Source of the DNA: a virus
Length of the DNA stretch: 43,472 nt
Reading direction: 5' to 3' (one strand)
Virus genome (UHGV): UHGV-0252305
A program made the translations under genes and the position numbers. Below are positions 1 through 43,472 of this stretch, one piece after another; the stretch's first letter is position 1; the number at the start of each line of letters is the position of its first letter. A model generated the notes under the pieces. That model was given only the letters and a program-made list of their open reading frames with translations. It had not been told where the DNA came from and did no database searches.

Positions 1-992
1 AAGGTAAAGATTATGTACATGTCATCGATATGGGCGAAATACTCGCTACGCATGGTGATAAAAAAATTCCAGCTCTAATCCGCAGGATGCGCGAAACCGC
101 AGGGGATGAACCTATTGGCATGGTTGCCTTCGACACCCTTAACCAGACGCTGGCCCTGACGATTGATAAGTTCGACGAGAACAGTTCATCAACAGCAATC
201 GGCATGGGTAAAGTTATCGCCATTCTGAAAGAAGTACGCGATGCAACTAAAGCCGCAGTAGGCGTTGTCCACCATACGCCGAAGGGTGGAAAGAAAGCAC
301 GCGGCAGTGGGGCGCTGTATGCGGGTGTTGACGTGGAACTGACAATCGAACGTGCAACCGACCGTCAGATAAACGTATATCACTCGAAATTCAAGCACGG
401 GCCTCAGCAGAAGACGGTTGGCATGGTGCTGGAGTCGGTACAGTTCCGTGAAGCGCCGCCGCCTAAAGAATACCGAGCGGTTGAGTTCCTGGGTAGCACA
501 GAGGAATACGGCACAATCGTAAACCTGGACCTGCCTGAACCACACAAGGCGCTTGTGTTGATGCCGTGGGGTTTCGAGCCGTTCAAAACTGACGAGGAGA
601 AAGAGCGGGAAGAAGGGTTGACGAAAGAAGGTAAAGAAAATGTACGTAAAACCGTAGAGAACGCCGTCAACAGTTCGGAGGCCACGATACTCGCGGCGTT
701 TGAACTGGCGGAAGGAACCTACAACGGCAACGAAGGCATCACAGTCGCCGCGGCGAATAAGCTCGCACAGTCAGACCCCAACGCAAAGGCGTTTAACTCC
801 AAAGAAGCCATAGAACGCGGGAAGATTAAGAAAATGGTTGAGGCTGGGTATCTTGTTCCGGGTACTGACGAAAACAATCAGATAATCCCAGGCCGTTACA
901 GACTGAACACCAAGATAACAGATAACAAGATTCCGAAGACAATATACGAACCGAATGAAATGCTGACAGTGACCGAGGAGGATTTGGAATGA
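1..992 (+). CDS. Primase-helicase, C-terminal part (RecA-like NTPase); 5'-truncated at window start, first full codon at position 3
   Basis: Frame is open from position 3 with no stop; motif VVHHTPKGGKKARGSGAL resembles the RecA/DnaB-type helicase H4 region; in frame with the ORF running off the window 3' end. Confidence 0.65.
   Translation, partial: GKDYVHVIDMGEILATHGDKKIPALIRRMRETAGDEPIGMVAFDTLNQTLALTIDKFDENSSSTAIGMGKVIAILKEVRDATKAAVGVVHHTPKGGKKARGSGALYAGVDVELTIERATDRQINVYHSKFKHGPQQKTVGMVLESVQFREAPPPKEYRAVEFLGSTEEYGTIVNLDLPEPHKALVLMPWGFEPFKTDEEKEREEGLTKEGKENVRKTVENAVNSSEATILAAFELAEGTYNGNEGITVAAANKLAQSDPNAKAFNSKEAIERGKIKKMVEAGYLVPGTDENNQIIPGRYRLNTKITDNKIPKTIYEPNEMLTVTEEDLE
975..992 (+). repeat. 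18-nt sequence identical to 3945..3962 (gene 3' end plus SD plus overlapping ATG)
   Basis: gaggaggatttggaatga at both loci; encodes C-terminal EEDLE and initiates a small ORF. Confidence 0.8.
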
Positions 993-1144
993 ATATTTAC
1001 GATTTTATAGATAACCCGTTTAAAGCAGTGAAGGCAGGATACCGCCCGTCATACCTGACATGTGTTTCCGCTGTAAGCAACAACTGGTGGACTTTTTGTG
1101 TGTGTATGCAGCGGGGATTTTTGCGGAGTTTAAAGACATTTTAG
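989..1144 (+). CDS. Hypothetical small protein (51 aa), translationally coupled
   Basis: ATG at 989 overlaps upstream stop (ATGA); strong SD GAGGAGGA upstream; codon-by-codon translation checked; not in ORF track (<60 aa). Confidence 0.35.
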   Translation: MNIYDFIDNPFKAVKAGYRPSYLTCVSAVSNNWWTFCVCMQRGFLRSLKTF

Positions 1145-1146
1145 AC

Positions 1147-1305
1147 ATGACGCTGGCAGAGATTATAAAGTGCCTTTTCAAATTAATTATATCGATAACT
1201 ATTGTTATAAGTTTTCCTGTAAGTGCGTGGTTTCTCGCCTGGATTCAGTACCTGAACGTGCAACACACTATTAAGAATTTGGAAGAACTCGATAAGTTGC
1301 TATAA
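1147..1305 (+). CDS. Hypothetical small hydrophobic protein (C-terminal part of track ORF 1060..1305)
   Basis: Hydrophobic stretch LFKLIISITIVISFPVSAWFLAWI; start uncertain, weak RBS. Confidence 0.25.
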   Translation: MTLAEIIKCLFKLIISITIVISFPVSAWFLAWIQYLNVQHTIKNLEELDKLL

Positions 1306-1311
1306 AAAGAA

Positions 1312-1328
1312 AGGGGCTTTAAGCCCCT
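1312..1328 (-). terminator. Intrinsic terminator after XRE gene
   Basis: 7-bp GC-rich stem aggggct/agcccct with T-run on - strand. Confidence 0.5.
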
Positions 1329-1534
1329 TCACCTAACGCCAGCCACTTGGCGTCTACTTCCAGAACTTCCGCCAGTTTGAACAGCGTTGCCGGGCGGACG
1401 TCCTGAGTTACTCCAAGTGCCAGTTGGTTAATCGCGCCCTGGGAAACGCCGGTCAGGGCCGCCAAACGGCGCTGGGAGATGCCGAGTTCTTTACGGCGTT
1501 GTTCTACACGGGTGCCTAGTTCAGATGGTTGCAT
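1319..1534 (-). CDS. XRE-family helix-turn-helix transcriptional regulator (Cro/CI-like)
   Basis: 71 aa; HTH signature ISQRRLAALTGVSQGAINQLALG; SD AAGGAG upstream of ATG; divergent from the + strand early operon. Confidence 0.8.
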   Translation of the reverse strand: MQPSELGTRVEQRRKELGISQRRLAALTGVSQGAINQLALGVTQDVRPATLFKLAEVLEVDAKWLALGEGA

Positions 1535-1554
1535 GTCAGTTACTCCTTAGTCAG

Positions 1555-1583
1555 TTGATATGTGAATAGTACCATATTAATTA
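1555..1583 (+). promoter_or_regulatory. Promoter-like site TTGATA-17-TAATTA (tandem with 1599..1627)
   Basis: Shares tgtgAATAGt word with next site; imperfect AATAG-N4-ATATT. Confidence 0.3.
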
Positions 1584-1598
1584 TTTTAGAAAAGCCCA

Positions 1599-1627
1599 TT
1601 GACATGTGAATAGTTCGCTATTATAGT
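1599..1627 (+). promoter_or_regulatory. Sigma70-like early promoter TTGACA-17-TATAGT with AATAG-N4-CTATT inverted repeat
   Basis: Near-consensus -35 and -10 at 17-nt spacing; inverted repeat at 1609..1622; 29 nt upstream of gene 1656. Confidence 0.6.
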
Positions 1628-1655
1628 TAGCCCATACCAAACGAGAGGGGCAGAT

Positions 1656-1883
1656 ATGAACACAATCACTGGGGCCATAGCTAAAGGTTTTCGAGCAATT
1701 TTCGGCGCTCCGCAAGAAGTGTGCACAAAACATAAATTTGTACTTTCTTGCGTAGTAGGGGATGAGTTTGATGGGTTCGATAAACTTGTTGTCTGTGACC
1801 ATTGCGGGCAAGAAGCTATTCAACACTCAAACGGTAAATTTGAACTAATAGACGATAGCCTTACTGAAGGCGACGGTGAGTAA
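1656..1883 (+). CDS. Hypothetical early protein with four Cys (possible zinc ribbon)
   Basis: First gene downstream of early promoter; Cys pattern C-x8-C ... C-x2-C; RBS GAGAGGGG. Confidence 0.55.
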   Translation: MNTITGAIAKGFRAIFGAPQEVCTKHKFVLSCVVGDEFDGFDKLVVCDHCGQEAIQHSNGKFELIDDSLTEGDGE

Positions 1884-1907
1884 CTTACACAAACAGGAGA
1901 GAAACAA

Positions 1908-2408
1908 ATGTTAGAGAAATTCTTAGTATTGCTGGAACGTTTCGTAGTTGCACATGAACTGATTGCCGCGAACAGTGCGAAACAAGTTGTTCAGGTTGCC
2001 GCGCCGCTGGAAGTAGAGACTGTATCGTACACCAAAGAAGCGGTAGCTGAGTGCGCTGAAGAAGCAACAAAAGAAATCCCGGTAGAAGGTGAAGACATCG
2101 TTGACACTAAACCGGCAGAAGAAGAGAAGCCAAAACGCAAGCCGCGTAAAGCTAAAGTAGAGGAAACGACGCCAGAGCCGGAAGAAGAGAAAGAAGAAGT
2201 AGACTATAAGTCTCTGCGCGACCAGATTCAGGCTATCGACGATGCAATTAACGAAGGTCCGAGCGATGCCGCGTGCGATGATTCTGATGAACTGCTGGAA
2301 GAGTTCACAGGTAAGAAAATGAAGATTGCAGCGATTAAAGACGAAGACCTGGCTGAATACCTGGAACGCTTGACAGCAATCAAGAACAAGTATTTCGAAG
2401 AAGAATAA
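1908..2408 (+). CDS. Highly acidic early protein (Glu/Asp-rich), hypothetical
   Basis: 166 aa with long E/D-rich tracts (EEEKEEVDYK, DDSDELLEEF); RBS AGGAGAGA. Confidence 0.6.
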   Translation: MLEKFLVLLERFVVAHELIAANSAKQVVQVAAPLEVETVSYTKEAVAECAEEATKEIPVEGEDIVDTKPAEEEKPKRKPRKAKVEETTPEPEEEKEEVDYKSLRDQIQAIDDAINEGPSDAACDDSDELLEEFTGKKMKIAAIKDEDLAEYLERLTAIKNKYFEEE

Positions 2409-2415
2409 CTATCTC

Positions 2416-2434
2416 GCGGCCTTCGGGCCGCTTT
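2416..2434 (+). terminator. Weak intrinsic terminator or attenuator
   Basis: Stem gcggcc/ggccgc, loop ttcg, followed by only TTT. Confidence 0.4.
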
Positions 2435-2451
2435 AACTGAGGGTCGGAATT

Positions 2452-2724
2452 ATGATTTACCAACTCTACCGAGCCGTCGACAGGCGGGATAACACAGAGG
2501 CGCTATGGCTATTGCGTGCTCCGTCCGGTGCGCACCAGATGGAAGAGATGGCGTACTTAGGAAAAGTACCACGGCCTAAAGATACAGGCCGTCACGTGTC
2601 ACAGATTAAGCGCACAACTTTCGCCAAGCCTGACTTTTATGTCTTCGAGTCGATGTATGGGTGGGCCATGCACTGCGACCATAAGACACGACATTTAATT
2701 GACCAGTGGGAGAACAGGGTATGA
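2452..2724 (+). CDS. Hypothetical protein
   Basis: 90-aa ORF, stop overlaps next start (ATGA). Confidence 0.5.
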   Translation: MIYQLYRAVDRRDNTEALWLLRAPSGAHQMEEMAYLGKVPRPKDTGRHVSQIKRTTFAKPDFYVFESMYGWAMHCDHKTRHLIDQWENRV

Positions 2725-3962
2725 TTCTAAAAGAACGCGGTGGCAATAATGATGTGCACGCCTTATTGTCGCCGTCAGGTGCTAAGAAGTGGCTGACGTG
2801 CAGTGCATCACTGGCCTGTGAAAAAGATATTCCTAACACGTCAGGTAAAGCTGCCGTTACGGGGACCGCCATGCACACCATAGCTGAGGTCCATCTCAAC
2901 ACCTATATACGCGGCACTGCGTTGCCGTTGGAGCGTGAAGTCGGCGCTTACGTACTGGATGAAGGCAAAGGTCAGATTAAGGCGCTAATCAGCCCGATGA
3001 AAGGCGCGGTACTGATTACGGCGGACATGATTGAGCAGGTGCGCAAGTACACCGACTACTGCAAAGCGATTATAGACGTAGCGACTTACGCCAAGCTGGA
3101 AATGCGTGTCAATCTTACTGAGGTATTGCATCCGGGGTATGAAGGCGTTGAGACGTTCGGAACCGCTGACCTCGTTGCTGTCCAGGAACTGGCAAACACC
3201 GACGAGCACATGCTCATTATCGGCGACCTGAAAACCGGGCGGCATCGCGTCGAAGCGAAAGAAAACAAGCAGCTTATGCTTTACGCTCTCGGTGTTTATC
3301 GTCGACTCAAGAGACGTTATAACATAACAACCGTTCGTCTGGTCATCTTCCAGCCTTACGCTGGGGGCGCGACAGAGTGGGACATCTCGGTTGAAGGACT
3401 GGAACTGTTCGCTAAGTTCGCACAGAAACGCGCGCTGTTAGCGCTTGATGCGTATTTCCGTGGCAAGAAGAACCTGAAAGCGTCGGACTTCAAGCCATCG
3501 GTAGATGGTTGTCAGTGGTGCCGGTTCTCTGAACAATGCGCTGCGCGTACAAAGACGGTTAATTCTGTACTGGCGGAAGAACTGGAAGACGACTTTGTGC
3601 TGGAACTGACGCCGGAGCAACTCGTAGCTGAGTATGAGAAGTTGCCGCTGTTGCGCCAGCACATCGACAAGGTTGAGAAAGCTATGGCGGCCGCGTTGCA
3701 TTCAGGTAAGAAAGTTCCTGGTTACAAGTTGGTTGAAGGCCGCCCGGGTAATCGTGCATGGAAAGACGCGGAGAAAGTAACAGAACTCTACGGCGACAAG
3801 CTGACTAAAGAAGTGCTCATGTCACCTACCGAAGCTGTTAAAGTCATACCGGAAGAAGAACTGAAAGACTTCATTACCCGTAAGCCAGGCGCACCATGTG
3901 TCGCAACGGCAGACGACAAACGTCCTGAGTGGAATCAGGTAACAGAGGAGGATTTGGAATGA
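2721..3962 (+). CDS. Cas4-like / RecB-family PD-(D/E)XK nuclease with Fe-S cysteine cluster
   Basis: D...IGDLKTG...QLMLYAL nuclease motifs; N-terminal Cys (LTCSA) plus C-terminal CQWCRFSEQC (C-x2-C-x5-C); ATG at 2721 has SD GGGAG, track GTG start at 2706 does not. Confidence 0.75.
   Translation: MILKERGGNNDVHALLSPSGAKKWLTCSASLACEKDIPNTSGKAAVTGTAMHTIAEVHLNTYIRGTALPLEREVGAYVLDEGKGQIKALISPMKGAVLITADMIEQVRKYTDYCKAIIDVATYAKLEMRVNLTEVLHPGYEGVETFGTADLVAVQELANTDEHMLIIGDLKTGRHRVEAKENKQLMLYALGVYRRLKRRYNITTVRLVIFQPYAGGATEWDISVEGLELFAKFAQKRALLALDAYFRGKKNLKASDFKPSVDGCQWCRFSEQCAARTKTVNSVLAEELEDDFVLELTPEQLVAEYEKLPLLRQHIDKVEKAMAAALHSGKKVPGYKLVEGRPGNRAWKDAEKVTELYGDKLTKEVLMSPTEAVKVIPEEELKDFITRKPGAPCVATADDKRPEWNQVTEEDLE
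3945..3962 (+). repeat. Second copy of the 18-nt gene-junction repeat
   Basis: Identical to 975..992. Confidence 0.8.
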
Positions 3963-4162
3963 TTCAAGTAAATGAAATGCCCACAGATAAAGATTTTGTG
4001 ATGATATGGCGCTGGGGCGGTTATATCCATTCGGAATCGTTTACGTTCCTGAACGGCACGATGGTGCGATACAACCATGTGGAGGATGAATTCGAACCCG
4101 TTGATATGAATGATTTCGAGAACATAGTCCGTATTGCGAAATTTTATTTGACACCTGAATAG
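3959..4162 (+). CDS. Hypothetical protein (67 aa)
   Basis: ATG overlaps upstream stop (ATGA); same SD-containing 18-nt sequence as at 975..992. Confidence 0.5.
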   Translation: MIQVNEMPTDKDFVMIWRWGGYIHSESFTFLNGTMVRYNHVEDEFEPVDMNDFENIVRIAKFYLTPE

Positions 4163-4176
4163 TTAGCTATTATAGT
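4148..4176 (+). promoter_or_regulatory. Promoter-like site TTGACA-17-TATAGT with AATAG-N4-CTATT
   Basis: Inverted repeat at 4158..4171; upstream of SSB-like gene. Confidence 0.55.
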
Positions 4177-4235
4177 TCTAATCACTGACCGGGCAGCTTC
4201 CCGGAGTAAACGAAACTTAAAAGCGAGAAATTAAG

Positions 4236-4862
4236 ATGGGTATTAAACTGAATCTGCGTAAAGTAAACACTGCTTGGGTTAACGTATTTGAACGTGAAAA
4301 AGACCGTGAAAACGATGATGGCTCAATCACTAAAGGCCAGTACAGCGCGACTATCATCCTGCCGTCTGACCATGCTCAAATCGATGCACTCTACGACACC
4401 GTTTACGCTGTAGTTGAAGAAGCGTTAGGCGCAGCCGCTGCCGAGAAATGGATGAAGTCCAACTACGGTGAAGGTAAGCACATGGATAAATGCGCGATTA
4501 AAGACATTGCCGAGCGCGACAATCCGTTTGAAGACTTCCCGGAAGGCTTCTACTTCAAAGCGAAGGCACAGAAACAGCCGCTGATTGTAACCTCTAAAAA
4601 AGGTGAGACTCAGGTAGAGCAGGACTTCAACGTAGACGGCGAACAGATTGAAGGTGAACAGGTTTACAGCGGATGCTTAGCTAACGTAAGCGTTGAAATC
4701 TGGTTCAGCCAGAAATACAAAGTCCTCGGCGTTAACCTGCTGGCGATTAAATACGTTGGCGAAGGCAAAGCGTTCGGCGGTTCTAAAGTCGCCGCGAGCG
4801 TCAATGACCTGGAAGATGACGAAGAAGATGAAGCACCGCGCCGTGAACGTCGTCGCCGCTAA
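4236..4862 (+). CDS. Putative single-stranded DNA-binding protein (DUF2815-like) with acidic C-terminal region
   Basis: N-terminal pattern resembles phage DUF2815/SSB family as I recall it; acidic tail DLEDDEEDEA; sits between nuclease and polymerase genes. Confidence 0.45.
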   Translation: MGIKLNLRKVNTAWVNVFEREKDRENDDGSITKGQYSATIILPSDHAQIDALYDTVYAVVEEALGAAAAEKWMKSNYGEGKHMDKCAIKDIAERDNPFEDFPEGFYFKAKAQKQPLIVTSKKGETQVEQDFNVDGEQIEGEQVYSGCLANVSVEIWFSQKYKVLGVNLLAIKYVGEGKAFGGSKVAASVNDLEDDEEDEAPRRERRRR

Positions 4863-4883
4863 TATCTGAATCAATTTTAACTA

Positions 4884-4905
4884 AGGCCCTTCATTGGGCC
4901 TTTTT
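4884..4905 (+). terminator. Intrinsic terminator after SSB-like gene
   Basis: Stem aggccc/gggcct followed by TTTTT. Confidence 0.65.
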
Positions 4906-4922
4906 ACTAGGGGTCAAAAATA

Positions 4923-7094
4923 ATGAGTTACCTGTTCTTAGACTTTGAAACATTCTCAGAAGCCGATTTGAAGAAAGTCGGTTCTTACGCTTACGCCGAA
5001 CACCCGTCAACCGAAGTGCTTATCTGTACATATGCTTTTGACGACGAACCTGTGCGGGTATGGGATTGCACCGACGGCAGCGACATGCCGGGGGATTTAC
5101 ACCGCGCACTGCGCCGCCTTGTTAAGCCCAACAGCCGCATCAAGATGGTGTGGCACAACGGTGGACTTTTCGATCGCCTAATCATGAAACACTGCTGGGA
5201 CTTTGATATTCCGGTAAGTAACACCATTGATACTATGATTTGGGCGTTCCGTCACGCGCTGCCGGGTTCTCTTGATGCGCTGTGCGAAGTGCTGGGCGTG
5301 TCTACAGACAACGCGAAAGATAAACGCGGCAAGGCTCTGATTAAGCGTTTCTCTAAACCGACGCCGAAGAACTACAAAATCCGCCGCTACACCGCAGAAA
5401 CTCACCCTGACGAGTGGGCGATGTTCATCAGGTACGCCGTGAGCGACATCACTGCGATGCGTGAAGTCTTCCATAAGCTGCCGCGTTGGGGTAACTCCGA
5501 GTTCGAAGACCGTGTACTGGAACTGGACCAGTTGATTAACGACCGCGGATTTAAGGTTGACGTTGCACTGGCAGAAGCCGCGATTGAAGCCGTGGAGAAG
5601 CACAAAGCGCAGCTACAGGAAGAAGCACAGCGCAAATACGGCGGCTCGCTTACTGGTAAAGACTTCCTGCCGATTCTGCGTGAACTTGCACCAGCGCACC
5701 GCATCCACAACGCGCAGAAGTCTACGCTTAACGACCTGTTGGCGGATGATGATTTACCGGACGACGCACGCACGATTATCGAAATGCGCCTCGGGGCCGC
5801 GTCCACAGCGTCAACGAAATATAACCCGCTGCTGTTAGGGCGCTCGTCGGACGACCGCCGTCGTGGTTGCATTCAGTACGGCGGAGCCAAGCGTACATTA
5901 CGATTTGCCGGTAAAGGCTTTCAGCCGCAGAACCTCGCGCGTGGGTACTATCACGATGATGAACTGGATAAAGGTATTTCAGCGTTACTTAAGGGCCGCG
6001 CCCATCGCCGTTTCGATGTGGCCAAGCTAACGGCATCGACCGTTCGTAGCTGCATCATACCGGAAGCAGGGCATAAGTTTGTCGTTGCCGATTACTCTAA
6101 CGTCGAAGGCCGCGGTCTTGCGTGGCTGGCGGGTGAAGACGATTTAATCGAAGTATTTGTAAACGGGGTTGATGTGTATAAGAAACTCGCATCAACGGTG
6201 TTCAATGTTGCATATGAAGCCGTAACAAAGGACCAAAGACAAATAGCCAAAGCAATGGTTCTGGGACTCGGCTACGCGGGGGGCGTCGGTGCTTTCGTCA
6301 CGTTTGCTAAAAACTTAGGTCTTGATTTGAATGACATGACTAACACTTTAGACGGTACATTCCCGGACCATATTTGGGCCGCTACCGCACGCGGATACGA
6401 ATGGGCGCGTATTCAGGAAGCCAAGCGACCACCACGTCCTGGTGAAAAAGATGACCGACCCTCATATATCCTTGATAAGAAAGTTTGGCGCACCTGTGAC
6501 GCTTTAAAGCGCATGTACCGGGAAGCTAATCCTGCAATAGTCCAATTCTGGCGCGATATTGAAGACGCGGCTATGGCGGCTATCCGCAACCCAGGTAAAG
6601 AGTTCACCGCAGGGCCGCGTGGCGTTAAGTTTTCGCGCAACGTGGAGACAGATAACAACGGCAACAAAGTCGCCGGTTGGTGGCTGCGCATGACGTTGCC
6701 GTCTGGTCGCGTTATGTCTTATCCAGGCGTCGGGTTGAGCGTGTCGAAAGAAACAGACGAAGATGGAAAAGTTTCTACTAACGTGCGCATCAAGTATCAG
6801 GGTGAAAATCAGTTAACCAGGCAGTGGGGCTTCCAGTACACCTACTCCGGTAAACTGGTGGAAAACTGCACTCAGGCACTGTGCCGTGACTTGCTGGCTA
6901 ATGCGCTACTTAACGTTGAAGCAAACGGCTACCCGATTGTACTTCACGTACACGATGAGATTATCTGCGAGACACCGGATTCGCCTGAATACAATGTCGC
7001 AGAGCTTGAGCGATTGATGTGCGAATTACCAGAATGGGCGGAGGGGTTCCCTCTTGTAGCGGAAGGTCAGGAGTTAAAACGCTATGCTAAGTAA
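4923..7094 (+). CDS. Family A (Pol I-like) DNA polymerase with 3'-5' exonuclease domain
   Basis: 723 aa; exonuclease motif LDFETFS (D-x-E); polymerase motifs RQIAKAMVLGLGYAGG and VHDEIICE. Confidence 0.9.
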   Translation: MSYLFLDFETFSEADLKKVGSYAYAEHPSTEVLICTYAFDDEPVRVWDCTDGSDMPGDLHRALRRLVKPNSRIKMVWHNGGLFDRLIMKHCWDFDIPVSNTIDTMIWAFRHALPGSLDALCEVLGVSTDNAKDKRGKALIKRFSKPTPKNYKIRRYTAETHPDEWAMFIRYAVSDITAMREVFHKLPRWGNSEFEDRVLELDQLINDRGFKVDVALAEAAIEAVEKHKAQLQEEAQRKYGGSLTGKDFLPILRELAPAHRIHNAQKSTLNDLLADDDLPDDARTIIEMRLGAASTASTKYNPLLLGRSSDDRRRGCIQYGGAKRTLRFAGKGFQPQNLARGYYHDDELDKGISALLKGRAHRRFDVAKLTASTVRSCIIPEAGHKFVVADYSNVEGRGLAWLAGEDDLIEVFVNGVDVYKKLASTVFNVAYEAVTKDQRQIAKAMVLGLGYAGGVGAFVTFAKNLGLDLNDMTNTLDGTFPDHIWAATARGYEWARIQEAKRPPRPGEKDDRPSYILDKKVWRTCDALKRMYREANPAIVQFWRDIEDAAMAAIRNPGKEFTAGPRGVKFSRNVETDNNGNKVAGWWLRMTLPSGRVMSYPGVGLSVSKETDEDGKVSTNVRIKYQGENQLTRQWGFQYTYSGKLVENCTQALCRDLLANALLNVEANGYPIVLHVHDEIICETPDSPEYNVAELERLMCELPEWAEGFPLVAEGQELKRYAK

Positions 7095-7215
7095 ACTGAT
7101 TATCGCGGTACTGGCGGGATTCGCCGCAGTTGTCTACTGTCACGAGGGCCAATACGGCATGATGGTCGCCGTATTGGGTATGTTAGTAGCAATTTATCTG
7201 TGGGTGCCGGAATGA
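7084..7215 (+). CDS. Small membrane peptide (43 aa)
   Basis: ATG overlaps polymerase stop; hydrophobic; first link of an ATGA-coupled chain; translation verified. Confidence 0.35.
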   Translation: MLSKLIIAVLAGFAAVVYCHEGQYGMMVAVLGMLVAIYLWVPE

Positions 7216-7301
7216 AAATTTACTGGTTATACGAAGAAGACTGCCGAATCTGTCCGCGCTGCGGGATTGAGCATACGAAACGTGAGGGGTGTGTATTATG
7301 A
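7212..7301 (+). CDS. Small Cys-rich peptide (29 aa, CxxC)
   Basis: ATGA overlaps at both ends; DCRICPRCG; translation verified. Confidence 0.3.
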   Translation: MKIYWLYEEDCRICPRCGIEHTKREGCVL

Positions 7302-7450
7302 CAATGTTTGTATTTAGGACCATAGTAACCATGCTCGCACTGTTACTCGGCGCGGGAATAGCTGCGATGTTCTGTTACGGCCTGTTCTTTAAGTTTGTTG
7401 GCGTTGCCGTTCTCGGAGGAGCGTTTATAACCTGGGTTCTGCGCTCATGA
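7298..7450 (+). CDS. Small membrane protein (50 aa)
   Basis: ATGA overlaps at both ends; two hydrophobic segments; translation verified. Confidence 0.35.
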   Translation: MTMFVFRTIVTMLALLLGAGIAAMFCYGLFFKFVGVAVLGGAFITWVLRS

Positions 7451-7731
7451 CCCCGGAAGGCAAGATTCAGAAATACGCAAAAGAGCAATTCGAGGCCATT
7501 GGCGGCCTCGTTCGTAAACTTTCGTACGAGGGGCGCTCCGGCGCCCCTGACCTGCTGGTAATTCTCCCCGGCGGCATCGTCTGGTTCGTCGAGGTTAAGA
7601 AAGACGAAAACACGAAGCCAGACCCGCACCAGTTACGTGAGCATGAGCGGATGCGTAAACGCGGTGCAAATGTTTTTGTCGTTGGTTCGTTTAAACAGGT
7701 TGACGACCTAATAGCAAACTATTATAGTTAG
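7447..7731 (+). CDS. VRR-NUC domain nuclease
   Basis: 94 aa; PD-(D/E)XK-type motif PDLLVIL...VEVKK typical of VRR-NUC. Confidence 0.75.
   Translation: MTPEGKIQKYAKEQFEAIGGLVRKLSYEGRSGAPDLLVILPGGIVWFVEVKKDENTKPDPHQLREHERMRKRGANVFVVGSFKQVDDLIANYYS
7700..7728 (+). promoter_or_regulatory. Promoter-like site TTGACG-17-TATAGT with AATAG-N4-CTATT
   Basis: Inverted repeat at 7710..7723; lies in 3' end of VRR-NUC gene, upstream of 7762. Confidence 0.55.
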
Positions 7732-7761
7732 CCATACACCAACAATATAAGGAATTGAGAA

Positions 7762-7953
7762 ATGAAACACGAATACGACCGCAAACCAGCACGTGACATC
7801 GTACCGGGCGACATGATTTTCAACGTTAAGACCCGTCGGCCTGTTGCCGTGGATACGGTGTTCGTCGAGTCGAACGGTAAACTGGTTATCGAAGACGTAA
7901 CCGGCAACGTTACCGCGTTCGGGCGTAAAGAGCTTGTTCTGGTGGCAAAATGA
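7762..7953 (+). CDS. Hypothetical protein
   Basis: 63-aa ORF downstream of promoter-like site at 7700..7728; stop overlaps helicase start. Confidence 0.5.
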   Translation: MKHEYDRKPARDIVPGDMIFNVKTRRPVAVDTVFVESNGKLVIEDVTGNVTAFGRKELVLVAK

Positions 7954-9374
7954 GTAAGTTTCAAAGACGCGAGTACCAGAAGCTCATGACCTCGTTCATG
8001 CTGCAACACCCGCGCTGTAATATCTGGTGCGGAATGGGGGGAGGTAAAACCTCCTCCACTATGTGGGTGCTCAACCGCCTGTTCCGCAACGGGCAGCTTA
8101 CGGAAGAGGACCGCGTGTTAATCCTTGCCCCGTTACGTGTTGCGTCCGGTACGTGGCCCGCTGAACAAGAGAAATGGCAATTCCCTTGTCTGCGTGTCGT
8201 AGATGCAACTGGTTCGGAGAAGCGCCGCATCGCAGCGCTGGAGTCAGATGCTAACGTGGTGTGCACTAACTACGAAGTTATCGAGTGGCTAATTGACTAC
8301 TACGGCAAAGACGACTGGCCTTTTACGGTTATCGTTGCCGATGAAAGCACGAAGCTTAAATCGTTCCGCAGCCGTTCGGGTGGTAGCAAGCGGGCAAAGG
8401 CGCTCAGCAAGGTTGCGTTCGGAAAGGTTAAGCGTTTCATTAACCTGACTGGCACGCCGTCGCCAAACGGCCTCAAGGACTTGTGGGGGCAGAACTGGTT
8501 TATCGACGCTGGCGAGCGACTCGGTTCATCGTACACAGCATTCACCGACCGCTGGTTTAACTCGGTACAGAAAGGTAAATCGGCTATGGCCCGCGAGTAT
8601 CATGCACGACCGGGTGCGGATAATGAGATTCATCAGAAGATGAAAGACATCAGCCTGACCATAGACCCTGCCGAGTGGTTTGGTTGTGAAGCGCCTGTTA
8701 TCGTACCGGTGGAAATAGACCTGCCGAAGAAAGCGCGTCAGGCGTACATAGATATGGAGGAGAAGTTATTCGCAGAACTGGAGAGCGGGGAAGTTGAAGC
8801 GGCTAACGCTGCGGCGAAGACCTCAAAGTGCTTGCAGATTGCATCTGGTGCCGTGTATGTGTCAGGGCCGGATGGCGAAGCGACCAAAGACTGGGAGAAA
8901 GTGCACGACACGAAACTGGATGCGCTCGAGTCGATTGTTGAGGAGTTGCAGGGTGCGCCGTTGCTGGTAGCCTATCAGTTTAAACACGAACTGGAGCGTA
9001 TCCTTAAGCGATTCCCACAGGCACAGGCGTTCGCCAAAGGCGCTAGGGGGAACAAGCAGATGGAAGCGTGGAACCGTGGGGAAATCGAGATTTTATGCGT
9101 GCATCCTGCGTCAGCCGGGCATGGTTTGAATTTACAGGACGGGGGTCATCATCTGGCGTTCATCTCGCAAGGCTGGAACCTTGAGCACTATTTGCAGGTT
9201 GTTGAGCGCATAGGCCCAGTCCGCCAGAAACAGGCGGGTCACGAGCGCCCGGTGTTCCTTTATCACATCGTTGCTAAAGACACTCTGGACGAGGTTGTCG
9301 CCGCTCGTACAGACGAGAAAAGGTCTGTACAGGATGAACTACTTAATTATATGAAACGTAGGAGTAAGAAATGA
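7950..9374 (+). CDS. SNF2/DEAD-like superfamily 2 helicase
   Basis: Walker A GMGGGKTS; DExx box VIVADEST; C-terminal helicase domain; 474 aa. Confidence 0.85.
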   Translation: MSKFQRREYQKLMTSFMLQHPRCNIWCGMGGGKTSSTMWVLNRLFRNGQLTEEDRVLILAPLRVASGTWPAEQEKWQFPCLRVVDATGSEKRRIAALESDANVVCTNYEVIEWLIDYYGKDDWPFTVIVADESTKLKSFRSRSGGSKRAKALSKVAFGKVKRFINLTGTPSPNGLKDLWGQNWFIDAGERLGSSYTAFTDRWFNSVQKGKSAMAREYHARPGADNEIHQKMKDISLTIDPAEWFGCEAPVIVPVEIDLPKKARQAYIDMEEKLFAELESGEVEAANAAAKTSKCLQIASGAVYVSGPDGEATKDWEKVHDTKLDALESIVEELQGAPLLVAYQFKHELERILKRFPQAQAFAKGARGNKQMEAWNRGEIEILCVHPASAGHGLNLQDGGHHLAFISQGWNLEHYLQVVERIGPVRQKQAGHERPVFLYHIVAKDTLDEVVAARTDEKRSVQDELLNYMKRRSKK

Positions 9375-9886
9375 TGGATTTCGAAGAGTTTCTACTTAAG
9401 GCGCATCTGCTGTCACGAGGTTTTGACGCAGACCGTCTCCAGGTAGTCTTAGCCCCTGGCGTTGCTACATTCTACTTGTGGGGTTTTGACGGCAGGCTAC
9501 GAGGATACCAGCATTACAAGCCGCATGCTGAAAAGAACTGTAAAAACCCTAAAGACGCGCGGTACTTTACCCGAACAACAAGGCCGTGTTTATGGGGACT
9601 TGAGTATTTGCCAAGTAGCGGGGCGGTATTTGTTACCGAAAGCATATTTAAAGCTGTTGCTTTGATGAATTGCGGGTTTAATGCAGTTAGCGCATTGGGG
9701 TCGAACATACCAGCTGACTTACGGCAGCAAATGTCACTTTTGCCGTATGAATGGGTGTGCGCCGGTGACAGTGATAAAGCGGGCTTAAAGTTCAGCAAAA
9801 CATTCACCAGAGGATTTGTATCTAACGACCTCGATGAACTTTGTGAAGAAGAAATAACGTATCTTGCGAGGAAATTTACCAGATGA
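9371..9886 (+). CDS. Toprim-domain protein (primase-like catalytic core)
   Basis: Conserved Glu (VFVTESIFKAV) and DxD (CAGDSDKAG) consistent with Toprim fold; ATGA coupling to helicase. Confidence 0.6.
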   Translation: MMDFEEFLLKAHLLSRGFDADRLQVVLAPGVATFYLWGFDGRLRGYQHYKPHAEKNCKNPKDARYFTRTTRPCLWGLEYLPSSGAVFVTESIFKAVALMNCGFNAVSALGSNIPADLRQQMSLLPYEWVCAGDSDKAGLKFSKTFTRGFVSNDLDELCEEEITYLARKFTR

Positions 9887-10020
9887 ACATCATAGCCCCA
9901 ATTCCGGCATTGCAAAAACGTATCAAGGAACTCGAAGAAGAGGTTCTGCGGCTACGTCAGCAAAGAGACGCCGCTAATGCGCAACTGGCGTTTGTACTGG
10001 AGAAGTTATCAGAAGAGTAG
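9883..10020 (+). CDS. Small coiled-coil peptide (45 aa), last gene of replication operon
   Basis: ATGA overlap with Toprim stop; translation verified; followed by bidirectional terminator. Confidence 0.35.
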   Translation: MNIIAPIPALQKRIKELEEEVLRLRQQRDAANAQLAFVLEKLSEE

Positions 10021-10025
10021 AGAAA

Positions 10026-10048
10026 AGGCCCCGTTTGGGGCCTTGTTT
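10026..10048. terminator. Bidirectional intrinsic terminator between replication operon and tailspike gene
   Basis: Stem aggcccc/ggggcct, loop gttt; A-run before and T-run after. Confidence 0.7.
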
Positions 10049-10050
10049 AT

Positions 10051-12387
10051 TTAACTGTTTGTCAGGGTAGCCACTAATGTCTCAAGCGCTATAATCCTTT
10101 TCTCTAACTGAGCTGCTTTACGTCGCTGTAACGCAGCCTCTAATATCAATACCTCATCATAACGAATACCATACCGCTCCCCTGCCGCCGTAGCTTTTGT
10201 TAATACTTCCCCAGATTCCTCATCAATAATTTCCGGAGACGCTTCCCACTTATCGTAGCACAGGAAACCGTACTTAGTCGCGTCTAACCCGTGCCGGGTA
10301 AACGCCTCAATTGCTCGTTGGGCTACTACTCCAAAGTGCCACCTAGCTGCATCCTCCCCCTTCTCTGCAACCCTATCCAGGTACTTATATTGAACTAAAT
10401 TAACTTCAGCCCAAGCGTCTAACATAGCGTCAGTTAATTCCAGGGGTAGTGTCTTGGCTCTCTCGTCAGACGTAACCGTAAACGCTGTTTGAGTGAATCC
10501 GCCGGACAAAGCGAGACTTGCCGACCCGATAGCGACGGTGTTTGCATGGGATGGTGTAATAGCCGTCGGGTCTATTTGAATATACGCCGATGTGTCAGAG
10601 GCTAAGCGTAAATTACCCTTAACCAGAGAAATAGTTCGATAAGTACCATCAGATGTGAGTAATTTTATCTGAGAGGTCGTATCTCCACCAATAGCCAAAG
10701 ATGTAGCCCCATCGGAAATTAGTCTGAATTTATCAGTTGTCTTAAAAGGCAATGCAGAAGTATCTATATACTTAGTGAACCACTCAAACCTACCGGACAT
10801 GGACCCTATGTATTGTCCTATAGCGGGGGCGTGTACCACGTTACTGGTGGTAGTACCATCAATGCTAGAGGCCCCGGTTATAGTAGATAGTGAACTAAGA
10901 AGACTGTTCTTGGGTCCAGGGTGCTTTACTTCCACAAAGTTACGGGTAGTCCCTGTCTCTAGTGTAACAACCCCGGAAGCACTATACATAGGGAAAACCG
11001 ATGCGTAGTTATTACTAGCTCCGGCTAAAAACCTAATAGAAGTCGCGGTTTGCGTTTGCCCTAAACTATTAGTTCCGCTACACCCAACCATTAGAATATT
11101 ATCAGCGGCATTATAGTTGCCTTGTAATGTAACGCCGTGTGCTTGCGTGGCCTCGGAGGAGGAGTAATCAGCTACAACATTTGTCACCAGATTACCTGAA
11201 CCCTTGCCGGCGACCACAGCGGCATACTTAGCGTTATTAGCAACAACATTACTGATAATATTACTGCTAGGGGCATTGGTCGTCTCGGTGCCATTATAAA
11301 CAACGTGCTGACAGCTTTGCCCAATGACGCCACTAACAACATTACATTTAGCATCTGTTTTCAACTCAACCGCCCCGAATTGGGGGTAGTTTCGGGCGAT
11401 AACATCGTTGATTATAGTATTACTTGCGGACTCAAACAGCACGCACCCCGCTGTTTTATTTGTAGCATACCCGGAGTAGTCGCCCCGTATGCCGCTTACA
11501 ATGTATCCAGACGGACCCCCATCGCTAGGGTATGCTATTAAACTAAATCCAGTTCCCTTTGCATTTTTAAAATCAATACCTTTAATAGTAACGTCCTGCC
11601 CACCGGCGAAGGAAACCTGCTGACCCTGTGTGGAGTCCGTTGCCTTATTTCCTACAATACTCAGGGTGCTAAGTAGCCCTCCTGCAGGTTTATCAAAGAT
11701 TAAGTGGTTTCCAGAATCGTTTGATTGTTTTAAAACCCCACCCCCTGTTCCGAATAGAGAGCATGTCGGGTGGGAGAGTAGCGACGTACTATACTCCCCT
11801 TGCGGTACAAGCACCCCGTTACTGGCTGTAAGCGCTCGGTTAAGGGCGTTTGTGTAATCAGGGTCAGTACCTAAATAGAAGTCCAGAACGGAAACTACTT
11901 CTCTATTTTTATCGTGTTGCGTCCTGCCGACAGCGTCGGTAAATGGTTGTCGGACGCCGACCATGGCATCACCTAATGTCGCGTTGTCTGTGCTGGATAA
12001 ATCATTGCGCAAATCCGGGTCAGTCTGCGGCTTCCAGTTAGCGTTACCAACCGGGTTAAACGATGCGGGGACAACAACCGGCAGAGTCCCGGTATACGAG
12101 TACCACGTCTTGCTTACGGGGTCATACACCACTTTGTCGTGGTCATTAACTGTTAACGTACCGCCGGTGGAAAAGTCCCACGATACGGGAGAAAAACCAG
12201 CGTCACGCAACACGGCAGGGAGCGTCTTCTGGGTCTGCCCGGTAACAGGGTTGGTCGCGTAATCAATATCGGCGCCACCAGCAACCCCGCCGGATTTACC
12301 GGTGATAACCTCGGCTTCAAAAATTTGGTGTTTCTTGGCGGTTTGTAAATCCGCCAGGCTTAAAACGTCACCGCATCCGCTTGACAT
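10051..12387 (-). CDS. Tailspike / tail fibre with beta-helix-like body and C-terminal intramolecular chaperone (peptidase S74-like) domain
   Basis: 778 aa; C-terminal region (SDERAKTLPLELTDAMLDAW...) matches the auto-cleaving chaperone domain of phage tailspikes as I recall it; last gene of tail module; SD AGAGGA. Confidence 0.75.
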   Translation of the reverse strand: MSSGCGDVLSLADLQTAKKHQIFEAEVITGKSGGVAGGADIDYATNPVTGQTQKTLPAVLRDAGFSPVSWDFSTGGTLTVNDHDKVVYDPVSKTWYSYTGTLPVVVPASFNPVGNANWKPQTDPDLRNDLSSTDNATLGDAMVGVRQPFTDAVGRTQHDKNREVVSVLDFYLGTDPDYTNALNRALTASNGVLVPQGEYSTSLLSHPTCSLFGTGGGVLKQSNDSGNHLIFDKPAGGLLSTLSIVGNKATDSTQGQQVSFAGGQDVTIKGIDFKNAKGTGFSLIAYPSDGGPSGYIVSGIRGDYSGYATNKTAGCVLFESASNTIINDVIARNYPQFGAVELKTDAKCNVVSGVIGQSCQHVVYNGTETTNAPSSNIISNVVANNAKYAAVVAGKGSGNLVTNVVADYSSSEATQAHGVTLQGNYNAADNILMVGCSGTNSLGQTQTATSIRFLAGASNNYASVFPMYSASGVVTLETGTTRNFVEVKHPGPKNSLLSSLSTITGASSIDGTTTSNVVHAPAIGQYIGSMSGRFEWFTKYIDTSALPFKTTDKFRLISDGATSLAIGGDTTSQIKLLTSDGTYRTISLVKGNLRLASDTSAYIQIDPTAITPSHANTVAIGSASLALSGGFTQTAFTVTSDERAKTLPLELTDAMLDAWAEVNLVQYKYLDRVAEKGEDAARWHFGVVAQRAIEAFTRHGLDATKYGFLCYDKWEASPEIIDEESGEVLTKATAAGERYGIRYDEVLILEAALQRRKAAQLEKRIIALETLVATLTNS

Positions 12388-12399
12388 ATAGAGTCCTCT

Positions 12400-14967
12400 T
12401 TAATTAAAACCATTGCTGAATCCGTCGGAGAAACCGCTGCCGTATGGCGCGACGCCGTCGTATTTATAGAATCCGTCATCATAGTTGTAGCCCGTAATCT
12501 TGACCGTGCGGTCGTCGCCGGGGTCGATTGAAGAAACAACTATCTTCTGAGCATTATGCCTTGCTTCGTTGCCGAATGAAAACTCAGTTTTTAGCGCACT
12601 ATTCCCCGTGTAGATTGCCTCCTCCGGCGCGGAGAGCATAATCACTTCGCGGTCGTGGCTTCCTTTGATAACAGAAATACTCTGCACAGAGCCGTCGCGC
12701 TTCTTAAGAATGATGGAATGGTCATCACCAGGAGTAAACGTAACAGGCTGAGACAGCGTCAGCGTAAGGCCATTGACGGCAACAACATAACCATCCTGCG
12801 GCGCGATACGCGAGCCTTTAACCACACTGATTACGCCGCCGGGAGTAGCGAGAGCGCCTTCTTCGGTAGCTTCGAACTCTACGACAACTTTACTTAACGT
12901 GTTGCGCTGGTAGCGACGCCACGCCAGCCAGTACGCTTGCTGATAGTTACGTACACCCTTCGATTCGTACTCCTCGGTGTTCGCGCCGAGTTCTTCCGGG
13001 ATATAAATCGTCTCCTGTACGTTTGTATCCGGGTCAATGTACGAGAACGACAGGCTATCGTAGGTTGTCGAATCGTTGAACGTGCGCGTCCATTTCTCCG
13101 TACCGGTCGTTTTGCTGCGGTGGGTGAAAACCATCTCAGGCCCCGCAACAGGACGGTCGAATCGCAGCATAATATCAGCACCTTTACGGTATGCCGTACA
13201 AAACACGGCTTCCGCGATGGTCTGAACGATGTCTTGCATGGTTGTGTCGTAGTCGTCGAATGTGTAGCAGAACTGCCCGGCTAATTCACTGTCAAAATAC
13301 GACTCAATTTCTTCCTGCACGGCAAGTAACTTGTCCATATTTGCCGTTGTCAGTTCCAGATTACCCACCACAGGGTCACGCGCCAGCCTGATTAGCGACT
13401 GCACGGCCTGAGTGTTCGGTGTCATTACCGTATCGAATACGCCGTTACCTAAGTATTTGTAGCACATCTCGGTAGCAATCATGCGCAGTTCCGGTTCTGA
13501 CACCTCGGCTGCACGTGGGGTTTGTTTACGGGCACAGTGCACCGTAGTGCGGTTGCCGTAGTGCGGTGTTGTGTCCAGAGACTGTCCGTACAGGTTAGTG
13601 AAAGTAACCTCGTCGCTAACAGTACCCTCAAAATCTTTATCAGTATCGGAAACACGGCGCATACGGGCGCGGAATCTGGAAGCGGTAGGCAAGCTTCCGT
13701 ATAGGGTAATACCAGTGTAATCGGTGTTTCTCCCTGTAACAGTGCCTTGCACGGTGAATATGCCACCAACGGGCTGTTTCAATTCGTCCACCATCTGGTA
13801 TTGCAGTTCCACCGTAACGGAGGCACGGTTATAATCGCCGTTATATTTATACATGCCGTTGCTGGCGGCGACATTGGCTACAACACGGTTGACCGTACCG
13901 CGGGTGATGTACGCCCATTCAGAGAGGGAAGCCGCGTAAGTGTCCGCCGGACCTATGAGATGGTTACCCTCTTCACCTATAAACCATACAGATGTTCCTA
14001 GCTGGTTCCATATTGATTGATTTGTACTGACGTCCACAATAAGGGTCGTTTCACTAACAGAAAGAACCGTGTACCTCCCGTCCAGGTTAACCTCATTACC
14101 CAAAGACCCTGGGGTTGTATCTGCATATACGTTATCGAAGTATGCCAGGTCCCCGACCGCCAAAAACTCATCGAAACCAGCGTCATCGCCTACTACAACG
14201 CCGGTTGTTCCCTGCCGCTGGACAGTGTAGTCCTGCACGTCTATAGCGATATCATTAGGGGCGGGAAGAACAGCGCCATCGACATCGGCGTTTTTAAATG
14301 TAACGTACAATTTCTGGTCTATAGGGTCGCCGATATGCAATTGTGGTGTGCTGGTGTTATTCGGCGAAGTGTAAGGAGAATACACCGTCACCGACGAGCC
14401 AGTTATCTCGCTGATTCGGGTATCTGCCTCAGTTACACCGTCTTCCTCAATATGCAGATACCCTCGACCGGCGTCATAGTACGCATATTCAATAAGCGCC
14501 CCCGTGGCGTTAAACACCTTATACGTCTGCATCAGGTCATTGGGTATAGTCTGCACTGTCCCGCAGATGTCATAAGAACGTTCATAAGGACGTGGCTTGT
14601 TCGAGCGGTCAGTAAGACTGTTGTTAGGCGACGTAGCCTGATTGTTGGTAGCGGAATAATTAGCGTTAGCTGCTGTGTTTAGCCCGAACAATTTGGCAAT
14701 TGGCTTAAGGATGAAACTGAATACACTACCGATAGCGTCGCCGATACCACCGCCTGCACCCTCGATAATGTGGTACACGGCGTCCTCGTCTTTGAGCGCA
14801 TCGAAGTCGTCTGTTACATCTGTATCATCGCCAATCTCACCGAGATAGACGCGCACTGGCACGCCGTCCGGGATACGGTTAACTACAAACTCCATCGGCA
14901 TCCCGACGTGTTTTGTACGGTCGAAAGCGCCATCAGCGTTTCGCGTGTAGTGCAGGATTATCGCCAA
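12400..14967 (-). CDS. Tail tip / host-specificity protein (lambda gpJ-like central fibre)
   Basis: 855 aa, positioned between minor tail genes and tailspike. Confidence 0.65.
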   Translation of the reverse strand: MAIILHYTRNADGAFDRTKHVGMPMEFVVNRIPDGVPVRVYLGEIGDDTDVTDDFDALKDEDAVYHIIEGAGGGIGDAIGSVFSFILKPIAKLFGLNTAANANYSATNNQATSPNNSLTDRSNKPRPYERSYDICGTVQTIPNDLMQTYKVFNATGALIEYAYYDAGRGYLHIEEDGVTEADTRISEITGSSVTVYSPYTSPNNTSTPQLHIGDPIDQKLYVTFKNADVDGAVLPAPNDIAIDVQDYTVQRQGTTGVVVGDDAGFDEFLAVGDLAYFDNVYADTTPGSLGNEVNLDGRYTVLSVSETTLIVDVSTNQSIWNQLGTSVWFIGEEGNHLIGPADTYAASLSEWAYITRGTVNRVVANVAASNGMYKYNGDYNRASVTVELQYQMVDELKQPVGGIFTVQGTVTGRNTDYTGITLYGSLPTASRFRARMRRVSDTDKDFEGTVSDEVTFTNLYGQSLDTTPHYGNRTTVHCARKQTPRAAEVSEPELRMIATEMCYKYLGNGVFDTVMTPNTQAVQSLIRLARDPVVGNLELTTANMDKLLAVQEEIESYFDSELAGQFCYTFDDYDTTMQDIVQTIAEAVFCTAYRKGADIMLRFDRPVAGPEMVFTHRSKTTGTEKWTRTFNDSTTYDSLSFSYIDPDTNVQETIYIPEELGANTEEYESKGVRNYQQAYWLAWRRYQRNTLSKVVVEFEATEEGALATPGGVISVVKGSRIAPQDGYVVAVNGLTLTLSQPVTFTPGDDHSIILKKRDGSVQSISVIKGSHDREVIMLSAPEEAIYTGNSALKTEFSFGNEARHNAQKIVVSSIDPGDDRTVKITGYNYDDGFYKYDGVAPYGSGFSDGFSNGFN

Positions 14968-15323
14968 AATTCAATCTCCGTGTACGTGTCTCTGAGGTCC
15001 GCCAGCCTGTCAAGCCGTACCTGACGTGAGGCAAGCTCACAATGACTCACCATCCCGTCGAAGTAAACTCCTGCGTGCCACACGATACGACCGCCACGGC
15101 GATACCCCATAAGCACCGCACAGAAGTTTTCAGGCCTATCAATTTTCGTAAGCCCCTTCGTGTTGCGGTGTCCTTCGTCAAACGCTTCGTTAATCGCCGT
15201 TGGGCTTGTAACGTCGAACGCCGGGGTGTCTAACCCGGCATCCGCCCGTACAATACGCACGTGATGCCAGCAATTTCGTTTACGGAAGTCGTAAGGTATG
15301 CCCGTGTAGTCGTTAATATTCAT
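14958..15323 (-). CDS. Tail assembly protein, NlpC/P60-like (lambda gpK-like)
   Basis: 121 aa; Cys-His-His candidates (NCWHH); position in tail tip cluster. Confidence 0.45.
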   Translation of the reverse strand: MNINDYTGIPYDFRKRNCWHHVRIVRADAGLDTPAFDVTSPTAINEAFDEGHRNTKGLTKIDRPENFCAVLMGYRRGGRIVWHAGVYFDGMVSHCELASRQVRLDRLADLRDTYTEIEFWR

Positions 15324-15850
15324 GTGGTCAACAGGCCGCGTAATAACGGTATCTCTTTAGGTGTCATCAGTATACCAGTGCTTCGTTGGTTCAGCATAGG
15401 TGTACCGACATCCGCAGAGAATTCGCCTTTCTCTTGGTTGATAGCCTGTAACTCGTACACGACTGGGCCGTCAGCTGGATAAGACAGGTCGGTACTGACG
15501 TAACGACGGAAGACGAACTTCGGCAACTCGGTGTTACTCATCGGTATTTTATCCATCTCATCGTCCAGTTGATTGAGAATATCCGGTAAAGTAAACGTGG
15601 TCGTCTGGTCCATATCACTGTTATTAGCGGCCCCCGACGCCTCCATCGGGGTGGGTTCGAACGTGATAGTTTCGCCTGTTTCCAGTGTTGCCGTAAGTTC
15701 CTGTAACCCGCGCACAAGATAGTACGTCTTCGACAACAACGGATGGCTGATTTGCAATGTGATGTAATCCATCTCGCCGTCGGGGTTTGAGGCCAGCTTA
15801 CGGCGATAGGCGGCTTCTACTGATTCCTGACTCATTGCATCGGGTCCCAA
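15320..15850 (-). CDS. Minor tail protein
   Basis: Position between tape measure and tail tip genes; overlapping stop/start. Confidence 0.5.
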   Translation of the reverse strand: MGPDAMSQESVEAAYRRKLASNPDGEMDYITLQISHPLLSKTYYLVRGLQELTATLETGETITFEPTPMEASGAANNSDMDQTTTFTLPDILNQLDDEMDKIPMSNTELPKFVFRRYVSTDLSYPADGPVVYELQAINQEKGEFSADVGTPMLNQRSTGILMTPKEIPLLRGLLTT

Positions 15851-16332
15851 ATTCGTGGAAACGTTGATTGTGCGGTTCCGTAGGCTTTAAGGAAACCCCC
15901 CAGCCCGTCGCCATAGCAACCATACAAATCCGGCAGATTGTTAACAAGACACTGGTTCTCAAGGTCCTGAAACGGCGATTTCTCAGCGGTTGCCGTGAAA
16001 GTAATCGTCCAGTTAATGCCATCTTCGGTAGATTCCGCGATGGTTGACGTGATGGTTACCTGGTAGTCCTCAATACCCATGCCGAAGTCATGCGCCATCC
16101 AGAAACTTGACGCACCGCCATCGACTTTTTCGAGGAACGACAGAAACGCCTGCCGCCCTAGCGCCGATGTAATCAGGGTTACACTTATCGGGAACACGTC
16201 GTAATATGTGTCACGGCCCTGACGCACCCCGCCACCGGCTAAATCGACCCTCCAGACGTTGTTACGTCGGGTCATCGAGTAGCCTTTCGATACAATTGGC
16301 TTTAAACTTGCTGGAAATTTCAAAGAAGACAT
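15832..16332 (-). CDS. Minor tail protein (distal tail-like)
   Basis: 166 aa downstream of tape measure on - strand; SD TAGGAG. Confidence 0.5.
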   Translation of the reverse strand: MSSLKFPASLKPIVSKGYSMTRRNNVWRVDLAGGGVRQGRDTYYDVFPISVTLITSALGRQAFLSFLEKVDGGASSFWMAHDFGMGIEDYQVTITSTIAESTEDGINWTITFTATAEKSPFQDLENQCLVNNLPDLYGCYGDGLGGFLKAYGTAQSTFPRIWDPMQ

Positions 16333-16367
16333 GGCAAGATACTCCTATTAGTTTAGGAGATACTAAC

Positions 16368-17018
16368 ATGATGCCAACCGAAAAAGTAGCCAAGAGCATG
16401 TGGCTGCGTGCGAATTATCCTGCGAACAAAAGCAGCAAAACTAAGCGTGCAACTATATGCGATTTTGGCATAAATGACGCCGATTATGTGGTTAGCCCCA
16501 AGATAAACGGCAACCGTGAGACGTGTCTGGCGTACGCTACATGGCGAGGGATGATCCAACGTTGCGTGGGCGCCGAGTATAAAAACAAAAGGCCTGCGTA
16601 CAGGGATGTAACTGTGTGGCATGGGTGGCAAAGGTTTATGTCCTTCCGTAGATGGTGGCTTTGTAATTATGTGGAGGGATGGGAGCTAGATAAGGATATA
16701 TTCTCTGGTATTAATAAGGTATACAGCCCTACCACTTGCATCTTCATCCCTAAATGGCTGAATGTTTTCCTAAAGGAAAAGAAAAATAGGGGAACACCTA
16801 CGGGTGTTTTTTATGAAGAATCTAGAGGTAAATTTAAAGCCTCAGTGAGCTATGATAAAAAAACTATTAATCTAGGACGTTTTGAAACTCAGGAAGAAGC
16901 GCTAGATGCTTACATTGCTGAAAAGATAAGGGTGGCGGAATCAAGAAGATGTGAGATAGAGGCGATAAGGGAAGGTATGTTCGACCGCGTTATCGCCTTG
17001 ATAAAAGAGGGTCGTTAG
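16368..17018 (+). CDS. Homing-endonuclease-like DNA-binding protein with C-terminal AP2 domain
   Basis: C-terminal GVFYEESRGKFKASVSYDKKTINLGRFETQEEALDAYIAEKIR fits AP2 fold; N-terminal YATWRGMIQRC-type motif seen in phage HNH/AP2 proteins; ATG at 16368 with SD TAGGAG (track start 16206 rejected). Confidence 0.6.
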   Translation: MMPTEKVAKSMWLRANYPANKSSKTKRATICDFGINDADYVVSPKINGNRETCLAYATWRGMIQRCVGAEYKNKRPAYRDVTVWHGWQRFMSFRRWWLCNYVEGWELDKDIFSGINKVYSPTTCIFIPKWLNVFLKEKKNRGTPTGVFYEESRGKFKASVSYDKKTINLGRFETQEEALDAYIAEKIRVAESRRCEIEAIREGMFDRVIALIKEGR

Positions 17019-17036
17019 CCCAGAGGCTGGAGAAAT

Positions 17037-17057
17037 AAGGCCCTTTCGGGCCTTTAT
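17037..17057. terminator. Bidirectional terminator between HNH/AP2 gene and tape measure gene
   Basis: Stem aaggccc/gggcctt, loop tttc; T-rich on both sides. Confidence 0.6.
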
Positions 17058-17061
17058 GTTA

Positions 17062-19401
17062 TTACTTAAAGCCAGGTGCGTTTCTTGTGGCTTTGCGGGC
17101 CTTGCTAATCTTGCTGTTACTGTTCTGCAAAGATGCAGCCACCTGCTCCTCGATGATGATACGCAAACGGCCTTCATCATCTTGCTCAGTGGACACGTTG
17201 CCGATTTGAGAACTCGTGTTGTTTACGATAGTAACATTAGACGGCCCGGAAGAAGACCCGTTTTGCCCCATAATTTCTTTCATCTGCTGTGCGGTGCGTA
17301 CACGTGACGCACCAGCGGGCATGATAACTTCTGGTTTACCGCGTTCGGCGATGGTTGAAGCCTGCCCTGCGGATAACTGTCCGCCCTGTTCACGTGCGGA
17401 CCTGATAGCGGAAATCTGCGCCATACCCGCCCCAACGGCAGCAGCGGCAGCTACAGGAGCCAGGAACGGGCCAACTACAGGGATAGCCGCTGTTGACTTA
17501 TACGCCTCAATAGCCGCGGAGTACGTGGCTATAGTGGCCTGCACGATAGCGAATGCCTTGTACGCGCCAGAAGCCTCGCCCAAAGCCGAACCGATGTTTG
17601 AGGCCATGTTACCGAAGGCGGTTGCCGTTGCGTCGGCACGCTTGGTTGCGTATTGCTCATTGATGGCGTTAAGCGCGGCCTGATACTGCTTCTCACTAAT
17701 AAGACCCTGCTCACGGTACTTATCGGCTACCGCCAGTTTCTGCTGTTCCTGGATGTCGAGAAGCTCAAGCTCAGTAGCGTTCTGGCCCATAATCTGAGCC
17801 ATGAAGTCGTCGCCTTTCTGCTTTTTCTCCTGCCGTTCTTTCTCGCGCTTATCCAATTCTTCCTGACGTGCGGTGTCCGCCTCCAGCATAATCTGCGTCT
17901 TGGCGTTTTCGTACTGCTGGTCGCTAAGAAGCTGGTTGCTGTAAAACTCTTGTAGCTTGGTTAACTGCTGTTCCTGGTTGGCTTCTATTTTCTGGAATAC
18001 GTCATCATTGAGATGAATTGACTGATAGTAGAAATCCTCCGCGGCTTTCTTCTGGCGCTCGAACGCATCCGCTGCTTTCTTAGCGGCTTTTGCACCCGCG
18101 CTATCATCTTCAGATCCGCCGCCGGTACCAGTTACCTTAAATTTACTAAGCCCTTCTTCCTTAGCGGCTTCTTTGTCGATGTCATACGCTGCGCGTTTAA
18201 GCGCGACGATATTTTGCTGAGCCTCCACCTGTTCGCGGAAACTTTTACGTGTCAGGTCCGCAACGTCGCGCTGAGTATCCAGTGCCATCCCCAGCTGGAA
18301 GTTAATATTTTTTGCTACGTCTACGGATTCCCCTGGTGTGAAGGCGGCCTTAACCAGCCGACCGGCATCCTGCGCCCCTTTAACCATATCCTCAAAGAAG
18401 CGCTCCATCGCGGTAAATTCTTCCGCGATGAAATCGAGCGCATCGGCGGCTGATTCCGCTATGGTTGTCGCCGTTTGTTCGCCGCTATCCGTGATACTTT
18501 TGCTACTAAAATCCCAAAGCTCATTTAGCCCGTTTATCGCATCACCCACGAAACCAAATGCCGCGTCGAATGACATCTCTATTGCGCTTCCTACTTCCGA
18601 CGCGATGTCACCCCACATACGCATCTCTGCGGCAAGTTCACCGGATGCAACCTGTGCGTTAAGTTCCTGGATTAAATCATCGATGTATCGGATAGGTTCG
18701 GCGAGCGCACCAACATCAAGACTGGTAGCCAGTGTCATTTTTAACTGCGACCATGAGTCGCTGGCACTGGCGATGGCCCCGTTAAGTGTGTTGGCCTGGT
18801 CCGCCATAGCCCCCGCGAAGTTTACGTTACCGATGTTGAGCAGGTATTGCTCGATGTCGGCAGCGCTCTTCTTAACTACCGTAGTAGTACCCTGGAATGT
18901 AAATTCAACATCGTTTTTGTTCTGTTTGGCCTTGATACCAAATTCTTTAAGGCGCTCAAATTCAAAAGTACTAGCGTCTGCAACCGCCTCAATCATCTGA
19001 TTCAGGTCTTTACCCATAGCAGCGGCGGTGTTTCCGTAGGAACGCAACGCTTCTTCTGACGGTGTAAGACCAAGCGCCACAAGTTTACGGAATCCCTCTA
19101 CCGCCTGTTCAAGGCCATACGGAGTGTCGCGCGCGAAGTCTTGCAGGATGCTTAACGCCTGTCTTGCACCCTGCGTGCTTCCGGTTAGTGTTTTCAGGCT
19201 GGCGGACATCTTGTCCAGTTGCCGTTGGGATTCTACCAGTTCCTGTGCGGCCTTGTAAGCGGTAGCGGCGACGATGGAAGCGAGGCCCGCTACCGCAGCT
19301 CCGGCTACCTTTGCAGACTTGGAAAGGTTATCAAGACGGTCTGATGTAGCTTTCGCGCCTTGCTCTGATACTTTTACAACTAAACTAGCTACATCAGCCA
19401 T
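17062..19401 (-). CDS. Tail tape measure protein
   Basis: 779 aa, Ala/Gln/Glu-rich coiled-coil, follows tail chaperone pair. Confidence 0.85.
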   Translation of the reverse strand: MADVASLVVKVSEQGAKATSDRLDNLSKSAKVAGAAVAGLASIVAATAYKAAQELVESQRQLDKMSASLKTLTGSTQGARQALSILQDFARDTPYGLEQAVEGFRKLVALGLTPSEEALRSYGNTAAAMGKDLNQMIEAVADASTFEFERLKEFGIKAKQNKNDVEFTFQGTTTVVKKSAADIEQYLLNIGNVNFAGAMADQANTLNGAIASASDSWSQLKMTLATSLDVGALAEPIRYIDDLIQELNAQVASGELAAEMRMWGDIASEVGSAIEMSFDAAFGFVGDAINGLNELWDFSSKSITDSGEQTATTIAESAADALDFIAEEFTAMERFFEDMVKGAQDAGRLVKAAFTPGESVDVAKNINFQLGMALDTQRDVADLTRKSFREQVEAQQNIVALKRAAYDIDKEAAKEEGLSKFKVTGTGGGSEDDSAGAKAAKKAADAFERQKKAAEDFYYQSIHLNDDVFQKIEANQEQQLTKLQEFYSNQLLSDQQYENAKTQIMLEADTARQEELDKREKERQEKKQKGDDFMAQIMGQNATELELLDIQEQQKLAVADKYREQGLISEKQYQAALNAINEQYATKRADATATAFGNMASNIGSALGEASGAYKAFAIVQATIATYSAAIEAYKSTAAIPVVGPFLAPVAAAAAVGAGMAQISAIRSAREQGGQLSAGQASTIAERGKPEVIMPAGASRVRTAQQMKEIMGQNGSSSGPSNVTIVNNTSSQIGNVSTEQDDEGRLRIIIEEQVAASLQNSNSKISKARKATRNAPGFK

Positions 19402-19753
19402 CGTTTCTACCCTCGAAAATAGCGTCTAAGCTCATGATGATGTCAGATTCAAACATGCCTATATTCTGGCCTGAAACGGTGCTGTATGCCACTAAATCCG
19501 ACCATCTTAACTGTTCGCGCGGGTACATCTTGATGCCATCGTCATCCACTCGGCGGGTAAATTTGATTTCCCGGTACTTCTCGAAGGTGGTTAATAGTTC
19601 AGGGGGGCATTCCGGCCCGGTGTCCTGCGTTGCTTCCGGCGCATCTTGCATAACCCCCATAGCAATTAGCGCGGCTTTATGCCCGTCGGCAATACTGTCA
19701 AACTCCCGCCGTTTGTGGCGGGCTATGAAGTTCCAACGGGCAAACTGGAGCAA
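19394..19753 (-). CDS. Tail assembly chaperone, T-frame (probably made as a G-T fusion by -1 frameshift)
   Basis: ORF is in -1 frame relative to upstream G gene, open 17 codons before the G stop; track start is a TTG. Confidence 0.5.
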   Translation of the reverse strand: MLQFARWNFIARHKRREFDSIADGHKAALIAMGVMQDAPEATQDTGPECPPELLTTFEKYREIKFTRRVDDDGIKMYPREQLRWSDLVAYSTVSGQNIGMFESDIIMSLDAIFEGRNDG

Positions 19754-19758
19754 CGCGT

Positions 19759-20175
19759 CTACTTTTCCTGCAATTGGTGAAGCTGTTCGTTGTGGAAAAC
19801 AACAACGTGTTCAGCGAGGCGTTTATATTGTGAAAAAAGAGTATTCAGGTTCTCTTTATTAAATTCATCGTCGAGACTCCAACCGTTAACCAGTTCAAGT
19901 GCTAACTGGCGGTTAAGGTCCGTCGCGGCGTCTTCCATCTTAATGTTATATTCCGAGAAATCTTTCAGTTCCTCGCATTTATCACGAAGCGGCTTCAGTT
20001 TACCTAACGACGCGCGGTACGCCAGGGTAAATGCACGCATGGCTTTAACCGCAACGTCTGCCTCCGGTGAAACAACGTTCAGCCACTCCCCTGAATCGGT
20101 GCCGTCTTTCAGTGGGATCGGCATACGGGCGCCTTTTTCTGCCTCAGCTTCGTAATAAAAATCAGAAAGTTTCAT
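19759..20175 (-). CDS. Tail assembly chaperone (gpG-like)
   Basis: 138 aa, acidic, immediately upstream of T-frame and tape measure; SD AAGGA. Confidence 0.55.
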   Translation of the reverse strand: MKLSDFYYEAEAEKGARMPIPLKDGTDSGEWLNVVSPEADVAVKAMRAFTLAYRASLGKLKPLRDKCEELKDFSEYNIKMEDAATDLNRQLALELVNGWSLDDEFNKENLNTLFSQYKRLAEHVVVFHNEQLHQLQEK

Positions 20176-20282
20176 TCTTTAATCCTTTGGTTAAGAGGTT
20201 ACGGGTTAAGGTTAATGCGCCAGACGGGAACCACCCGCTTTTCGTGTGCGACACTAGGCGCAAAATTATTCTATCACATTAC

Positions 20283-20311
20283 TTGCACACCCCAATATAA
20301 TAGTGTACTAT
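20283..20311 (+). promoter_or_regulatory. Promoter-like site TTGCAC-17-TACTAT with AATAG-N4-CTATT
   Basis: Inverted repeat at 20299..20311; upstream of Imm-like gene and enzyme cassette. Confidence 0.5.
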
Positions 20312-20352
20312 TCACTTACACCAACGATGTTATCCCAAACAGGAGCTACACC

Positions 20353-20544
20353 ATGACGGGTATTACTATGTTCTTCTTAATCATTATCGTTTTAGTTTAT
20401 TTTATTCCATTTCTCGTGGCGCATATGCGCGACCATAAAGCGAAATTAGCGATATTCATGGCTAATCTGTTTCTTGGATGGGTTCTGCTGCCGTGGGTAT
20501 TTATTTTAATCTGGGCTTGCAACTCGAATGTCAAAGAGAAGTGA
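20353..20544 (+). CDS. Superinfection-immunity-type small membrane protein (Imm-like, 2 TM)
   Basis: YFIPFLVAHMRDHKAKLAIFMANLFLGWVLLPWVFILIWA matches my recollection of the Imm_superinfect family; ATG at 20353 with SD AGGAG. Confidence 0.55.
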   Translation: MTGITMFFLIIIVLVYFIPFLVAHMRDHKAKLAIFMANLFLGWVLLPWVFILIWACNSNVKEK

Positions 20545-20581
20545 GCTAGTATAGGACAAATCCTAAGCACGAGGAATAAAC

Positions 20582-21712
20582 ATGGCCCGGAAGAAAATAA
20601 CCGACGAACAGTTGCAGGAAGAATTGAACGCCGGTATGAAGAATGTGGATATCGCCCGTAAATACGGCATCTCAGACCGCGTAATTCGTATCCGTAAAGC
20701 GAAGCTGGCTAAGAAAGGCGTGGGCCACGGGCGCGACGTTAGCCACCTTGTGCCAGACGGCTACAAGATTAAAGGAACGTCGTCACTTGTGGACGAGTTC
20801 GGCAACACTAAGTTGCAATGGATTAAGACTGATACCGACGCCGAACGTCAGGTTGAATTGATGAAAGCCGTAATAGAGGGCATGAAGTCAGAGATTACGC
20901 CCGTTGCGCCTGTTAAAGCGGCGCGCGCCAAACGTGACGACAAGCTACTCAATCTTTACACTGTATCTGATTTCCATCTCGGTATGCTGGCATGGGCCGA
21001 TGAGAGCGGCGACGACTGGGACATGAAGATTGCAGAAGACCTGTTCTCTCGGTGGTTCGACGCGGCGTTTCAGAAAGCACCGGATGCAGGAACAGGAGTT
21101 ATTAACCTGCTTGGGGACTTCGCACACTTCGATAGTCTTGATGCCGTTACCCCCGAGTCGCGCCATGTATTAGATGCGGATACTCGCTATCAGAAACTGG
21201 TACGTTACATGATTCGTATGGTCCGCCGTGTTGTTGATATGGCGCTGGTTAAGCATCACACAGTAAAACTTTTAATCGTTCAAGGTAACCACGACCCTGT
21301 TGGCTCCGTATGGCTTGCCGAAATGTTCACGGTTTTATACTCAAACGACAGCCGAGTGATTGTTGATACGTCGCCGGATGTTTACAAGATGGTGCAACAC
21401 GGCAAAACGACGCTGTTCTTCCATCACGGGCATAAAGCACGATTCGACGCTATCGAACCGGTTATGATTGCCAAGTTCCGTAAAGCGTTCGGCGAGAGTG
21501 TTTACAGCTACGCCCACGTAGGCCATCTGCACCACCAGAAGATTGTAGAAAGCCGTAACATGATTGTTGAGCAACACCGCACCTTAGCGGCTAAAGACGC
21601 CTACGCCTCTCGCGGCGGATGGATGTCGGGCCGCAGTGCAAATGTAATTACTTATAGCGCCGAATATGGCGAGGTCGCACGTTTAACTATTTCACCGGAG
21701 ATGCTGGGATGA
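20582..21712 (+). CDS. N-terminal HTH fused to calcineurin-like metallophosphoesterase (Mre11/SbcD-like motifs)
   Basis: HTH-like NVDIARKYGISDRVIRIRKAKL; phosphoesterase motifs DFHLG, LGDFAHFD, QGNHDP, HHGH, GHLHH. Confidence 0.7.
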   Translation: MARKKITDEQLQEELNAGMKNVDIARKYGISDRVIRIRKAKLAKKGVGHGRDVSHLVPDGYKIKGTSSLVDEFGNTKLQWIKTDTDAERQVELMKAVIEGMKSEITPVAPVKAARAKRDDKLLNLYTVSDFHLGMLAWADESGDDWDMKIAEDLFSRWFDAAFQKAPDAGTGVINLLGDFAHFDSLDAVTPESRHVLDADTRYQKLVRYMIRMVRRVVDMALVKHHTVKLLIVQGNHDPVGSVWLAEMFTVLYSNDSRVIVDTSPDVYKMVQHGKTTLFFHHGHKARFDAIEPVMIAKFRKAFGESVYSYAHVGHLHHQKIVESRNMIVEQHRTLAAKDAYASRGGWMSGRSANVITYSAEYGEVARLTISPEMLG

Positions 21713-22197
21713 AAGATATTGTAATTTTCGATTTAGACGGGACATTGGCCGACGGTACCCATCGCTTACACCTGTTACCAAAAGATAACTACGGAGAAAC
21801 GTGGGCGTGGAAGCCATTTAACATGGCCTGCAAAGATGACGCTCCGATATACGACAATATCCATTTGTGTAGCGTACTGTGGCATTCCGGACTTACTATA
21901 ATTATCCTTACCGGGCGAAGTGATGACGCTGAGGAGGAGACTCGCGAATGGTTACGAGAGAATAACGTTAGGTTTGACACGCTAATCATGCGCAGCAAAC
22001 ACGACAACAGAAAAGACATCGTAATTAAAGAAGAGGTGTTGCGTGCTTTCGGACTGGAAAGAATCTTGTGTGCGTTCGACGACTCTCCAGCGGTAATAAA
22101 GCATTTCCGTGACCTCGGCATAACCGTACACGCAGTTACCGAATACGACTGTAACGGGAACTCTACACACTTAAAACCACACGGGAGCGATAAATAA
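21709..22197 (+). CDS. HAD-family phosphatase, T4 polynucleotide kinase 3'-phosphatase-like
   Basis: Motif I IFDLDGTLA, motif II IILTGR, motif III KHDNRKDIVIKEE, motif IV FDDSP; pattern recalled from T4 Pnk phosphatase domain. Confidence 0.7.
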   Translation: MKDIVIFDLDGTLADGTHRLHLLPKDNYGETWAWKPFNMACKDDAPIYDNIHLCSVLWHSGLTIIILTGRSDDAEEETREWLRENNVRFDTLIMRSKHDNRKDIVIKEEVLRAFGLERILCAFDDSPAVIKHFRDLGITVHAVTEYDCNGNSTHLKPHGSDK

Positions 22198-22751
22198 TGG
22201 CTAAGGTAATTATTCTTAATGGCCCTGCGGGTTGCGGGAAAGACACGCTTGCTATGGCGCTGGTAGAAATGGGCTTTGCGAAAGGAACTACCAGTTTCAA
22301 GAATCCAATGTTCAATATTGCTTTGGCAGCGTTAGGCCAGGATGCTTACCACGAATTTCTCGACGGCTACGACGACCGGGCGCGGAAAGAAAAACCCGAG
22401 GGTTTTCTTAATGGGTTGTCCCGCCGCCGGTTAATGATTGCCATTTCTGAGCAATTCATTAAACCGGTATTCGGCGATGATTATTTCGGTAAGTATCTTG
22501 CTGAAAACTTGCCTGACGGCGACGAAGTTTTTGTAGTGTCCGATGGTGGATTCGCCAGTGAAGTTGCCCCTATCGTCGCCGCGGGGCATGACGTGCGAAT
22601 CGTCCGCCTCCATCGTGACGGCTATACGTTCATCTGCGATAGCCGTGGCTATCTGTACGATGTTAGTGGTGTAAAAGATTACGACACCTACATCATACCG
22701 GGTGACGTTAAATCGAACGTTATAGACATTGCTTTAAAATTAGGTTTGTAA
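22197..22751 (+). CDS. P-loop nucleotide kinase (T4 gp1 dNMP-kinase-like)
   Basis: Walker A ILNGPAGCGKDT; RRLM segment recalled from T4 gene 1 kinase; start overlaps upstream stop by 1 nt. Confidence 0.65.
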   Translation: MAKVIILNGPAGCGKDTLAMALVEMGFAKGTTSFKNPMFNIALAALGQDAYHEFLDGYDDRARKEKPEGFLNGLSRRRLMIAISEQFIKPVFGDDYFGKYLAENLPDGDEVFVVSDGGFASEVAPIVAAGHDVRIVRLHRDGYTFICDSRGYLYDVSGVKDYDTYIIPGDVKSNVIDIALKLGL

Positions 22752-22756
22752 GAAAA

Positions 22757-22779
22757 AGGCCCCGAAAGGGGCCTTAGTT
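22757..22779. terminator. Bidirectional terminator between kinase gene and major tail gene
   Basis: Stem aggcccc/ggggcct, loop gaaa; A/T runs on both sides. Confidence 0.7.
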
Positions 22780-23952
22780 TTATGCGTAGGTGATACGTTG
22801 AATTACGATAGACGACTGGTACTGATTGCCGGTAGCCTGGCCTTCAATGGACTGAGTGATTGACTCAGGCCCACCAATCTCAGGTGTAACCGCCGTAAGC
22901 TCTGCACGTTTCAAACTGAAAGACATAGCCCCGTTTACCCCTGCCAGAATAGAGTTAATCTCTACCTGCTGCTCGTTGATAAACTTCTGAATCATCGCCA
23001 TGTCGTACAGCTTGCCAGAGATAGAGAATGTGTTAGCTGCGCGTCCACGTTCGACGAACGCCACGCTACTGTTACCGAGTTCGAACTGCGCGGAAGCTCC
23101 GTTGTCGTTGGTGATGGTGAGAGTATCGCAACGCAACGGCGTGGAGCCATCGAACACCGACACATCTACCGACGAGAACGGCTCATCGGTGAACGTAACC
23201 TGAGAGAAATCAGAGCCAGACGGCGGCTCGGTAAGAATCTCCTGACTCAGGCCGATGAACGGGAAGCTGCCGGTGACCATGGCGTTAACCGCCTGCTCTA
23301 CGGTAAAGCCAGAGATTTCCACACCTTTGGTCAGCATGTACGCGCCCGGGTTACCACACTGGCCCTTGAACCACGTCAGGATGGAGAACGTCTTACACGC
23401 GTTACCGGTTTCCAGCTTGTCGCCAGTTTTTGCGTCAGTGGTTACTGTCTCTGCTGTCAGCGTGTGCTGAATACCTGCGCCCGTAACTACCAGAGCGGAA
23501 ACCGCGGTCACGATAAACGGTTTTGCGTTGTCGCCGGTTAAGCCGGTGAACGCAATAAGGTCGCCAACTTCTACACCGTCAGTAATGAAGTCACCGGCAG
23601 CGCGGGTGAATGTTTTACCTGCTGGGGCGACCGTAATTTTGGCGCCAGTAATCTTTACCCCAGCTTGCCACGTAGAAGTCATCGCTCCCGCAAGGAAATC
23701 ATCCTGGCTACGAGAGCTAAGTTCGATGGCGTACTCCCCGCTAACCTGTTTGTTACCGGTTCGGATGGATGTAGTTTCACGGCTGCCGTCCAGTTCGTTG
23801 GAAGTCAGTGCATCGCGGGTTACAGCGGGAACGCCGCCCGTGTTACGCAACGGCGACCATACCGGGTTAGTCGGTGTTACGCCAGGGGTATTTTCCGCCA
23901 CATAGAATTGCGCGGTATTCGCGCCCTTAAAAGGAGTTGTAGCCATATTCAC
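22780..23952 (-). CDS. Major tail protein (putative)
   Basis: 390 aa; first large gene of tail module after connector genes; Ser/Thr/Gly-rich. Confidence 0.55.
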   Translation of the reverse strand: MNMATTPFKGANTAQFYVAENTPGVTPTNPVWSPLRNTGGVPAVTRDALTSNELDGSRETTSIRTGNKQVSGEYAIELSSRSQDDFLAGAMTSTWQAGVKITGAKITVAPAGKTFTRAAGDFITDGVEVGDLIAFTGLTGDNAKPFIVTAVSALVVTGAGIQHTLTAETVTTDAKTGDKLETGNACKTFSILTWFKGQCGNPGAYMLTKGVEISGFTVEQAVNAMVTGSFPFIGLSQEILTEPPSGSDFSQVTFTDEPFSSVDVSVFDGSTPLRCDTLTITNDNGASAQFELGNSSVAFVERGRAANTFSISGKLYDMAMIQKFINEQQVEINSILAGVNGAMSFSLKRAELTAVTPEIGGPESITQSIEGQATGNQYQSSIVIQRITYA

Positions 23953-24365
23953 AGCCTCTTGGTGAATGCAATAAAGTTAATTGACAATGGTCGTTTGGCC
24001 CATCCGTTTTCTACAATCAGCGGCCCCAGGCTAACCGATTGAACCTCGGCGCAGATGTCGTTACGCGAAAATGCCTTACCTGATTTAAACGCCGTGTTAA
24101 GTAAGTCTGCCATTTTATTGATTGGCGCGCTACCTTTCACCGATGCGTAGTTAATGTCTATCTGATAGACACCGGCGCGTTGTTCCGTGAAGAATAAGTC
24201 AGCCTGCTCGGTATCCGCCAGCAACATGTAACTTGCCAGATACGGCGTATCTGTTGACGTCGGCGCGTCGATGTTTTCAAGCGCTACCTTGATGCCGTTG
24301 GTGGTTCCGAAGGCTACCAGCGGCACATCAAACGCTTTTGTTAAGTCCTCAAAGTAGCCCATCAT
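23949..24365 (-). CDS. Tail completion / terminator-like protein
   Basis: Position just upstream of major tail gene; overlapping stop/start. Confidence 0.4.
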   Translation of the reverse strand: MMGYFEDLTKAFDVPLVAFGTTNGIKVALENIDAPTSTDTPYLASYMLLADTEQADLFFTEQRAGVYQIDINYASVKGSAPINKMADLLNTAFKSGKAFSRNDICAEVQSVSLGPLIVENGWAKRPLSINFIAFTKRL

Positions 24366-24757
24366 CTCACCTTGCTAGCTTCTTCGTTAATGAGTTGCTG
24401 GAAGCGGGACACGTTAGTCCTGACGAATCCTTGCGGGGCCTGTTGCGACCAGCCATACTCCAGCCGTTGTGCATACGGCAGGTTATTTGTCAGCGTGAAC
24501 TCATGCCAGTCGGTGGCTTTCAGCACGAAACTTGTAGCGTTTCCGGTTGCTGTGTTTCCTGATTTATCCGTAGCATCCGTAATCCCGGAAGCAGGAGTAC
24601 CGCCAGATGCCATCCAGTTCATGCGAAACCGACCAGTATCTACCGGACTCGCCTTTATAATAGCGGAAAACAGCTTGATAGACACCTGACGCATCACCTT
24701 CTCAGGGTTCTTCTTCGCCTTTTCCACGAACTTAGAGACGTCCAGCGCGAAACTCAT
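24362..24757 (-). CDS. HK97 gp10-like head-tail connector component
   Basis: VDTGRFRMNW motif as in gp10-family proteins; position. Confidence 0.45.
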   Translation of the reverse strand: MSFALDVSKFVEKAKKNPEKVMRQVSIKLFSAIIKASPVDTGRFRMNWMASGGTPASGITDATDKSGNTATGNATSFVLKATDWHEFTLTNNLPYAQRLEYGWSQQAPQGFVRTNVSRFQQLINEEASKVR

Positions 24758-25113
24758 TTTCTCACCTGAATAAAGTAGGCCACAACATCATCGTTAACCA
24801 CCTTCTTCTCAATGGCTACGACGGACCATTGCTCGCCGCCGAATTGCACTTTGTCTTCCATCTTAGGAACGACGCTGTAATCGGCTTTAACAATCATGTC
24901 ACCAGCCTGAATCGTCGTACCGTTCACCAGACCCGCATTAACAGGAACCGGAACGGCCCTCAACGGCAACACTTCGTCCGCAGACCAGACGTACTCACCG
25001 AGAACTTCATCCCACACTTTCGAGCCAGCGCGAATCAGAGATACCGTGCTACCGAATTTGGTTAGCAGGCGTGTACCCACGCCTTGCATACGTTTACTGA
25101 AAGCAGTGCTCAT
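24754..25113 (-). CDS. Head-tail adaptor / head closure protein (putative)
   Basis: ATG at 25113 overlaps upstream stop (TGATG); position between capsid and tail modules. Confidence 0.4.
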   Translation of the reverse strand: MSTAFSKRMQGVGTRLLTKFGSTVSLIRAGSKVWDEVLGEYVWSADEVLPLRAVPVPVNAGLVNGTTIQAGDMIVKADYSVVPKMEDKVQFGGEQWSVVAIEKKVVNDDVVAYFIQVRK

Positions 25114-25727
25114 CAGGCAGCCTCCAGTCTCGAAATAACCAGTAGCGCGGACGGTGCCGTGCCCCATGCAGTTACAGTAGCCACCTGCGGGTATACGCCT
25201 CCGAAGTTAGTCCCGGCGCTATCTCGCATAATCTGAACGGCGAATGTTTGCCCGGCGGTTGGGTTAATCACTACACGGGATTCAATAGGGATGGTGGTTT
25301 CCGAGCTAACAAGTTTCGTAGCTGCTGGTGAGCCGTACTGAGCGCCGTTAATGAGGATACGCGACAACAGGATAGACGTTCCGCTAGCGCCGGAGCGACC
25401 GGCCTGTAACTTGATGCGAACGGCATAGTTACCCGCGGTGTTGAATGTAACCAGCCCCGCAGCATTAATCATTACCGGGTCAGATGCACTACCCTGAGCA
25501 GAGCCGAACGATACCTGCAACGCCGTATCTACTGCGGTAGGCGCTTGCGCTACTGTCGACGCAGCGCGGAGAACTTCAACCTCTTTAACACCCGGAGTGG
25601 CGTAAATAGGTGAGTCAGCCATCTGGGTTAATACCCCGCGCAACTTCGCAGGCGTAATAAGTCCGGTCGTGTTGTCCGGTAGCTCGGAACCGATTAGCGT
25701 GAATATCTCTGATTTAGTCTTCGCCAT
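25113..25727 (-). CDS. Structural protein, hypothetical
   Basis: 204 aa, Ala/Thr/Gly-rich, within head-tail joining cluster. Confidence 0.4.
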   Translation of the reverse strand: MAKTKSEIFTLIGSELPDNTTGLITPAKLRGVLTQMADSPIYATPGVKEVEVLRAASTVAQAPTAVDTALQVSFGSAQGSASDPVMINAAGLVTFNTAGNYAVRIKLQAGRSGASGTSILLSRILINGAQYGSPAATKLVSSETTIPIESRVVINPTAGQTFAVQIMRDSAGTNFGGVYPQVATVTAWGTAPSALLVISRLEAA

Positions 25728-25729
25728 TT

Positions 25730-26242
25730 TTAACCCCGGTACACGTTAAACGAGAAACCATTGTTAAGACCACCACACAATAACGGGCGTAAAGCGTCGT
25801 CAGCAGCGGTAATCGCGGTCGTAGCGCCACTGTTGCCATTGTTGAAGTAGGTCACTGTTACTGCACCCTCGACACGCTCAGTCTGCACGGCGCGACCGTC
25901 TGAGTTAGCCCGGACTTCGGTGCCCTCGCCATATGTAGCGGCAGCGATTACCTGCGCAAGAATCACCTGTTTCGGAATGGCGTTGTTGACCACCGGGAAC
26001 CCGTTTAACGTAACGCCGGTGCGGGGGTATGCAAGAGACTGTTCGGCGGATACTCGACGACCGCACATCTGCGGTTCTGCAAGCCCCACATAAGTAGCAC
26101 CGTTGCGTAAGGCCACCTCTGCTGCGGTATCGTCTTCCGGCAGCTCAAGGCCATAATTAGCCGCTAACGCGCGGGCGTCAGCCAGACTAATGTAACTGTC
26201 GGCATTTGGGACGATCACCCCAGTTTCCACGATTAGCGGCAT
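25730..26242 (-). CDS. Head-tail connector / DNA-stabilisation-like structural protein (putative)
   Basis: 170 aa; position after capsid gene cluster; SD GAGGAA. Confidence 0.4.
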   Translation of the reverse strand: MPLIVETGVIVPNADSYISLADARALAANYGLELPEDDTAAEVALRNGATYVGLAEPQMCGRRVSAEQSLAYPRTGVTLNGFPVVNNAIPKQVILAQVIAAATYGEGTEVRANSDGRAVQTERVEGAVTVTYFNNGNSGATTAITAADDALRPLLCGGLNNGFSFNVYRG

Positions 26243-26245
26243 AAA

Positions 26246-26425
26246 TTATTCCTCTGACTTACGGCGACGACGCTTAGTACCACCGCCGTTGTTGTGCGCT
26301 TCTTCATTGTCTGGTTGGGTTGCAACCAGTTCATCCGCTTCTACCACACCGCGAACAGGCATCACCTGTCCGTCAACAATATCAACGTGGGTGTACTTTT
26401 CGCGGATTACGTAATTATCTGCCAT
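26246..26425 (-). CDS. Small protein with basic C-terminus (59 aa)
   Basis: SD AAGGAAAGG before ATG; translation verified; ends KRRRRKSEE; not in ORF track. Confidence 0.35.
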   Translation of the reverse strand: MADNYVIREKYTHVDIVDGQVMPVRGVVEADELVATQPDNEEAHNNGGGTKRRRRKSEE

Positions 26426-26586
26426 GACCTTTCCTTATTACGGCCCCGAAGGGCCGTTGTGTTAAGACACAGTTGCTACGGTGCTACCGGAGATAATATT
26501 ACCATATACATCGTGAACAACCACTTTATACGTGCCGGAGTCGGCCGACACACCGGTAATACGACGTTTGATTACATCAACCATTT

Positions 26587-26967
26587 TTAAGCTCCTCGGG
26601 ATGCGATGATTTTAGCGGCACGAAGTTGTGCCAGTAAGGCGTTAAGTCGAGTGCCTACGGCATTAACCGCAGTCTGTGCGGACGCAGCAACCGCGGTGGC
26701 GTCCTCGCCAGTTACAGCCTGCGTGCCGACGTCTGTAACCGCAGCGCCCTGAACGAACTTATTCCCAGCCATCGCGGTAGTCGAAGTTGTTCCGATAGTA
26801 AGGTTTGACGTACCTGCGCCAATAGCGGTACGCGCTGCCTCTTGGGTCGCCCCCGCGGCGATTACCGCCGGTTTGCCGGTTACTTCTTCCCAGCCTACAC
26901 TGATGTCCAGGTCGCTAAAGTCAACGTTCTTAAGGCTGCGCGGCAAGCCTTTTCCGGTCTTAGCCAT
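26587..26967 (-). CDS. Structural protein downstream of capsid gene (possible decoration protein)
   Basis: 126 aa, Ala/Thr-rich; position. Confidence 0.4.
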   Translation of the reverse strand: MAKTGKGLPRSLKNVDFSDLDISVGWEEVTGKPAVIAAGATQEAARTAIGAGTSNLTIGTTSTTAMAGNKFVQGAAVTDVGTQAVTGEDATAVAASAQTAVNAVGTRLNALLAQLRAAKIIASRGA

Positions 26968-27026
26968 AATTTACCTCTTAGTAAATGAAAAGAGGGACCG
27001 AAGTCCCCCTCGATTATAGCTTAACC

Positions 27027-28100
27027 TTAAGCACCGACACCAGTTACCAGGAAGGCAATCGGTACGTGCTTGCGGTCAACCACACGGCTCCAGTTGGAGG
27101 CGTTCGCCAGGTCCCGCCAGGAAGCAGAGCGCGGGGTAGTCTCGGTGCCGTTGCCAGTGATTACTGCACCGGTGAAGCTGTAACCAAACGGATGTAGCAA
27201 CCAGGTCTTACGGGTCCACAGGGTTTCAACGCCGCCGCCGTTGCCGCGGGACGCTTCGCGCTCGTATTCCAGCGGGTTGGACGGAGAACCTTCACCGTAA
27301 CCGATAGCGCCGTTGCCGAAGATGATGGAGATGAACTTACGGGTCTGGGTCTGGGTCTGGGTCTGGGTCAGGCCAGTGCTGACTACGGTCATGCTGTCGT
27401 CAACAATCACGCGGTAGCCCTGGTAGGTGGCGAACATGGTGTTGTTGTCCGCGTCACGGATGAAGTCGATAAGCTGCTGCTTACGTGCCTGCGCATAAAC
27501 GAAGCTATGCATCGCGATAGCCCCCAGCACTTCACCGCCGTTGCCCATCAGAGCATCGCCCATAGTCTGGGTAGCGTCGATGAACGCGCCCGCATCGAAG
27601 CCCCGAGTAGCAGACACGTCGATTACCATGTCATTCTGCTCGTGGTATTTGTCGGTATCGGCTACGTTGTCATTGTACAGCCCGAGCGCGGTAGCAATCA
27701 GACGGCGTTGTGCCTGGCGCTGCCAGAAGTTATCCAGACGGGACGCTACGGATTGCAGCGGGTTCTGGCTGGTCAGTTCGACAGTCAAATCCGCCTGACC
27801 GAAACCTTCGTTCAGGTATGCAACGCGGGCCATCATCTCACCGGTCTGCACGTTACGCGGGGTGGCGATGTCCTGATATACATCGTTCGAGTAGTTAGGC
27901 TCGATAGAGGTATCAATCGCTTTCCAGAACGGAATATTAGCGACGTTGGACGGGCCGCGGGCAATCTCGGCAGCGTACGGGGTCGGGGTCAGAATACCAG
28001 ACTGGAAGAACGCGGTTTTTTCTACCGGGTCCTCGGTCATATAAGACGCCAGGACCGGGATGTTGCCAGTTACGATATCGCCGATAGTGGTAATTGCCAT
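27027..28100 (-). CDS. Major capsid protein
   Basis: 357 aa directly after scaffold gene; contains internal (TQ)4 repeat. Confidence 0.7.
   Translation of the reverse strand: MAITTIGDIVTGNIPVLASYMTEDPVEKTAFFQSGILTPTPYAAEIARGPSNVANIPFWKAIDTSIEPNYSNDVYQDIATPRNVQTGEMMARVAYLNEGFGQADLTVELTSQNPLQSVASRLDNFWQRQAQRRLIATALGLYNDNVADTDKYHEQNDMVIDVSATRGFDAGAFIDATQTMGDALMGNGGEVLGAIAMHSFVYAQARKQQLIDFIRDADNNTMFATYQGYRVIVDDSMTVVSTGLTQTQTQTQTRKFISIIFGNGAIGYGEGSPSNPLEYEREASRGNGGGVETLWTRKTWLLHPFGYSFTGAVITGNGTETTPRSASWRDLANASNWSRVVDRKHVPIAFLVTGVGA
27341..27369 (-). repeat. In-frame hexanucleotide microsatellite (GGGTCT)4 encoding (TQ)4 in capsid gene
   Basis: Four perfect tandem 6-mers plus partial fifth; protein reads LTQTQTQTQTRK. 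Confidence 0.8.
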
Positions 28101-28102
28101 TA

Positions 28103-28804
28103 TTATTTCCTCAGGGCTTTAAGTTGCCGTTCAAATTCGGCAGGGTTCGATTTATACAGGGCTAAACGCTCTGCTTCACTCATGTCTTTAAACGCTGGTG
28201 CGGCCCCGCCGCCTTTGCTACCGGAAGCCCCGCCGCCGGAAGCTGCATTTGCTTTGATCAAATGCGAAAACGCCTTGTGTTCGCGCAGGTATTTGCGGAA
28301 CTGTTCCGGGTCAGTCGTGATTACGTTACCGTCTGCACCAACAAACTTAGTAACCACATCATCGCCTTCGAACTCAGTCTTAACGAACGGCGCAAGAATG
28401 TCCACTGCTTCTGGGGTAATAAAGTCACCCGCGAAAGAGCCTAGCACCGCTTTACGTTCGCTGCCGAGGATACGCTCTGCCATTCTGGAGATGCGACCGT
28501 CTTTCTCGGCTAACACCGGGTCATACTGGCTACGAATCGTCTTTTCGAACTCATCCATCTTACCAGCGGCTTTTAACGCCTCCTGGTGCGCGCGCTGCCG
28601 TTCTTCTTCGGCCTCTTTTGCTTTGCGAGCGGCTTCTTTCTTCTCCGCCAACAATGCTTCCTGATTAGCCTTAAGCCCGGCAACTTCTTTCTCAATCAGC
28701 GCCTGAACTTCTTCAGCGGTGAACATTTTCGGCGCGTCACCGCCACCAGCTTTATCTTCTGCCCCAGCTTCTTCCTGGAACGGATAACGTAAAAAACGAT
28801 TCAT
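28103..28804 (-). CDS. Scaffolding protein
   Basis: Charged coiled-coil (EEVQALIEKEVAGLKANQEALLAEKKEAARKAKEAEEERQRAHQ) immediately upstream of capsid gene; ATG at 28804 with SD AGGGGA. Confidence 0.6.
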   Translation of the reverse strand: MNRFLRYPFQEEAGAEDKAGGGDAPKMFTAEEVQALIEKEVAGLKANQEALLAEKKEAARKAKEAEEERQRAHQEALKAAGKMDEFEKTIRSQYDPVLAEKDGRISRMAERILGSERKAVLGSFAGDFITPEAVDILAPFVKTEFEGDDVVTKFVGADGNVITTDPEQFRKYLREHKAFSHLIKANAASGGGASGSKGGGAAPAFKDMSEAERLALYKSNPAEFERQLKALRK

Positions 28805-28886
28805 AGTCAGTATGTCCCCTGGACGTTGGAACCCGGGCCACCCGGATTTACATGTCAAGAATAAATTATTCCAACATGCAAGGCAA

Positions 28887-29150
28887 CTATTCCAGAATAT
28901 TCCTCACGTAATCCTGCAACATGAACACTTTCAGCCGCAGCTGCCGTACGCATTCAGCGTTCTGAACGTCGATAGCTAAATCCTCGTCAGCGTCGCTACT
29001 TGGAGCTGCCAGTTTGCACGGAGGCTGCATCATCGTCGTATCCGGTAATGGAATTAGCGTTTGCGACGGCGTGGGACTTGAGCAGGACGCGAGCATCGTC
29101 GAAAGTGCACACGCTGCGACCTGGCGTTTTAATGTATTTAACGACTTCAC
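28887..29150 (-). CDS. Candidate o-spanin (Rz1-like lipoprotein) embedded out of frame in the Rz candidate
   Basis: Lipobox LASC after a signal-like N-terminus; Pro-rich mature region; starts inside 28996..29382 and extends beyond it. Confidence 0.4.
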   Translation of the reverse strand: MKSLNTLKRQVAACALSTMLASCSSPTPSQTLIPLPDTTMMQPPCKLAAPSSDADEDLAIDVQNAECVRQLRLKVFMLQDYVRNILE

Positions 29151-29382
29151 GGGTAATCACCTCTGATTTCGTCTTGCCTTCGTTGTCGGCGGCGGCGGCC
29201 TTTGATTCGTCCTGCTGCTGCCGTTGTGTTTTCTTCGCTAACTCAGCCTGCGCTTTCTGCTGTTGCTGCGAAACGAGATTCGCCCGGCCTTCGCTCCAGC
29301 CGCTGCGATACTGGTAAATGCCGTGGGCGTAAGCCAGGATGATGAAACATGCTCCTGCTACGACAGTTGCTTTAAGATTCAT
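28996..29382 (-). CDS. Candidate i-spanin (Rz-like)
   Basis: N-terminal TM segment followed by Gln/Ala/Lys-rich coiled-coil (QQQKAQAELAKKTQRQQQDESKAAAADNEGK). Confidence 0.45.
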   Translation of the reverse strand: MNLKATVVAGACFIILAYAHGIYQYRSGWSEGRANLVSQQQQKAQAELAKKTQRQQQDESKAAAADNEGKTKSEVITREVVKYIKTPGRSVCTFDDARVLLKSHAVANANSITGYDDDAASVQTGSSK

Positions 29383-29492
29383 GTTTCCCCTTTCTCGATA
29401 AGTAAAGCCCCGCCATAAAGCGGGGCGCTAGTCCTTATCATTTAAACATAGAAACGGCGTAATCTCAGTAAACCAGTTACTTTTTACACAAG

Positions 29493-29647
29493 CAATAGAG
29501 TATGGCCCTTCCGAACGCGTCAGCGTAACTACACTCAGGACTTACGTCCCGCTCCGTTACCTGCCCGCGCCGCGGTCGCTTGTTCATACTTCACAAGCTC
29601 AGGTGGAGCTTAGCACATTTTTGGTGAAAAGTCAACTATTCGAATAG
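29493..29647 (+). repeat. ~150-bp intergenic direct repeat, copy 1
   Basis: Aligns by eye with 41415..41567 at roughly 75% identity; includes 16-bp palindrome AACTATTCGAATAGTT at 29634..29649. Confidence 0.7.
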
Positions 29648-29701
29648 TTTATTCCAACATTTACAATTGAGTGGAATAACCGGAATACATAAACAAATAG
29701 T

Positions 29702-29730
29702 TTGCGCACCCCAATATAATAGGGTGCTAT
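29702..29730 (+). promoter_or_regulatory. Promoter-like site TTGCGC-17-TGCTAT with AATAG-N4-CTATT
   Basis: Inverted repeat at 29718..29731; upstream of lipoprotein cassette. Confidence 0.45.
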
Positions 29731-29757
29731 TCATTCTATCGAACCGGGGAGGCCGTC

Positions 29758-29853
29758 ATGTTAGTCGTTATTTCAGTAGTAATTGCAGTTGATGCGGTGA
29801 TGTTTCTTTGGGCTTGTAGTGGTATTGGTGACACGGGTAATGGTGAACTATGA
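29758..29853 (+). CDS. Small hydrophobic peptide (31 aa) preceding lipoprotein gene
   Basis: SD GGGAGG; ATGA overlap with lipoprotein start; translation verified. Confidence 0.3.
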   Translation: MLVVISVVIAVDAVMFLWACSGIGDTGNGEL

Positions 29854-30194
29854 AATATATTAAATTAGCAGTAGCAGGTGTTGTAGCCGTTTGTTTGAGT
29901 GGTTGCGTAAGGTCGTTGCCAGACCCGGCTTTACAGGTTTATCAGGCAGGGGATACAACGGCAACATGTAATCAGTTACTATCGAGAATCGCCACGACAA
30001 AACAAGCTCAAGCCAACGCTACGCACCGTGTTAATAAGCAAATAGGTACTAACGTTGTACTCGGTGTTACAGGCGCATTCCTGATTGTTCCGCTGTTCTT
30101 TATGGACACGGGCGCCGGGCCTTCTATGGACGAGATGACAGCCGGTAATCGTCTGTCGCAGTTACAACAAACATACGACGAGAAATGCAAATGA
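29850..30194 (+). CDS. Lipoprotein (signal peptide plus lipobox LSGC)
   Basis: MKYIKLAVAGVVAVCLSGC...; own promoter-like site and terminator; opposite strand to flanking structural genes. Confidence 0.6.
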   Translation: MKYIKLAVAGVVAVCLSGCVRSLPDPALQVYQAGDTTATCNQLLSRIATTKQAQANATHRVNKQIGTNVVLGVTGAFLIVPLFFMDTGAGPSMDEMTAGNRLSQLQQTYDEKCK

Positions 30195-30266
30195 CAAATA
30201 GTGTGATGTTTTATTTTGTTTTGTGGGTATCGGCTGCGGCTATCACCGCGATGTTCATATAAAAAT

Positions 30267-30289
30267 AAAGCCCCATAGCGGGGCTTTTT
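30267..30289. terminator. Bidirectional terminator after lipoprotein gene
   Basis: 8-bp stem aaagcccc/ggggcttt with T-runs on both strands. Confidence 0.7.
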
Positions 30290-30290
30290 A

Positions 30291-30752
30291 TCATTCCGGC
30301 TTAGTAACCTTCGCCGCTTTACTGACGGCCTCTACCCCATCGGCATCAGTAACTTTAACGAAGTATTCGCCGACCGCATTAACCGTCAGAGACAGAGCCT
30401 CCTCAGGCGCATTCACCACTTCCTTACCGTCTTTGTACCAGGTCAGAGAATACGGCGCTTTGCCTGCCCTAACCTCGACAGTGATGGTTGCGCTGCCGCC
30501 CGCCAGTTCAGCGTCCTGCGGTTGCGCAGAGAAATACACGTCGCCAGCGTCCGCCAGATACGGAATTTCATAAAGCATACCGGCGGCGGGCAACGCAATA
30601 CCGGTTTTATCTGCAAACGGCATATCATCTACCGGTGTACCGAGTACACTTTCGTCCCCAATAAATACCACGTTCTCGCCAGAGCCAGACACGCGGGCGT
30701 ACTGGACTACGCGACGAGACGGTACGTCAGTTACTTTGAAAAAGCCCATCAT
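30291..30752 (-). CDS. Hypothetical protein in head module
   Basis: 153 aa downstream of head morphogenesis gene. Confidence 0.45.
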   Translation of the reverse strand: MMGFFKVTDVPSRRVVQYARVSGSGENVVFIGDESVLGTPVDDMPFADKTGIALPAAGMLYEIPYLADAGDVYFSAQPQDAELAGGSATITVEVRAGKAPYSLTWYKDGKEVVNAPEEALSLTVNAVGEYFVKVTDADGVEAVSKAAKVTKPE

Positions 30753-31795
30753 TATTCCCCTTTCAGATAATCAGCAACACGTTTATCGAGTTCCGCCATC
30801 TGCTTAAGCGTGAGCGGATTCCCGAAACCATCTACAGATATTACGCGAAACTCTTCCGGCGATATACCGCTGTTACGGAAAATCTTACCTCGCACCGGGC
30901 CGAGCGCCTGGTCCTGAAACCACGCCGGTTGTTGTTTAAGGAACTCGTAGTAAGTGGTGTCTGCGCTTACCTGAGTGCCACCTTCCGCGCCTTTAGCCGC
31001 GCGTTTTGCGCCTTTATCGAGGAAGTCGAACTCGGAACTGATTACCGGAGCCGTGCACGACCGGCAGTTCGGATGGGCTGGGGGCATCGGCCCCTTACCA
31101 ATTTCCCACGTCATCCCGTCTCTGACCCTGCAAATCGTACTGGTGCGGCTGTCAAGCGTTGACACCCACTCGTACTTCTCGATGATGTCGTCGTTCTGGC
31201 GGTACGTCTCGTTACGGGCCTCGTTGGATACGTGGGACAGCGCGGTGCGGATTACCGTAGTCGCGTTACGTTCTGAGATGTCGGCTAGTCCACCAGCGCC
31301 AACAACATTCTTAACAATCTGCCGTGTGGTTTGACCTTGCACAAAGCCCATCTTAACTCCAGTTACAAGACGTGCTACTTCCGTTTCACCCCATCCAGAC
31401 ATCAGCTTGGTGAAATCAACGGGCTTGTCGCTCAATGATAATGGTTGAAACTCGGCAGCGGCCCATACCTGCTCAGCGGTAGGCGTAACAAATTCCGCGT
31501 CTACGTTGGCGGTCAGTGTCTTTACGTTCCACTCAGCCTCATACGCCGCCAGTTCCTTAAGGTCTTCTGTCAGCTTTGTCTGCCAGTCGCCCGTAAGCCC
31601 CACCAGTGCTTCTTCAAGGTCGCGTAACAATTTATTCAGTCGGGCAGTGCTTCGCCCGTCGTCACCGAATAACAGCACCTGCCGTTTTATTTCGTCCCGC
31701 ATCTCCTGAATGAACGGTGCTAGGTCTTTCACTTCACCAGATGCGGTGCGTTGCAGCCAAATCTGGTGGCTGATTAGTGATGTCAGTAAGCTCAT
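30752..31795 (-). CDS. Head morphogenesis protein (Mu gpF-like minor head protein)
   Basis: WVSTLDSRTSTICRVRDGM matches the conserved Mu-F/SPP1 gp7-type motif; follows portal gene. Confidence 0.7.
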   Translation of the reverse strand: MSLLTSLISHQIWLQRTASGEVKDLAPFIQEMRDEIKRQVLLFGDDGRSTARLNKLLRDLEEALVGLTGDWQTKLTEDLKELAAYEAEWNVKTLTANVDAEFVTPTAEQVWAAAEFQPLSLSDKPVDFTKLMSGWGETEVARLVTGVKMGFVQGQTTRQIVKNVVGAGGLADISERNATTVIRTALSHVSNEARNETYRQNDDIIEKYEWVSTLDSRTSTICRVRDGMTWEIGKGPMPPAHPNCRSCTAPVISSEFDFLDKGAKRAAKGAEGGTQVSADTTYYEFLKQQPAWFQDQALGPVRGKIFRNSGISPEEFRVISVDGFGNPLTLKQMAELDKRVADYLKGE

Positions 31796-31876
31796 ATACC
31801 CTCCTGTTTCGATATGACAATCATATCAGTCGGTAACGTATTGGCATAATCATACGCATTTAAGGTTAAAAAGAGC

Positions 31877-31910
31877 TTGATTAAATTCTACATTCAAATG
31901 TAGAATTTAA
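31877..31910 (+). promoter_or_regulatory. Promoter-like site TTGATT-18-TAGAAT overlapped by a 14+2+14 bp palindrome (operator candidate)
   Basis: Arms 31881..31894 and 31897..31910 are exact reverse complements; upstream of KilA-N gene. Confidence 0.55.
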
Positions 31911-31937
31911 ACGTACACTTAAACAGGAGAAATACAC

Positions 31938-32591
31938 ATGAAACTGCAAACATTAGAGTTCCCTTATGGAGAAATCACTTTTGACCGTGAAAACTTTATT
32001 AACGTAAACGAGCTGGTTGACCAGATGAACCGTTGGCGTTTAGACAACGGCATGGGGGCCAGAGAGCTTCGCCAGGTCATGGCAACGGATGGCTTCAAGA
32101 TTTTCAAGGAGGAATGCGAAAAACAACTCGGAATCGAGAATGCCATAAGGGCGACGAAAGGCCGAAACGGTCGCACCTTTGCATGTCTCCATCTGGCAGT
32201 ATATATTGCTGAGCAATACAGCGCCTATTTCCATTTCCTCGTTATCGACCGCTTTATCACACAACGGCAGGTAGAACTACGAAACATTGGCGCGGTGAGC
32301 TTTGTCGAGCTTAACGCTGCCGTTAGTCGAATGATCGAGCGCACGGAGGGAAGAATTGGCCACAGTGGACACTTCATACAGGTGGCTAAAGCGGTAAAGG
32401 AATCCGTAGATATCCGCGACGTAACGGGTTTCGATACATGGGACTCTCAGGATGCGAAGACCAATCAGTTGCGAAGTGACATCCAGAAAGCTCTGGTGAC
32501 GCTTCTTGACATGGAGGCCGTTAATACATGGGGTGAACTGAAAGAGGCGATACCTCGGGTTGTGCGTAAATGTGCGGCTAATATACGTTAA
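31938..32591 (+). CDS. KilA-N domain protein
   Basis: KGRNGRTFACLHLAVYIAEQYSAYFHFLVIDRF fits KilA-N signature; own promoter with palindromic operator; bidirectional terminator downstream. Confidence 0.6.
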   Translation: MKLQTLEFPYGEITFDRENFINVNELVDQMNRWRLDNGMGARELRQVMATDGFKIFKEECEKQLGIENAIRATKGRNGRTFACLHLAVYIAEQYSAYFHFLVIDRFITQRQVELRNIGAVSFVELNAAVSRMIERTEGRIGHSGHFIQVAKAVKESVDIRDVTGFDTWDSQDAKTNQLRSDIQKALVTLLDMEAVNTWGELKEAIPRVVRKCAANIR

Positions 32592-32596
32592 AACTA

Positions 32597-32618
32597 AGGC
32601 CCCTAGCGGGGCCTTTCT
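32597..32618. terminator. Bidirectional terminator between KilA-N gene and portal gene
   Basis: Stem aggcccc/ggggcct, loop tagc; T-rich both sides. Confidence 0.65.
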
Positions 32619-32620
32619 AT

Positions 32621-34090
32621 TTACTCCTGTTGTTGCGCGGACTGCGGAATCTCTCCCGCTACCTGAGCAACAGAACCCAACGGCAGCGGTGCGTCTTCAA
32701 TAGCGTTCTGAATGTCCTCATCTGTCCAGTCAGTCACACCTGCCTTGCGCAACGCAGCATAGTAAGCGGTGGCGGGTAGCAGGCCAGCGTTAATATCCGC
32801 CATCCACTGAGCGCGGTCCTGAGCTGTCATAGGTTGCAGGAAGAATTCCATATTCAGCTTGAACTCAATCTCAGTATCTTCACTAAGCCCAAGCATACCC
32901 GCAACCCAGCGCAACGCATCGGTATACGCCATGCTTACATTACGTGCTATTGTTGCCATGACTGACGTGTCGGCGCCGCGTTGCAGGCGGGCCGATTCCG
33001 CGGTGATTTGCTGCGTCGGGGTGATAAGCTGCGCGCCAATCTGGATGGCCTGATTCTCTTTATCCAGCATATTCTGTTTGGCGAGGTTAGTTTCCGCCGC
33101 CTGAACCAGAAACGCATTTCCGCCGGAGCCGATGTTGTGGCCTGAACGCGACCCCATGCGTATGCCGTGTGGGTTGGCTTCTTTCCACTGCTCCATGCTC
33201 ATGTTCTCGCCGGGGGCAATGAACAGTGTCGGTTGACCTACTATAAAGCTGGCCTCTTCCACATCGGCCGAATTTCTGAAGTGTCCTATATTTAGCTCAG
33301 CTAACGGCAGTAAAGGCGCATCGTCTATAGTGGCGTCGTTGTTGCTTGCGCCAATGAACGTGAACGGGATTTTACCGCGCAACTGTTCGCCGAGTTCCGG
33401 GAAGATTTCGATTACTTCATCCTGTGCGCCACCTTCGGCATCGAAGCGGTAGATGCGCTGGCGGTAGCGACCGTCAATCAGGTCAAGGACGCGGTATTGC
33501 TCGCCGAATTTTGTTTCAAACTCAGCGCCTGGTTCCGAGTATTCCCACGCCTCACGCAATACAACCATCGTCACGCGGTTCACTGAACCGATGCGGGTGA
33601 GTCTCCAGTTGATAATGTTCTCCGCGGTATAGAATGCGATTACCGGGTTTAATAATCCCGCGTTCTGCTCTGCCGCCGTTGCTGCGGCTGTTTCCGGGGC
33701 ATCCACCAGCAACCCACCGCGTCCTATCGAGTCAATCTCCATTAACGTATCCTGCGCGTGCTGCCACAGCCCTACACCCGAACCGTCAGCGTTGTGCAAC
33801 AGGTACTCAAGTTCAGGCGGGATAATCTGCTCAGGGTCTTTGCGCATCACTGACCCCGTCATCCCCGCCAGGGTACGTTTAGTGAAGTTGTAACAGATAG
33901 CACCGTTCTCGTATTCTTCCTGGCGCTGGGCTGCGTAGGTCGGGTCAGGTTCGTTCTTCCCGACGTTGCGCAGATAGCGAATAAGGTCGCCTTCCAGCGC
34001 GTGGCGTACCTTCTGCCATTTATCGAAGTGATGCAGCCATTCCCGGTGTTTTGTCTTAACACCCTGATTCTGACCGTTCATAGTTAACAT
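32621..34090 (-). CDS. Portal protein
   Basis: 489 aa immediately downstream of large terminase, upstream of Mu-F-like gene. Confidence 0.7.
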   Translation of the reverse strand: MLTMNGQNQGVKTKHREWLHHFDKWQKVRHALEGDLIRYLRNVGKNEPDPTYAAQRQEEYENGAICYNFTKRTLAGMTGSVMRKDPEQIIPPELEYLLHNADGSGVGLWQHAQDTLMEIDSIGRGGLLVDAPETAAATAAEQNAGLLNPVIAFYTAENIINWRLTRIGSVNRVTMVVLREAWEYSEPGAEFETKFGEQYRVLDLIDGRYRQRIYRFDAEGGAQDEVIEIFPELGEQLRGKIPFTFIGASNNDATIDDAPLLPLAELNIGHFRNSADVEEASFIVGQPTLFIAPGENMSMEQWKEANPHGIRMGSRSGHNIGSGGNAFLVQAAETNLAKQNMLDKENQAIQIGAQLITPTQQITAESARLQRGADTSVMATIARNVSMAYTDALRWVAGMLGLSEDTEIEFKLNMEFFLQPMTAQDRAQWMADINAGLLPATAYYAALRKAGVTDWTDEDIQNAIEDAPLPLGSVAQVAGEIPQSAQQQE

Positions 34091-34102
34091 TTAATAATCC
34101 TC

Positions 34103-35353
34103 TTAAAGTGCGAAAGTCACCGGGATGTTGATTACTGGTTTAACCACCGGCATCTCATAAACTACAGGATAGCCGAGAGCATCAGCCATATGGTCAATGA
34201 CGCCGTCTTTAGCCGGCTCTCCGTTATCGTCGTATGCCTGCTGTTCCAGCGTCTTGGCTATCTCAGGACATAAGTGGTCATTAACCCACAGCTTACCTTT
34301 TTCCAGCGCGGTGTTCACGGCTAAAACGCGGTCTTTAACCGGGGGGTTGGCTGATTTAGCGCGAACATCGAAACCCGCCTGCTGGAGTAATGCAATATCA
34401 GAGATTGACGCCGAGTTTGTCTTACGGTTCTTGCCGCTAGCGTCGGGGTAAACGACGATGCGGTGGCCTTGTGACTTCCACTTCTCGGTAATTACGCGCA
34501 CGGTGTCCGGCGTATCGAACAGGCCCTTCAGTTCTGCAACCGCGTGCCATCCATCTTTACGCTGCACATACACGGCGCTGGCGTTCTTCGTAACGTTGAA
34601 GTCCTGCCCGATGTACAGCGTGTCGCCCGGTTGAATTGTCTCTTTGCTGCGGTGCTTGCGTCGGTCGTATGTGTAATACACGCTTCCGGATGTCAGGTTG
34701 ACAAACTCACCGTTCAGATACGCGTTAATCAGTTGCGCCGGGTAAGTCTCAGTCAGCGAGCTAATGTAATCCGGCGGCAGGAATCTGGCGTTCTCGTGAG
34801 TGGACGCCTGCACCATTGAGTAACTCGGCGTCGGGTTCTCCTTGAACTTGGCGTAAACGAACTTGAACCCTTCCGGAGTCGTGGTGACGGAGATGTGGTT
34901 AATTACCCCCGGGATAACCAGACGCATGCGGGCTACGATTTTGTTCCACGCCAGCTCGGCTTTCTCACGGCTCAATACGTCCAGCTCATCCACGACCGCA
35001 GCCGCGATTTTGAAGCCGACTATCGAGCCGGGGTTATCCATCGAGCGGCAGATAACAGTTCCGAGCACCGTCTTACCGCGAGTGACCACGACTTCTTTGT
35101 CGCCAGATTTAACCAGCACATCGAGGCCGAGGAGGTTAGCCGCTTCCTCGAATGTCGGGTAGAAGATGTCGCGGATAGCCGGGTAGGTGGGGCCGAAGTA
35201 GCCCAGGCGGGTACCCGGGTTCCGGAGCATGAACGTAAGCAGGTCGAGACAGCCGACAAATGTCTTGCCGCTACCGAAGCCTCCGACATAGGCCTTGTAT
35301 TTGTTATCGCAATTCAGGAACAGTGCCTGTGGTGCGGATAGCTGAATACTCAT
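34103..35353 (-). CDS. terL: Terminase large subunit
   Basis: Walker A GGFGSGKTF near N-terminus; 416 aa; followed by portal. Confidence 0.85.
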   Translation of the reverse strand: MSIQLSAPQALFLNCDNKYKAYVGGFGSGKTFVGCLDLLTFMLRNPGTRLGYFGPTYPAIRDIFYPTFEEAANLLGLDVLVKSGDKEVVVTRGKTVLGTVICRSMDNPGSIVGFKIAAAVVDELDVLSREKAELAWNKIVARMRLVIPGVINHISVTTTPEGFKFVYAKFKENPTPSYSMVQASTHENARFLPPDYISSLTETYPAQLINAYLNGEFVNLTSGSVYYTYDRRKHRSKETIQPGDTLYIGQDFNVTKNASAVYVQRKDGWHAVAELKGLFDTPDTVRVITEKWKSQGHRIVVYPDASGKNRKTNSASISDIALLQQAGFDVRAKSANPPVKDRVLAVNTALEKGKLWVNDHLCPEIAKTLEQQAYDDNGEPAKDGVIDHMADALGYPVVYEMPVVKPVINIPVTFAL

Positions 35354-35895
35354 TCCTCTACCTCACCCATGTTCGTTGTTACGATTTTACCTACAGGCTC
35401 CGCAACACTGAAAACAATCTCAGTCGGTGCTGGTTCTTCGGTGGATGCAACCGGTTTCTCTTTGCTGAGGCCCAGTTTAGCCGCGGCAAACGTAGCCGAG
35501 ATGCCCGCAGCCCCTGTCTCAGTGAAGTATGCCTCTTCCAGCGCCTGTGCCGTTTCATAGGCTTCGGCAAATGCGGGAATCTCGCGCAACCACAGCTTAA
35601 TAATCGGGATAGTGACGCCGATGTGTAAGGCAAAGCGGGCCAGTGACGGCGGTTTATCCTGAATCAGTGGGCGTTCGTCACCCTTAGACGTAGGCACAAG
35701 TTCCCATGACGTGCGGTCGAAGAACTCGATTAAAGCGTCGCAATAGTCCGGGTCCCACAGCGCGGCGGAATTACGGGACGATTGATAAAGGCTCTGTTTA
35801 CCGCGCGGTCGTTTACGGCGACGGTTTGCGCTAACAGCTTCTTCATGTGCAGCTTGCACCACCTCTGGCGATGGCTGCTTAAGTTTCAGCTTCAT
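35350..35895 (-). CDS. terS: Terminase small subunit (putative)
   Basis: Overlaps terL start (ATGA-type); ATG at 35895 with SD AAGGGG; position. Confidence 0.55.
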   Translation of the reverse strand: MKLKLKQPSPEVVQAAHEEAVSANRRRKRPRGKQSLYQSSRNSAALWDPDYCDALIEFFDRTSWELVPTSKGDERPLIQDKPPSLARFALHIGVTIPIIKLWLREIPAFAEAYETAQALEEAYFTETGAAGISATFAAAKLGLSKEKPVASTEEPAPTEIVFSVAEPVGKIVTTNMGEVEE

Positions 35896-35987
35896 AGAAT
35901 CCCCTTGCATATGCGTCTGACCATCAGAGCGCACCAGACGCGCCCTACGCGTCTAAATGGATTATATAAGGGGATTGGGCGTGATGT

Positions 35988-36010
35988 ACAGAAAAGCCCT
36001 CCGTAGAGGG
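35988..36010. terminator. Possible terminator upstream of terminase genes
   Basis: Stem gccctc/gagggc, short interrupted T-tract; weak. Confidence 0.3.
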
Positions 36011-36117
36011 CTTGTATCAGTTATATAGGCCGTGTCGTGGTGCTCTTTTACCGTCGCCACCGTAATGGTCGTTAGCTACGGCTATAGCCCATGCGTTGGG
36101 GATGATTAGTAGCCTCA

Positions 36118-36318
36118 TCAGCAAATATCTTCCAGTACGTCGTAATTATCACTTAGATACTGGAACGCATCCCCTCTTTCTACAAACTCATCGCCAATAG
36201 CAAATGTTCCATCAGAGACATCGATTAGGAGGTCATCGCGCCCGATAAACTGGAATACCACCTGGCCTCCATCATCAAGAAGCGTATGCAGCATAAGTAA
36301 TAATAGTTTTTTGCTCAT
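36118..36318 (-). CDS. Hypothetical acidic small protein
   Basis: 66 aa; ATGA coupling with upstream gene. Confidence 0.45.
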   Translation of the reverse strand: MSKKLLLLMLHTLLDDGGQVVFQFIGRDDLLIDVSDGTFAIGDEFVERGDAFQYLSDNYDVLEDIC

Positions 36319-36551
36319 TCTCCACTCTCCTCTTTAGCAATACGTTGCTCAGTTTTAGTGATACCACGGCGCGTGAATAACACCGGGCTAGTCTTAACGT
36401 GCGTCATCAGACGATTGTTATAAATTACGTGGCGCTCACAATCAACGTCTTTACTGTACTTAGCAATCGTCATTTCGTTGATACCGGTTTGTCGGCATGT
36501 CTCCGCCATCGTACCAAATTCTTTAATCAGGTTAGGAATGCTGGTAATCAT
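36315..36551 (-). CDS. Small HTH DNA-binding protein (putative)
   Basis: HTH-like FGTMAETCRQTGINEMTIAKYSK; ATG at 36551 overlaps upstream stop (track start 36575 is GTG). Confidence 0.45.
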   Translation of the reverse strand: MITSIPNLIKEFGTMAETCRQTGINEMTIAKYSKDVDCERHVIYNNRLMTHVKTSPVLFTRRGITKTEQRIAKEESGE

Positions 36552-36718
36552 CCTAAGAAATTCCTCGTTGTCCACATCGCATTCGGATATTTGTTATCGC
36601 GGTCCTGCACCACGGCGACCATGTTACCACGTTGTACCAGGCAGAAGTGACGCTGTTGCTCACCGTTGTAGCGGCGCCAGATTGCTTCTTCGATTGCTGC
36701 GTTGATGTCACTGAACAT
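36548..36718 (-). CDS. Hypothetical small protein (56 aa)
   Basis: Verified codon by codon; ATGA-coupled; not in ORF track. Confidence 0.35.
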   Translation of the reverse strand: MFSDINAAIEEAIWRRYNGEQQRHFCLVQRGNMVAVVQDRDNKYPNAMWTTRNFLG

Positions 36719-36806
36719 TAGTATCTACCCCACAGAAATCCAACCAACAGCCCAACGAAGTAACTAAGACCAACCAGACCGATAACCACCTCGAGACTCA
36801 TACTCT

Positions 36807-36998
36807 CTACCCCACTATCTCATCACCAAGCCACGCCGTTTCTCGTATATCGTCAACCACACAGGCGGCGTGCTCACGACTAATTGCAAAAATGTAGAAG
36901 CTGAACTTCTTCCCGTCGGCGTCGATGTGGTTAACCGAGTAAGGTTTCCACAGGACGCCATCAATAACTACTGGTTCAGGCGCTTTCATGCCCGTCAC
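36807..36998 (-). CDS. Hypothetical protein
   Basis: 63-aa ORF in coupled small-gene chain. Confidence 0.4.
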   Translation of the reverse strand: MTGMKAPEPVVIDGVLWKPYSVNHIDADGKKFSFYIFAISREHAACVVDDIRETAWLGDEIVG

Positions 36999-37176
36999 CC
37001 GGGGCTTTGTTCAGGTTGAAGCGGTTAATCAGTTCACGGCGACGCTCCATAAGGATATCCACCCATTGTGCGTGATGTTTAATCCTAGCATCCAGGACCG
37101 CTATTTCGCTTCTGGCTTCGTTTGTTTTGCCGTTAACCGCCTCTACCATCATCTTTTCGTATTCACGGTCGGTCAT
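36976..37176 (-). CDS. Hypothetical protein
   Basis: 66-aa ORF; ATG overlaps upstream stop (ATGA). Confidence 0.45.
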   Translation of the reverse strand: MTDREYEKMMVEAVNGKTNEARSEIAVLDARIKHHAQWVDILMERRRELINRFNLNKAPGDGHESA

Positions 37177-37331
37177 TCTTTACGCTCTCCCCACATGCGA
37201 TTTAGATACTTGTTCTTGTCCGGCCCCGGGAAACTGTTACGTTTCATCAGTTCCTCGCGTGTCGGGAACGGGGTGTGACTGACTTTACGGCCTACGCGTA
37301 ATGGTTGGCTTACTTGGCCTTGTTCGCTCAT
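37173..37331 (-). CDS. Hypothetical small protein (52 aa)
   Basis: Verified translation; ATGA overlaps at both ends. Confidence 0.35.
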   Translation of the reverse strand: MSEQGQVSQPLRVGRKVSHTPFPTREELMKRNSFPGPDKNKYLNRMWGERKE

Positions 37332-37483
37332 TTCTTCTCTCCTGCATAAGCGGCTTTTAGTGTCTGCATCGCAGCGAACCAGAACGCGTCCGCCGGAATG
37401 CTACTGCTCAGGTTGCTAACGGCGATGCGTGCCATCAGTTGCGCGTCTTTGAATGCTTCGATATCTGTGATTTTCATATTCAT
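37328..37483 (-). CDS. Hypothetical small protein (51 aa)
   Basis: Verified translation; TAATG overlap with upstream gene. Confidence 0.35.
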   Translation of the reverse strand: MNMKITDIEAFKDAQLMARIAVSNLSSSIPADAFWFAAMQTLKAAYAGEKK

Positions 37484-37695
37484 TATCCTGCGTTGAATGA
37501 GCCGAGTACGATGCCGCTTTCTTTTGGTTTCTTGATTTCGGTAACTTTTACGTTATCGTTGAAGTTATTCATGATTATTGGGTCATCCTTAGCACGGACC
37601 AAGCTCAATGCTTCATCTGGGGACTTAGCCCACACCACAAAAGAATCGTATTGATCATAATAACACCAGTCAGCTTCTACTAAATATAATTTCAT
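37483..37695 (-). CDS. Hypothetical protein
   Basis: 70 aa; first gene after promoter-like site at 37729..37757. Confidence 0.5.
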   Translation of the reverse strand: MKLYLVEADWCYYDQYDSFVVWAKSPDEALSLVRAKDDPIIMNNFNDNVKVTEIKKPKESGIVLGSFNAG

Positions 37696-37728
37696 CTTCT
37701 CTACTCCGTTCTCGTTGTCGATGAAGTA

Positions 37729-37757
37729 AATATAATAGGGTCGAGGATAATAGTCAA
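37729..37757 (-). promoter_or_regulatory. Promoter-like site TTGACT-17-TATATT
   Basis: Read on - strand, just downstream of lysis-cassette terminator and upstream of gene 37483..37695. Confidence 0.45.
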
Positions 37758-37780
37758 CTAGTCATCACAGAAAATAGATA

Positions 37781-37810
37781 AAAAAAATCCCGGCTGGGTC
37801 AGGGCCGGGA
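37781..37810 (-). terminator. Intrinsic terminator after lysis cassette
   Basis: Stem tcccggc/gccggga followed on - strand by eight T. Confidence 0.7.
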
Positions 37811-37875
37811 TAAAACTGGAGAGCAGAGGTATGGAACAGGAGGTGATTTAAGTATCGTCGGATTAGTCTCAGGTG

Positions 37876-38361
37876 TCAACCTTTCACCGCGCGCCCAATG
37901 GCCTCAGCCTCTTGCCACGGTTTACCGTCAAATAATGCCAGTCTCCCGGCTGTACGGCGACGCAGGCCAAGTAACGGTTTGCCGTTCTGGTTGATGAACA
38001 GCGCCAGCTTAGCCCGCAGCGTTGCAATATCACCAGAACGCAGTGCCTTACCCGTGCCGGTAGTAGCAGCAATCACACCAGCACCTGCGTTGTATACCAG
38101 GTCGCACACTGCATCGAACTGTGCCTGTGTCAGTGAATGGTGTGCCGTCGCGTCAACCGCAGCTACGGCTTTAGCCATATCGCGATTAAGTAACAGGAGG
38201 CCTTGTCCTGGAGTGATGGTCTGCCCCGCCTTAACATGCGGGCCATAGCTTCCATACCCAATAGTCAGGTACTTCTCATTCGGTGTAGCGCGATACGCGG
38301 TTCCGCGGAATCCCTCGAACGCGGCGGTGAATTTGATGCCATTGTTGCTAATGTTTCTCAT
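37876..38361 (-). CDS. Endolysin, GH24 lysozyme (P22 gp19 / T4 lysozyme-like)
   Basis: ISNNGIKF...FEGFRGTAY...TIGYG and QAQFDAVCDLVYNAG...ALF patterns match P22 gp19-type lysozyme as recalled; follows holin genes. Confidence 0.85.
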   Translation of the reverse strand: MRNISNNGIKFTAAFEGFRGTAYRATPNEKYLTIGYGSYGPHVKAGQTITPGQGLLLLNRDMAKAVAAVDATAHHSLTQAQFDAVCDLVYNAGAGVIAATTGTGKALRSGDIATLRAKLALFINQNGKPLLGLRRRTAGRLALFDGKPWQEAEAIGRAVKG

Positions 38362-38424
38362 AAAGCACCTTCCCGTAATTTATGGTTCGCGAAAACCTCG
38401 CGCAGCTTATCTGCGGTAAGTCCA

Positions 38425-38697
38425 TTATCTGAAATATTTCGAGACACGCTTATGCCCTCCGTACGACAGCCACGCCTGACGAATCTGACGCAGCGCAACT
38501 AATGTGATTAATGTCTCAGGCAGCGTCGGTGACATGCTGCCCTGTAACAGGTGGATACATCCGGCGGCGCAGACAATAGCAGTCAGAATATAAAGCACAC
38601 GCCCGAACAGCCCGTCGTCCACGTGTTCGTTATACACGTTGAACAGGGACGAAGCGCCCATTGAAAGCATTACGACAAACCAGAATAGCTCAGTCAT
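38425..38697 (-). CDS. Second lysis membrane protein (holin or antiholin-like, 2 TM)
   Basis: ATG at 38697 overlaps holin stop; two hydrophobic segments; track N-terminal extension rejected. Confidence 0.4.
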   Translation of the reverse strand: MTELFWFVVMLSMGASSLFNVYNEHVDDGLFGRVLYILTAIVCAAGCIHLLQGSMSPTLPETLITLVALRQIRQAWLSYGGHKRVSKYFR

Positions 38698-38998
38698 GTG
38701 GTCCTCCTGGGCGGGCAATATCGCCGCCCGATACGATGCCAGAAAGGCGGGAATAGATAGGCATCCAGAGAATGGCAATGATGAATCCGAGGCCCGCTAT
38801 TTCGCGTTCACCTGCGATACCGAACCATTGAGCGGCGAGAGGCGCACCGAATACGGCGCACGCAAAGCCAGTGGCGAGAAAACAGAGAGCATCGACAGGG
38901 CCGGTAATAGTGGCTTTGTGTTGCCTTAGTCCGATTACCCCTCCGGCTAGTGCGGCAGCGAGAAGCCACCCCGTCACAGTTTCAGTAAATTTATCCAA
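38690..38998 (-). CDS. Holin-like membrane protein (about 3 TM segments)
   Basis: 102 aa with three hydrophobic segments and charged C-terminus, directly upstream of endolysin. Confidence 0.5.
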   Translation of the reverse strand: MDKFTETVTGWLLAAALAGGVIGLRQHKATITGPVDALCFLATGFACAVFGAPLAAQWFGIAGEREIAGLGFIIAILWMPIYSRLSGIVSGGDIARPGGPHD

Positions 38999-39073
38999 GA
39001 TGAATCCTCCAGGTGCGTATTAAGTATGCAGTAACTGGAGGATAGCACGGTTAGGAATTATCTTAATAACGGT

Positions 39074-39367
39074 TTATTTATGACGCCAGATGTATTGTCG
39101 TCTCTGCGGTTTAGTCGGAATATCATCGTATCCGAGCGATTTCCAGTAATTAAATAACCGATTAGCGATTGCCGCGCGTTCCTGTGTTTTAAACTCTCCT
39201 AGATTCACGGCCTTTCCGTTCTGGAATCCACAGGCGCGGATAGCTTTACGCCGTTCTTGTATCTCTGGGTACAGCACGTTACGGCGACGCTTGTGTATAC
39301 GTGTCTTCGCTCTCGGTGACAGCGGCGCAAGGCCGCTTCGTTTCAGGATGTCAGTTGCTAACGACAT
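39074..39367 (-). CDS. Small basic protein with AP2-like segment
   Basis: NGKAVNLGEFKTQERAAIANRLFNYW; ATG at 39367 overlaps upstream stop (TGATG). Confidence 0.4.
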   Translation of the reverse strand: MSLATDILKRSGLAPLSPRAKTRIHKRRRNVLYPEIQERRKAIRACGFQNGKAVNLGEFKTQERAAIANRLFNYWKSLGYDDIPTKPQRRQYIWRHK

Positions 39368-39555
39368 CACTCCACCCCCTCCACATGTGTAACCGACCCA
39401 CAGTTCGCGCACTCGACGTAATCAGGGTACTGGTCTTTGTATTTCTGTAACTCAGCTTCAAGTTTCGCGTAATCTTCGTAAAGCACTAACACGCCCTCAA
39501 CATCAGGAGTAAACCCGAATATCTGGTCGTAGGTATATCTCTGCACCATAATCAC
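39367..39555 (-). CDS. Hypothetical protein
   Basis: 62-aa ORF, coupled to neighbours. Confidence 0.4.
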   Translation of the reverse strand: MIMVQRYTYDQIFGFTPDVEGVLVLYEDYAKLEAELQKYKDQYPDYVECANCGSVTHVEGVE

Positions 39556-39770
39556 TTCTCCTGTTTACCAAGTCTCTTAGGTGAGCAGATAGCGCGTACC
39601 TCTGAATCGTTGGGCTTGTCACCCTGAAACAGAAAGTGCGCGTTCTCTGCAGCGCGGGCGGCCGACTGGCACGCCTCCATTGAGTAAAACGTTTCCGATG
39701 CTGCGAGTTGCATCTGGCCTGCGGACAATACCCAGATAAATAAGATGCTGGTCATTTCTTTAACCCACAT
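39552..39770 (-). CDS. Hypothetical protein with signal-peptide-like N-terminus
   Basis: MTSILFIWVLSAGQMQLAAS then Cys-containing region. Confidence 0.4.
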   Translation of the reverse strand: MWVKEMTSILFIWVLSAGQMQLAASETFYSMEACQSAARAAENAHFLFQGDKPNDSEVRAICSPKRLGKQEK

Positions 39771-39952
39771 TTAATGCACATACATGGAAACCCGACTCCG
39801 TAAAATTGACATTCGTGTTCACGCTGTTTCTCCTTCCACCGTACCCACATCCGCTGAACCTCTGGTTCAGCGTAGCCATTGTCTTTCCGGGCCGGGGTGA
39901 ACCCAAACCGGCTCCGGAACCATATTTCAAACTGCCGCAAAGTAAGTCCCAC
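39752..39952 (-). CDS. Hypothetical Cys-rich protein
   Basis: 66-aa ORF; overlaps upstream gene by 26 nt. Confidence 0.35.
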   Translation of the reverse strand: MGLTLRQFEIWFRSRFGFTPARKDNGYAEPEVQRMWVRWKEKQREHECQFYGVGFPCMCIKCGLKK

Positions 39953-40112
39953 TTCCTGGTAACTTGAAGCCGTTTTCAGTTCTCACCACGTTCCACTCCA
40001 TCCCGCCGTGGTACACAACCATGTCTTCTAAATCCAGGTCTATAATGGTTCCTACTTTGAAGATGCCTTTAGTCAGTTCACTGTCTCTTTTTGTAACTTT
40101 AACTTCTAACAT
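39927..40112 (-). CDS. Hypothetical protein
   Basis: First gene after promoter-like site at 40145..40173; SD GAGGAAAA. Confidence 0.45.
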   Translation of the reverse strand: MLEVKVTKRDSELTKGIFKVGTIIDLDLEDMVVYHGGMEWNVVRTENGFKLPGSGTYFAAV

Positions 40113-40144
40113 TTCGTTTTCCTCTGTCTCGTCTGTGTAAACGA

Positions 40145-40173
40145 ATAGTAGCCTATTCTATCTTAGTGCGCAA
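40145..40173 (-). promoter_or_regulatory. Promoter-like site TTGCGC-17-TACTAT with AATAG-N4-CTATT
   Basis: Inverted repeat at 40144..40157; upstream of 39927..40112 and the lysis genes. Confidence 0.5.
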
Positions 40174-40530
40174 GTAAATTTTATTGGTGTTTGTATTGTT
40201 GCATCTCCTGCAATAGCCGCTTCGATTGTTGCGTTTGGTGAAATAGAACAAAAATGAGAAAAATGATACGCTGCTGTGTAGCAGCGTAGGCCACTCAGTA
40301 AAATCCCAAACTATTGTTACAGTATAACATAACACTTCTGGCGGCTCGGGTAACGGCATCCAGTGCGTCACGTACTTATCGTAGTTATTCCAGAAAGGCT
40401 TTCTCCCGTCATCAGGAACGATGTAATAATCGTGTTGAACTGCGTTATTTAACGTTTCATACACCAGGAATTCTTTATCCGTATACCCGTTACCCGGCAG
40501 CATCTCACTACACTTAATCCACTCGCCCAT
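40153..40530 (-). CDS. DUF551-like protein; C-terminal ~60 codons of the ORF overlap a terminator and a promoter and may not be genuine
   Basis: N-terminal WIKCSEMLP ... VTHWMPLPEPP fits DUF551 as recalled; ORF continues without stop through hairpin at 40267..40288. Confidence 0.5.
   Translation of the reverse strand: MGEWIKCSEMLPGNGYTDKEFLVYETLNNAVQHDYYIVPDDGRKPFWNNYDKYVTHWMPLPEPPEVLCYTVTIVWDFTEWPTLLHSSVSFFSFLFYFTKRNNRSGYCRRCNNTNTNKIYLRTKIE
40250..40288 (-). terminator. Intrinsic terminator lying inside the 3' part of ORF 40153..40530
   Basis: 8-bp stem tacgctgc/gcagcgta then T-rich tract on - strand. Confidence 0.5.
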
Positions 40531-40533
40531 AAA

Positions 40534-40677
40534 TCACCCCTTATTCATCACAGCTTGCGCACCAGCTTTCCACGCCCGCCACGCGAGACGCGTCTTAACG
40601 TTCAGGTACTCTTTCTTCGAACCCTTATTAACCGGCAGACCCTCGACGATGGCCCACCGTTCGAATGCTTCTCTCAT
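40534..40677 (-). CDS. Hypothetical small protein (47 aa)
   Basis: Verified translation; G-rich SD; not in ORF track. Confidence 0.3.
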   Translation of the reverse strand: MREAFERWAIVEGLPVNKGSKKEYLNVKTRLAWRAWKAGAQAVMNKG

Positions 40678-40793
40678 ACCAACCCCCACAACGCGTGCAC
40701 CGCATAAACGGCGCTGACAATTAAGATAAACGGGTAATTATTCACGGCAACCTCCCTCAGAGTCGTCGGCACTAGCATCATGATTCGATGCCG

Positions 40794-41099
40794 TTAGTGT
40801 TTTACACATTCGTTGTAGGTCCATGTATAAAGTTCCTCGGGTGATTTTTCAGGCAACGCAAATGCGATTTCTGTCGCGTTAAAAGCGGTTGTATTAAGAA
40901 ACTTTTTAACGTCTTTGCTGGTATTCTGTTTAGAGGTAATCTCCAGCAGTCCCATATAAATAGTAGACTGACTTAACCCCATATCGCGTTGAGCGCCAAC
41001 GTTCTTAGTAATAGTTGCGAAGTTATCACACATCCCTTTATTTGCTGCCGTTGCGTTTACCGAAAATAAAATTGCTACTGCTGCTATTAACTTTTTCAT
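40794..41099 (-). CDS. Secreted/periplasmic protein with N-terminal signal peptide
   Basis: MKKLIAAVAILFSVNATA signal-like N-terminus; transcribed from promoter-like site at 41221..41249. Confidence 0.55.
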   Translation of the reverse strand: MKKLIAAVAILFSVNATAANKGMCDNFATITKNVGAQRDMGLSQSTIYMGLLEITSKQNTSKDVKKFLNTTAFNATEIAFALPEKSPEELYTWTYNECVKH

Positions 41100-41220
41100 C
41101 CGGCTTCTCTCTCTCTTAGTTAATTTAGGTTCTGCTTACCGGGCTTATCGACTCTTCGTATGCTCGTCGCCGATACTGACCTTATTAAAGGTTGGCCCCC
41201 TGCCTCGCCCAGATAAGTGA

Positions 41221-41249
41221 ATAGTAACCTATTATGTTGGGGTGTGCAA
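41221..41249 (-). promoter_or_regulatory. Promoter-like site TTGCAC-17-TACTAT with AATAG-N4-CTATT
   Basis: Inverted repeat at 41220..41233; ~120-nt leader to secreted-protein gene 40794..41099. Confidence 0.5.
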
Positions 41250-41414
41250 GAGAATAGTTACGTTGCCGTTGTGATTCTTTCGTTTCTTAAAAGAGTACGC
41301 AACGCAGTGGGTGGGCGTTAGCCCACCCCAGCGGAGTGAAGTACTCTCTACCTTGCTCACGGCAACTATAGAAACTTTTAATTATCAGTGACTTGGATAT
41401 TTAGGCGGGATTAA

Positions 41415-41567
41415 CAATAGACTTTGACCCTTCCGAAAGCGTCAGCGGAACTACACTCAAGTGCCTAATGGCACGCGTTGCGTTCCCTGCCGCTCCGCGG
41501 TCGCTTGCGATATCTCACAAGCTCAGTGAAGCTTAGCATATTTTCAAGTAAAAGTCAATACCAGTAG
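41415..41567 (+). repeat. ~150-bp intergenic direct repeat, copy 2
   Basis: Shares blocks ccttccgaa.gcgtcagcg.aactacactca, ccgcggtcgcttg, tcacaagctcag, agcttagca, aaaagtcaa with copy 1. Confidence 0.7.
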
Positions 41568-41605
41568 CATCTTTTGTATTTTAGTAACTTTGCGTGGTGT
41601 TTTGG

Positions 41606-41634
41606 TTGCTTTTACAAAGTTACCGCCTTATACT
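41606..41634 (+). promoter_or_regulatory. Promoter-like site TTGCTT-17-TATACT
   Basis: Between repeat copy 2 and AlpA-like gene. Confidence 0.35.
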
Positions 41635-41663
41635 TCGATACATATTACACAGGAGAGCGCGAG

Positions 41664-41834
41664 ATGACTATCAATGAAGTTGCAGAATTAATCGGCGTCA
41701 CCCGCCAGACGATCAATAACTGGATTAAGAGTGGAAAGTTTCCTGATTGCAGCGTTAAAGTAATGGGGCGCCGTTTACCAGGAACATTTGACCGTAATAA
41801 AGTTGAAGCGTGGATTAAGGAGAACGTGAAATGA
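41664..41834 (+). CDS. AlpA/excisionase-like small HTH DNA-binding protein
   Basis: MTINEVAELIGVTRQTINNWIKSGKFP; ATG at 41664 with SD AGGAGA. Confidence 0.6.
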   Translation: MTINEVAELIGVTRQTINNWIKSGKFPDCSVKVMGRRLPGTFDRNKVEAWIKENVK

Positions 41835-42121
41835 AAGGTGTAATTTTCCACGATAAAGAAAATGACAGTGCTTATATGGTCTATTTAGTGCAAGGTGAGT
41901 ATGCGTTGTGTTTTAACGTTTCCTGTAAACTGGACTCATATTTGCCGTTTTGCGTTACAGAAGAATTGCAGTTGATTAGTCTAAGAAGACTCAGCACAAT
42001 GTCGGCTTCCATCGATGTCTCCGACCACCTATCCTACGTTTATCAGTATTTCGGGGATGAGATTGTCGTAGATTATTACCGTAAGTACGCGCATTTGATG
42101 GAATGTCTGGCTAATAGATAA
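41831..42121 (+). CDS. Hypothetical protein
   Basis: 96 aa; ATGA overlap with upstream gene. Confidence 0.5.
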   Translation: MKGVIFHDKENDSAYMVYLVQGEYALCFNVSCKLDSYLPFCVTEELQLISLRRLSTMSASIDVSDHLSYVYQYFGDEIVVDYYRKYAHLMECLANR

Positions 42122-42178
42122 AAGAAGGCCCCAGCGTTAGAGCGCCGAGGCCAAATTACTTGCTGAAGGAAATACAAC

Positions 42179-43472
42179 ATGCCCGATGTAATTTTATCCT
42201 ACTCGTGGTCACGCCGCAACGCGCGGGCGGGAAAAAAGGATATAAATGTCAGAACCGCACACACGGCAACACTGGACGACCTGAAAGAGTTAATCCAGCC
42301 GCTCGATGCCGTTCGCGACGGGATTAACCCTAAGACCGCGCCCGGTTATATCACCGCCGCGTGCGACTCAACGCACAGCACCGTAAAAGACCCGGAAACT
42401 GGAGACTTTAAGCAAGCGCGTAAAGGTTTTTTCTACCGCTGCGATGCGTCTGTAAGCAAATCGTCGCTGGCCTATCTGGATTTCGACAGCACAACACCGG
42501 AAGAGTATCAGGAAGCGGTGCGCCTGGTTAAGCGCAGCCGCAGGGCCATGTGCCTCTATACCACGGCATCACATACTGATGAGTCACCGCGCTTTCGCGT
42601 CGTAATGCCACTGGCCCGTCCGGTGGAGGGTGGTGACATCATCCGTGTTCGTCATGGGTTGCTGGAGCACTTCTTCAAAGGCATGGGTGCGGACCGCAGC
42701 GGGTTCACTCTGTCGCAGCCGATGTACCTGCCGCCGGTCGGCGCTACCGTTATCTGGTCGCGCCGCAACGACCTGATCGACCCGAACGAGTTACTGGAAG
42801 GCATCCCAGCCGTTGACGTTAGCAGCGCATCGGATTACCAGATACCGGAAGAACTGCGCACCGCGTTTACAGACGCGTTTGAAGCACTGGCGTTTGAGTA
42901 CGGCGGCGTCATGACGCCGCGCGGCCTTAAGATGCCAGCCACACCGGAACATGCCGAAAACTACAGCGACCCGACACCGCGCCCGGACGACTTCCTGCTG
43001 TGCTTCCCGCGCGAGGGGTATGAAGCGCCAAACGTAACCATGATTCACGACACAGACATTACGGCGACAGAAGGCCTGTCACCGAAAGAGGTGTGGAAGT
43101 ACGCGTGCGATGCGACCGGGCTGCCGTTCAGTGAAGTCGCAGAGGCCATCGGTTGGGGTGCGCGTGAATCTGTCTCATGCAGCCTCGACGACCTGGAAGA
43201 CGACGAGGACTCAGAGGAGGACGAGTTACCAGAACCGGTAAAGGCTGATTTCGTCGTTGAGGGGTACATGCCGTCGGATTGTATCTGGGATATTGTCGGG
43301 GAATCCGGCACGTACAAATCATTCTATACGCTGGGGATGATGTACCTGAGCGCCGCCGGGTACCGGTTTGCGGGGGCTGACACCCAACGTTGCCACCATT
43401 TCTATATTGACGGCGAGGGTGGTGCAGCTACACGAACACGTATTGATGCACTCGCGGCTAAATATGGCGAGG
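42179..43472 (+). CDS. Primase-helicase, N-terminal part (AEP/PrimPol-like), 3'-truncated at window end
   Basis: LDFDS (DxD) motif and TTASHTDE segment suggest primase-polymerase fold; frame open to last base; SD AAGGAAA. Confidence 0.65.
   Translation, partial: MPDVILSYSWSRRNARAGKKDINVRTAHTATLDDLKELIQPLDAVRDGINPKTAPGYITAACDSTHSTVKDPETGDFKQARKGFFYRCDASVSKSSLAYLDFDSTTPEEYQEAVRLVKRSRRAMCLYTTASHTDESPRFRVVMPLARPVEGGDIIRVRHGLLEHFFKGMGADRSGFTLSQPMYLPPVGATVIWSRRNDLIDPNELLEGIPAVDVSSASDYQIPEELRTAFTDAFEALAFEYGGVMTPRGLKMPATPEHAENYSDPTPRPDDFLLCFPREGYEAPNVTMIHDTDITATEGLSPKEVWKYACDATGLPFSEVAEAIGWGARESVSCSLDDLEDDEDSEEDELPEPVKADFVVEGYMPSDCIWDIVGESGTYKSFYTLGMMYLSAAGYRFAGADTQRCHHFYIDGEGGAATRTRIDALAAKYGE

What the first reader, a model, noticed from the sequence alone, without database searches (positions are those of the whole stretch)
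20283..22779. Opposite-strand accessory cassette in the tail module: Imm-like membrane protein, HTH-Mre11/SbcD-like phosphoesterase, Pnk-like 3'-phosphatase, dNMP-kinase-like kinase
Four + strand genes with their own promoter-like site and bidirectional terminator sit between the major tail gene and the tail chaperone genes, which are on the - strand. The three enzymes are translationally coupled. Together they supply a 5'-kinase-type P-loop, a HAD 3'-phosphatase with T4 Pnk phosphatase-like motifs, and a calcineurin-type metallophosphoesterase fused to a DNA-binding HTH. That is the activity set of a nucleic-acid end-healing machine but split over three proteins and with no ligase in the window. 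Alternative reading: a dNMP salvage/phosphorylation module. The preceding Imm-like protein suggests a superinfection or defence-related role. The split, HTH-fused arrangement in a moron position is not one I recognise as described.
Basis: partly seen in the sequence, partly recalled or inferred. Interest (0 to 1): 0.75.

Follow-up and report, generated by a model that had tools for sequence, protein, structure and literature searches.

The report
Phage nuclease and nucleotide-salvage gene cassette
Four real, co-oriented genes sit inside the tail genes of this Kagunavirus-type coliphage, but they look like an ordinary, widely shared phage DNA-breakdown and nucleotide-supply block with an entry-blocking membrane protein, not a new split nucleic-acid end-repair machine.

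Summary
Four + strand genes (Imm-like membrane protein, HTH-metallophosphoesterase, HAD phosphatase, P-loop kinase) lie between the tail chaperone and major tail genes. They have ATGA and TAATG overlaps, a promoter-like site and a two-way terminator hairpin.

The preferred interpretation, a split end-healing machine, is not supported.
- The HAD is homologous to the T4 Pnk phosphatase domain. It also shares a PHROG with T5 Dmp, a 5'-dNMPase.
- The phosphoesterase keeps all five metal-site motifs and is most like DP1, SbcD and Mre11 nucleases. It occurs in about 2,000 phage genomes, mostly without the other two enzymes.
- No ligase was found.

Jerseyvirus keeps Imm plus the phosphoesterase at this position with different downstream genes. 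Drexlerviridae carry the same phosphoesterase-HAD-kinase order, already noted in print as a likely nucleotide-supply extension.

Best reading: a composite operon for DNA degradation and dNMP salvage. The window is 99.9% identical here to a published, annotated phage. The biochemistry is untested. The one interesting lead is that the HTH-nuclease could be the unidentified host-DNA degradation factor of T1-like phages.

The parts
20273..20301 (+). sigma-70-like promoter candidate for the cassette (ATCACA-17-TATAAT)
   Evidence: Consensus scan, 10 of 12 matches. Such matches are not enriched over shuffles. The -10 element is partly conserved in Jerseyvirus 'wast'.
20353..20544 (+). Imm-like small membrane protein (63 aa, two hydrophobic segments)
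   Evidence: PF14373 Imm_superinfect at 51.4 bits against a cut-off of 27.9. phrog_1039 'immunity to superinfection', E 1e-23. Also present at the same position in Jerseyvirus.
20582..21712 (+). HTH-metallophosphoesterase, nuclease-like (376 aa). HTH at about residues 8-45, a beta-hairpin/helix linker at 61-102, and the MPE domain at about 119-376.
21709..22197 (+). Stand-alone HAD phosphatase of the T4 Pnk-phosphatase / T5 Dmp clade (162 aa)
   Evidence: PF25109, 74.6 bits. phrog_415, E 1.5e-64. PDB sequence hits are Pnkp1 4xrp and T4 Pnk 1ltq/5uj0. hhalign to T4 Pnk gives probability 96.4% over 131 columns; to T5 Dmp, 90% over 70 columns. D8, D10, R19, R70, D99, K102, D124 and D125 are invariant in a four-sequence alignment with T4 Pnk, T5 Dmp and a T1-like HAD.
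22197..22751 (+). T4 gp1-type dNMP-kinase-like P-loop kinase (184 aa)
22756..22775 (.). Two-way intrinsic-terminator-like hairpin shared by the cassette (+) and the tail tube gene (-)
   Evidence: 8-bp stem with 6 GC pairs and a GAAA loop, reported on both strands. A T-run follows the stem on the - strand; TTTT follows three bases after the stem on the + strand.

Best explanation
This is a composite operon, not one machine. It is probably transcribed from its own promoter, in the same direction as the replication genes and antisense to the tail genes.

**Core of the insert.** An Imm-type membrane protein that probably blocks DNA entry by superinfecting phage, plus an HTH-tethered binuclear-metal nuclease of a large, uncharacterised phage family. 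This pair is shared with Jerseyvirus.

**Accessory pair.** A HAD phosphatase and a gp1-type dNMP kinase are translationally coupled downstream. The same pair follows the same nuclease gene in many T1-like phages.

**Proposed working, all steps inferred.**
1. The nuclease degrades DNA, most plausibly the host chromosome, to oligo- and mononucleotides.
2. The HAD either removes 3'-phosphates (from ends or 3'-dNMPs), as the T4 Pnk phosphatase does, or trims particular 5'-dNMPs, as T5 Dmp does.
3. The kinase converts 5'-dNMPs to dNDPs.
4. Host NDP kinase then feeds the phage's own family-A DNA polymerase.

**Shown here:** fold and family of each protein, intact active-site motifs, gene order and its distribution. 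**Inferred:** substrates, timing, and that host DNA is the nuclease's target.
For: **Kinase**
- It shares phrog_139 with T4 gp1 (152.8 and 222.6 bits).
- Distant family members sit next to dCMP deaminase (L002, L005), dUTPase (Faunus) and ThyX/RNR (V18).

**HAD**
- It shares phrog_415 with the characterised T5 dNMPase Dmp.
- A 44%-identical stand-alone copy overlaps nrdB in the T4-like phage ECD7. That phage has a second match elsewhere, presumably its own pseT.

**Phosphoesterase (MPE)**
- The full motif set is conserved.
- The nearest folds are nucleases.
- It is a persistent gene in 508 of 522 Drexlerviridae, with 'PNK' and 'dNMP kinase' the commonest genes right after it. The authors suggest these enhance nucleotide supply (PMC13164509).

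**Distribution**
- Counts of phage records by host genus: Escherichia 457 HAD and 465 kinase; Salmonella 45 and 43, against 373 for the MPE. HAD and kinase track each other; the MPE does not.
- The trio appears in the same order in T1-like contigs and a Yersinia phage.
- Jerseyvirus has Imm plus the MPE but different downstream genes.

**Biological context and precedent**
- T1 and TLS degrade host DNA and reuse the nucleotides, and the genes responsible are unidentified (PMC11447400).
- In T5, the predicted metallophosphatase A1 is necessary and sufficient for host DNA degradation. It works in a region that also encodes the DNA-binding protein A2 and Dmp (bioRxiv 10.64898/2026.04.02.716235).
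Against: - No biochemical or genetic data exist for any of the four proteins.
- The MPE is not detectably related to T5 A1 beyond the GNHD motif. A1 is absent from its top 50 viral structural neighbours, so the T5 parallel is an analogy only.
- In many phages the MPE sits beside lysis or packaging genes. That could point to a late role unrelated to salvage.
- Over the whole domain the HAD is closer to the T4 Pnk 3'-phosphatase than to Dmp (42.7 against 25 bits). A 5'-dNMPase paired with a dNMP kinase would be a futile cycle.
- The kinase misses the Pfam DNMK model, and its profile aligns to gp1's sequence only over the N-terminus.
- DNA ligase lies next to or near the kinase in two distant phages.
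Confidence: 0.55

Rival explanations
1. Split end-healing machine. The HAD removes 3'-phosphates, the kinase phosphorylates 5'-OH ends, and the MPE opens 2',3'-cyclic phosphates or trims ends. Broken tRNA or nicked DNA would then be resealed by a host ligase, countering anticodon nucleases or nicking defence systems.
For: - The HAD is a PF25109 member. Residues at the positions I recall as essential for the T4 Pnk 3'-phosphatase are conserved.
- Its best PDB sequence hit is the RNA-repair enzyme Pnkp1.
- The three genes are translationally coupled.
- From my own knowledge, bacterial Pnkp uses a calcineurin-type phosphoesterase for end healing.
Against: - The kinase has the gp1 fold and family, not Pnk/AAA_33.
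- Its distant relatives sit among nucleotide-metabolism genes.
- The MPE's nearest folds are DP1, SbcD and Mre11 nucleases. It mostly occurs without the HAD or kinase.
- No ligase was found among the large ORFs of the window or in a relative's annotation.
- There are no PADLOC matches.
Confidence: 0.08
2. Unlinked functions that merely share an operon. The HTH-MPE serves phage DNA transactions or regulation: SbcD-like processing of replication or recombination intermediates or concatemers, or a late-gene role suggested by its usual place beside lysis and terminase genes. Only the HAD-kinase pair serves nucleotide supply, and the host chromosome is not the nuclease's target.
For: - The MPE is adjacent to holin/endolysin and terminase or portal genes in Dhillonvirus, T1-like, Yersinia, Vibrio and Rhodobacter phages.
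- The N-terminal HTH weakly resembles GerE/sigma-70 region 4 and a 'late transcriptional activator' PHROG.
- The MPE occurs without the HAD and kinase in most lineages.
Against: - The fully conserved catalytic motifs argue for an enzyme rather than a pure regulator.
- The HAD-kinase pair repeatedly sits directly downstream of this gene in two phage families.
- No Rad50/SbcC-type partner is annotated in the relative's genome.
Confidence: 0.3
3. Nucleotide-pool editing rather than bulk salvage. The HAD is a base-selective 5'-dNMPase like T5 Dmp, and the kinase is a selective dNMP kinase. Together they skew dNTP pools, for example to counter dNTP-depleting host defences.
For: - The HAD and T5 Dmp share phrog_415 and a post-motif-I insertion that T4 Pnk lacks.
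- T5 encodes Dmp, and a T5 dNMP kinase has been purified (reference 48 of PMC11447400).
- Dmp is thought to optimise nucleotide pools.
Against: - Only the N-terminal half aligns with Dmp.
- Specificity cannot be read from sequence.
- Nothing here links the cassette to a defence system.
Confidence: 0.07

Closest known systems
Drexlerviridae block 'DNA repair exonuclease - PNK - dNMP kinase' upstream of the lysis cassette (PMC13164509)
   Same: The same three protein families in the same order, with HAD and kinase overlapping (L004). Identity to the window proteins is 40-47% (MPE), about 56-59% (HAD) and about 41-50% (kinase).
   Different: In T1-like phages the block ends the early/replication region and precedes the lysis genes. 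Here it is inverted inside the tail module and preceded by an Imm homologue.
T4 gp1 deoxynucleoside monophosphate kinase (PDB 1DEK, PF21448, phrog_139)
   Same: Same PHROG, best structural match, and a GKD(T) P-loop. In T4, gene 1 also lies among morphogenesis genes, between 57A and 3.
   Different: The window kinase is 184 aa against 241 aa. It has no Pfam DNMK hit, and profile-sequence similarity is confined to the N-terminus. Substrate range is unknown.
T4 polynucleotide kinase/phosphatase PseT (PDB 1LTQ)
   Same: The HAD domain is homologous over its whole length, with DxDxT, R19, R70, D99, K102 and DD conserved.
   Different: There is no fused Pnk-type kinase, the adjacent kinase is of another clade, and no RNA ligase partner was found. 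The window HAD carries a 13-15 residue insertion after motif I that T4 lacks.
T5 pre-early set: Dmp (5'-dNMPase), A1 (predicted metallophosphatase that drives host DNA degradation), A2 (DNA-binding partner)
   Same: Dmp and the window HAD share phrog_415. Both systems combine a metallophosphatase-fold protein, a DNA-binding module and a HAD phosphatase.
   Different: A1 is not detectably homologous beyond the GNHD motif. The HTH is fused here rather than being a separate protein. T5 discards host nucleotides, whereas a dNMP kinase here suggests reuse.
Mre11/SbcD and archaeal PolD DP1 exonucleases
   Same: Nearest solved folds, with the full binuclear-metal motif set.
   Different: No Rad50/SbcC or polymerase partner is annotated. 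There is an added N-terminal HTH. Sequence identity is only 12-18%.
Bacterial Pnkp (kinase - calcineurin-type phosphoesterase - ligase) of the Pnkp/Hen1 RNA repair system (own knowledge)
   Same: Combines a P-loop kinase with a calcineurin-fold phosphoesterase.
   Different: In Pnkp the domains are fused to a ligase domain and the kinase is Pnk-type. Here the kinase is gp1-type, the phosphoesterase resembles nucleases, and there is no ligase.

Membership tests
T4 Pnk-type end-healing enzyme | 5'-OH polynucleotide kinase domain of the Pnk/AAA_33 clade | tested here: not met
T4 Pnk-type end-healing enzyme | HAD 3'-phosphatase domain with DxDxT and the residues essential in T4 Pnk | tested here: met
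   PF25109 at 74.6 bits. hhalign probability 96.4% over 131 columns. D8, D10, R19, R70, D99, K102 and D124/D125 are conserved. Which T4 residues are essential is taken from my own knowledge of the mutational studies.
T4 Pnk-type end-healing enzyme | A partner sealing enzyme (RNA or DNA ligase) in the same genome | tested here: not met
   No ligase domain among ten large ORFs scanned. None is annotated in the near-complete relative PQ436005. Small ORFs were not scanned.
T4 Pnk-type end-healing enzyme | Activity on polynucleotide 3'-phosphate and 5'-OH ends | not testable with these tools
   Needs enzyme assays.
T4 gp1-type dNMP kinase (phrog_139 / PF21448) | Membership of the same profile family as the characterised enzyme | tested here: inconclusive
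   phrog_139 is met (3e-44; T4 gp1 itself scores 1.8e-65). Pfam PF21448 gives no hit at E up to 0.1, and hhalign to gp1 has probability 45% over 37 columns only.
T4 gp1-type dNMP kinase (phrog_139 / PF21448) | gp1-like fold over the whole chain | tested here: met
T4 gp1-type dNMP kinase (phrog_139 / PF21448) | Phosphorylation of dNMPs to dNDPs | not testable with these tools
   Supported only indirectly, by neighbouring nucleotide-metabolism genes in distant phages.
Calcineurin-like metallophosphoesterase, Mre11/SbcD/DP1 nuclease branch | Motifs DxH, GD, GNH(D/E), H and GHxH | tested here: met
   D130, H132, G178, D179, N236, H237, H282, G314 and H317 are invariant, and H315 nearly so, in 39 representatives at 32-50% identity.
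Calcineurin-like metallophosphoesterase, Mre11/SbcD/DP1 nuclease branch | Curated Pfam threshold for Metallophos / Metallophos_2 | tested here: not met
   22.0 bits against 27, and 17.2 against 21.5. Profile-to-PDB sequence search is also insignificant. The assignment rests on motifs and fold.
Calcineurin-like metallophosphoesterase, Mre11/SbcD/DP1 nuclease branch | Nearest structures are nucleases rather than protein phosphatases or nucleotidases | tested here: met
T5 Dmp-type 5'-deoxyribonucleotidase | Same profile family as Dmp | tested here: met
   Both are in phrog_415 (218.7 and 194.6 bits). Direct similarity covers only the N-terminal half.
T5 A1/A2 host-DNA degradation system | Homology of the phosphoesterase to A1 and of the HTH to A2 | tested here: not met
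   hhalign probability is 16% (20 columns around GNHD) for A1 and under 1% for A2. A1 belongs to a different PHROG.
Imm superinfection-immunity protein (PF14373) | Pfam gathering threshold, and small membrane-protein architecture | tested here: met
   51.4 bits against 27.9. phrog_1039, E 1e-23. The sequence shows two hydrophobic stretches.
LuxR/GerE or sigma-70 region-4 type HTH | Profile match above threshold | tested here: inconclusive
   GerE 14.6 bits against 23.5. FixJ C-terminus E 0.0025. GerE in PDB E 0.19. AF2 shows three helices at residues 8-44.

The most novel reading that the evidence does not exclude
The evidence does not exclude a new kind of split end-healing system. In it, a gp1-fold kinase would have been recruited to phosphorylate polynucleotide 5'-OH ends. 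It would work with a Pnk-type HAD 3'-phosphatase and an HTH-tethered phosphoesterase, and rely on a host ligase, to undo damage from nuclease-based defences.

A less radical but also new reading has a probability of about 0.3. In it, the HTH-phosphoesterase is the long-unidentified nuclease that degrades the host chromosome in T1-like and Guernsey-like phages, working as a single-chain counterpart of T5 A1 plus A2.
Probability: 0.07. Interest if true: 0.7.

Novelty: new member of a known kind. Interest (0 to 1): 0.3.

Why it matters
The practical value is mostly corrective.
- The label 'polynucleotide kinase', carried by hundreds of phage genomes for this HAD protein (phrog_415), is misleading. 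The protein has no kinase domain, and the family also contains the T5 5'-dNMPase.
- The adjacent kinase is gp1-like, so the pair should not be read as a Pnk.

The one lead worth an experiment concerns the HTH-metallophosphoesterase. It is a core gene of Drexlerviridae and Guernseyvirinae and is present in about 4% of sequenced phages, yet it is uncharacterised. T1 and TLS are known to degrade host DNA and reuse its nucleotides, and no gene has been assigned to that activity. This nuclease, with the salvage pair behind it, is a direct candidate.

Tried and rejected
- **PDB sequence searches.** Single-sequence and profile searches for the kinase gave only P-loop matches. For the MPE they gave nothing significant. 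Fold comparison was needed.
- **The search for related loci.** The run with the MPE alignment failed because it had no conserved 7-10 column stretch. I used tblastn against annotated phages instead.
- **The search for homologous proteins for the MPE.** The list showed only relatives of 93% identity or more. Diversity came from the representative search.
- **T5 A1/A2 homology.** Tested and rejected. The T5 parallel is kept only as an analogy.
- **Protein-phosphatase reading of the MPE.** Rejected on fold ranking.
- **Defence-system membership.** No PADLOC hits.
- **Pfam PF26880 (T5 dNMPase).** It is not in the local Pfam copy, since T5 Dmp itself gets no hit. That comparison was made through PHROGs and hhalign.
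- **Literature searches.** Searches for experimental work on these genes in T1-like or Guernsey-like phages found only annotation-level statements. The retron Eco2 paper mentions both search terms only incidentally.
Full report
**What the window is**

The region 20100-22900 is 99.9% identical to Escherichia phage vB_EcoS-22664BS2 (MZ234010). It is 87-94% identical to many Kagunavirus genomes, including K1ind1-3, Golestan and phiEc4. At 43.5 kb the window is almost a whole Guernseyvirinae genome.
- Replication genes are on the + strand at 1-10 kb: family-A polymerase, SNF2 helicase, primase, a PD-(D/E)XK exonuclease and an ssDNA-binding protein.
- Structural genes are on the - strand.

**Check of the observation**

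The four + strand ORFs are present as described:
- Imm-like: 20353-20544.
- HTH-phosphoesterase: 20582-21712.
- HAD: 21709-22197.
- Kinase: 22197-22751.

They lie between the tail assembly chaperone (19759-20175, phrog_15027) and the tail tube-type protein (22780-23952, phrog_290), both on the - strand.

The enzyme genes overlap by ATGA and TAATG, each with a GGAG-type site upstream. A TATAAT-containing promoter-like site lies at 20273-20301. A GC-rich hairpin at 22756-22775 scores as a terminator on both strands. Promoter-like matches are no more frequent here than in shuffled sequence (4 against 4.2), so the promoter remains a candidate only.

**The kinase**

Pfam gives only P-loop-level matches. 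PDB sequence searches, single or profile, also find only P-loops.

PHROGs places the protein in phrog_139 'deoxynucleoside monophosphate kinase' (E 3e-44). I confirmed that the biochemically characterised T4 gp1 belongs to the same PHROG (E 1.8e-65).

T4 Pnk's kinase domain is AAA_33/phrog_505. The window kinase aligns to it only over the 25-residue P-loop segment.

Gene neighbours of distant family members point to nucleotide metabolism:
- dCMP deaminase is adjacent in L005 and two genes upstream in L002.
- dUTPase is adjacent in Erwinia phage Faunus.
- ThyX and RNR are nearby in the rV5-like phage V18.

DNA ligase is adjacent in one of these phages and one gene away in another. I read that as ordinary replication-module clustering, but it is noted as counter-evidence. 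I assign about 0.8 to 'dNMP kinase'.

**The HAD**

It is a clear member of PF25109 'PNKP phosphatase domain' (74.6 bits). Its best PDB sequence hits are Pnkp1 (4xrp) and T4 Pnk.

A profile of four stand-alone HADs aligns with the whole T4 Pnk phosphatase domain (probability 96.4%, 131 columns). The nucleophile motif DxDxT and the residues R19, R70, D99, K102 and D124/D125 are conserved.

However, the same PHROG (phrog_415, labelled 'polynucleotide kinase') also contains T5 Dmp over its full length (194.6 bits). Dmp is a characterised 5'-deoxynucleoside monophosphatase. T4 Pnk itself belongs to phrog_505. Dmp also keeps the same catalytic residues and shares a post-motif-I insertion that T4 Pnk lacks. 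Family membership therefore does not decide between a 3'-phosphatase and a 5'-dNMPase.

A 44%-identical stand-alone HAD overlaps the end of nrdB in the T4-like phage ECD7. That phage has a second match elsewhere, presumably its complete pseT. This suggests stand-alone members work in nucleotide metabolism rather than duplicating Pnk.

**The phosphoesterase**

Pfam matches are below threshold, but several lines agree on the assignment:
- It is in phrog_704, E 1e-162.
- A representative search found 4,556 clusters (50% identity) of mostly 370-420 aa proteins.
- In 39 representatives at 32-50% identity, the binuclear-metal motifs DxH, GD, GNH, H and GHxH are invariant or nearly so.
- The model (pLDDT 90) shows a three-helix N-terminal HTH, a beta-hairpin/helix linker and the phosphoesterase domain.
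- BFVD returns only uncharacterised phage proteins.

The HTH has only weak GerE/FixJ/sigma-70 region 4-type matches.

**Distribution and linkage**

tblastn finds the phosphoesterase in 2,038 of 50,697 phage records, the HAD in 1,870 and the kinase in 1,533.

| Host genus (first word of phage name) | MPE | HAD | Kinase |
|---|---|---|---|
| Escherichia | 560 | 457 | 465 |
| Klebsiella | 468 | 576 | 445 |
| Salmonella | 373 | 45 | 43 |
| Vibrio | 254 | 99 | 188 |

HAD and kinase counts track each other in Escherichia and Salmonella phages. The phosphoesterase is far commoner in Salmonella phages.

The phosphoesterase occurs alone in Rhodobacter, Vibrio, Roseobacter and Tunturiibacter phages and in Dhillonvirus. 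It is often beside lysis or packaging genes.

In Jerseyvirus 'wast', the sister genus, the same tail-module position holds Imm plus the phosphoesterase. These are followed by an endonuclease, a hypothetical protein and a DNA-binding protein instead of the HAD and kinase.

In T1-like contigs and a Yersinia phage the order is phosphoesterase-HAD-kinase, as in the window.

A 2026 pangenome study reports this 'DNA repair exonuclease' as persistent in 508 of 522 Drexlerviridae. 'PNK' and 'dNMP kinase' are the commonest genes directly after it, and the authors interpret them as a replication-module extension that enhances nucleotide supply (PMC13164509).

So the cassette is composite: a conserved Imm-nuclease core plus a mobile HAD-kinase pair.

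**Mechanism**

T1 and TLS degrade the host chromosome and reuse its nucleotides, and no gene has been assigned to this (PMC11447400).

In T5, the predicted metallophosphatase A1 is necessary and sufficient for host DNA degradation. The same region encodes the DNA-binding protein A2 and the HAD dNMPase Dmp (bioRxiv 10.64898/2026.04.02.716235).

The window cassette has the same functional ingredients plus a dNMP kinase: a metallophosphoesterase, a DNA-binding module (here fused) and a phrog_415 HAD. I therefore favour a degradation-and-salvage line (confidence 0.55):
1. The nuclease yields oligo- or mononucleotides.
2. The HAD removes 3'-phosphates or trims selected dNMPs.
3. The kinase makes dNDPs for the phage polymerase.

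The T5 parallel is analogy only. A1 and A2 are not detectably homologous to the window protein.

The main rival (0.3) is that the nuclease serves phage DNA processing or late functions and only the HAD-kinase pair serves nucleotide supply.

The end-healing reading (0.08) fails on three points: the kinase clade, the independence of the phosphoesterase, and the absence of a ligase. It survives only through the Pnk-like HAD.

No protein matches any PADLOC defence model.

**Novelty**

The locus is already in GenBank and annotated, and the gene order has been noted in print. The component families are known, though the phosphoesterase family and the stand-alone HADs have not been studied experimentally.

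I rate it a new member of a known kind, with interest 0.3. The value lies in two points:
- Correcting the 'polynucleotide kinase' label of phrog_415.
- Nominating the HTH-nuclease as a candidate for the unassigned host-DNA degradation function of T1-like phages.

Noticed in passing
window 16206-17018 (+), with 15832-16332 (-): A + strand ORF of 270 aa inside the - strand tail module is an HNH (AP2-type) homing-endonuclease homologue (phrog_953, E 2e-64; weak Pfam AP2). It lies in a low-GC kilobase (0.463). The neighbouring - strand ORF matches only positions 127-305 of a virion structural protein family (phrog_384). The relative K-02 has one continuous 472-aa gene there. The endonuclease may therefore have split or replaced part of a structural gene.
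   Followed up: partly
window 20186-20262: The intergenic region between the tail chaperone gene and the cassette is strongly conserved between Kagunavirus and Jerseyvirus. It contains a cluster of GGTTA direct repeats: three exact copies (20189, 20197, 20204) and a fourth seen by eye near 20211. The paired-copy pattern GGTTA-N(2-4)-GGTTA occurs only here in the window, with 2 overlapping matches against 0.22 expected. A small hairpin plus T-run (about 20225-20243) follows. It could be a regulatory site for the tail operon or an operator for the HTH protein encoded next to it.
   Followed up: partly
window 31938-32591 (+): Another opposite-strand gene sits inside the head module. It is 217 aa, with a full-length match to phrog_6095 (labelled 'amidase', lysis category) and a weak KilA-N domain hit.
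   Followed up: no
phrog_415 (family level); L006:124-858, window 21709-22197: The PHROG label 'polynucleotide kinase' for phrog_415 is misleading. Members such as the window HAD have no kinase domain, and the characterised T5 5'-dNMPase Dmp matches the family over its full length. Pharokka-type annotations spread this name to hundreds of genomes.
   Followed up: yes
L020:2998-3474 (Escherichia phage ECD7): A T4-like phage carries a stand-alone HAD (44% identical to the window HAD) that overlaps the end of nrdB and lies upstream of denA and rnlA. A second match elsewhere in the genome is presumably its full pseT.
   Followed up: partly
L003:4585-4842 (T1-like metagenome contig): In one T1-like contig the HAD gene between the phosphoesterase and the kinase is called as only 85 aa. 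It is apparently truncated or frameshifted while the kinase is intact.
   Followed up: no
L014:3492-5316 (Dhillonvirus YD-2008.s): In Dhillonvirus the HTH-phosphoesterase, 74% identical to the window protein, lies directly between the lysis genes and the small terminase gene, with no HAD or kinase. The gene often sits at the boundary between the lysis and packaging genes in other phages too.
   Followed up: partly

What the first reader, a model, noticed from the sequence alone, without database searches (positions are those of the whole stretch)
28887..29382. Candidate Rz/Rz1 spanin pair with embedded architecture, located ~9 kb from the holin-endolysin genes
ORF 28996..29382 has an N-terminal TM segment and a Gln/Ala/Lys-rich coiled-coil typical of i-spanins. 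An out-of-frame ORF (28887..29150) starting inside it has a lipobox (LASC) and a Pro-rich mature region typical of o-spanins. The pair lies between the lipoprotein cassette and the scaffold gene, far from the lysis cassette at 37876..38998. That would place the spanins in a late structural transcript rather than with holin and endolysin.
Basis: partly seen in the sequence, partly recalled or inferred. Interest (0 to 1): 0.45.

Follow-up and report, generated by a model that had tools for sequence, protein, structure and literature searches.

The report
Known overlapped Rz/Rz1 spanin gene pair
This is the already catalogued two-gene "spanin" pair that Kagunavirus/Jersey-like phages use to break the host outer membrane at lysis; it is ordinary, and its position away from the holin and endolysin genes is a published trait of this phage group.

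Summary
Both ORFs exist, on the minus strand. Rz-like i-spanin: 29382..28996, 128 aa, N-terminal TMD. Rz1-like o-spanin: 29150..28887, 87 aa, GTG start, lipobox LAS|C23.

They share 155 bp in the +1 frame, and the o-spanin runs 109 nt past the Rz stop. The architecture is therefore "overlapped", not "embedded".

The window is a Kagunavirus (Guernseyvirinae). Both proteins hit PHROG spanin families. They are 92% and 83% identical to the K1H and K1G spanins listed in SpaninDB (Kongari 2018, "Jersey" family, overlapped, same 155-bp overlap).

All 47 related loci keep the +1 ORF with a lipobox Cys. All 22 loci with enough flank have the endolysin 7.2-9.1 kb upstream on the same strand. This separation is stated in print for phage Schulenberg. 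Verdict: real, correctly interpreted apart from the architecture label, and already known.

Two by-products:
- Many GenBank/RefSeq records truncate the o-spanin to 47-48 aa, which removes its signal peptide.
- Directly upstream of Rz lies a conserved promoter, a ~110-nt structured RNA with strong covariation and no Rfam match, and a terminator-like hairpin. A paralogous copy heads the operon that contains the holin and endolysin genes. Its function is untested.

The parts
28996..29382 (-). i-spanin (Rz-like) gene, 128 aa, ATG start. TMD at residues 5-23 (nt 29314-29370). Periplasmic domain with Cys92 (nt 29107-29109).
   Evidence: ORF list. PHROG 2536 'Rz-like spanin', E = 2.6e-54. 118/128 identical to the K1H i-spanin of SpaninDB and 80/128 to phage Jersey. 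Hydropathy.
28887..29150 (-). o-spanin (Rz1-like) gene, 87 aa, GTG start, +1 frame relative to Rz. Signal peptide at residues 1-22, lipobox LAS|C23 (nt 29082-29093), Ser at +2, Cys45 and Cys67. Mature lipoprotein of 65 aa.
   Evidence: PHROG 5672 (E = 3e-30) and PHROG 1267 (E = 2.5e-17), both 'Rz-like spanin'. 72/87 identical to the K1G o-spanin. ORF plus lipobox Cys kept in 47/47 loci. Purifying selection in the tail.
28996..29150 (-). 155-bp region read in two frames (Rz codons 78-128 plus stop; Rz1 codons 1-52). This defines the 'overlapped' architecture.
   Evidence: Coordinates. The same 155-bp overlap is listed for Jersey, K1G, K1H and K1ind1-3 in Kongari 2018 Table S4, and is found in 35/47 loci.
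29156..29163 (-). Shine-Dalgarno sequence GAGGTGAT of the o-spanin, 5 nt upstream of the GTG start.
   Evidence: Sequence. The same SD is recorded for K1G in SpaninDB.
29387..29392 (-). Shine-Dalgarno sequence AAGGGG of the i-spanin.
   Evidence: Sequence. Same as K1H in SpaninDB.
29398..29439 (-). Extended GC-rich hairpin followed by TTTACTTAT. It is terminator-like and ends 15 nt before the Rz ATG. Its role is inferred.
   Evidence: Terminator scan. Present in all 47 loci with compensatory changes in both helices. Annotated as a terminator in the fBC-Eco01 record.
29493..29602 (-). Conserved ~110-nt structured RNA element (helices H0, P1, P2, P3) at the predicted 5' end of the transcript that leads into Rz. 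Function unknown.
   Evidence: Covariance model R1, 132.7 bits. 94.4% of cells paired, 15/27 pairs changed on both sides, covariation 0.42 against 0.02-0.07 in slid controls. No Rfam family.
29607..29635 (-). Sigma-70-like promoter: TTGACT, 17-nt spacer ending in TGn, then TAAGCT. Predicted only.
   Evidence: Conserved in Kagunavirus and Jersey-like loci. An exact second copy of the motif lies at 41530-41558. Annotated as a 'host promoter' in fBC-Eco01.
28103..28804 (-). Head scaffolding gene, 82 nt downstream of the Rz1 stop. The capsid gene follows at 27027-28100, then a terminator-like hairpin at 26990-27011.
   Evidence: PHROG 206, E = 3e-55. Annotations of relatives. Terminator scan.
37876..38998 (-). 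Partner lysis genes: holin 38998..38690, second holin/antiholin 38697..38425, endolysin 38361..37876.
   Evidence: PHROG 2359, 2508 and 33703/7. Same layout in vB_Eco_K-02 and Jersey.
41415..41558 (-). Paralogous promoter (41530-41558) plus structured RNA element (41415-41526). It sits at the head of the leftward gene block that runs into the holin-endolysin genes.
   Evidence: blastn self-hit at 78% over 147 nt. Alignment. R1 hit of 104.7 bits.

Best explanation
The locus encodes a two-component spanin of the SpaninDB 'Jersey' family in a Kagunavirus genome.

Shown here:
- The two ORFs, their membrane-targeting signals, their homology and their conservation.

Inferred from established spanin biology (lambda Rz/Rz1):
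- The 128-aa i-spanin is anchored in the inner membrane by its N-terminal TMD and projects a largely helical domain into the periplasm.
- The 87-aa o-spanin is made from an internal GTG in the +1 frame. It is processed by signal peptidase II at LAS|C23, lipidated, and sorted to the inner leaflet of the outer membrane (Ser at +2).
- The two proteins bind through their C-terminal regions and form homodimers through periplasmic cysteines (Rz Cys92; Rz1 Cys45 and Cys67). The complex spans the periplasm through the murein mesh.
- After the holins (38998..38425) release the endolysin (38361..37876) and the wall is degraded, the complexes are free to fuse inner and outer membranes, which completes lysis.

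The genes sit 8.5 kb downstream of the endolysin on the same strand, immediately before the scaffold and capsid genes. This layout is conserved across Guernseyvirinae. It is tolerated because spanins accumulate harmlessly until the wall is removed. Expression most likely starts at the promoter at 29635..29607, passes the structured leader and the hairpin, and continues into the scaffold and capsid genes. This expression route is inferred from sequence motifs only.
For: - PHROG spanin families with E = 2.6e-54 (i-spanin) and 3e-30 / 2.5e-17 (o-spanin); no head-protein family reaches significance.
- 98% DNA identity to Kagunavirus records that annotate 'Rz-like spanin (x2)' or 'o-spanin' here.
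- SpaninDB lists K1G, K1H, K1ind and Jersey spanins as overlapped, with a 155-bp overlap, +1 frame, 128 aa and 87 aa. The window proteins are 118/128 and 72/87 identical to these, with the same overlap.
- TMD, lipobox, +2 Ser and periplasmic cysteines are present.
- 47/47 related loci keep the +1 ORF with a lipobox Cys. The start codon is at the same position, GTG or ATG.
- The tail of the o-spanin ORF is under purifying selection.
- It is the only spanin-like pair in the window.
- The endolysin lies 7.2-9.1 kb upstream on the same strand in 22/22 loci with enough flank, and is never within 3 kb.
[quoted passage not shown] Golestan and fBC-Eco01 papers say the same.
- A single-sequence AlphaFold model gives a long helix at residues 3-84 and a second at 94-107, at low confidence.
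Against: - No spanin of this family has been tested experimentally. Kongari 2018 notes that essentially all experimental work was done on lambda Rz/Rz1.
- No curated Pfam or NCBIfam family matches above threshold, so there is no detectable sequence relation to lambda Rz/Rz1.
- The structural model has low confidence (mean pLDDT 60).
- Transcription signals are consensus matches without transcript data. A terminator-like hairpin directly upstream of Rz would, taken at face value, limit expression from the upstream promoter.
Confidence: 0.9

Rival explanations
1. The o-spanin is the short 47-48-aa product annotated in RefSeq/GenBank for Golestan gp08, vB_Eco_K-02 and fEg-Eco06. It would start at MMQPPC... 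and lack a signal peptide and lipobox. The upstream part of the +1 ORF would then be non-coding overlap.
For: Several public records annotate only 144-147 nt. PHROG 5672 is a 47-residue profile that matches residues 41-87.
Against: - The upstream 40 codons carry a canonical n-h-lipobox signal in 47/47 loci, although the sequence diverges: LSAC, LASC, LNGC, LSGC.
- An 8-nt Shine-Dalgarno sequence precedes the GTG.
- The start position is conserved as GTG or ATG.
- SpaninDB and the RefSeq record of phage Jersey use the 87-aa form.
- Kongari 2018 documents 64 o-spanins with wrong starts in databases.
- A cytoplasmic 47-aa peptide could not reach the outer membrane.
Confidence: 0.02
2. ORF 29382..28996 is a head-assembly or scaffold-associated membrane protein, co-located with head genes for that reason, and the +1 ORF is fortuitous.
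For: The ORF lies between head-decoration and scaffold genes on the same strand. There is one weak PHROG hit to a head-tail adaptor, E = 0.056.
Against: - The five best PHROG hits are all spanin families, the top one at E = 2.6e-54.
- The +1 lipoprotein ORF is conserved and under selection.
- No other spanin candidate exists in the genome, although it has holins and an endolysin and infects a Gram-negative host.
Confidence: 0.02
3. The pair descends from spanins but is dispensable or repurposed in this phage, for example as envelope modification or superinfection exclusion. Outer-membrane disruption would then be done by another factor, such as a disruptin-like peptide or the accessory lipoprotein at 29850..30194.
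For: Function is untested for this family. A neighbouring accessory ORF combines a lipobox with a hydrophobic segment, which superficially resembles a unimolecular spanin.
Against: - The pair is universally conserved in 47/47 loci, with all functional signals intact.
- The accessory lipoprotein is in only 11 of 50,697 phage records and 1 of 47 loci, so it cannot be the general outer-membrane disruptor.
- Its predicted periplasmic segment is only about 48 residues.
Confidence: 0.05

Closest known systems
SpaninDB 'Jersey' i-spanin and o-spanin families (Kongari et al. 2018, PMC6139136): phages Jersey, SETP3, SE2, K1G, K1H, K1ind1-3 and others
   Same: Same lengths (128 and 87 aa), same 155-bp overlap, same +1 frame and same SD sequences. 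92% (K1H) and 62% (Jersey) identity for the i-spanin; 83% (K1G) for the o-spanin. Same position between the Hoc-like and scaffold genes.
   Different: Only allelic detail differs. Here the lipobox is LAS|C23, against LSA|C22 in K1G, so the mature protein is 65 rather than 66 aa. Both alleles circulate in Kagunavirus: 14 versus 17 of the 37 loci for which a lipobox was scored.
Escherichia phage Schulenberg (PMC6763661), VB_EcoS-Golestan (PMC7203180) and fBC-Eco01 (PMC9825357)
   Same: Published genome descriptions that call these two genes spanins. They note that the genes are separate from the holin/antiholin and endolysin genes.
   Different: The Golestan RefSeq record truncates the o-spanin CDS to 47 aa.
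Lambda Rz/Rz1
   Same: Same functional class and predicted topology: a type II inner-membrane protein paired with an outer-membrane lipoprotein encoded in its +1 frame, with periplasmic cysteines and late expression.
   Different: In lambda, Rz1 is fully embedded and the pair is the last part of the S-R-Rz/Rz1 cassette. There is no detectable sequence similarity: no Pfam Rz or Rz1 hit.
P2 LysB/LysC and T4 PseT.3/PseT.2
   Same: P2 is the tested example of the overlapped architecture. T4 is the textbook case of spanin genes not located near the holin and endolysin genes.
   Different: They belong to different sequence families. The T4 genes are 'separated', and the P2 genes lie inside the lysis cassette.
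For the upstream RNA module only: lambda/Stx-phage pR'-tR' short leader RNA (6S/StxS; PMC7547250) and HK022 putL/putR (PMC9378689)
   Same: A promoter-proximal ~200-nt unit that ends in a terminator just before late or lysis genes. Two paralogous copies per genome, each directly downstream of a promoter. A two-stem-loop layout.
   Different: There is no sequence or structure match: model R1 finds nothing in HK022 and there is no Rfam family. No Q-like protein was identified. Both copies point the same way. Function is untested.

Membership tests
Two-component spanin (i-spanin/o-spanin functional class) | i-spanin: a single N-terminal TMD with the rest of the protein periplasmic | tested here: met
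   Residues 5-23 have KD19 = 1.72, and no other hydrophobic segment is present.
Two-component spanin (i-spanin/o-spanin functional class) | o-spanin: signal peptidase II signal with a lipobox Cys, and no Asp at +2 (outer-membrane sorting) | tested here: met
   MKSLNTLKRQVAACALSTMLAS|C23, with Ser at +2. The lipobox Cys is kept in 47/47 loci.
Two-component spanin (i-spanin/o-spanin functional class) | Adjacent genes in an embedded, overlapped or separated arrangement | tested here: met
   Overlapped: 155 bp shared, +1 frame, and the o-spanin ends 109 nt past the Rz stop.
Two-component spanin (i-spanin/o-spanin functional class) | Periplasmic cysteines available for homotypic intermolecular disulfides | tested here: met
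   Rz Cys92; Rz1 Cys45 and Cys67. These are conserved in all relatives shown. Disulfide formation itself cannot be tested here.
Two-component spanin (i-spanin/o-spanin functional class) | Helical or coiled-coil periplasmic domain in the i-spanin | tested here: inconclusive
   The single-sequence AlphaFold model gives helices at 3-84 and 94-107, but mean pLDDT is only 60. SpaninDB lists one coiled coil at residues 33-66 for K1H, whose sequence is identical to the window over that stretch.
Two-component spanin (i-spanin/o-spanin functional class) | Encoded by a phage of a Gram-negative host that also has a holin and an endolysin | tested here: met
   Kagunavirus of E. coli. Holins and endolysin at 37876-38998.
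Two-component spanin (i-spanin/o-spanin functional class) | Required for outer-membrane disruption; complements lambda Rz/Rz1 defects | not testable with these tools
   This needs genetics and microscopy. According to Kongari 2018 the family has not been tested.
SpaninDB 'Jersey' i- and o-spanin families | At least 40% identity over at least 40% of the length to family members (the grouping rule of Kongari 2018) | tested here: met
   i-spanin: 118/128 to K1H, 113/128 to K1G, 80/128 to Jersey. o-spanin: 72/87 to K1G.
SpaninDB 'Jersey' i- and o-spanin families | Overlapped architecture with a 155-bp overlap in the +1 frame | tested here: met
Lambda Rz / Rz1 sequence families (Pfam) | Significant match to the Pfam Rz or Rz1 models | tested here: not met
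   No Rz or Rz1 family is listed. The best hit, DUF2514, has E = 0.02 and 15.4 bits, below its 26-bit cut-off. The o-spanin has no hit at all.
Lambda Rz / Rz1 sequence families (Pfam) | Embedded architecture (Rz1 entirely within Rz) | tested here: not met
   The o-spanin stop is at 28887, 109 nt beyond the Rz stop at 28996.
HK022 put-type antiterminator RNA (considered only for the upstream RNA element) | Paralogous copies just downstream of promoters, with a two-stem-loop fold | tested here: met
   Two copies lie 5 and 4 nt downstream of the identical -10 hexamer TAAGCT. A small hairpin H0 plus a long P1-P2-P3 stem are supported by covariation.
HK022 put-type antiterminator RNA (considered only for the upstream RNA element) | Sequence or structure similarity to putL/putR | tested here: not met
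   Model R1 gives no hit with E <= 1 in the HK022 genome. This is a weak test, because R1 was built from a narrow family.
HK022 put-type antiterminator RNA (considered only for the upstream RNA element) | Confers terminator read-through on RNA polymerase in cis | not testable with these tools
   This needs reporter or in-vitro transcription assays.

The most novel reading that the evidence does not exclude
The spanin genes may be the first cistrons of an operon controlled by an undescribed promoter-proximal structured RNA. The module is promoter 29635..29607, a ~110-nt four-helix element at 29602..29493, and a terminator-like hairpin at 29439..29398. A paralogue at 41558..41415 heads the leftward gene block that contains the holins and endolysin. 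If this RNA is a put-like cis antiterminator or an attenuator, the two physically separated halves of the lysis system, together with the head genes, would be coordinated by a shared RNA-based read-through mechanism in a phage group with no recognised N/Q-type factor. The element being a real conserved structured RNA is likely (about 0.8). The specific regulatory reading is speculative.
Probability: 0.2. Interest if true: 0.6.

Novelty: already known. Interest (0 to 1): 0.1.

Why it matters
For the spanin pair itself, little follows. It confirms that this genome has a complete three-step lysis system and that its spanin genes sit where they do in all Guernseyvirinae.

The practical value is for annotation. 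The correct o-spanin CDS is 29150..28887 (87 aa, GTG start). Many deposited Kagunavirus records carry a truncated 47-48-aa version without the lipoprotein signal.

The by-product may matter more. A strongly covarying, unannotated RNA element with its own promoter and hairpin lies directly upstream of the spanins, often under a 'hypothetical protein' call. A second copy heads the block containing the holin and endolysin genes. This gives a directly testable handle on how these widely used therapeutic phages, which lack their own RNA polymerase, control late and lysis gene expression.

Tried and rejected
- Pfam and NCBIfam scans of both proteins gave only sub-threshold, unrelated hits, so there is no curated family beyond PHROGs.
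- The single-sequence AlphaFold2 model of the i-spanin has low confidence (pLDDT 60). It was used only as weak support for helicity, and no fold search was attempted.
- The first lipoprotein scan missed Rz1 because only the first regex match (VAAC) was examined. It was redone with all matches.
- The generic promoter scan missed the promoter upstream of Rz because its -10 (TAAGCT) matches only 3 of 6 positions. It was found by comparative alignment instead.
- Rfam, both at E <= 1 on the locus and at gathering threshold on the whole window, and ARAGORN found nothing.
- RNAalifold on a plain MAFFT alignment gave a poor consensus (-6.6 kcal/mol, 13 pairs) because the variable hairpins were misaligned. 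It was replaced by a covariance-model-guided alignment, which leans towards the model's structure.
- Model R1 found nothing in phage HK022, so membership in the put family is not supported.
- The pattern TTCGGAAGGG-N7-CTATTG in IMG/VR returned only Guernseyvirinae contigs plus a few unrelated chance hits.
- The palindrome GGAATAAnnTATTC was considered as an operator. Only two convincing sites exist (29642-29655 and 28859-28872), and the rest are chance.
- The accessory lipoprotein at 29850..30194 was considered as a unimolecular spanin. It was rejected on its sporadic distribution and short periplasmic segment.
- Literature searches for transcriptomics or small RNAs in Guernseyvirinae found nothing relevant.
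Full report
**1. What is in the sequence**

ORF 29382..28996 (ATG, 128 aa):
- It begins MNLK-ATVVAGACFIILAYAHGIY-QYRSGW.
- Its only hydrophobic segment is residues 5-23 (mean Kyte-Doolittle 1.72).
- The rest is hydrophilic and rich in Ala, Lys and Gln, with a single periplasmic Cys at position 92.

ORF 29150..28887 (GTG, 87 aa):
- It starts 232 nt into the first ORF, in the +1 frame.
- It reads MKSLNTLKRQVAACALSTMLAS|CSSPTPSQTLIPLPDTTMMQPPC...
- This gives a basic n-region, a hydrophobic h-region, the lipobox L-A-S-C23 and Ser at +2.
- There are seven prolines in the first 29 mature residues, and two further cysteines at positions 45 and 67.
- The GTG is preceded by GAGGTGAT at a 5-nt spacing. 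The Rz ATG is preceded by AAGGGG.

The two genes share 155 bp, and the second runs 109 nt beyond the stop of the first. By the field's definitions (embedded, overlapped, separated) this is the overlapped architecture. It is not the embedded one named in the finding's title.

**2. Is it more than chance?**

- In a six-frame scan of the whole window, only five ORFs pass a simple lipoprotein-signal filter. Only this one overlaps an ORF with a single N-terminal TMD.
- Among 47 related loci from IMG/VR, with i-spanin identity from 99% down to 59%, every one keeps the +1 ORF with a lipobox cysteine. The lipoboxes seen are LSAC, LASC, LNGC, LSGC, MSAC, LTSC and ITGC. My filter rejected two loci only because of a Glu in the n-region.
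- The start is at the same position, as GTG or ATG. The 155-bp overlap holds in most loci.
- In the non-overlapping tail (codons 53-87), the window differs from Jersey-like phages by 12-13 synonymous versus 5-7 non-synonymous codons. Of 22-23 substitutions, 14-15 are at third positions. That frame is therefore under purifying selection.

**3. What it is**

The window is a Kagunavirus (Guernseyvirinae). The locus is 95-98% identical to many E. coli phage records, and 338 phage records match in all, mostly Escherichia and Salmonella phages.

Family evidence:
- The i-spanin matches PHROG 2536 'Rz-like spanin' at E = 2.6e-54, plus four further spanin PHROGs.
- The o-spanin matches PHROG 5672 (3e-30) and PHROG 1267 (2.5e-17).
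- The downstream gene is the head scaffolding protein (PHROG 206), and the upstream minus-strand gene is a Hoc-like decoration protein.
- Public records annotate these two genes as 'Rz-like spanin', 'putative spanin' or 'o-spanin'.

Kongari et al. 2018 (PMC6139136) define 'Jersey' i-spanin and o-spanin families under the overlapped class:
- The 27 members of each family include K1G, K1H and K1ind1-3.
- The paper states that the Jersey spanins overlap by 155 bp.
- Its tables give 128-aa and 87-aa proteins, +1 frame and a 155-bp overlap for K1G, K1H, K1ind and Jersey, with the sequences.
- The window proteins are 118/128 identical to the K1H i-spanin and 80/128 to the Jersey i-spanin. The o-spanin is 72/87 identical to K1G.

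Membership of this family is therefore met on every testable criterion. There is no significant Pfam or NCBIfam match. The pair is thus a functional analogue of lambda Rz/Rz1 and not a detectable sequence relative. That fits the extreme diversity of spanins: 143 i-spanin families are described in Kongari's abstract.

**4. Position relative to the lysis cassette**

- Holin (38998..38690; PHROG 2359), second holin (38697..38425; PHROG 2508) and endolysin (38361..37876; PHROG 33703/7) are confirmed.
- All are on the same strand as the spanins. The endolysin stop is 8.5 kb upstream of the Rz start.
- Small ORFs, terminase, portal, head-morphogenesis and Hoc-like genes lie in between.
- The ORFs just downstream of the endolysin have no spanin features or spanin PHROG hits.
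- In all 22 related loci with enough upstream flank, the endolysin lies 7.2-9.1 kb upstream on the same strand. No locus has one within 3 kb. Phage Jersey has the same layout.

The separation is published:
- The Golestan and fBC-Eco01 papers list spanins as ORF7/8 or Gp11/12 and the holins and endolysin near the other genome end.
- Unlinked spanins are also textbook for T4.

Nothing in the finding is new.

**5. Mechanism**

Shown here: the two genes, their targeting signals, the cysteines, the conservation, and the partner holin and endolysin genes.

Inferred from established lambda spanin biology:
- The i-spanin is a type II inner-membrane protein.
- The o-spanin is an outer-membrane lipoprotein.
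- The C-terminal regions associate, and disulfide-linked homodimers form.
- The complex is caged by the murein until the endolysin acts. It then fuses the two membranes.

No member of the Jersey family has been tested experimentally.

A low-confidence AlphaFold model gives helices at residues 3-84 and 94-107. SpaninDB lists one coiled coil at residues 33-66 for K1H, which is identical to the window over that stretch.

**6. Expression context**

The generic scan finds terminator-like hairpins on the minus strand at three places:
- 30287..30267, after the Hoc-like gene. This hairpin is also scored on the + strand.
- 29426..29407, 24 nt before the Rz ATG.
- 27011..26990, after the capsid gene.

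None lies between Rz1 and the scaffold gene. That is compatible with Rz-Rz1-scaffold-capsid being one unit.

Comparative alignment of the 260 nt upstream of Rz shows three conserved parts:
- A promoter-like site: TTGACT (29635..29630), a 17-nt spacer ending in TGn, then TAAGCT (29612..29607). Jersey-like phages have TAGACT-N17-TACGCT.
- About 200 nt of conserved, GC-rich, apparently non-coding sequence.
- An extended hairpin at 29439..29398. Both of its helices show compensatory changes between lineages.

The fBC-Eco01 record independently annotates a host promoter and a terminator at these places.

A second copy of the promoter and the first ~120 nt lies at 41558..41415 on the same strand. 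It sits next to the divergent + strand HTH regulator gene, at the head of the leftward block that runs into the holin-endolysin genes.

A covariance model built from 12 Kagunavirus-type sequences with a four-helix structure gave these results:
- It recovers both window copies, at 132.7 and 104.7 bits.
- It finds the Jersey-type sequences, which were not used for training, at E about 1e-7 to 1e-9.
- On the model-guided alignment of 21 distinct sequences, 94.4% of cells pair and 15 of 27 pairs change on both sides.
- The covariation score is 0.42, against 0.02-0.07 when partners are slid by 1-3 columns. No shuffle out of 500 reaches the observed value on the four measures that exceed their shuffled mean (percentage paired, pairs changed on both sides, cells changed on both sides, covariation score). 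The count of further pair types does not exceed its control: 25 observed against a shuffled mean of 27.6.
- One caveat applies: the alignment is fitted to the model and the sequences are related.

Independent single-sequence folds of six sequence types give the same architecture.

The 36-codon ORF annotated here in some records starts at an ATG in a hairpin loop. That ATG is absent from copy 2 and from the Jersey type, and indels break the frame.

There is no Rfam family, no tRNA and no hit of the model in HK022.

The module is formally reminiscent of two known systems:
- Lambda/Stx pR'-tR', a constitutive promoter giving a short terminated RNA just before the lysis genes.
- HK022 putL/putR, two promoter-proximal two-stem RNAs.

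Membership of either is unsupported, and the function is untested.

The two lysis modules may share a common regulatory leader.

**7. Verdict**

- Novelty: already known. Interest is low.

Useful corrections:
- The pair is on the minus strand and is overlapped, not embedded.
- The true o-spanin CDS is 29150..28887. Many database records truncate it.

Noticed in passing
window 29398-29635 (minus strand): A promoter-like site (TTGACT-N17-TGn-TAAGCT) is followed by a ~110-nt structured RNA element (29493-29602) with strong covariation and a terminator-like hairpin (29398-29439), directly upstream of Rz. There is no Rfam match. Several GenBank records annotate a 'hypothetical protein' over it (36-63 aa, for example Jersey gp08).
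   Followed up: yes
window 41415-41558 (minus strand): A paralogous copy of the same promoter and RNA element (78% identical over 147 nt; 104.7 bits with model R1). It heads the leftward gene block leading to the holins and endolysin, divergent from the + strand HTH regulator gene at 41574-41834. It is followed by a GC hairpin, GGGTGGGC-TAAC-GCCCACCC. Phage Jersey shows only the spanin-proximal copy.
   Followed up: partly
L001 (NC_042084 Golestan gp08), L002 (PQ141284), L003 (PQ436005); window 28887-29150: RefSeq/GenBank records of several Kagunaviruses annotate the o-spanin as a 47-48-aa CDS starting at MMQPPC. This omits the signal peptide and lipobox. The phage Jersey RefSeq record and SpaninDB use the full 87-aa form.
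   Followed up: yes
window 29758-30194 (+ strand): Accessory genes on the opposite strand. One is a 114-aa predicted lipoprotein (LSG|C19) with a hydrophobic segment near residues 67-85 (PHROG 13472, function unknown). It is preceded by a 31-aa ORF with an LWA|C lipobox. The 114-aa ORF occurs in only 11 of 50,697 phage records, all at least 99% identical Kagunaviruses, and in 1 of 47 IMG/VR loci. In vB_Eco_K-02 it is not annotated; minus-strand small ORFs are called instead. It may be a superinfection-exclusion moron.
   Followed up: partly
L050 (= Salmonella phage SETP13) and one search hits versus window 29383-29642: The 260-nt non-coding region upstream of Rz is at least 95% identical in 179 phage records. 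These include Salmonella Jerseyviruses whose adjacent i-spanin is only about 62% identical. This points to a sharp mosaic junction at the Rz start, or to unusually strong constraint on the RNA module.
   Followed up: partly
L039:10001-10589: A related phage has a 71%-identical i-spanin, but its o-spanin has a different N-terminus (lipobox ITG|C18) and overlaps Rz by only 14 bp. This resembles the 'separated' variant FSL_SP-031 discussed by Kongari 2018.
   Followed up: no
window 29082-29093; loci L004-L038: Two lipobox alleles circulate among Kagunaviruses: LSA|C22 (17 loci) and LAS|C23 (14 loci, including the window). They shift the lipidated Cys by one residue.
   Followed up: no
window 30267-30287: A hairpin AAAGCCCC-(loop)-GGGGCTTT with T-runs on both strands is scored as terminator-like in both directions. 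It lies between the Hoc-like gene (minus strand) and the accessory lipoprotein gene (+ strand). It may insulate the variable accessory region.
   Followed up: no
window 28859-28877 and 29642-29660 (minus strand): A repeated ~19-nt motif, ATGTTGGAATAA-nn-TATTC, contains a GAATA/TATTC palindrome and lies just upstream of a TTGAC(T/A) hexamer in both intergenic regions: before the RNA element, and between Rz1 and the scaffold gene. It resembles the PHIRE 'phage promoter' consensus reported for fBC-Eco01. It could be an operator or a second promoter in front of the scaffold gene.
   Followed up: partly

What the first reader, a model, noticed from the sequence alone, without database searches (positions are those of the whole stretch)
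29493..29647. Two ~150-bp direct repeats in the two largest non-coding regions (second copy at 41415..41567)
Copy 1 and copy 2 share several long identical blocks and a conserved hairpin (aagctc ... gagctt). Both sit in divergent intergenic regions just upstream of + strand promoter-like sites (lipoprotein cassette; AlpA-like gene and primase-helicase). Copy 1 ends in the perfect 16-bp palindrome AACTATTCGAATAGTT. They could be structured leader or small RNAs, binding platforms for a regulator, replication-origin elements next to the primase-helicase gene, or recombination substrates for cassette exchange.
Basis: seen in the sequence. Interest (0 to 1): 0.55.

Follow-up and report, generated by a model that had tools for sequence, protein, structure and literature searches.

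The report
Duplicated promoter plus structured leader RNA

Summary
The window is a Kagunavirus (Guernseyvirinae) genome. The repeat is real: 29493-29635 and 41415-41558 share 115 of 140 aligned bases, with an alignment score of 73 against 10.7±1.3 for shuffles.

It is not a + strand element. On the minus strand each copy carries a conserved extended -10 sigma-70 promoter (TTGACT-N17 ending in TGn-TAAGCT). This is followed from about +1 by a two-hairpin RNA: a short P1 and a long bulged P2.

- **Structure:** across 42 distinct homologues 94.9% of pair cells are canonical (27-44% when partners are slid). Sixteen of 29 pairs show compensatory changes.
- **Strand:** G·U cells outnumber A·C cells 108 to 8, which fixes the minus strand.
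- **Not coding, not catalogued:** no ORF is conserved, and nothing matches in Rfam or the literature searched.
- **Distribution:** copy 1, upstream of the i-spanin, scaffold and capsid genes, occurs in four sequence types across about 490 Guernseyvirinae records. It is more conserved (96.5-97.7%) than the neighbouring genes (80-86%). Copy 2 is a duplication found in about a quarter of the genomes that carry this sequence type.

Best mechanism, by inference only: a cis-acting leader that makes RNA polymerase read through downstream hairpins and terminators, as put or nut sites do. Origin and recombination readings are not supported.

The parts
29630..29635 (-). Copy 1 promoter -35 hexamer, TTGACT
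   Evidence: Read from the sequence. It is TTGACT in 27 of 28 distinct K-type upstream regions.
29607..29615 (-). Copy 1 extended -10, TGC-TAAGCT, with a 17-nt spacer at 29613-29629
   Evidence: TG is invariant and the third base varies (C/G/A). TAAGCT is found in all 28. There are 13 spacer variants, all 17 nt long. The Jersey type has TTGACT/TAGACT-N17(TGn)-TACGCT and the pink type TGGACT-N17(TGA)-TAACCT. The simple scan misses it because the -10 matches only 3 of 6 positions.
29493..29602 (-). Copy 1 leader RNA core. Predicted start about 29600/29599; P1 hairpin 29578-29598; P2 long bulged hairpin 29511-29575; conserved 3' tail AAGGGCCAUACUCUAUUG 29493-29510
   Evidence: The covariance model R1 scores it 137.1 bits, E 1e-35. 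The start site is inferred from promoter geometry and from where conservation begins.
29427..29492 (-). Copy 1 spacer, with blocks shared with copy 2 (AGUNACUGA, GUUUCUAU)
   Evidence: Alignments A1 and A2. In the minimum-energy fold GUUUCU pairs with GGAAAC just before the i-spanin AUG. This rests on prediction only.
29407..29426 (-). GC-rich hairpin GCCCCGC-UUUAUG-GCGGGGC followed by UUUACUUAUC. It is terminator-like and lies 24 nt before the i-spanin start at 29382
   Evidence: The terminator scan reports 8 pairs, 7 of them G-C. The Jersey type has a hairpin at the same place with a compensatory variant (L133) but a poor U-tract.
29634..29690 (.). Upstream control region of the copy 1 promoter: palindrome AACTATTCGAATAGTT (29634-29649) overlapping the -35 by 2 nt, then TTATTCC/GGAATAA/GGAATAC repeats (29649-29655, 29673-29679, 29682-29688)
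   Evidence: Read from the sequence. The TTATTCC-type repeats upstream of the promoter are kept in the K, Jersey and pink types and are absent at copy 2. Their role as regulator binding sites is inferred.
41553..41558 (-). Copy 2 promoter -35 hexamer, TTGACT
   Evidence: Read from the sequence. It is invariant in the copy 2 variants.
41530..41538 (-). Copy 2 extended -10, TGC-TAAGCT, with a 17-nt spacer at 41536-41552
41415..41526 (-). Copy 2 leader RNA core. Predicted start about 41524/41523; P1 41503-41522; P2 41433-41500; tail to 41415
   Evidence: R1 scores it 97 bits, E 1e-24. The fold has the same architecture as copy 1. Compensatory differences from copy 1 lie in P2: C-G to A-U at the base, GUAAC/GUUAC to GGAAC/GUUCC, and apical CGGGAC/GUCCUG to GUGCC/GGCAC.
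41309..41328 (-). Hairpin downstream of copy 2 (GGGUGGGC-UAAC-GCCCACCC on the RNA). It has no adjacent U-tract, so it is not a canonical intrinsic terminator
   Evidence: Read from the sequence and folded. The scan does not call it a terminator. Other copy 2 variants have a different hairpin at the same place (GGUGCC-UUCG-GGCACC).
41214..41250 (-). Second, tandem leftward promoter of the phage's recurrent type (TTGCAC-N17-TACTAT with AATAG-N4-CTATT in the spacer), downstream of copy 2 and upstream of gene 40794-41099
   Evidence: Inverted repeat I1 and direct repeat D6 with 20282-20318 and 29702-29733. The motif has been published as a PHIRE consensus for fBC-Eco01.

Best explanation
Each repeat is a transcription module read on the window's minus strand.

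**What it is.** An extended -10 sigma-70 promoter (TTGACT, 17-nt spacer, TGn, TAAGCT) drives a non-coding leader RNA of about 110 nt. The RNA starts within a few bases of its first hairpin. It folds into a short 5'-terminal hairpin (P1) and a long bulged hairpin (P2). The base of P2 (ACCGCGGnGCG ... CGCnUUCGGAAGGG, with two invariant G·U positions, modelled as a tandem wobble pair, and a bulged C) is nearly invariant. About 65-90 nt further on lies a GC-rich hairpin, and then the operon.

- Copy 1 is the promoter and leader of the i-spanin, scaffold, capsid and head-tail operon (29382 down to 22780).
- Copy 2 is a duplicate placed at the head of the leftward early, lysis, terminase and head transcription unit.

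**How it most likely works (inferred, not shown).** The nascent leader acts in cis on the transcribing host RNA polymerase, either alone (as HK022 put RNA does) or with a host or phage factor (as a nut site does). The complex then reads through the hairpin just downstream and through later terminators, for example the strong one after the capsid gene at 27011-26990.

**My confidence, by step.**
- Promoter plus structured minus-strand RNA: about 0.85.
- Cis-regulatory leader whose function does not depend on the downstream genes: about 0.6.
- Antitermination as the mechanism: about 0.35.

The single confidence value given for this explanation (0.4) refers to the whole statement, mechanism included.
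For: **Repeat.** It is significant.

**Promoter.** The conservation pattern is that of an extended -10 promoter. The -35, TG and -10 are fixed, the 'n' of TGn varies, the spacer has 13 sequences but always 17 nt, and the discriminator varies. The same layout with different hexamers appears in the Jersey and pink types.

**RNA structure.**
- All seven variant types tested fold to the same P1 + P2 architecture.
- On 33 distinct sequences, 95.4% of cells pair, against 30-42% when partners are slid.
- On 42 distinct sequences including the Jersey type, 94.9% pair, 16 of 29 pairs change on both sides, 0 of 500 shuffles reach this, and slid controls give 27-44%.
- P1 is completely replaced yet still pairs: GCUUGU/ACAAGC, UACGCU/AGCGUA, UUCGU/ACGAA, AAGAUGC/GCAUCUU.

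**Strand.** There are 108 G·U cells against 8 A·C cells. The minimum free energy is -76.1 kcal/mol (z -2.9) on the minus strand and -54.2 (z -1.8) on the plus strand.

**Not coding.** The ORFs differ in frame or are absent between variants.

**Selection.** The leader is 96.5-97.7% identical to Salmonella Jerseyviruses, where the adjacent i-spanin gene is 80-86% and the scaffold gene about 83%.

**Position.** It always lies just upstream of the i-spanin gene and on the same strand. It occurs in 181 K-type, 269 Jersey-type and 37 pink or Cornell-type records, against 462 records with a capsid protein at least 80% identical.

**Independence from downstream genes.** The two copies precede unrelated genes. 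One genome carries a copy 2-type core at the copy 1 locus (L018).

**Terminators to overcome on the minus strand.** 29426-29407, 27011-26990 and 40288-40267.

**No protein antiterminator found.** No Q- or N-like protein was detected. The 'AlpA-like' gene encodes only a 56-aa HTH_17 protein.

**Parallels with put.** There are two similar copies per genome, a two-stem RNA, and one copy starting at the promoter.
Against: - There is no experimental transcript data. No transcriptome study of this phage group turned up.
- The start site is inferred.
- Only the K-type copy 1 hairpin looks like an intrinsic terminator. The hairpins after copy 2 and in the Jersey, pink and Cornell types lack a U-tract. 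An immediate terminator is therefore not a constant feature.
- There is no detectable similarity to HK022 put or to any Rfam family.
- Copy 2 is dispensable: about three quarters of K-type genomes lack it. In FSL SP-101 the same slot holds a different structured RNA followed by a canonical terminator and then another promoter. That layout looks as much like a small-RNA gene as like a leader.
- The covariation alignments were fitted to the model, which inflates pairing somewhat.
Confidence: 0.4

Rival explanations
1. The leader is a 5'-UTR stability and processing element. The 5'-terminal hairpin P1 and the compact P2 protect the long late mRNA from 5'-end-dependent RNase E decay and from Rho loading. 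The long hairpin before the ribosome-binding site is a processing site (for example RNase III) or a stabiliser. Transcription elongation is not affected.
For: P1 begins 2-4 nt from the predicted 5' end in the K, Jersey and pink types, and only its pairing is conserved, not its sequence. The downstream hairpins are extended by flanking pairing and mostly lack U-tracts: GAUAAG...CUUAUC in the K type and UAUACG...CGUAUA in the Jersey type. The function would not depend on the downstream genes, which fits two copies and exchangeable cores.
Against: A generic stabiliser would not need the near-invariant P2 base and 3' tail (ACCGCGG, UUCGGAAGGG). Nor would it explain 97% nucleotide identity where neighbouring genes are 80-86% identical. 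It also does not explain why the promoter is duplicated together with the RNA.
Confidence: 0.2
2. The module is a gene for a stand-alone small RNA of about 200-230 nt, running from the start site to the downstream hairpin. It acts in trans as a regulator or decoy, for example by titrating a host or phage RNA-binding factor. This would resemble short terminated leader transcripts such as lambda 6S RNA or StxS. Read-through into the operon would be secondary.
For: The promoter, structured body and GC hairpin have the layout of a small-RNA gene. The copy 1 hairpin scores as a terminator. Copy 2 is followed by a separate promoter before the first gene (41250-41214). In FSL SP-101 the equivalent slot holds an unrelated structured RNA ending in a canonical terminator. 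A short RNA made from a late-promoter leader has precedent (StxS, PMC7547250, listed).
Against: At copy 1 I found no other promoter for the i-spanin, scaffold and capsid genes, because only 24 nt separate the hairpin from the start codon. Most transcripts must therefore read through. The hairpins after copy 2 and in the other types are not canonical terminators and have no poly-U tail of the kind Hfq-type small RNAs carry. No conserved single-stranded seed with an identified target was found.
Confidence: 0.15
3. The leader is a sensor, either a riboswitch-like aptamer or the binding site of a specific phage protein. It switches expression of the downstream operon at the level of termination or translation in response to a ligand or a phage factor.
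For: The unpaired and bulged nucleotides are nearly invariant while the stems covary. This is the conservation pattern typical of aptamers and of protein-binding RNAs. In the K type a hairpin and ribosome-binding-site pairing lie downstream.
Against: No known riboswitch family matches even at E<=10. There is no convincing mutually exclusive pairing between the core and the downstream hairpin. The only candidate, a 9-bp match in copy 2, is at chance level and absent from copy 1. No candidate RNA-binding protein was found.
Confidence: 0.1
4. The repeats work at the DNA level, as replication-origin elements, recombination substrates for cassette exchange, or only as binding platforms for a DNA-binding regulator.
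For: Copy 2 lies at the divergence point of the two transcription directions, next to the primase-helicase operon, where cumulative GC skew is lowest. RNA cores have been exchanged between the two loci in at least one genome. Regulator-type motifs flank copy 1: the palindrome and the TTATTCC repeats.
Against: Compensatory base changes with a strong G·U over A·C asymmetry point to selection on a single-stranded RNA of one strand. The universal copy is in the structural module and the primase-proximal copy is optional. There are no iterons or tandem repeats. The skew follows gene orientation. The regulator-type motifs lie outside the repeated unit and are not shared by copy 2.
Confidence: 0.05

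Closest known systems
HK022 put RNAs (putL and putR), cis-acting antiterminator RNAs that need no protein factor
   Same: There are two similar copies per genome, at the heads of two transcription units. One put copy (putL) starts right at the promoter, as both copies do here. Both are two-stem RNAs with bulges and conserved unpaired bases. Terminators lie downstream. No dedicated antiterminator protein is evident.
   Different: The two show no sequence or structure similarity. This RNA is longer (about 95-110 nt against about 70) and has one short and one long stem. It sits in a virulent siphovirus, with the universal copy at the late structural operon and not at the early PL/PR promoters. 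Dependence on the RNA polymerase beta' zinc-binding domain and independence from protein factors are untested.
Lambda nutL/nutR sites (boxA + boxB) and the N leader
   Same: Both are duplicated RNA signals near the starts of two operons. In both, a hairpin is followed by a short pyrimidine-rich conserved block (UCUAUUG here, against boxA GCUCUUUA). In lambda PL a large hairpin lies between the signal and the first ribosome-binding site.
   Different: No N-like arginine-rich protein was found. The apical loop sequence is not conserved, so there is no boxB-type loop recognition. The resemblance to boxA is only about 5 of 8 positions and rests on my own comparison, which I did not test.
Lambdoid late promoter pR' with its leader and tR' (6S RNA), read through by Q; also AlpA of Pseudomonas aeruginosa
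   Same: A sigma-70 promoter is followed by a leader of about 200 nt and a hairpin, just before lysis (Rz-like spanin) and head genes. A hexamer resembling the -10 recurs around the start site: TAAGCT...TGAGCT in the K type and TACGCT...TACGCT in the Jersey type. This is like the sigma-dependent pause element that Q and AlpA need.
   Different: No Q-like protein is present. The neighbouring 'AlpA-like' protein is a 56-aa HTH_17 protein, not the eight-helix AlpA. The repeated hexamer is absent from the pink and Cornell types. Q systems do not need a covarying RNA structure.

Membership tests
HK022 put antiterminator RNA | Homology in sequence or structure to putL/putR | tested here: not met
   Model R1, run without filters on the HK022 region 24000-32000, which should include the early control region holding putL/putR (their positions were not located), gave only hits of 4.3 bits or less at E>6. 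The test ran in one direction only, because no put model was available.
HK022 put antiterminator RNA | Two stem-loops transcribed just downstream of a sigma-70 promoter, with two similar copies per genome | tested here: met
   The promoter lies immediately upstream. The two copies are 82% identical.
HK022 put antiterminator RNA | Suppresses downstream terminators in cis, without protein factors, through the RNA polymerase beta' zinc-binding domain | not testable with these tools
   This needs in vitro transcription and rpoC mutants. Only the presence of downstream terminators could be shown.
Lambda-type nut site | boxA consensus plus a boxB hairpin with a conserved loop bound by an N-type arginine-rich protein | tested here: not met
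   The apical loops vary (GUAA, AUUA, UGUAG, CUCG, CUCA). No N-like protein appears among the ORFs. The boxA-like block matches only partly, by my own comparison.
Q / AlpA-dependent late promoter | A Q- or AlpA-type antiterminator protein encoded by the element | tested here: not met
   PHROGs and Pfam scans of the early genes find only HTH_17 (56 aa), HTH_3, DUF551, a holin and unknowns.
Q / AlpA-dependent late promoter | A -10-like pause element in the initially transcribed region | tested here: inconclusive
   TGAGCT (K type, lacking the key A at position 2) and TACGCT (Jersey type) lie at about -3 to +5. Nothing comparable is present in the pink or Cornell types.
Any Rfam family (riboswitches, ribozymes, small RNAs, leaders) | A score at or near the family's gathering threshold | tested here: not met
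   There were no matches at gathering thresholds in the whole window. The best permissive hits were 13-16 bits against thresholds of 35-100.
Iteron-type or transcription-activated replication origin | Iterons or an AT-rich unwinding region, next to replication genes, conserved at that position | tested here: not met
   There are no tandem or short direct repeats in either region. The conserved copy is in the structural module, and the primase-side copy is missing from FSL SP-101 and from most relatives.
Protein-coding small ORF (as annotated in some relatives, e.g. fBCEco01_09, Shashou_056) | A reading frame conserved across homologues | tested here: not met
   ORFs of at least 25 aa differ in strand, start and frame between variant types and are absent from several. 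Variants differ by 1-3 nt in length.

The most novel reading that the evidence does not exclude
The leader could be a new class of RNA that binds RNA polymerase and prevents termination and pausing without any protein, analogous to HK022 put but unrelated to it. It would be the main device by which a whole subfamily of virulent siphoviruses (Guernseyvirinae), which encode neither an RNA polymerase nor a Q- or N-type factor, drive host polymerase through their late operons. Copy 2 would extend the same device to the other long operon.
Probability: 0.3. Interest if true: 0.8.

Novelty: new variant of a known kind. Interest (0 to 1): 0.62.

Why it matters
Guernseyvirinae (Kagunavirus, Jerseyvirus, Cornellvirus) are frequently isolated phages, and several of the papers found here evaluate them for therapy or biocontrol. 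The literature searches turned up no study of how they regulate transcription.

This analysis identifies the probable late promoter and a conserved structured RNA at its start that is under stronger constraint than the adjacent genes. That gives three concrete things:

- an RNA family that could be added to Rfam;
- a correction for small ORFs that are mis-annotated across this region in many deposited genomes;
- a directly testable candidate for RNA-mediated control of elongation outside the lambdoid phages. Only the put RNAs of HK022 and its close relatives are well established there.

The module is also a compact part (promoter plus leader) that could be useful for engineering these small phages.

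Tried and rejected
- **Rfam.** Searches at gathering and at permissive thresholds found nothing.
- **tRNA or tmRNA-like elements.** None.
- **Tandem repeats or iterons.** None.
- **Coding potential.** ORFs are not conserved.
- **+ strand RNA.** Rejected on the G·U asymmetry and folding energies.
- **Relatives outside the subfamily.** A looser DNA pattern in IMG/VR gave 26 new loci, of which 25 were chance matches and one (L067) was a new copy 2 variant. A core pattern scanned over GTDB genomes and metagenomes gave only these phages, two phage-contaminated records (L147, L148) and high-GC chance matches inside genes. Pseudomonas phage Almagne, with a capsid protein 53% identical, has no element.
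- **HK022 put region.** No similarity.
- **N-like arginine-rich proteins and Q- or AlpA-type proteins.** None found.
- **RfaH ops and boxA motifs.** I compared these by eye only. There is no ops match and only a weak boxA-like block.
- **An antiterminator-type alternative pairing.** The 9-bp complementarity between the P2 5' strand and the sequence after the copy 2 hairpin (I1) is at chance level and absent from copy 1.
- **GC skew for origin mapping.** Uninformative, because it follows gene orientation.
- **Literature.** Searches for transcription studies or non-coding RNAs in these phages found only a promoter-motif prediction.
Full report
**1. Identity of the window and check of the observation**

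The two intergenic regions match Kagunavirus genomes (Guernseyvirinae; for example BUCT823, fBC-Eco01, phiEc4) at 95-100% identity.

The repeat is real:
- The repeat finder reports 29493-29537 / 41415-41459 at 89% identity.
- A gapped local alignment of the two complete intergenic regions gives 29493-29635 against 41415-41558. It has 115/140 identities and 7 gap columns, and scores 73. Five hundred dinucleotide shuffles gave 10.7 +/- 1.3, maximum 16.
- Weaker shared blocks extend the unit leftward to about 29447 / 41367.
- The inverted repeat aagctc...gagctt and the 16-bp palindrome (29634-29649, copy 1 only) are both present.

**2. The element reads on the minus strand and begins with a promoter**

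I aligned the two copies with divergent copy 2 variants from other Kagunaviruses, in reverse complement. The conserved layout is TTGACT, then 17 nt ending in TGn, then TAAGCT, then 4-5 variable nt, then a conserved block starting CUGAGCUUG.

In 28 distinct upstream regions:
- the -35 is TTGACT in 27;
- TG is invariant, while the next base is C, G or A;
- TAAGCT is present in all;
- the spacer has 13 different sequences but is always 17 nt long;
- the discriminator has 6 variants.

This is the footprint of an extended -10 sigma-70 promoter. The simple consensus scan misses it because TAAGCT matches TATAAT at only 3 of 6 positions. Diverged homologues keep the layout with other hexamers: phage Jersey has TTGACT-N17(TGT)-TACGCT and phage pink has TGGACT-N17(TGA)-TAACCT.

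Promoter geometry puts the start site at about 29600/29599 for copy 1 and 41524/41523 for copy 2. This is an inference.

**3. A conserved RNA structure**

All seven variant types tested fold independently into the same shape. A short hairpin P1 begins 2-4 nt from the predicted 5' end. It is followed by a long hairpin P2 with bulges, an internal loop and a variable apical stem-loop.

I built a covariance model on 30 distinct sequences (R1). It finds exactly two hits in the window, 29493-29602(-) at 137 bits and 41415-41526(-) at 97 bits, and one in Salmonella phage FSL SP-101.

| Alignment | Distinct sequences | Pair cells canonical | Slid controls | Pairs changed on both sides |
|---|---|---|---|---|
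| A4 (K type) | 33 | 95.4% | 30-42% | 7 of 29 |
| A7 (K type plus Jersey type) | 42 | 94.9% | 27-44% | 16 of 29 (0 of 500 shuffles reach this) |

Examples of the covariation:
- The pair at the base of P2 is C-G, U-A or A-U.
- GUAAC/GUUAC becomes GGAAC/GUUCC.
- The apical stem is CGGGAC/GUCCUG, GUGCC/GGCAC, CACG/CGUG, GGUGC/GCACU or GGGCGU/ACGCCC.
- P1 is entirely replaced but still pairs in the Jersey (UACGCU/AGCGUA), pink (UUCGU/ACGAA) and Cornell-type phages (AAGAUGC/GCAUCUU).

One caveat is that these alignments were fitted to the model, which favours pairing. The slid controls and the independent single-sequence folds argue that the signal is real.

The strand is fixed by wobble pairs. There are 108 G·U cells against 8 A·C cells, so the same helices would be 84.6% paired on the other strand. 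The full copy 1 leader folds at -76.1 kcal/mol (z -2.9) on the minus strand and at -54.2 (z -1.8) on the plus strand.

Nearly invariant nucleotides cluster at the base of P2 and in the 3' tail (ACCGCGGnGCG ... CGCnUUCGGAAGGG, with two invariant G·U positions (a modelled tandem wobble pair that never varies, so covariation does not test it) and a bulged C, then UAUUG). This suggests recognition by a specific partner.

**4. Not coding, not catalogued**

ORFs of at least 25 aa over the element differ in strand, start and frame between variants, and several variants have none. The variants also differ in length by 1-3 nt. The small ORFs annotated here in some GenBank records are therefore unlikely to be genes.

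Rfam gives nothing at gathering thresholds, and only noise at 13-16 bits at E<=10. ARAGORN finds nothing. Full-text searches found no description of the element. The fBC-Eco01 paper reports only the recurrent promoter motif tgAATAGTa-ccTATTat.

**5. Distribution and selection**

| Sequence type | Records in the phage collection |
|---|---|
| K type (this window) | 181 (224 places, so about 43 genomes have a second copy) |
| Jersey type | 269 |
| Pink/TO17 type, plus partial matches that include the Cornell type | 37 |

For comparison, 462 records encode a capsid protein at least 80% identical to the window's. Essentially every member of the subfamily therefore has one form of the element. In every locus examined it lies just upstream of the i-spanin gene and on its strand.

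Pseudomonas phage Almagne, whose capsid protein is 53% identical, has none. Pattern scans of IMG/VR, GTDB genomes and metagenomes returned only these phages, two phage-contaminated records and chance matches.

Between the window and Salmonella Jerseyviruses the 258-nt leader is 96.5-97.7% identical. The adjacent i-spanin gene is 80-86% and the scaffold gene about 83%. The non-coding leader is therefore the most constrained sequence in the neighbourhood.

Copy 2 is a lineage-specific duplication of promoter plus leader. It varies much more between phages (72-100%). FSL SP-101 lacks it. One genome carries a copy 2-type core at the copy 1 locus (L018). The cores are therefore interchangeable, and their function does not depend on the genes downstream.

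**6. Context**

Copy 1:
- Upstream of its -35 lie the palindrome and phased TTATTCC/GGAATAA repeats. The repeats are kept in the K, Jersey and pink types, which suggests that a DNA-binding protein regulates initiation.
- Downstream come a spacer of about 65 nt, a GC hairpin that scores as a terminator (29426-29407), and 24 nt later the i-spanin start codon. I found no other promoter for the i-spanin, scaffold and capsid operon.
- A strong terminator follows the capsid gene (27011-26990), only about 20 nt before the next gene.

Copy 2:
- It lies back to back with the rightward (AlpA-like gene and primase) side.
- It is followed by a hairpin without a U-tract (41309-41328), and then by the recurrent phage promoter (41250-41214) in tandem.
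- In FSL SP-101 the same slot holds a promoter, an unrelated structured RNA, a canonical terminator and then the same recurrent promoter.

Proteins:
- No Q-, N- or AlpA-type antiterminator is detectable.
- The 'AlpA-like' product is a 56-aa HTH_17 protein. P. aeruginosa AlpA is an eight-helix Q-like protein.

**7. Mechanism**

What is shown:
- a duplicated module of promoter plus structured non-coding RNA on the minus strand;
- this module sits at the head of the two long leftward transcription units;
- it is under strong constraint.

What is inferred is that the leader acts in cis and co-transcriptionally to make RNA polymerase resistant to the downstream hairpin, terminators or Rho. It could do this alone, as put does (features), or with Nus-type or phage factors, as a nut site does. 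The arguments for this reading are:
- the position at +1 of the promoter;
- the two-stem shape with invariant unpaired nucleotides;
- two copies at two operon heads;
- independence from the downstream genes;
- terminators that must be passed;
- the absence of a protein antiterminator.

The arguments against are:
- the immediate hairpin is terminator-like only in the K-type copy 1;
- there is no similarity to put;
- copy 2 is optional and sits in a slot that looks like a small-RNA gene.

The rivals and my estimates are an mRNA stability or processing element (0.2), a trans-acting small RNA or decoy (0.15), a ligand or protein sensor (0.1) and a DNA-level function (0.05).

**8. Verdict**

This is a new, uncatalogued RNA family of a known general kind, a promoter-proximal regulatory leader in a phage. 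Its mechanism can be tested directly.

Noticed in passing
window 1565-1578, 1609-1622, 4158-4171, 7710-7723, 20299-20312, 29718-29731, 40144-40157, 41220-41233 (also 37749-37762 with one mismatch): The operator-like palindrome AATAG-N4-CTATT sits inside the 17-nt spacer of recurrent promoters (TTGACA...TATAGT and TTGCAC...TACTAT). There are 10 matches at up to one mismatch, against 1.2 expected. A Cro/CI-type HTH_3 gene (1319-1534, minus strand) lies next to two of them and is an obvious candidate repressor. The motif equals the 'phage promoter' consensus published for fBC-Eco01. Because the -35 and -10 are sigma-70-like, it is more likely a host-polymerase promoter with an operator than a promoter for a phage RNA polymerase.
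   Followed up: partly
window 29649-29690; L087 1430-1490; L089 1240-1300: TTATTCC/GGAATAA repeats lie upstream of the copy 1 (late) promoter. In phage Jersey the two direct copies start 10 bp apart. They are conserved in the K, Jersey and pink types and absent at copy 2. They are probably binding sites for a late-gene regulator. TTATTCC also occurs at 20402 and 20573, near the start of the tail operon.
   Followed up: partly
L059 (FSL SP-101) 35095-35480: At the position of copy 2, this Jerseyvirus has a promoter (TTGACA-N17-TAAGTT), an unrelated hairpin-rich RNA of about 250 nt, a canonical terminator (GGGCAGG...CCTGCCC TTTAGTT) and then the recurrent promoter. This slot may be a general site for expressing non-coding RNAs in the subfamily.
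   Followed up: no
L018 2218-2328 (IMG/VR contig 3300045988_039442): The copy 1 locus has copy 1-type flanks but carries an RNA core otherwise seen only at copy 2 loci (the GZMU_E2010 type). This is evidence that the cores are exchanged between the two loci.
   Followed up: partly
window 29596-29612 and 41520-41535; L087 1503-1530: The -10 hexamer recurs a few bases downstream, around the predicted start site: TAAGCT...TGAGCT in the K type and TACGCT...TACGCT in the Jersey type. Because the two types use different hexamers, the pair has changed together. This could be a sigma-70-dependent promoter-proximal pause element. The pink and Cornell types do not have it.
   Followed up: partly
window 29450-29455 with 29383-29388; 41370-41375 with about 41283-41288: In the minimum-energy folds of both copies the shared block GUUUCU pairs with (G/A)GAAAC on the far side of the downstream hairpin. 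In copy 1 that partner lies immediately before the i-spanin AUG, overlapping the ribosome-binding region. This could mask translation initiation. It rests on prediction only.
   Followed up: no
window 22756-22775, 30267-30287, 32596-32615: Near-identical GC hairpins (AAGGCCCC...GGGGCCTT) lie at the ends of the small + strand cassettes embedded in the minus-strand structural region; two of them (22756-22775 and 30267-30287) score as terminators on both strands, the third (32596-32615) on the + strand only. The cassettes look like insulated moron-type insertions.
   Followed up: no
L147 (GTDB 'Bacillota bacterium' MAG contig JAEWLW010000073.1) and L148 (Taishania pollutisoli scaffold48, 738 bp): Two records labelled as bacterial genomes contain Guernseyvirinae leader sequence (99.6 and 37.9 bits). 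These are most likely phage contigs that were binned or assembled with the bacterial genome.
   Followed up: no
L142 (Shemara), L143 (Pantoea phage AH01), L144 (St162), L138: The Cornell-type leaders keep only part of the motif (a CAGGGAC...GUCCCUG stem with a GGGCC-GUAA-GGCC tip, and AGUCUAUU). They add a conserved block CAGCACCGGUCAAACAGACAUCGG and a conserved TTGACA-N8-TATAAT-N5-TTGACC arrangement upstream. Their promoter and fold were not resolved.
   Followed up: no

What the first reader, a model, noticed from the sequence alone, without database searches (positions are those of the whole stretch)
29702..30289. Lipoprotein cassette on the opposite strand inside the head module: candidate superinfection-exclusion function
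A promoter-like site, a 31-aa hydrophobic peptide and a 114-aa lipoprotein (lipobox LSGC) are inserted between - strand head genes and closed by a bidirectional terminator. Phage lipoproteins in such positions commonly block the phage's own receptor. The coupled short hydrophobic peptide is an additional unannotated element.
Basis: partly seen in the sequence, partly recalled or inferred. Interest (0 to 1): 0.5.

Follow-up and report, generated by a model that had tools for sequence, protein, structure and literature searches.

The report
Lipoprotein moron in a Kagunavirus head module
A virulent E. coli phage carries a small, swappable three-gene cassette in its head-gene region whose main product is a membrane-anchored lipoprotein from a large, unstudied bacterial family; related phages keep this gene where exclusion genes normally sit, so it probably blocks rival phages, but nobody has tested this.

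Summary
At 29702-30292 a + strand cassette sits between the - strand spanin genes (Rz/Rz1) and the Hoc-like decoration gene of a Kagunavirus-like phage. It comprises a promoter motif repeated four times in the genome, a 31-aa hydrophobic ORF, a 114-aa lipoprotein (lipobox LSGC, Cys19) and a bidirectional terminator.

Corrections:
- The 31-aa ORF is lineage-specific. It is absent from the one divergent copy of the cassette and is already annotated in some relatives.
- A second hydrophobic ORF (23/25 aa, 30185/30191-30262) was missed. It is the one conserved with the lipoprotein.
- All three ORFs are joined by ATGA stop/start overlaps.

The cassette is a classic moron. It has low GC, occurs in only 11 phage records, and the same slot is empty or holds other cargo in relatives.

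The lipoprotein belongs to a large uncharacterised family (about 1,460 clusters at 50% identity; no Pfam, NCBIfam or PADLOC model). The family has two conserved cysteines and a near-invariant hydrophobic tip.

Phage-borne homologues occupy the sieA slot of P22-like prophages, sites next to tail-fibre genes, and early regions. Chromosomal homologues lie among housekeeping genes.

Superinfection exclusion is therefore plausible (about 0.4) but unproven. Masking of the phage's own receptor is not supported.

The parts
29702..29733 (+). Promoter motif: -35 TTGCGC (29702-29707), 17-nt spacer, -10 TGCTAT (29725-29730), overlapping the inverted repeat AATAG-N4-CTATT (29718-29731). The transcription start is inferred near 29737.
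   Evidence: There are four copies of TTGCRC-N17-TRCTATTC in the window (sequences). It is annotated as a PHIRE phage promoter in fBC-Eco01, with published consensus tgAATAGTa-ccTATTat-T (PMC9825357). The -10 carries G in place of A at position 2 only in this phage. Function as a promoter is inferred, not shown.
29758..29853 (+). ORF1: a 31-aa hydrophobic peptide, MLVVISVVIAVDAVMFLWACSGIGDTGNGEL. GGAGG lies at 29748-29752, and its stop overlaps the lipoprotein start (ATGA).
   Evidence: It is 33 aa in six relatives, differing by an in-frame 6-nt indel, with about 4 synonymous and 4 non-synonymous differences. It is absent from the divergent cassette L007. It has no family match.
29850..30194 (+). 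114-aa lipoprotein precursor. The signal peptide is residues 1-18 and the lipobox is LSGC with Cys19 (29904-29906). Family-invariant residues are D35, C40, N68, G72, G75, P81, F84, D86, R101, L105 and C113. The hydrophobic tip is residues 67-86 (30048-30107).
   Evidence: phrog_13472 at E=1.2e-44. Homologues. Invariant columns. Lipobox statistics. AF2 model (mean pLDDT 68): helices 40-73 and 93-112, with a low-confidence tip.
30185..30262 (+). ORF3: a 25-aa hydrophobic peptide, MQMTNSVMFYFVLWVSAAAITAMFI. It is 23 aa if started at the ATG 30191, which overlaps the lipoprotein stop (ATGA). It is unannotated in every record examined.
   Evidence: It is conserved in length and hydrophobicity in L007 despite 22 of 78 nt differences. 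Eight changed codons are synonymous and six are not. In a random-mutation simulation P(at least 8 synonymous)=0.0008. Against: three non-synonymous and no synonymous changes among close relatives, including W14R.
30267..30292 (.). Bidirectional intrinsic terminator AAAGCCCC-ATAGC-GGGGCTTT, with a T-run on both strands. It closes the cassette and follows the stop of the - strand Hoc-like gene.
   Evidence: called on both strands. (-13.0 and -13.5 kcal/mol). Annotated on both strands in fBC-Eco01.

Best explanation
This is a horizontally exchanged moron. It is one short transcription unit (promoter motif, ORF1, lipoprotein, ORF3, terminator) inserted in a variable slot between the spanin genes and the Hoc-like gene of a virulent Kagunavirus-like siphophage.

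Inferred steps:
- It is transcribed from the same promoter/operator class as the phage's DNA-metabolism genes and its Imm-like gene, so probably early.
- The three ORFs are translated as a coupled unit through ATGA overlaps.
[quoted passage not shown] The hydrophobic segment could instead hold it in the inner membrane.
- Its periplasmic part is an antiparallel two-helix hairpin, probably clamped by a C40-C113 disulfide. The near-invariant hydrophobic tip (N-x2-LGVTGAFLIVPLFFMD) dips into a membrane or a conserved envelope partner.

Most likely role (inferred from the genomic positions of phage-borne homologues): it alters the envelope of the infected cell so that later-arriving phages fail at a step after adsorption, namely outer-membrane penetration or DNA delivery. 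It would not act by masking a receptor. The two tiny hydrophobic peptides are accessory membrane partners. Only the downstream one is conserved with this lipoprotein lineage.
For: Cassette anatomy and autonomy.

Moron hallmarks:
- GC is 45% (lipoprotein GC3 43%) against 54% in the flanking genes (GC3 55-70% in the Hoc-like and capsid genes).
- It is present in only 11 phage records.
- The slot is empty in K1ind2 and ER13, holds a 67-aa protein in Bas70 and a 179-aa protein in SE479.
- The window's Hoc-like gene is 98.5% identical to Bas70, which has different cargo, but only 87-94% identical to cassette-bearing phages.

Lipoprotein features: all 107 aligned homologues keep the lipobox Cys, and the +2 residue is A, G, V or I, never D.

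Fold: two confident helices flank a low-confidence hydrophobic tip. C40 and C113 are invariant.

Positions of homologues:
- sieA slot of P22-like prophages, seven loci. The slot is defined in PMC10883804.
- Next to tailspike or tail-fibre genes.
- Early regions of lytic Aeromonas podophages.
- Directly after TraH/TraG in an integrative conjugative element, and inside defence islands.
- Next to the integrase of a small island.

The same promoter motif drives an Imm_superinfect gene (51.5 bits, cut-off 27.9).

Glycan receptors for the genus: PMC11990801.
Against: - No functional data exist for any family member. A literature search for the motif and the PHROG number returned nothing.
- The immediate neighbours of homologues in about 70 diverse bacterial genomes are unrelated housekeeping genes. 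In Rickettsiella-like genomes the gene lies in a syntenic core context of pilin genes, pepA and lptF/lptG. The ancestral role is therefore probably a cellular envelope function, not exclusion.
- There is no hit in PADLOC or in any annotated exclusion PHROG.
- The -10 of the promoter is weakened in this particular phage.
- Early timing, membrane localisation, the disulfide and the hairpin-insertion model are all inferred.
- The structure model is only moderate (pLDDT 68), and the tip is below 50.
Confidence: 0.4

Rival explanations
1. Receptor masking. The lipoprotein binds the periplasmic face of the phage's own outer-membrane protein receptor and inactivates it, as T5 Llp does with FhuA. This would prevent superinfection and loss of progeny on cell debris.
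For: It is a small early-type lipoprotein in a virulent siphophage with no Asp at +2, so outer-membrane sorting is predicted. Two homologues lie near tail-fibre or host-specificity genes (L120 and L121). The Llp mechanism is described in PMC9586334 and in bioRxiv 10.64898/2026.03.26.714494 (abstracts).
Against: The gene is not next to the receptor-binding genes in this phage. The genus is reported as glycan-dependent, with no known protein receptor (PMC11990801). Homologues sit in P22-like podophages, whose receptor is O-antigen (my own knowledge). The hydrophobic core is near-invariant across phyla, which does not fit recognition of a variable receptor. There is no sequence relation to annotated exclusion families.
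Confidence: 0.12
2. Envelope stabiliser or lysis-timing accessory. The lipoprotein and its micro-peptides modulate envelope integrity during infection, for example by protecting against lysis from without or by tuning spanin- or holin-dependent lysis.
For: It lies directly beside Rz/Rz1. It has membrane-active features: a lipid anchor, a hydrophobic tip and two single-helix peptides. Chromosomal homologues lie in housekeeping contexts, which suggests a general envelope role.
Against: The adjacency reflects the slot, not the cargo. Relatives with an empty slot or unrelated cargo keep the same spanin genes. The cassette is on the opposite strand and has its own promoter of the class that drives DNA-metabolism genes. 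Homologues in other phages are not next to lysis genes.
Confidence: 0.15
3. Passenger gene. A bacterial envelope lipoprotein gene was picked up by recombination into a hotspot and is maintained with little or no benefit to the phage.
For: The distribution is patchy, and the slot accepts unrelated cargo, including a 179-aa protein that I judge HNH-like by eye. The -10 is weakened in this phage. Most family members are chromosomal.
Against: The lipoprotein is under purifying selection between the window and L007: 40 changed codons are synonymous and 22 are not, and all family-invariant residues are kept. The coupled ORF3 is also conserved. Independent acquisitions by several phage types at functionally suggestive positions argue for selection.
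Confidence: 0.12
4. Another envelope-level function, such as blocking conjugative DNA entry or counteracting a host surface or membrane defence, rather than phage exclusion.
For: One homologue follows TraH/TraG in an integrative conjugative element. By my own knowledge of F-like systems, that is where entry-exclusion genes lie. Others lie inside restriction-modification and helicase defence islands.
Against: Only a few such contexts were seen. There is no Pfam match to TraT or other exclusion proteins. A virulent phage gains little from blocking conjugation.
Confidence: 0.1
5. Unimolecular spanin-like protein: an outer-membrane lipid anchor plus an inner-membrane helix that together span the periplasm.
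For: It has a lipobox plus a single hydrophobic segment of about 19 residues (GRAVY 1.97), and it lies next to lysis genes.
Against: The phage already has an Rz/Rz1 pair. The hydrophobic segment is internal, and the charge distribution around it contradicts a periplasm-to-cytoplasm helix (sequence). The invariant C40 and C113 on either side of it imply that both helices are periplasmic. Only about 47 residues would be available to span the periplasm. The family is widespread in bacterial chromosomes.
Confidence: 0.03

Closest known systems
Morons of tailed phages (the concept from lambdoid and HK97 genomics; my own knowledge)
   Same: It is a short autonomous unit with its own promoter and terminator, inserted between genes of a conserved module. 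It has lower GC than its surroundings and is present in some close relatives but absent from others.
   Different: The host here is a virulent phage, not a prophage. The promoter is one of the phage's own repeated promoter/operator motifs rather than a constitutive lysogen-expressed one. The unit is tricistronic, with two micro-ORFs.
T5 Llp and Cor-type receptor-blocking lipoproteins
   Same: It is a small lipoprotein encoded by a lytic siphophage. Outer-membrane inner-leaflet localisation is predicted, and an exclusion role is suspected. Llp is described in the abstracts listed.
   Different: No sequence relationship was detected. The gene is not adjacent to receptor-binding genes. The genus uses glycan receptors. 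The protein is a helical hairpin with a conserved hydrophobic tip and two conserved cysteines, and it has a very broad bacterial distribution.
P22 SieA (PMC10883804)
   Same: Homologues of the lipoprotein occupy the same genomic position, between gene 16 and mnt/arc/ant/gene 9, in P22-like prophages. The proposed action is at DNA delivery rather than adsorption.
   Different: SieA is described as an inner-membrane protein with predicted transmembrane helices and three types of its own. The protein here is a lipoprotein with one hydrophobic segment and is unrelated in sequence.
T4 Imm-type superinfection immunity proteins (Pfam PF14373)
   Same: This phage carries such a gene (20353-20541) behind the same promoter motif.
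   Different: The lipoprotein itself has no similarity to PF14373.
Ltp of Streptococcus phage TP-J34 (PMC3952083, abstract)
   Same: It is a phage lipoprotein implicated in superinfection exclusion, the kind of role proposed here.
   Different: Ltp is from a Gram-positive host and is described as surface-exposed. No homology is claimed, and none was tested directly.

Membership tests
Bacterial lipoprotein precursor (signal peptidase II substrate) | Positively charged n-region, hydrophobic h-region, lipobox [LVI][ASTVI][GAS]C, with the Cys within about residues 15-35. | tested here: met
   MKYIKLAVAGVVAVCLSG|C has K2 and K5, residues 1-18 have GRAVY 1.56, the lipobox is LSGC and the Cys is at 19. 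All 107 aligned homologues have the Cys, and 94 pass a simple rule.
Bacterial lipoprotein precursor (signal peptidase II substrate) | Call by a dedicated predictor (SignalP or LipoP), and experimental acylation or globomycin sensitivity. | not testable with these tools
   No such predictor or experiment was available.
Moron | Own promoter and own terminator flanking the cargo. | tested here: met
   A repeated promoter motif lies at 29702. The terminator is called on both strands. Promoter activity itself has not been shown.
Moron | Presence/absence polymorphism among close relatives, and atypical composition. | tested here: met
   Eleven records hold the cassette. Others have an empty slot or different cargo. 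GC is 45% against 54%. The distribution is mosaic relative to the flanks.
phrog_13472 / uncharacterised lipoprotein family (no Pfam model) | Family-invariant residues C19, D35, C40, N68, L71, G72, G75, P81, F84, D86, R101, L105 and C113. | tested here: met
   All are present in the window protein. The PHROG match has E=1.2e-44 over the full length.
T5 Llp / Cor receptor-blocking lipoproteins | Sequence membership in the family. | tested here: not met
   No Pfam, PHROG or NCBIfam match other than phrog_13472 'unknown function'. No direct pairwise comparison with Llp or Cor sequences was made.
T5 Llp / Cor receptor-blocking lipoproteins | Gene adjacent to the receptor-binding protein gene, with a known outer-membrane protein receptor. 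| tested here: not met
   The gene lies between the spanin and Hoc-like genes. The genus is reported as glycan-dependent (PMC11990801).
T5 Llp / Cor receptor-blocking lipoproteins | Binding to and inactivation of the receptor. | not testable with these tools
   This needs an experiment.
P22 SieA | SieA-type inner-membrane protein (types A-C, similar transmembrane-helix predictions). | tested here: not met
   The protein has a lipobox and one hydrophobic segment. The SieA description comes from PMC10883804. No direct alignment with SieA was made.
P22 SieA | Position between P22 gene 16 and gene 9 homologues in P22-like prophages. | tested here: met
   This holds for homologues P0004 and P0007 and for loci L111, L112 and L114, not for the window gene itself.
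Imm_superinfect (PF14373) | Match to the Pfam model above its cut-off. | tested here: not met
   The lipoprotein gives no hit. A different gene in the window (20353-20541) scores 51.5 bits against a cut-off of 27.9.
Known anti-phage defence systems (PADLOC-DB v2) | Match to any PADLOC model. | tested here: not met
   None of the three ORFs gives a hit at E up to 1.
Unimolecular spanin | N-terminal lipobox plus a C-terminal transmembrane domain, serving as the phage's only spanin. | tested here: not met
   The hydrophobic segment is internal (residues 67-85 of 114). An Rz/Rz1 pair is present.

The most novel reading that the evidence does not exclude
The family defined by this lipoprotein comprises about 1,460 clusters at 50% identity and has no Pfam, NCBIfam or PADLOC model. 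It may be a widespread, previously unrecognised class of envelope-acting DNA-entry exclusion proteins. Virulent phages, P22-like prophages (as an alternative occupant of the sieA slot), conjugative elements and defence islands would all have recruited it from a cellular lipoprotein. It would work through a disulfide-clamped helical hairpin whose invariant hydrophobic tip inserts into a membrane or a conserved envelope machine.
Probability: 0.25. Interest if true: 0.7.

Novelty: new member of a known kind. Interest (0 to 1): 0.45.

Why it matters
- If the lipoprotein excludes other phages, it adds a new and very widespread protein family to the short list of envelope-level exclusion mechanisms.
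- It would also identify what replaces sieA in the many P22-like prophages that lack it. Only 22 of 66 carry sieA (PMC10883804).
- There is a practical consequence. Kagunaviruses such as Golestan and fBC-Eco01 have been isolated against multidrug-resistant or pathogenic E. coli with therapy in mind (abstracts). A cocktail member carrying an exclusion gene could interfere with its partners.
- The case also exposes annotation problems. One deposited genome has five wrong-strand CDS calls across the cassette, and a conserved micro-ORF is unannotated everywhere.

Tried and rejected
- Rfam search of 29300-30400 at E up to 1: only two chance-level hits.
- Pfam, NCBIfam and PADLOC scans of all three ORFs: nothing meaningful.
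- Scanning all 107 family members against Pfam: no consistent weak relation; the best was DUF2207_C in 9 of 107, below its cut-off.
- Ten longer homologues scanned for fused domains: none. A SHOCT tail occurs in a few members.
- PDB sequence-profile search: nothing.
- Two AlphaFold runs. With the shallow alignment the mean pLDDT was 59.7. With the deep alignment it was 68.2, and the hydrophobic tip stayed below 50.
- Foldseek against PDB and against viral models: only generic helical hairpins at E above 1, with the AcrA hairpin on top; not significant.
- Search for recurrent gene neighbours in 80 species genomes: one syntenic block in Rickettsiella-like genomes (pilins, pepA, lptF/lptG) and otherwise unrelated housekeeping genes. 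There is thus no operon partner and no family-wide enrichment on mobile elements.
- Pattern scans of metagenome and viral contigs for further divergent cassettes: only identical copies.
- blastn of the Citrobacter prophage homologue against complete E. coli genomes: no match.
- Plasmid search: mostly Rhizobium megaplasmids, plus one 44-kb E. coli 'plasmid' record whose size suggests a phage genome.
- The HSE2 label 'putative structural protein' rests on annotation only. The paper text contains neither 'mass spectrometry' nor 'SDS-PAGE'.
- Literature searches for the sequence motif and the PHROG number found nothing. A further search on Guernseyvirinae superinfection was uninformative.
- The unimolecular-spanin reading was rejected, as set out under the rival explanations.

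Full report
CONTEXT

The window is a Kagunavirus-like (Guernseyvirinae) E. coli siphophage. The 2.2 kb around the finding is 93-95% identical to phages K-02, phiEc4, SZH-1, Golestan, HSE2 and fBC-Eco01.

Gene order on the - strand is:
- major head protein (27027-28100)
- scaffold (28103-28858)
- Rz1 embedded in Rz (28887-29382)
- the finding
- Hoc-like decoration protein (30291-30752)
- head morphogenesis protein (30752-31795)

OBSERVATION

All the reported elements exist.

The + strand unit starts with a 31-nt motif, TTGCGC-N17-TGCTAT. It overlaps the inverted repeat AATAG-N4-CTATT. The motif recurs at 20283 (+), 40173 (-) and 41249 (-), each ahead of a run of same-strand ORFs.

The generic sigma-70 scan missed it. 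The reason is that this phage has G at position 2 of the -10, whereas six relatives have TACTAT. In fBC-Eco01 the motif is annotated as a PHIRE 'phage promoter' with the same consensus.

Three ORFs follow:
- ORF1, 31 aa, 29758-29853, with a GGAGG Shine-Dalgarno sequence.
- The 114-aa lipoprotein, 29850-30194.
- ORF3, 25 aa from 30185 or 23 aa from 30191, ending at 30262.

Both junctions are ATGA stop/start overlaps, the usual signature of translational coupling. A hairpin at 30267-30287 is predicted as a terminator on both strands.

WHICH SMALL ORFS ARE REAL

One divergent copy of the cassette exists, on a Logan contig (L007). Its lipoprotein is 82% identical to the window's.

- ORF1 is absent there. 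The lipoprotein instead starts at a GTG behind a purine-rich leader.
- ORF3 is retained. It has the same length, the same ATGA overlap and a hydrophobic sequence despite 22 of 78 nt differences. Eight changed codons are synonymous and six are not. Random mutation gives at least 8 synonymous codons with P=0.0008.

Among close relatives, ORF1 shows an in-frame 6-nt indel and roughly equal numbers of synonymous and non-synonymous changes. ORF3 shows three non-synonymous changes, including W14R.

I therefore regard ORF3 as a conserved coding partner of this lipoprotein lineage. ORF1 is probably translated but is a dispensable, lineage-specific addition. ORF1 is annotated in Golestan, phiEc4 and fBC-Eco01. 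ORF3 is annotated nowhere. K-02 carries five wrong-strand CDS calls across the cassette.

A MORON IN A VARIABLE SLOT

Only 11 phage records hold the cassette. The same slot has other states:
- empty in K1ind2 and Salmonella phage ER13
- a 67-aa acidic protein in Bas70
- a 179-aa protein in Salmonella phage SE479, HNH-like by eye but with no Pfam hit
- something else again in RP180

The cassette has 45% GC, against 54% in its neighbours.

The window's Hoc-like gene is 98.5% identical to that of Bas70, which has different cargo. It is only 87-94% identical to those of cassette-bearing phages. The cargo is therefore exchanged by recombination.

THE LIPOPROTEIN FAMILY

The protein matches phrog_13472 ('unknown function') at E=1e-44. 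It matches nothing in Pfam, NCBIfam or PADLOC.

A profile search finds 1,464 clusters at 50% identity with E up to 0.001. They come from Proteobacteria (including Rickettsiella, Legionellales and Mycoavidus), Deferribacteres, Nitrospinota, Omnitrophota and Planctomycetes.

Family-wide features:
- All 107 aligned members keep the lipobox Cys.
- The +2 residue is A, G, V or I, never Asp.
- Invariant residues include C40 and C113 and the hydrophobic core L71, G72, G75, P81, F84 and D86.

AlphaFold with the deep alignment gives two confident helices (40-73 and 93-112). They are separated by the hydrophobic segment, which stays at low confidence. No significant structural neighbour was found.

Two points argue against a membrane-spanning helix. 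The charge pattern around the hydrophobic segment does not fit one. The two invariant cysteines lie at the outer ends of the two helices. I therefore infer a periplasmic, disulfide-clamped helical hairpin whose hydrophobic tip dips into a membrane or a conserved partner. This is inference.

GENOMIC CONTEXTS OF HOMOLOGUES

In phages and other mobile elements:
- Seven loci lie in the sieA position of P22-like prophages, between gp16 and mnt/arc/ant/tailspike. PMC10883804 defines that slot and notes that only 22 of 66 P22-like phages have sieA.
- Two lie between a large virion protein and a tailspike.
- Two lie near tail-fibre or host-specificity genes.
- Several lie in early regions of T7-like Aeromonas phages and of other viral contigs.
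- One lies directly after TraH/TraG in an integrative conjugative element.
- One lies between a large helicase and a type I restriction-modification system.
- One lies beside the integrase of a small island.
- One lies on a small Rep3 plasmid contig.

These are the places where exclusion or defence genes are typically found.

In a one-genome-per-species sample of 80 chromosomal loci the picture is different:
- The immediate neighbours are unrelated housekeeping genes.
- About ten Rickettsiella-like genomes share a core context of minor pilins, pepA and lptF/lptG.

The family is therefore primarily a solitary cellular envelope lipoprotein that mobile elements have recruited repeatedly.

INTERPRETATION

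The best-supported reading is an early-type moron whose lipoprotein modifies the infected cell's envelope to exclude later phages. I give the exclusion role a probability of about 0.4.

- The genus depends on surface glycans via tailspikes (PMC11990801).
- The gene is not beside the receptor-binding genes.
- Homologues serve podophages with glycan receptors.
- The best-conserved part of the protein is a generic hydrophobic element.

A post-adsorption block on penetration or DNA delivery, functionally analogous to SieA, fits better. It remains untested.

This phage also carries an Imm_superinfect gene (20353-20541) behind the same promoter motif. That shows exclusion genes are part of this promoter class's regulon.

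Rivals are an envelope-stabilising or lysis-timing role, a neutral passenger gene, and another envelope function such as conjugation exclusion. A unimolecular spanin is unlikely.

NOVELTY

SIE-type lipoprotein morons in virulent siphophages are a known kind of feature (T5 Llp, Cor). The new elements are:
- the protein family, which is large, uncharacterised and absent from the domain libraries
- its occupation of the sieA slot
- the tricistronic, ATGA-coupled layout with micro-ORFs

I score interest at 0.45.

Noticed in passing
window 29430-29690 (- strand), with a paralogue at window 41300-41560: A non-coding element is 96.5-98.5% identical across E. coli Kagunaviruses and Salmonella Jerseyviruses, even where the flanking Rz and Hoc-like genes drop to 79-86%. 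It is kept in phages with an empty slot. A 78%-identical paralogue lies at 41415-41558. Both copies carry TTGACT-N17-TAAGCT on the - strand, and the first ends at the - strand terminator 29426-29407. An internal hairpin changes sequence but keeps its pairing between the copies, and a long stem shows two compensatory pairs. The fold z-score is -2.0. The 36-aa ORF annotated here in some records loses its ATG in the paralogue and is frame-shifted and then restored in fBC-Eco01 and HSE2. This is probably a structured small RNA of about 190 nt. It has no Rfam match.
   Followed up: partly
window 20283-20313 (+), 29702-29732 (+), 40143-40173 (-), 41219-41249 (-): Four copies of a promoter/operator motif, TTGCRC-N17-TRCTATTC, contain the inverted repeat AATAG-N4-CTATT over the -10. 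This suggests co-regulation by a dimeric DNA-binding protein. In this phage the cassette copy has G in place of the A found in six relatives at -10 position 2. The fBC-Eco01 paper attributes the motif to a 'phage-encoded RNA polymerase'. No such gene was looked for here.
   Followed up: partly
window 20353-20541 (+): A 63-aa two-helix membrane protein matches Pfam Imm_superinfect (PF14373, 51.5 bits against a cut-off of 27.9) and phrog_1039 'immunity to superinfection'. It lies directly behind a copy of the promoter motif and ahead of exonuclease, polynucleotide kinase and dNMP kinase genes.
   Followed up: partly
window 31938-32591 (+): A second opposite-strand insertion in the head module lies between the head-morphogenesis and portal genes. 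It is a 217-aa protein with a sub-threshold KilA-N match (Pfam E=4.6e-4) and a match to phrog_6095 'amidase' (E=9e-121). K-02 has a different 94-aa ORF at this position, and Bas70 has none. This is therefore another variable slot.
   Followed up: no
L028 1557-2096 (Salmonella phage SE479) and L002 2459-2662 (Bas70): Alternative cargo in the same slot. SE479 has a 179-aa protein with an HNH-like motif by eye (no Pfam hit). Bas70 has a 67-aa acidic protein. A homing-endonuclease-type occupant could help explain the unusual homogeneity of the adjacent non-coding element.
   Followed up: partly
L001 (phage K-02, PQ436005.1) locus 2337-3017: The deposited annotation places five small hypothetical CDSs on the wrong (-) strand across the cassette and misses the lipoprotein gene. 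HSE2 labels the lipoprotein 'putative structural protein', and the paper text contains neither 'mass spectrometry' nor 'SDS-PAGE'.
   Followed up: yes
window 28887-29382 (-) and 37876-38361 (-): The lysis genes are split. The Rz/Rz1 spanin pair sits inside the head module, between the scaffold and Hoc-like genes, about 8.5 kb from the endolysin gene. - strand terminator-like hairpins (30287-30267 and 29426-29407) lie between the Hoc-like gene and Rz. How the downstream late genes are transcribed is unclear.
   Followed up: no
L043, L052, L061, L069, L070, L073, L075-L077, L089: In Rickettsiella-like genomes the family member has a fixed chromosomal position between a minor-pilin operon (N_methyl, PilW, PilX) and pepA-lptF-lptG. 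This is a possible lead to the cellular function of the family.
   Followed up: partly
plasmid record CP088689.1 (44,086 bp, E. coli), 33432-33725: A record filed as a plasmid encodes a protein 42% identical to P0007, the same identity the window's lipoprotein shows to P0007. Its size matches a Kagunavirus genome, so it is probably a phage genome deposited as a plasmid.
   Followed up: no

What the first reader, a model, noticed from the sequence alone, without database searches (positions are those of the whole stretch)
36118..40112. About 17 translationally coupled small genes upstream of terminase, with the lysis cassette embedded in its own operator-bearing operon
Between 40530 and 36118 the - strand carries many 27-125-aa ORFs linked by ATGA or TGATG overlaps, split into at least three units by promoter-like sites (41221..41249, 40145..40173, 37729..37757) and terminators (40250..40288, 37781..37810). 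Several fall below the ORF-track threshold and were found by manual translation. Holin, a second membrane protein and the endolysin are driven by an AATAG-N4-CTATT-type promoter rather than sitting at the end of the late operon. The small proteins include HTH and AP2-like DNA binders and signal-peptide proteins.
Basis: partly seen in the sequence, partly recalled or inferred. Interest (0 to 1): 0.4.

Follow-up and report, generated by a model that had tools for sequence, protein, structure and literature searches.

The report
Kagunavirus small-gene operons with lysis cassette
This is the standard accessory-gene and lysis region of a Kagunavirus (K1G/Jersey-type) E. coli phage: three short operons of tightly overlapping small genes ahead of the terminase, real and under selection, but already present and largely annotated in more than a hundred related phage genomes.

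Summary
Most junctions overlap by 1 or 4 bases. The sub-60-aa ORFs, including a 27-aa and a 33-aa one, show frame-specific purifying selection in relatives.

It is ordinary, though. The window is a Kagunavirus (Guernseyvirinae). The same order (small genes, promoter, small genes plus holin/holin/endolysin, terminator, promoter, nin-like genes, terminase) occurs in K1G, Jersey, SETP3 and others. Promoters are annotated at the equivalent sites in Jersey. The AATAG-N4-CTATT motif is strongly non-random (7 exact copies; about 1 expected with one mismatch allowed). It has already been published as a PHIRE "phage promoter" consensus.

Corrections:
- The 125-aa ORF is a 66-aa DUF551 gene with a TGA-to-TTA stop loss.
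- "AP2-like" is not supported.
- The lysis genes form the distal half of a unit, not an operon of their own.

Extras found:
- a conserved hairpin that sequesters the holin ribosome-binding site;
- a relic of a homing endonuclease in front of the endolysin;
- a Gp54 (CapRel-trigger) homologue;
- a candidate 66-nt small RNA;
- a candidate XRE repressor for the palindrome.

The parts
41221..41249 (-). P1, leftward promoter-like site (TTGCAC-17-TACTAT) with an exact palindrome at 41220..41233 over the -10 (class A)
   Evidence: Orthologous site in K1G, XY1, Bas71, BUCT825 and SETP3.
40794..41099 (-). g01, 101 aa, signal-peptide-like N-terminus. Rare accessory gene.
   Evidence: Found in only 2 other phage records; in HSE2, the one checked, it sits at the same position. 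phrog_2315 at E 1.6e-4.
40674..40745 (-). g02, 23-aa hydrophobic ORF. Doubtful gene.
   Evidence: Partial match only in XY1, where the ORF is not intact. No frame preference.
40534..40677 (-). g03, 47 aa, phrog_15836
   Evidence: E 7e-34. Present in 5 of 7 relatives. ATGA overlap with g02.
40153..40530 (-). g04, DUF551 gene. Native length is 66 aa. Here the stop TGA is mutated to TTA at 40332..40330, so the ORF runs on through terminator T1 and promoter P2 to 125 aa.
   Evidence: Pfam DUF551 covers residues 3-65 only. The alignment with K1G, BUCT825 and Bas71 shows TGA at that codon.
40258..40288 (-). T1, intrinsic terminator (9-bp stem, T-run)
   Evidence: Stem invariant in 5 genomes.
40145..40173 (-). 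P2, promoter-like site (TTGCGC-17-TACTAT) with an exact palindrome at 40144..40157. It is the nearest upstream promoter-like site for the lysis genes.
   Evidence: Jersey has a promoter annotated at the orthologous site, 39893..39920.
39927..40112 (-). g05, 61 aa, member of Pfam PF25180 (Gp54, phage antiviral trigger protein)
   Evidence: E 1.9e-26, 92 bits against a cut-off of 27. Present only in XY1 and BUCT825 among 7 relatives.
39752..39952 (-). g06, 66 aa, Cys-rich C-terminus, no family. Rare accessory gene; its start is uncertain.
   Evidence: Full length in 4 records. Too few substitutions for a frame test.
39552..39755 (-). g07, 67 aa (72 aa if it starts at 39770), signal-peptide-like, phrog_3766. 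Core gene.
   Evidence: E 3.8e-36. Present in all 7 relatives. pN/pS 0.04 in frame against more than 4 out of frame.
39367..39549 (-). g08, 60 aa, phrog_29624
   Evidence: pN/pS 0.17.
39074..39367 (-). g09, 97 aa, phrog_9632.
   Evidence: pN/pS 0.09. No AP2 hit. AF2 pLDDT 70. Foldseek not significant.
39004..39043 (-). Hairpin ATCCTCCAG-N22-CTGGAGGAT. Its 3' arm contains the holin Shine-Dalgarno sequence GGAGG.
   Evidence: Invariant in Kagunaviruses and extended to 13 bp in PK1. Hairpins of different sequence sit at the same place in Jersey/SETP3 and in a Dhillonvirus.
38690..38998 (-). Holin I, 102 aa, TTG start, three hydrophobic segments
   Evidence: phrog_2359 holin, E 6.6e-31. TTG start in all Kagunaviruses, GTG in Jersey/SETP3. 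pN/pS 0.17.
38425..38697 (-). Holin II, the second membrane protein, 90 aa. Its start overlaps the holin I stop by 8 nt.
   Evidence: phrog_2508 holin, E 9.6e-35. Junction.
38358..38447 (-). g12, 29-aa relic ORF. It consists of the ancestral endolysin GTG start plus 9 codons, fused to the two ends of a deleted HNH-AP2 homing endonuclease. Its stop overlaps the endolysin ATG (ATGA).
   Evidence: Alignment with BUCT825 (intact endonuclease) and with K1G, XY1 and Bas71 (no insertion). The deletion lies between GGTTTT repeats.
37876..38361 (-). Endolysin, 161 aa, phage lysozyme with no N-terminal membrane segment
   Evidence: PF00959, E 9.7e-26. 76-96% identical in all 7 relatives.
37851..37879 (-). 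Px, promoter-like site TTGACA-17-GATACT overlapping the endolysin stop codon
   Evidence: Joint-best site of the scan, 10 of 12, tied with P3 and the terS site. Both hexamers are conserved in Jersey/SETP3 while the spacer differs.
37781..37846 (-). Candidate small RNA or conserved 3' UTR: a C/U-rich 5' part (AUCACCUCCUG...) followed by terminator T2 (37810..37781)
   Evidence: No ORF and no Rfam hit. Present in 121 phage records, 116 of them at least 95% identical. Terminator stem has one compensatory pair.
37729..37762 (-). P3, promoter-like site TTGACT-17-TATATT, with a one-mismatch palindrome (37749..37762) over the -35 (class C)
   Evidence: The module is nearly identical in 8 genomes. Jersey has a promoter annotated at 42343..42371.
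36017..37695 (-). nin-like cluster of ten coupled genes: g14 (70 aa, rare), g15 (51), g16 (52, DUF2737), g17 (66), g18 (60), g19 (27, membrane peptide), g20 (56), g21 (78, NinH-like), g22 (66, rare), g23 (33)
   Evidence: pN/pS 0.01-0.19 in frame against more than 1 out of frame for g15, g16, g18, g19, g20, g21 and g23.
35991..36013 (-). T3, intrinsic terminator ahead of the terminase genes
   Evidence: -13.9 kcal/mol, 8-bp stem, T-run.
35961..35990 (-). Promoter-like site TGTACA-18-TATAAT ahead of terS (35895..35350) and terL (35353..34103)
   Evidence: terS matches phrog_3064, E 1e-72.
1319..1534 (-). Outside the finding: a 71-aa XRE/Cro-type HTH protein, candidate binder of the palindrome. 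Two palindromes lie upstream, at 1565..1578 and 1609..1622.
   Evidence: PF01381, E 3.9e-13. DicA-like. Site arrangement conserved. Present in 6 of 6 full genomes.

Best explanation
The region is the conserved leftward accessory-gene and lysis arm of a virulent Kagunavirus (Guernseyvirinae) genome.

Shown:
- Three co-directional units lie upstream of the terminase: P1 to T1, P2 to T2 and P3 to T3.
- Each unit is a chain of short genes whose stops and starts overlap or abut, so ribosomes can re-initiate from gene to gene.
- Core genes (g07, g09, holin I, holin II, endolysin, g15, g16, g17, g21) are shared with Salmonella Jerseyviruses. Others (g01, g05/Gp54, g06, g14, g22) are sporadic cassettes.
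- The holin/holin/lysozyme cassette is the distal half of unit 2.
- The Rz spanin gene lies 9 kb away, among the head genes.

Inferred:
- Host sigma-70 RNA polymerase uses P1, P2 and P3.
- The AATAG-N4-CTATT palindrome present in 10 promoter-like sites is the operator of one phage dimeric regulator. The best candidate is the 71-aa XRE protein at 1534..1319, which has two such sites in front of its own gene. This would give coordinated control of the accessory, replication and late units.
- Lysis timing is set mainly after transcription. The holin has a weak TTG start and its ribosome-binding site is locked in a conserved hairpin, so holin accumulates slowly.
- Endolysin translation is coupled through holin II and the relic ORF.
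For: Identity and synteny:
- 420 phage records match the region. The best match covers 80% at 91% identity (BUCT825, Kagunavirus). There is no match in E. coli genomes.
- The gene order is the same in K1G, Jersey, SETP3, XY1, Bas71, BUCT825 and Golestan. Jersey has promoters annotated at the P2 and P3 equivalents.

Coupling: junction table.

Real genes: PHROG or Pfam families for most ORFs. Frame-specific purifying selection, including the 27-aa and 33-aa ORFs.

Lysis proteins: phrog_2359, phrog_2508, PF00959 and Rz phrog_2536 at 29382..28996.

Palindrome:
- Enriched and the top palindrome in the genome.
- Present at orthologous sites in seven genomes of two genera, with conserved arms and a variable centre.
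- Sits in three registers relative to the hexamers, which is hard to explain as a polymerase-contact element alone.
- Two sites lie upstream of the XRE gene.

Holin hairpin: three versions of unrelated sequence at the same position in three genera.

Transcription: coarse RNA-seq of Kagunavirus K1B4 places lysozyme, NinH and structural genes in the same temporal class (PMC12645636).
Against: - There is no transcription start, termination or protein-DNA binding data for any Guernseyvirinae promoter.
- P1 and P2 match the sigma-70 consensus at only 7 of 12 positions and could need an activator.
- The consensus scans are not enriched over shuffles.
- The XRE recognition helix is only partly conserved between genera (QGAINQLALG against QSLITHLATG) although the palindrome arms are identical. 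The HTH_17 protein at 41664..41834 is better conserved and is an equally early candidate.
- The holin hairpin is invariant within Kagunavirus, so there is no covariation inside the genus. The fold of the whole leader is not better than shuffles (z = -0.8).
- The pN/pS values pool related genomes and rest on few substitutions for g03, g05 and g06.
Confidence: 0.85

Rival explanations
1. The palindrome is not an operator. It is part of a phage-specific promoter element, read by host polymerase modified or redirected by an unknown phage factor. This is how PHIRE-based papers label it ('phage promoters').
For: The consensus tgAATAGTa-ccTATTat-T is published as seven 'phage promoters' in fBC-Eco01 (PMC9825357). 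In class A, conservation extends well beyond the palindrome (TTGCRCACCCCAAYAT). In class A the -10 lies inside the right arm. P1 and P2 match sigma-70 poorly.
Against: No RNA polymerase or sigma gene is annotated in any of the seven relatives. The motif sits at three different distances from the -35/-10 hexamers, which a polymerase-contact element would not do. Dyad symmetry with a variable 4-bp centre is typical of dimeric HTH operators. Jersey versions have consensus TTGACA -35 boxes.
Confidence: 0.3
2. The three units are not independent. As in lambda, one long transcript from an upstream promoter reads through T1, T2 and T3 by antitermination into terminase and head genes, so the lysis genes are effectively the front of the late operon.
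For: All genes from 41099 to about 22780 are co-directional, apart from short opposite-strand inserts such as 31938..32591. The order lysis genes, nin-like genes, terS/terL resembles the lambdoid late region. RNA-seq of K1B4 puts lysozyme, NinH and structural genes in one class. Jerseyvirus and Dhillonvirus have a terminator-like hairpin plus T-run directly before the holin start, which must be read through for any holin to be made.
Against: No Q- or N-like antiterminator was found among the proteins scanned. Each terminator is followed at once by a conserved promoter-like module. The RNA-seq time points are too coarse, running from 5 to 120 min with a 30-min latent period.
Confidence: 0.2
3. 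Many of the sub-60-aa ORFs are chance open frames, or untranslated spacers between a few real genes.
For: g02 (23 aa) has no intact counterpart. g06 has too few substitutions to test. g12 is a deletion relic. Several relatives leave some of these ORFs unannotated.
Against: For g07, g08, g09, g15, g16, g18, g19, g20, g21 and g23, in-frame pN/pS is 0.01-0.19, against 0.7 or more, mostly above 1, in the other two frames. Most match PHROG families at E below 1e-17. The rare genes recur as intact proteins in other phages, one of them in an Acinetobacter phage.
Confidence: 0.04

Closest known systems
Guernseyvirinae genomes: Escherichia phages K1G, BUCT825, XY1, Golestan and Bas71 (Kagunavirus); Salmonella phages Jersey and SETP3 (Jerseyvirus)
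   Same: The order is the same: divergent control region, small genes, promoter, small genes, holin, holin, endolysin, terminator plus promoter, DUF2737/NinH cluster, terS, terL. Spanins lie among the head genes. The palindrome sits at orthologous promoters.
   Different: This genome is a new mosaic. It carries g01, g14 and g22, each found in 2-10 other records, together with the Gp54 homologue. It has a stop-loss in the DUF551 gene. It keeps only a 63-nt scar of the homing endonuclease that BUCT825 carries intact.
Lambdoid nin region and late operon (lambda ninB-ninH, Q, S-R-Rz, Nu1-A; P22 nin genes, 13-19-15, 3-2). Comparison drawn from my own knowledge of these phages.
   Same: Runs of small, overlapping, translationally coupled genes, including NinH-like and DUF2737 proteins. 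Lysis genes lie upstream of, and co-directional with, the terminase genes.
   Different: No Q-type antiterminator was found. The nin-like cluster lies between the lysis genes and the terminase rather than before the lysis genes. Rz/Rz1 are detached. The phage is virulent, with no integrase or CI-length repressor.
PHIRE 'phage promoter' consensus tgAATAGTa-ccTATTat-T of Escherichia phage fBC-Eco01 (PMC9825357)
   Same: The same motif and the same copy number (seven) in a Kagunavirus-like genome.
   Different: That paper assigns the sites to a 'phage-encoded RNA polymerase' without identifying one. Here the sites fall into three classes according to the register of the palindrome, and a candidate XRE binder is proposed. 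This is inference only.
Lambda S gene translational control (sdi stem-loop, dual start). Comparison drawn from my own knowledge.
   Same: An RNA stem-loop at the ribosome-binding site of the holin gene, which would limit or tune holin initiation.
   Different: There is no Met-Lys-Met dual-start motif. A single TTG (or GTG) start is used. The hairpin buries the Shine-Dalgarno sequence itself. In Jerseyvirus and Dhillonvirus it doubles as a terminator-like element.
Gp54 of phage Bas11, trigger of the CapRel-SJ46 defence protein (PMC11578894)
   Same: g05 belongs to the same Pfam family (PF25180) and has the same size class (61 against 66 aa).
   Different: It comes from a different phage family (Drexlerviridae against Guernseyvirinae). 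The paper shows that close homologues of Gp54 do not trigger CapRel, so no trigger activity can be inferred here.

Membership tests
Kagunavirus / Guernseyvirinae genome | High nucleotide similarity to member genomes | tested here: met
   The 5.5-kb region is covered 66-80% at 89-92% identity by about 25 listed Kagunavirus records. Whole-genome identity was not computed.
Kagunavirus / Guernseyvirinae genome | Shared gene order of the leftward arm (small genes, lysis cassette, nin-like genes, terminase), with spanins detached | tested here: met
   Rz at 29382..28996.
Holin-endolysin lysis cassette | Membrane holin(s) adjacent to a muralytic enzyme | tested here: met
   phrog_2359 and phrog_2508 holins. 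PF00959 lysozyme.
Holin-endolysin lysis cassette | Spanin genes contiguous with holin and endolysin, as in the lambda SRRzRz1 cassette | tested here: not met
   The Rz-like spanin lies at 29382..28996, 8.5 kb from the endolysin. The arrangement is the same in K1G, Jersey and Bas71.
AP2/ERF DNA-binding domain (PF00847), claimed for a small protein (g09) | Sequence match to the AP2 profile | tested here: not met
   No Pfam family at E<=5. No PDB sequence hit of relevance.
AP2/ERF DNA-binding domain (PF00847), claimed for a small protein (g09) | Three-stranded sheet packed on a helix | tested here: inconclusive
   The AF2 model (pLDDT 70) has two strands plus a helix. Foldseek lists AP2 entries 1gcc, 7et5, 6sy0 and 7wq5 only at E 1.7-5.2, probability at most 0.28.
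NinH family (PF06322), for g21 | Score above Pfam's gathering threshold | tested here: inconclusive
   E 5.5e-5 and 23.4 bits, against a cut-off of 29.8. No NCBIfam hit. RefSeq names the 99%-identical Golestan protein 'NinH family'.
Gp54 antiviral-trigger family (PF25180), for g05 | Score above the gathering threshold over the full length | tested here: met
   92 bits against 27; residues 2-61 align with profile positions 5-65 of 65.
Gp54 antiviral-trigger family (PF25180), for g05 | Activation of CapRel-SJ46 | not testable with these tools
   The paper reports that even close homologues fail to trigger.
Repressor-operator system of Cro/CI type | Dyad-symmetric sites overlapping promoter elements, in more than one copy next to the regulator gene | tested here: met
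Repressor-operator system of Cro/CI type | Demonstrated binding of the HTH protein to the sites | not testable with these tools
   No data found in the literature searched.
Intrinsic terminators T1, T2, T3 | GC-rich stem-loop followed by a T-run, conserved in relatives | tested here: met

The most novel reading that the evidence does not exclude
A strictly virulent siphophage may run its whole programme through one 14-bp operator (AATAG-N4-CTATT). The operator sits in three different registers: over the -10 at accessory and lysis promoters, in the spacer at replication promoters, and over the -35 at late promoters. It would be read by a 71-aa Cro-like XRE protein that also regulates itself. 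Lysis timing would then be set after transcription, by a holin ribosome-binding-site hairpin conserved in structure but not in sequence across three genera. A 66-nt small RNA carrying a 16S-like anti-Shine-Dalgarno sequence, encoded right after the endolysin gene, may also contribute.
Probability: 0.25. Interest if true: 0.45.

Novelty: new member of a known kind. Interest (0 to 1): 0.2.

Why it matters
As described, the finding matters little. It re-describes the standard layout of a well-sampled phage genus used in therapy work.

Its practical value lies in better annotation:
- Many deposited Kagunavirus records omit some of these small genes.
- The 125-aa ORF and the 29-aa ORF would be mis-annotated without the comparison with relatives.

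If the inferred regulatory layer were confirmed, Guernseyvirinae would offer a compact, tractable model of temporal control in a virulent phage that has no polymerase of its own. That layer comprises the shared operator, the XRE regulator, the holin hairpin and the candidate small RNA. The sporadic small genes, including a Gp54 homologue, are reasonable candidates for anti-defence or defence-trigger screens.

Tried and rejected
- Prophage or host origin: rejected, with no match in 5,426 E. coli genomes.
- Known RNA families and tRNAs in the window: none found.
- Sigma-70 and terminator consensus scans as evidence: not enriched over shuffles, so I relied on conservation instead.
- AP2 assignment for g09: Pfam at E<=5, a PDB sequence search, an AF2 model and Foldseek all gave nothing significant.
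- NCBIfam names for the small proteins: none, apart from weak lysozyme and DicA-like matches.
- Alternative frame for g06 (39930..39760): it is open in relatives too, but only the 66-aa frame has a divergent homologue in Golestan. This remains unresolved by substitution pattern.
- Target search for the candidate small RNA by RNAduplex over the genome: no convincing target near a start codon.
- An extra promoter in the 75-nt gap before the holin: none found.
- Transcriptome literature: one coarse Kagunavirus RNA-seq study (PMC12645636), without operon or start-site resolution.
- Choosing between the XRE and HTH_17 proteins as the palindrome binder by conservation of the recognition helix: not decisive.

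Full report
**What the window is.** The 5.5 kb around the finding matches 420 phage records. The best match is Escherichia phage BUCT825 (Kagunavirus, Guernseyvirinae), at 80% coverage and 91% identity. K1G, XY1, Golestan and the BASEL phages Bas71 and Bas73 follow at 66-78% coverage and 89-92% identity. Nothing matches in 5,426 complete E. coli genomes, so this is a virulent phage and not a prophage. The window ends inside the helicase-primase gene and has the size of a whole genome of this genus.

**Checking the observation: genes and junctions.** All the minus-strand ORFs exist. I re-picked starts from ribosome-binding sites and from relatives. The map then runs as follows.
- Unit 1: P1 (41249..41221), g01 to g04, T1 (40288..40267).
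- Unit 2: P2 (40173..40145), g05 to g09, holin I, holin II, a 29-aa ORF, endolysin, T2 (37810..37781).
- Unit 3: P3 (37757..37729), g14 to g23, T3 (36013..35991).
- Then a promoter-like site (35990..35961), terS and terL.

Junctions within units are mostly -4 (ATGA) or -1 (TGATG/TAATG), with a few of -8, -14, -23, -26, +2, +3 and +5. Two gaps inside units are longer: 48 nt between g01 and g02, and 75 nt before the holin.

**Checking the observation: regulatory sites.** All three terminators fold as GC-rich hairpins followed by T-runs. P1 and P2 match the sigma-70 consensus at only 7 of 12 positions, however. Consensus-type sites are no more frequent here than in shuffled sequence. Their credibility therefore comes from conservation.

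**Are the small ORFs genes?** Most match PHROG or Pfam families. I compared the window with seven relatives and counted synonymous and non-synonymous differences in all three frames. The annotated frame gives pN/pS of 0.01-0.19. The other two frames give 0.7 or more, mostly above 1. This holds for g07, g08, g09, both holins, the endolysin, g15, g16, g18, g19 (27 aa), g20, g21 and g23 (33 aa).
- g03 and g05 show the same trend more weakly.
- g06 has too few differences to judge.
- The 23-aa g02 has no intact counterpart and is doubtful.
- g01, g14 and g22 are absent from the seven relatives. They recur intact in 2, 4 and 10 other phage records. g01 sits at the same genomic position in HSE2, the one record checked, and g14 has a 35%-identical relative in an Acinetobacter phage.

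These are genes, and they comprise a conserved core plus sporadic cassettes.

**Is the architecture unusual?** No. K1G, XY1, Bas71, BUCT825, Golestan and the Salmonella phages Jersey and SETP3 all have the same order: small genes, a promoter, more small genes, two holins and an endolysin, a terminator and promoter, a cluster with DUF2737 and NinH-like proteins, then terS and terL. The Jersey record annotates promoters at the equivalents of P2 and P3. The spanins lie among the head genes in all of them. In the window the Rz gene is at 29382..28996. Lysis genes that lie upstream of, and co-directional with, the terminase genes are also the lambdoid arrangement (my own knowledge). The position is therefore not odd. 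The lysis cassette is also not an operon of its own. It is the distal half of unit 2, behind five unrelated small genes.

**The palindrome.** AATAG-N4-CTATT occurs 7 times exactly and 3 times with one mismatch, against 1.18 expected. In an unbiased count it is the commonest 5-N(0-8)-5 palindrome in the genome. Thirty random genomes never exceed 3 copies of any palindrome. The sites are orthologous in seven genomes of two genera, with conserved arms and a variable centre. They fall into three classes.
- Class A has the palindrome over the -10: TTGCRC-N11-palindrome. The sites are P1, P2, 20299 and 29718.
- Class B has it in the spacer: TTGACA-N4-palindrome-ATAGT. The sites are 1609, 4158 and 7710, all ahead of replication genes.
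- Class C has a one-mismatch copy over the -35. The sites are P3 and 29640..29627, the latter ahead of the spanin and head genes.

The motif is not new. A paper on the Kagunavirus-like phage fBC-Eco01 reports seven PHIRE "phage promoters" with the consensus tgAATAGTa-ccTATTat-T (PMC9825357). That paper attributes them to a phage RNA polymerase, but none is annotated in any relative. The three registers and the dyad symmetry fit an operator for a dimeric regulator better. The best candidate I found is a 71-aa XRE/Cro-type protein at 1534..1319 (PF01381, E 3.9e-13). It is transcribed divergently from a class B promoter and has two palindromes upstream of its own start in every Kagunavirus, with degenerate copies in Jersey and SETP3. 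This is inference. The recognition helix is only partly conserved between genera. The early HTH_17 protein at 41664..41834 is an alternative candidate.

**How the lysis genes are probably controlled.** Holin I starts with TTG in all Kagunaviruses and with GTG in Jersey and SETP3. Its Shine-Dalgarno sequence GGAGG lies in the 3' arm of a 9-bp hairpin (39043..39004) that is invariant in the genus. In Salmonella phage PK1, changes on both arms lengthen the stem to 13 bp. Jersey/SETP3 and a Dhillonvirus (44% identical holin) have hairpins of unrelated sequence at the same place. In each the purine-rich segment is again in the 3' arm, and a T-run follows. I read this as a conserved brake on holin initiation. 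It works like the lambda sdi element, but without a dual start.

Holin II overlaps holin I by 8 nt. Between holin II and the endolysin lies a 63-nt spacer with a 29-aa ORF. Alignment shows it is the scar of an HNH-AP2 homing endonuclease that BUCT825 still carries. The ORF keeps the ancestral endolysin GTG start and 9 codons. It then joins the two ends of the endonuclease across a deletion between GGTTTT repeats. It stops in an ATGA overlap with the new endolysin start. The coupling chain is thus preserved.

- The 125-aa ORF is a 66-aa DUF551 gene whose TGA stop is TTA here (40332..40330). The frame runs on through T1 and P2.
- The "AP2-like" protein, presumably g09, has no AP2 match at E<=5. 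A moderate-confidence model (pLDDT 70) shows a hairpin plus a helix. Foldseek lists AP2 structures only at E 1.7-5. The claim is not supported.
- The HTH claim rests on g21, whose NinH match is below Pfam's cut-off.
- The signal-peptide-like N-termini of g01 and g07 are visible by eye but could not be tested here.

**Other things found.**
- g05, the first gene after P2, belongs to Pfam PF25180, the family of Gp54 of phage Bas11, which triggers the CapRel-SJ46 defence protein. Close homologues do not trigger it, so no activity can be inferred.
- The consensus scan's three best sites tie at 10 of 12: P3, the terS site and a fourth site, TTGACA-17-GATACT at 37879..37851. Both hexamers of this fourth site are conserved in Jerseyviruses while the spacer differs.
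- That site would give a 66-nt non-coding transcript ending at T2. Its 5' part begins AUCACCUCCU, the anti-Shine-Dalgarno sequence of 16S rRNA (my own knowledge).
- The 100-nt element occurs in 121 records, 116 of them at least 95% identical. The neighbouring holin and endolysin DNA is only 81-93% identical in most relatives (one is 99%).
- In K1G-type genomes a second terminator precedes it, so it is bracketed on both sides.
- It has no Rfam match and I found no target.

**Verdict.** The region is nevertheless the ordinary, already annotated accessory and lysis arm of a Kagunavirus, in a new mosaic combination. The regulatory reading remains inference and would need the experiments listed. 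That reading covers the shared operator, the XRE regulator, the holin hairpin and the candidate small RNA.

Noticed in passing
window 37781..37879 (- strand): Candidate 66-nt small RNA. A conserved TTGACA-17-GATACT promoter-like site overlaps the endolysin stop. It is followed by a C/U-rich stretch beginning AUCACCUCCU (identical to the 16S anti-Shine-Dalgarno sequence) and then terminator T2. The element is at least 95% identical in 116 of 121 phage records, more conserved than most of the flanking coding DNA. There is no Rfam hit, and no target was found.
   Followed up: partly
window 39004..39043 (- strand); L004 about 41130..41181; L010 about 290..337; L011 about 140..185: A hairpin buries the holin Shine-Dalgarno sequence. 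The same architecture occurs with unrelated sequences in Kagunavirus, Jerseyvirus and Dhillonvirus. In the last two it is followed by a T-run, so it also looks like a terminator placed directly before the holin start codon.
   Followed up: partly
window 38358..38447 (- strand); L007 14705..15238: A 63-nt scar of an HNH-AP2 homing endonuclease that inserted into the first codons of the endolysin gene. The endonuclease is intact in BUCT825. Here it is deleted between GGTTTT repeats, which leaves a 29-aa ORF that bridges holin II and the endolysin.
   Followed up: yes
window 40330..40332 (- strand): The stop codon of the 66-aa DUF551 gene is changed from TGA to TTA. The frame runs through terminator T1 and promoter P2 to 125 aa. 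Transcripts ending at T1 would lack a stop codon. A sequencing error is not excluded.
   Followed up: yes
window 39927..40112 (- strand): A 61-aa protein of Pfam PF25180 (Gp54, the CapRel-SJ46 trigger of phage Bas11) is the first gene after P2. It is present in only 2 of 7 relatives.
   Followed up: partly
window 1319..1632: A miniature immunity-like region in a virulent phage. A 71-aa XRE/DicA-like HTH gene (1534..1319, - strand) is divergent from a replication-gene promoter, with two palindromes 44 bp apart between them (1565..1578 and 1609..1622). The arrangement is conserved in all Kagunaviruses checked.
   Followed up: partly
window 29627..29640 and 28996..29382 (- strand): The Rz-like spanin gene lies 8.5 kb from the holin and endolysin genes, among the head genes. 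It sits behind a TTGACT-17-TAAGCT promoter-like site whose -35 overlaps a one-mismatch palindrome. This is the same design as P3.
   Followed up: partly
window 41100..41664: An unusually long (about 560 bp) divergent intergenic region between the leftward and rightward early genes. It contains several GC-rich hairpins (for example GGGTGGGC-GTTA-GCCCACCC at 41309..41328) and a second minus-strand TTGACT-17-TAAGCT site at 41555..41527. It could be an origin or a non-coding RNA region. It was not analysed.
   Followed up: no
window 20299..20312: The class A site between the superinfection-immunity/exonuclease genes (+ strand) and the tail-chaperone gene (- strand) also reads like a class B-type promoter on the opposite strand (TTGGTG-N6-palindrome). 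It may therefore be a bidirectional control point for the tail operon.
   Followed up: no
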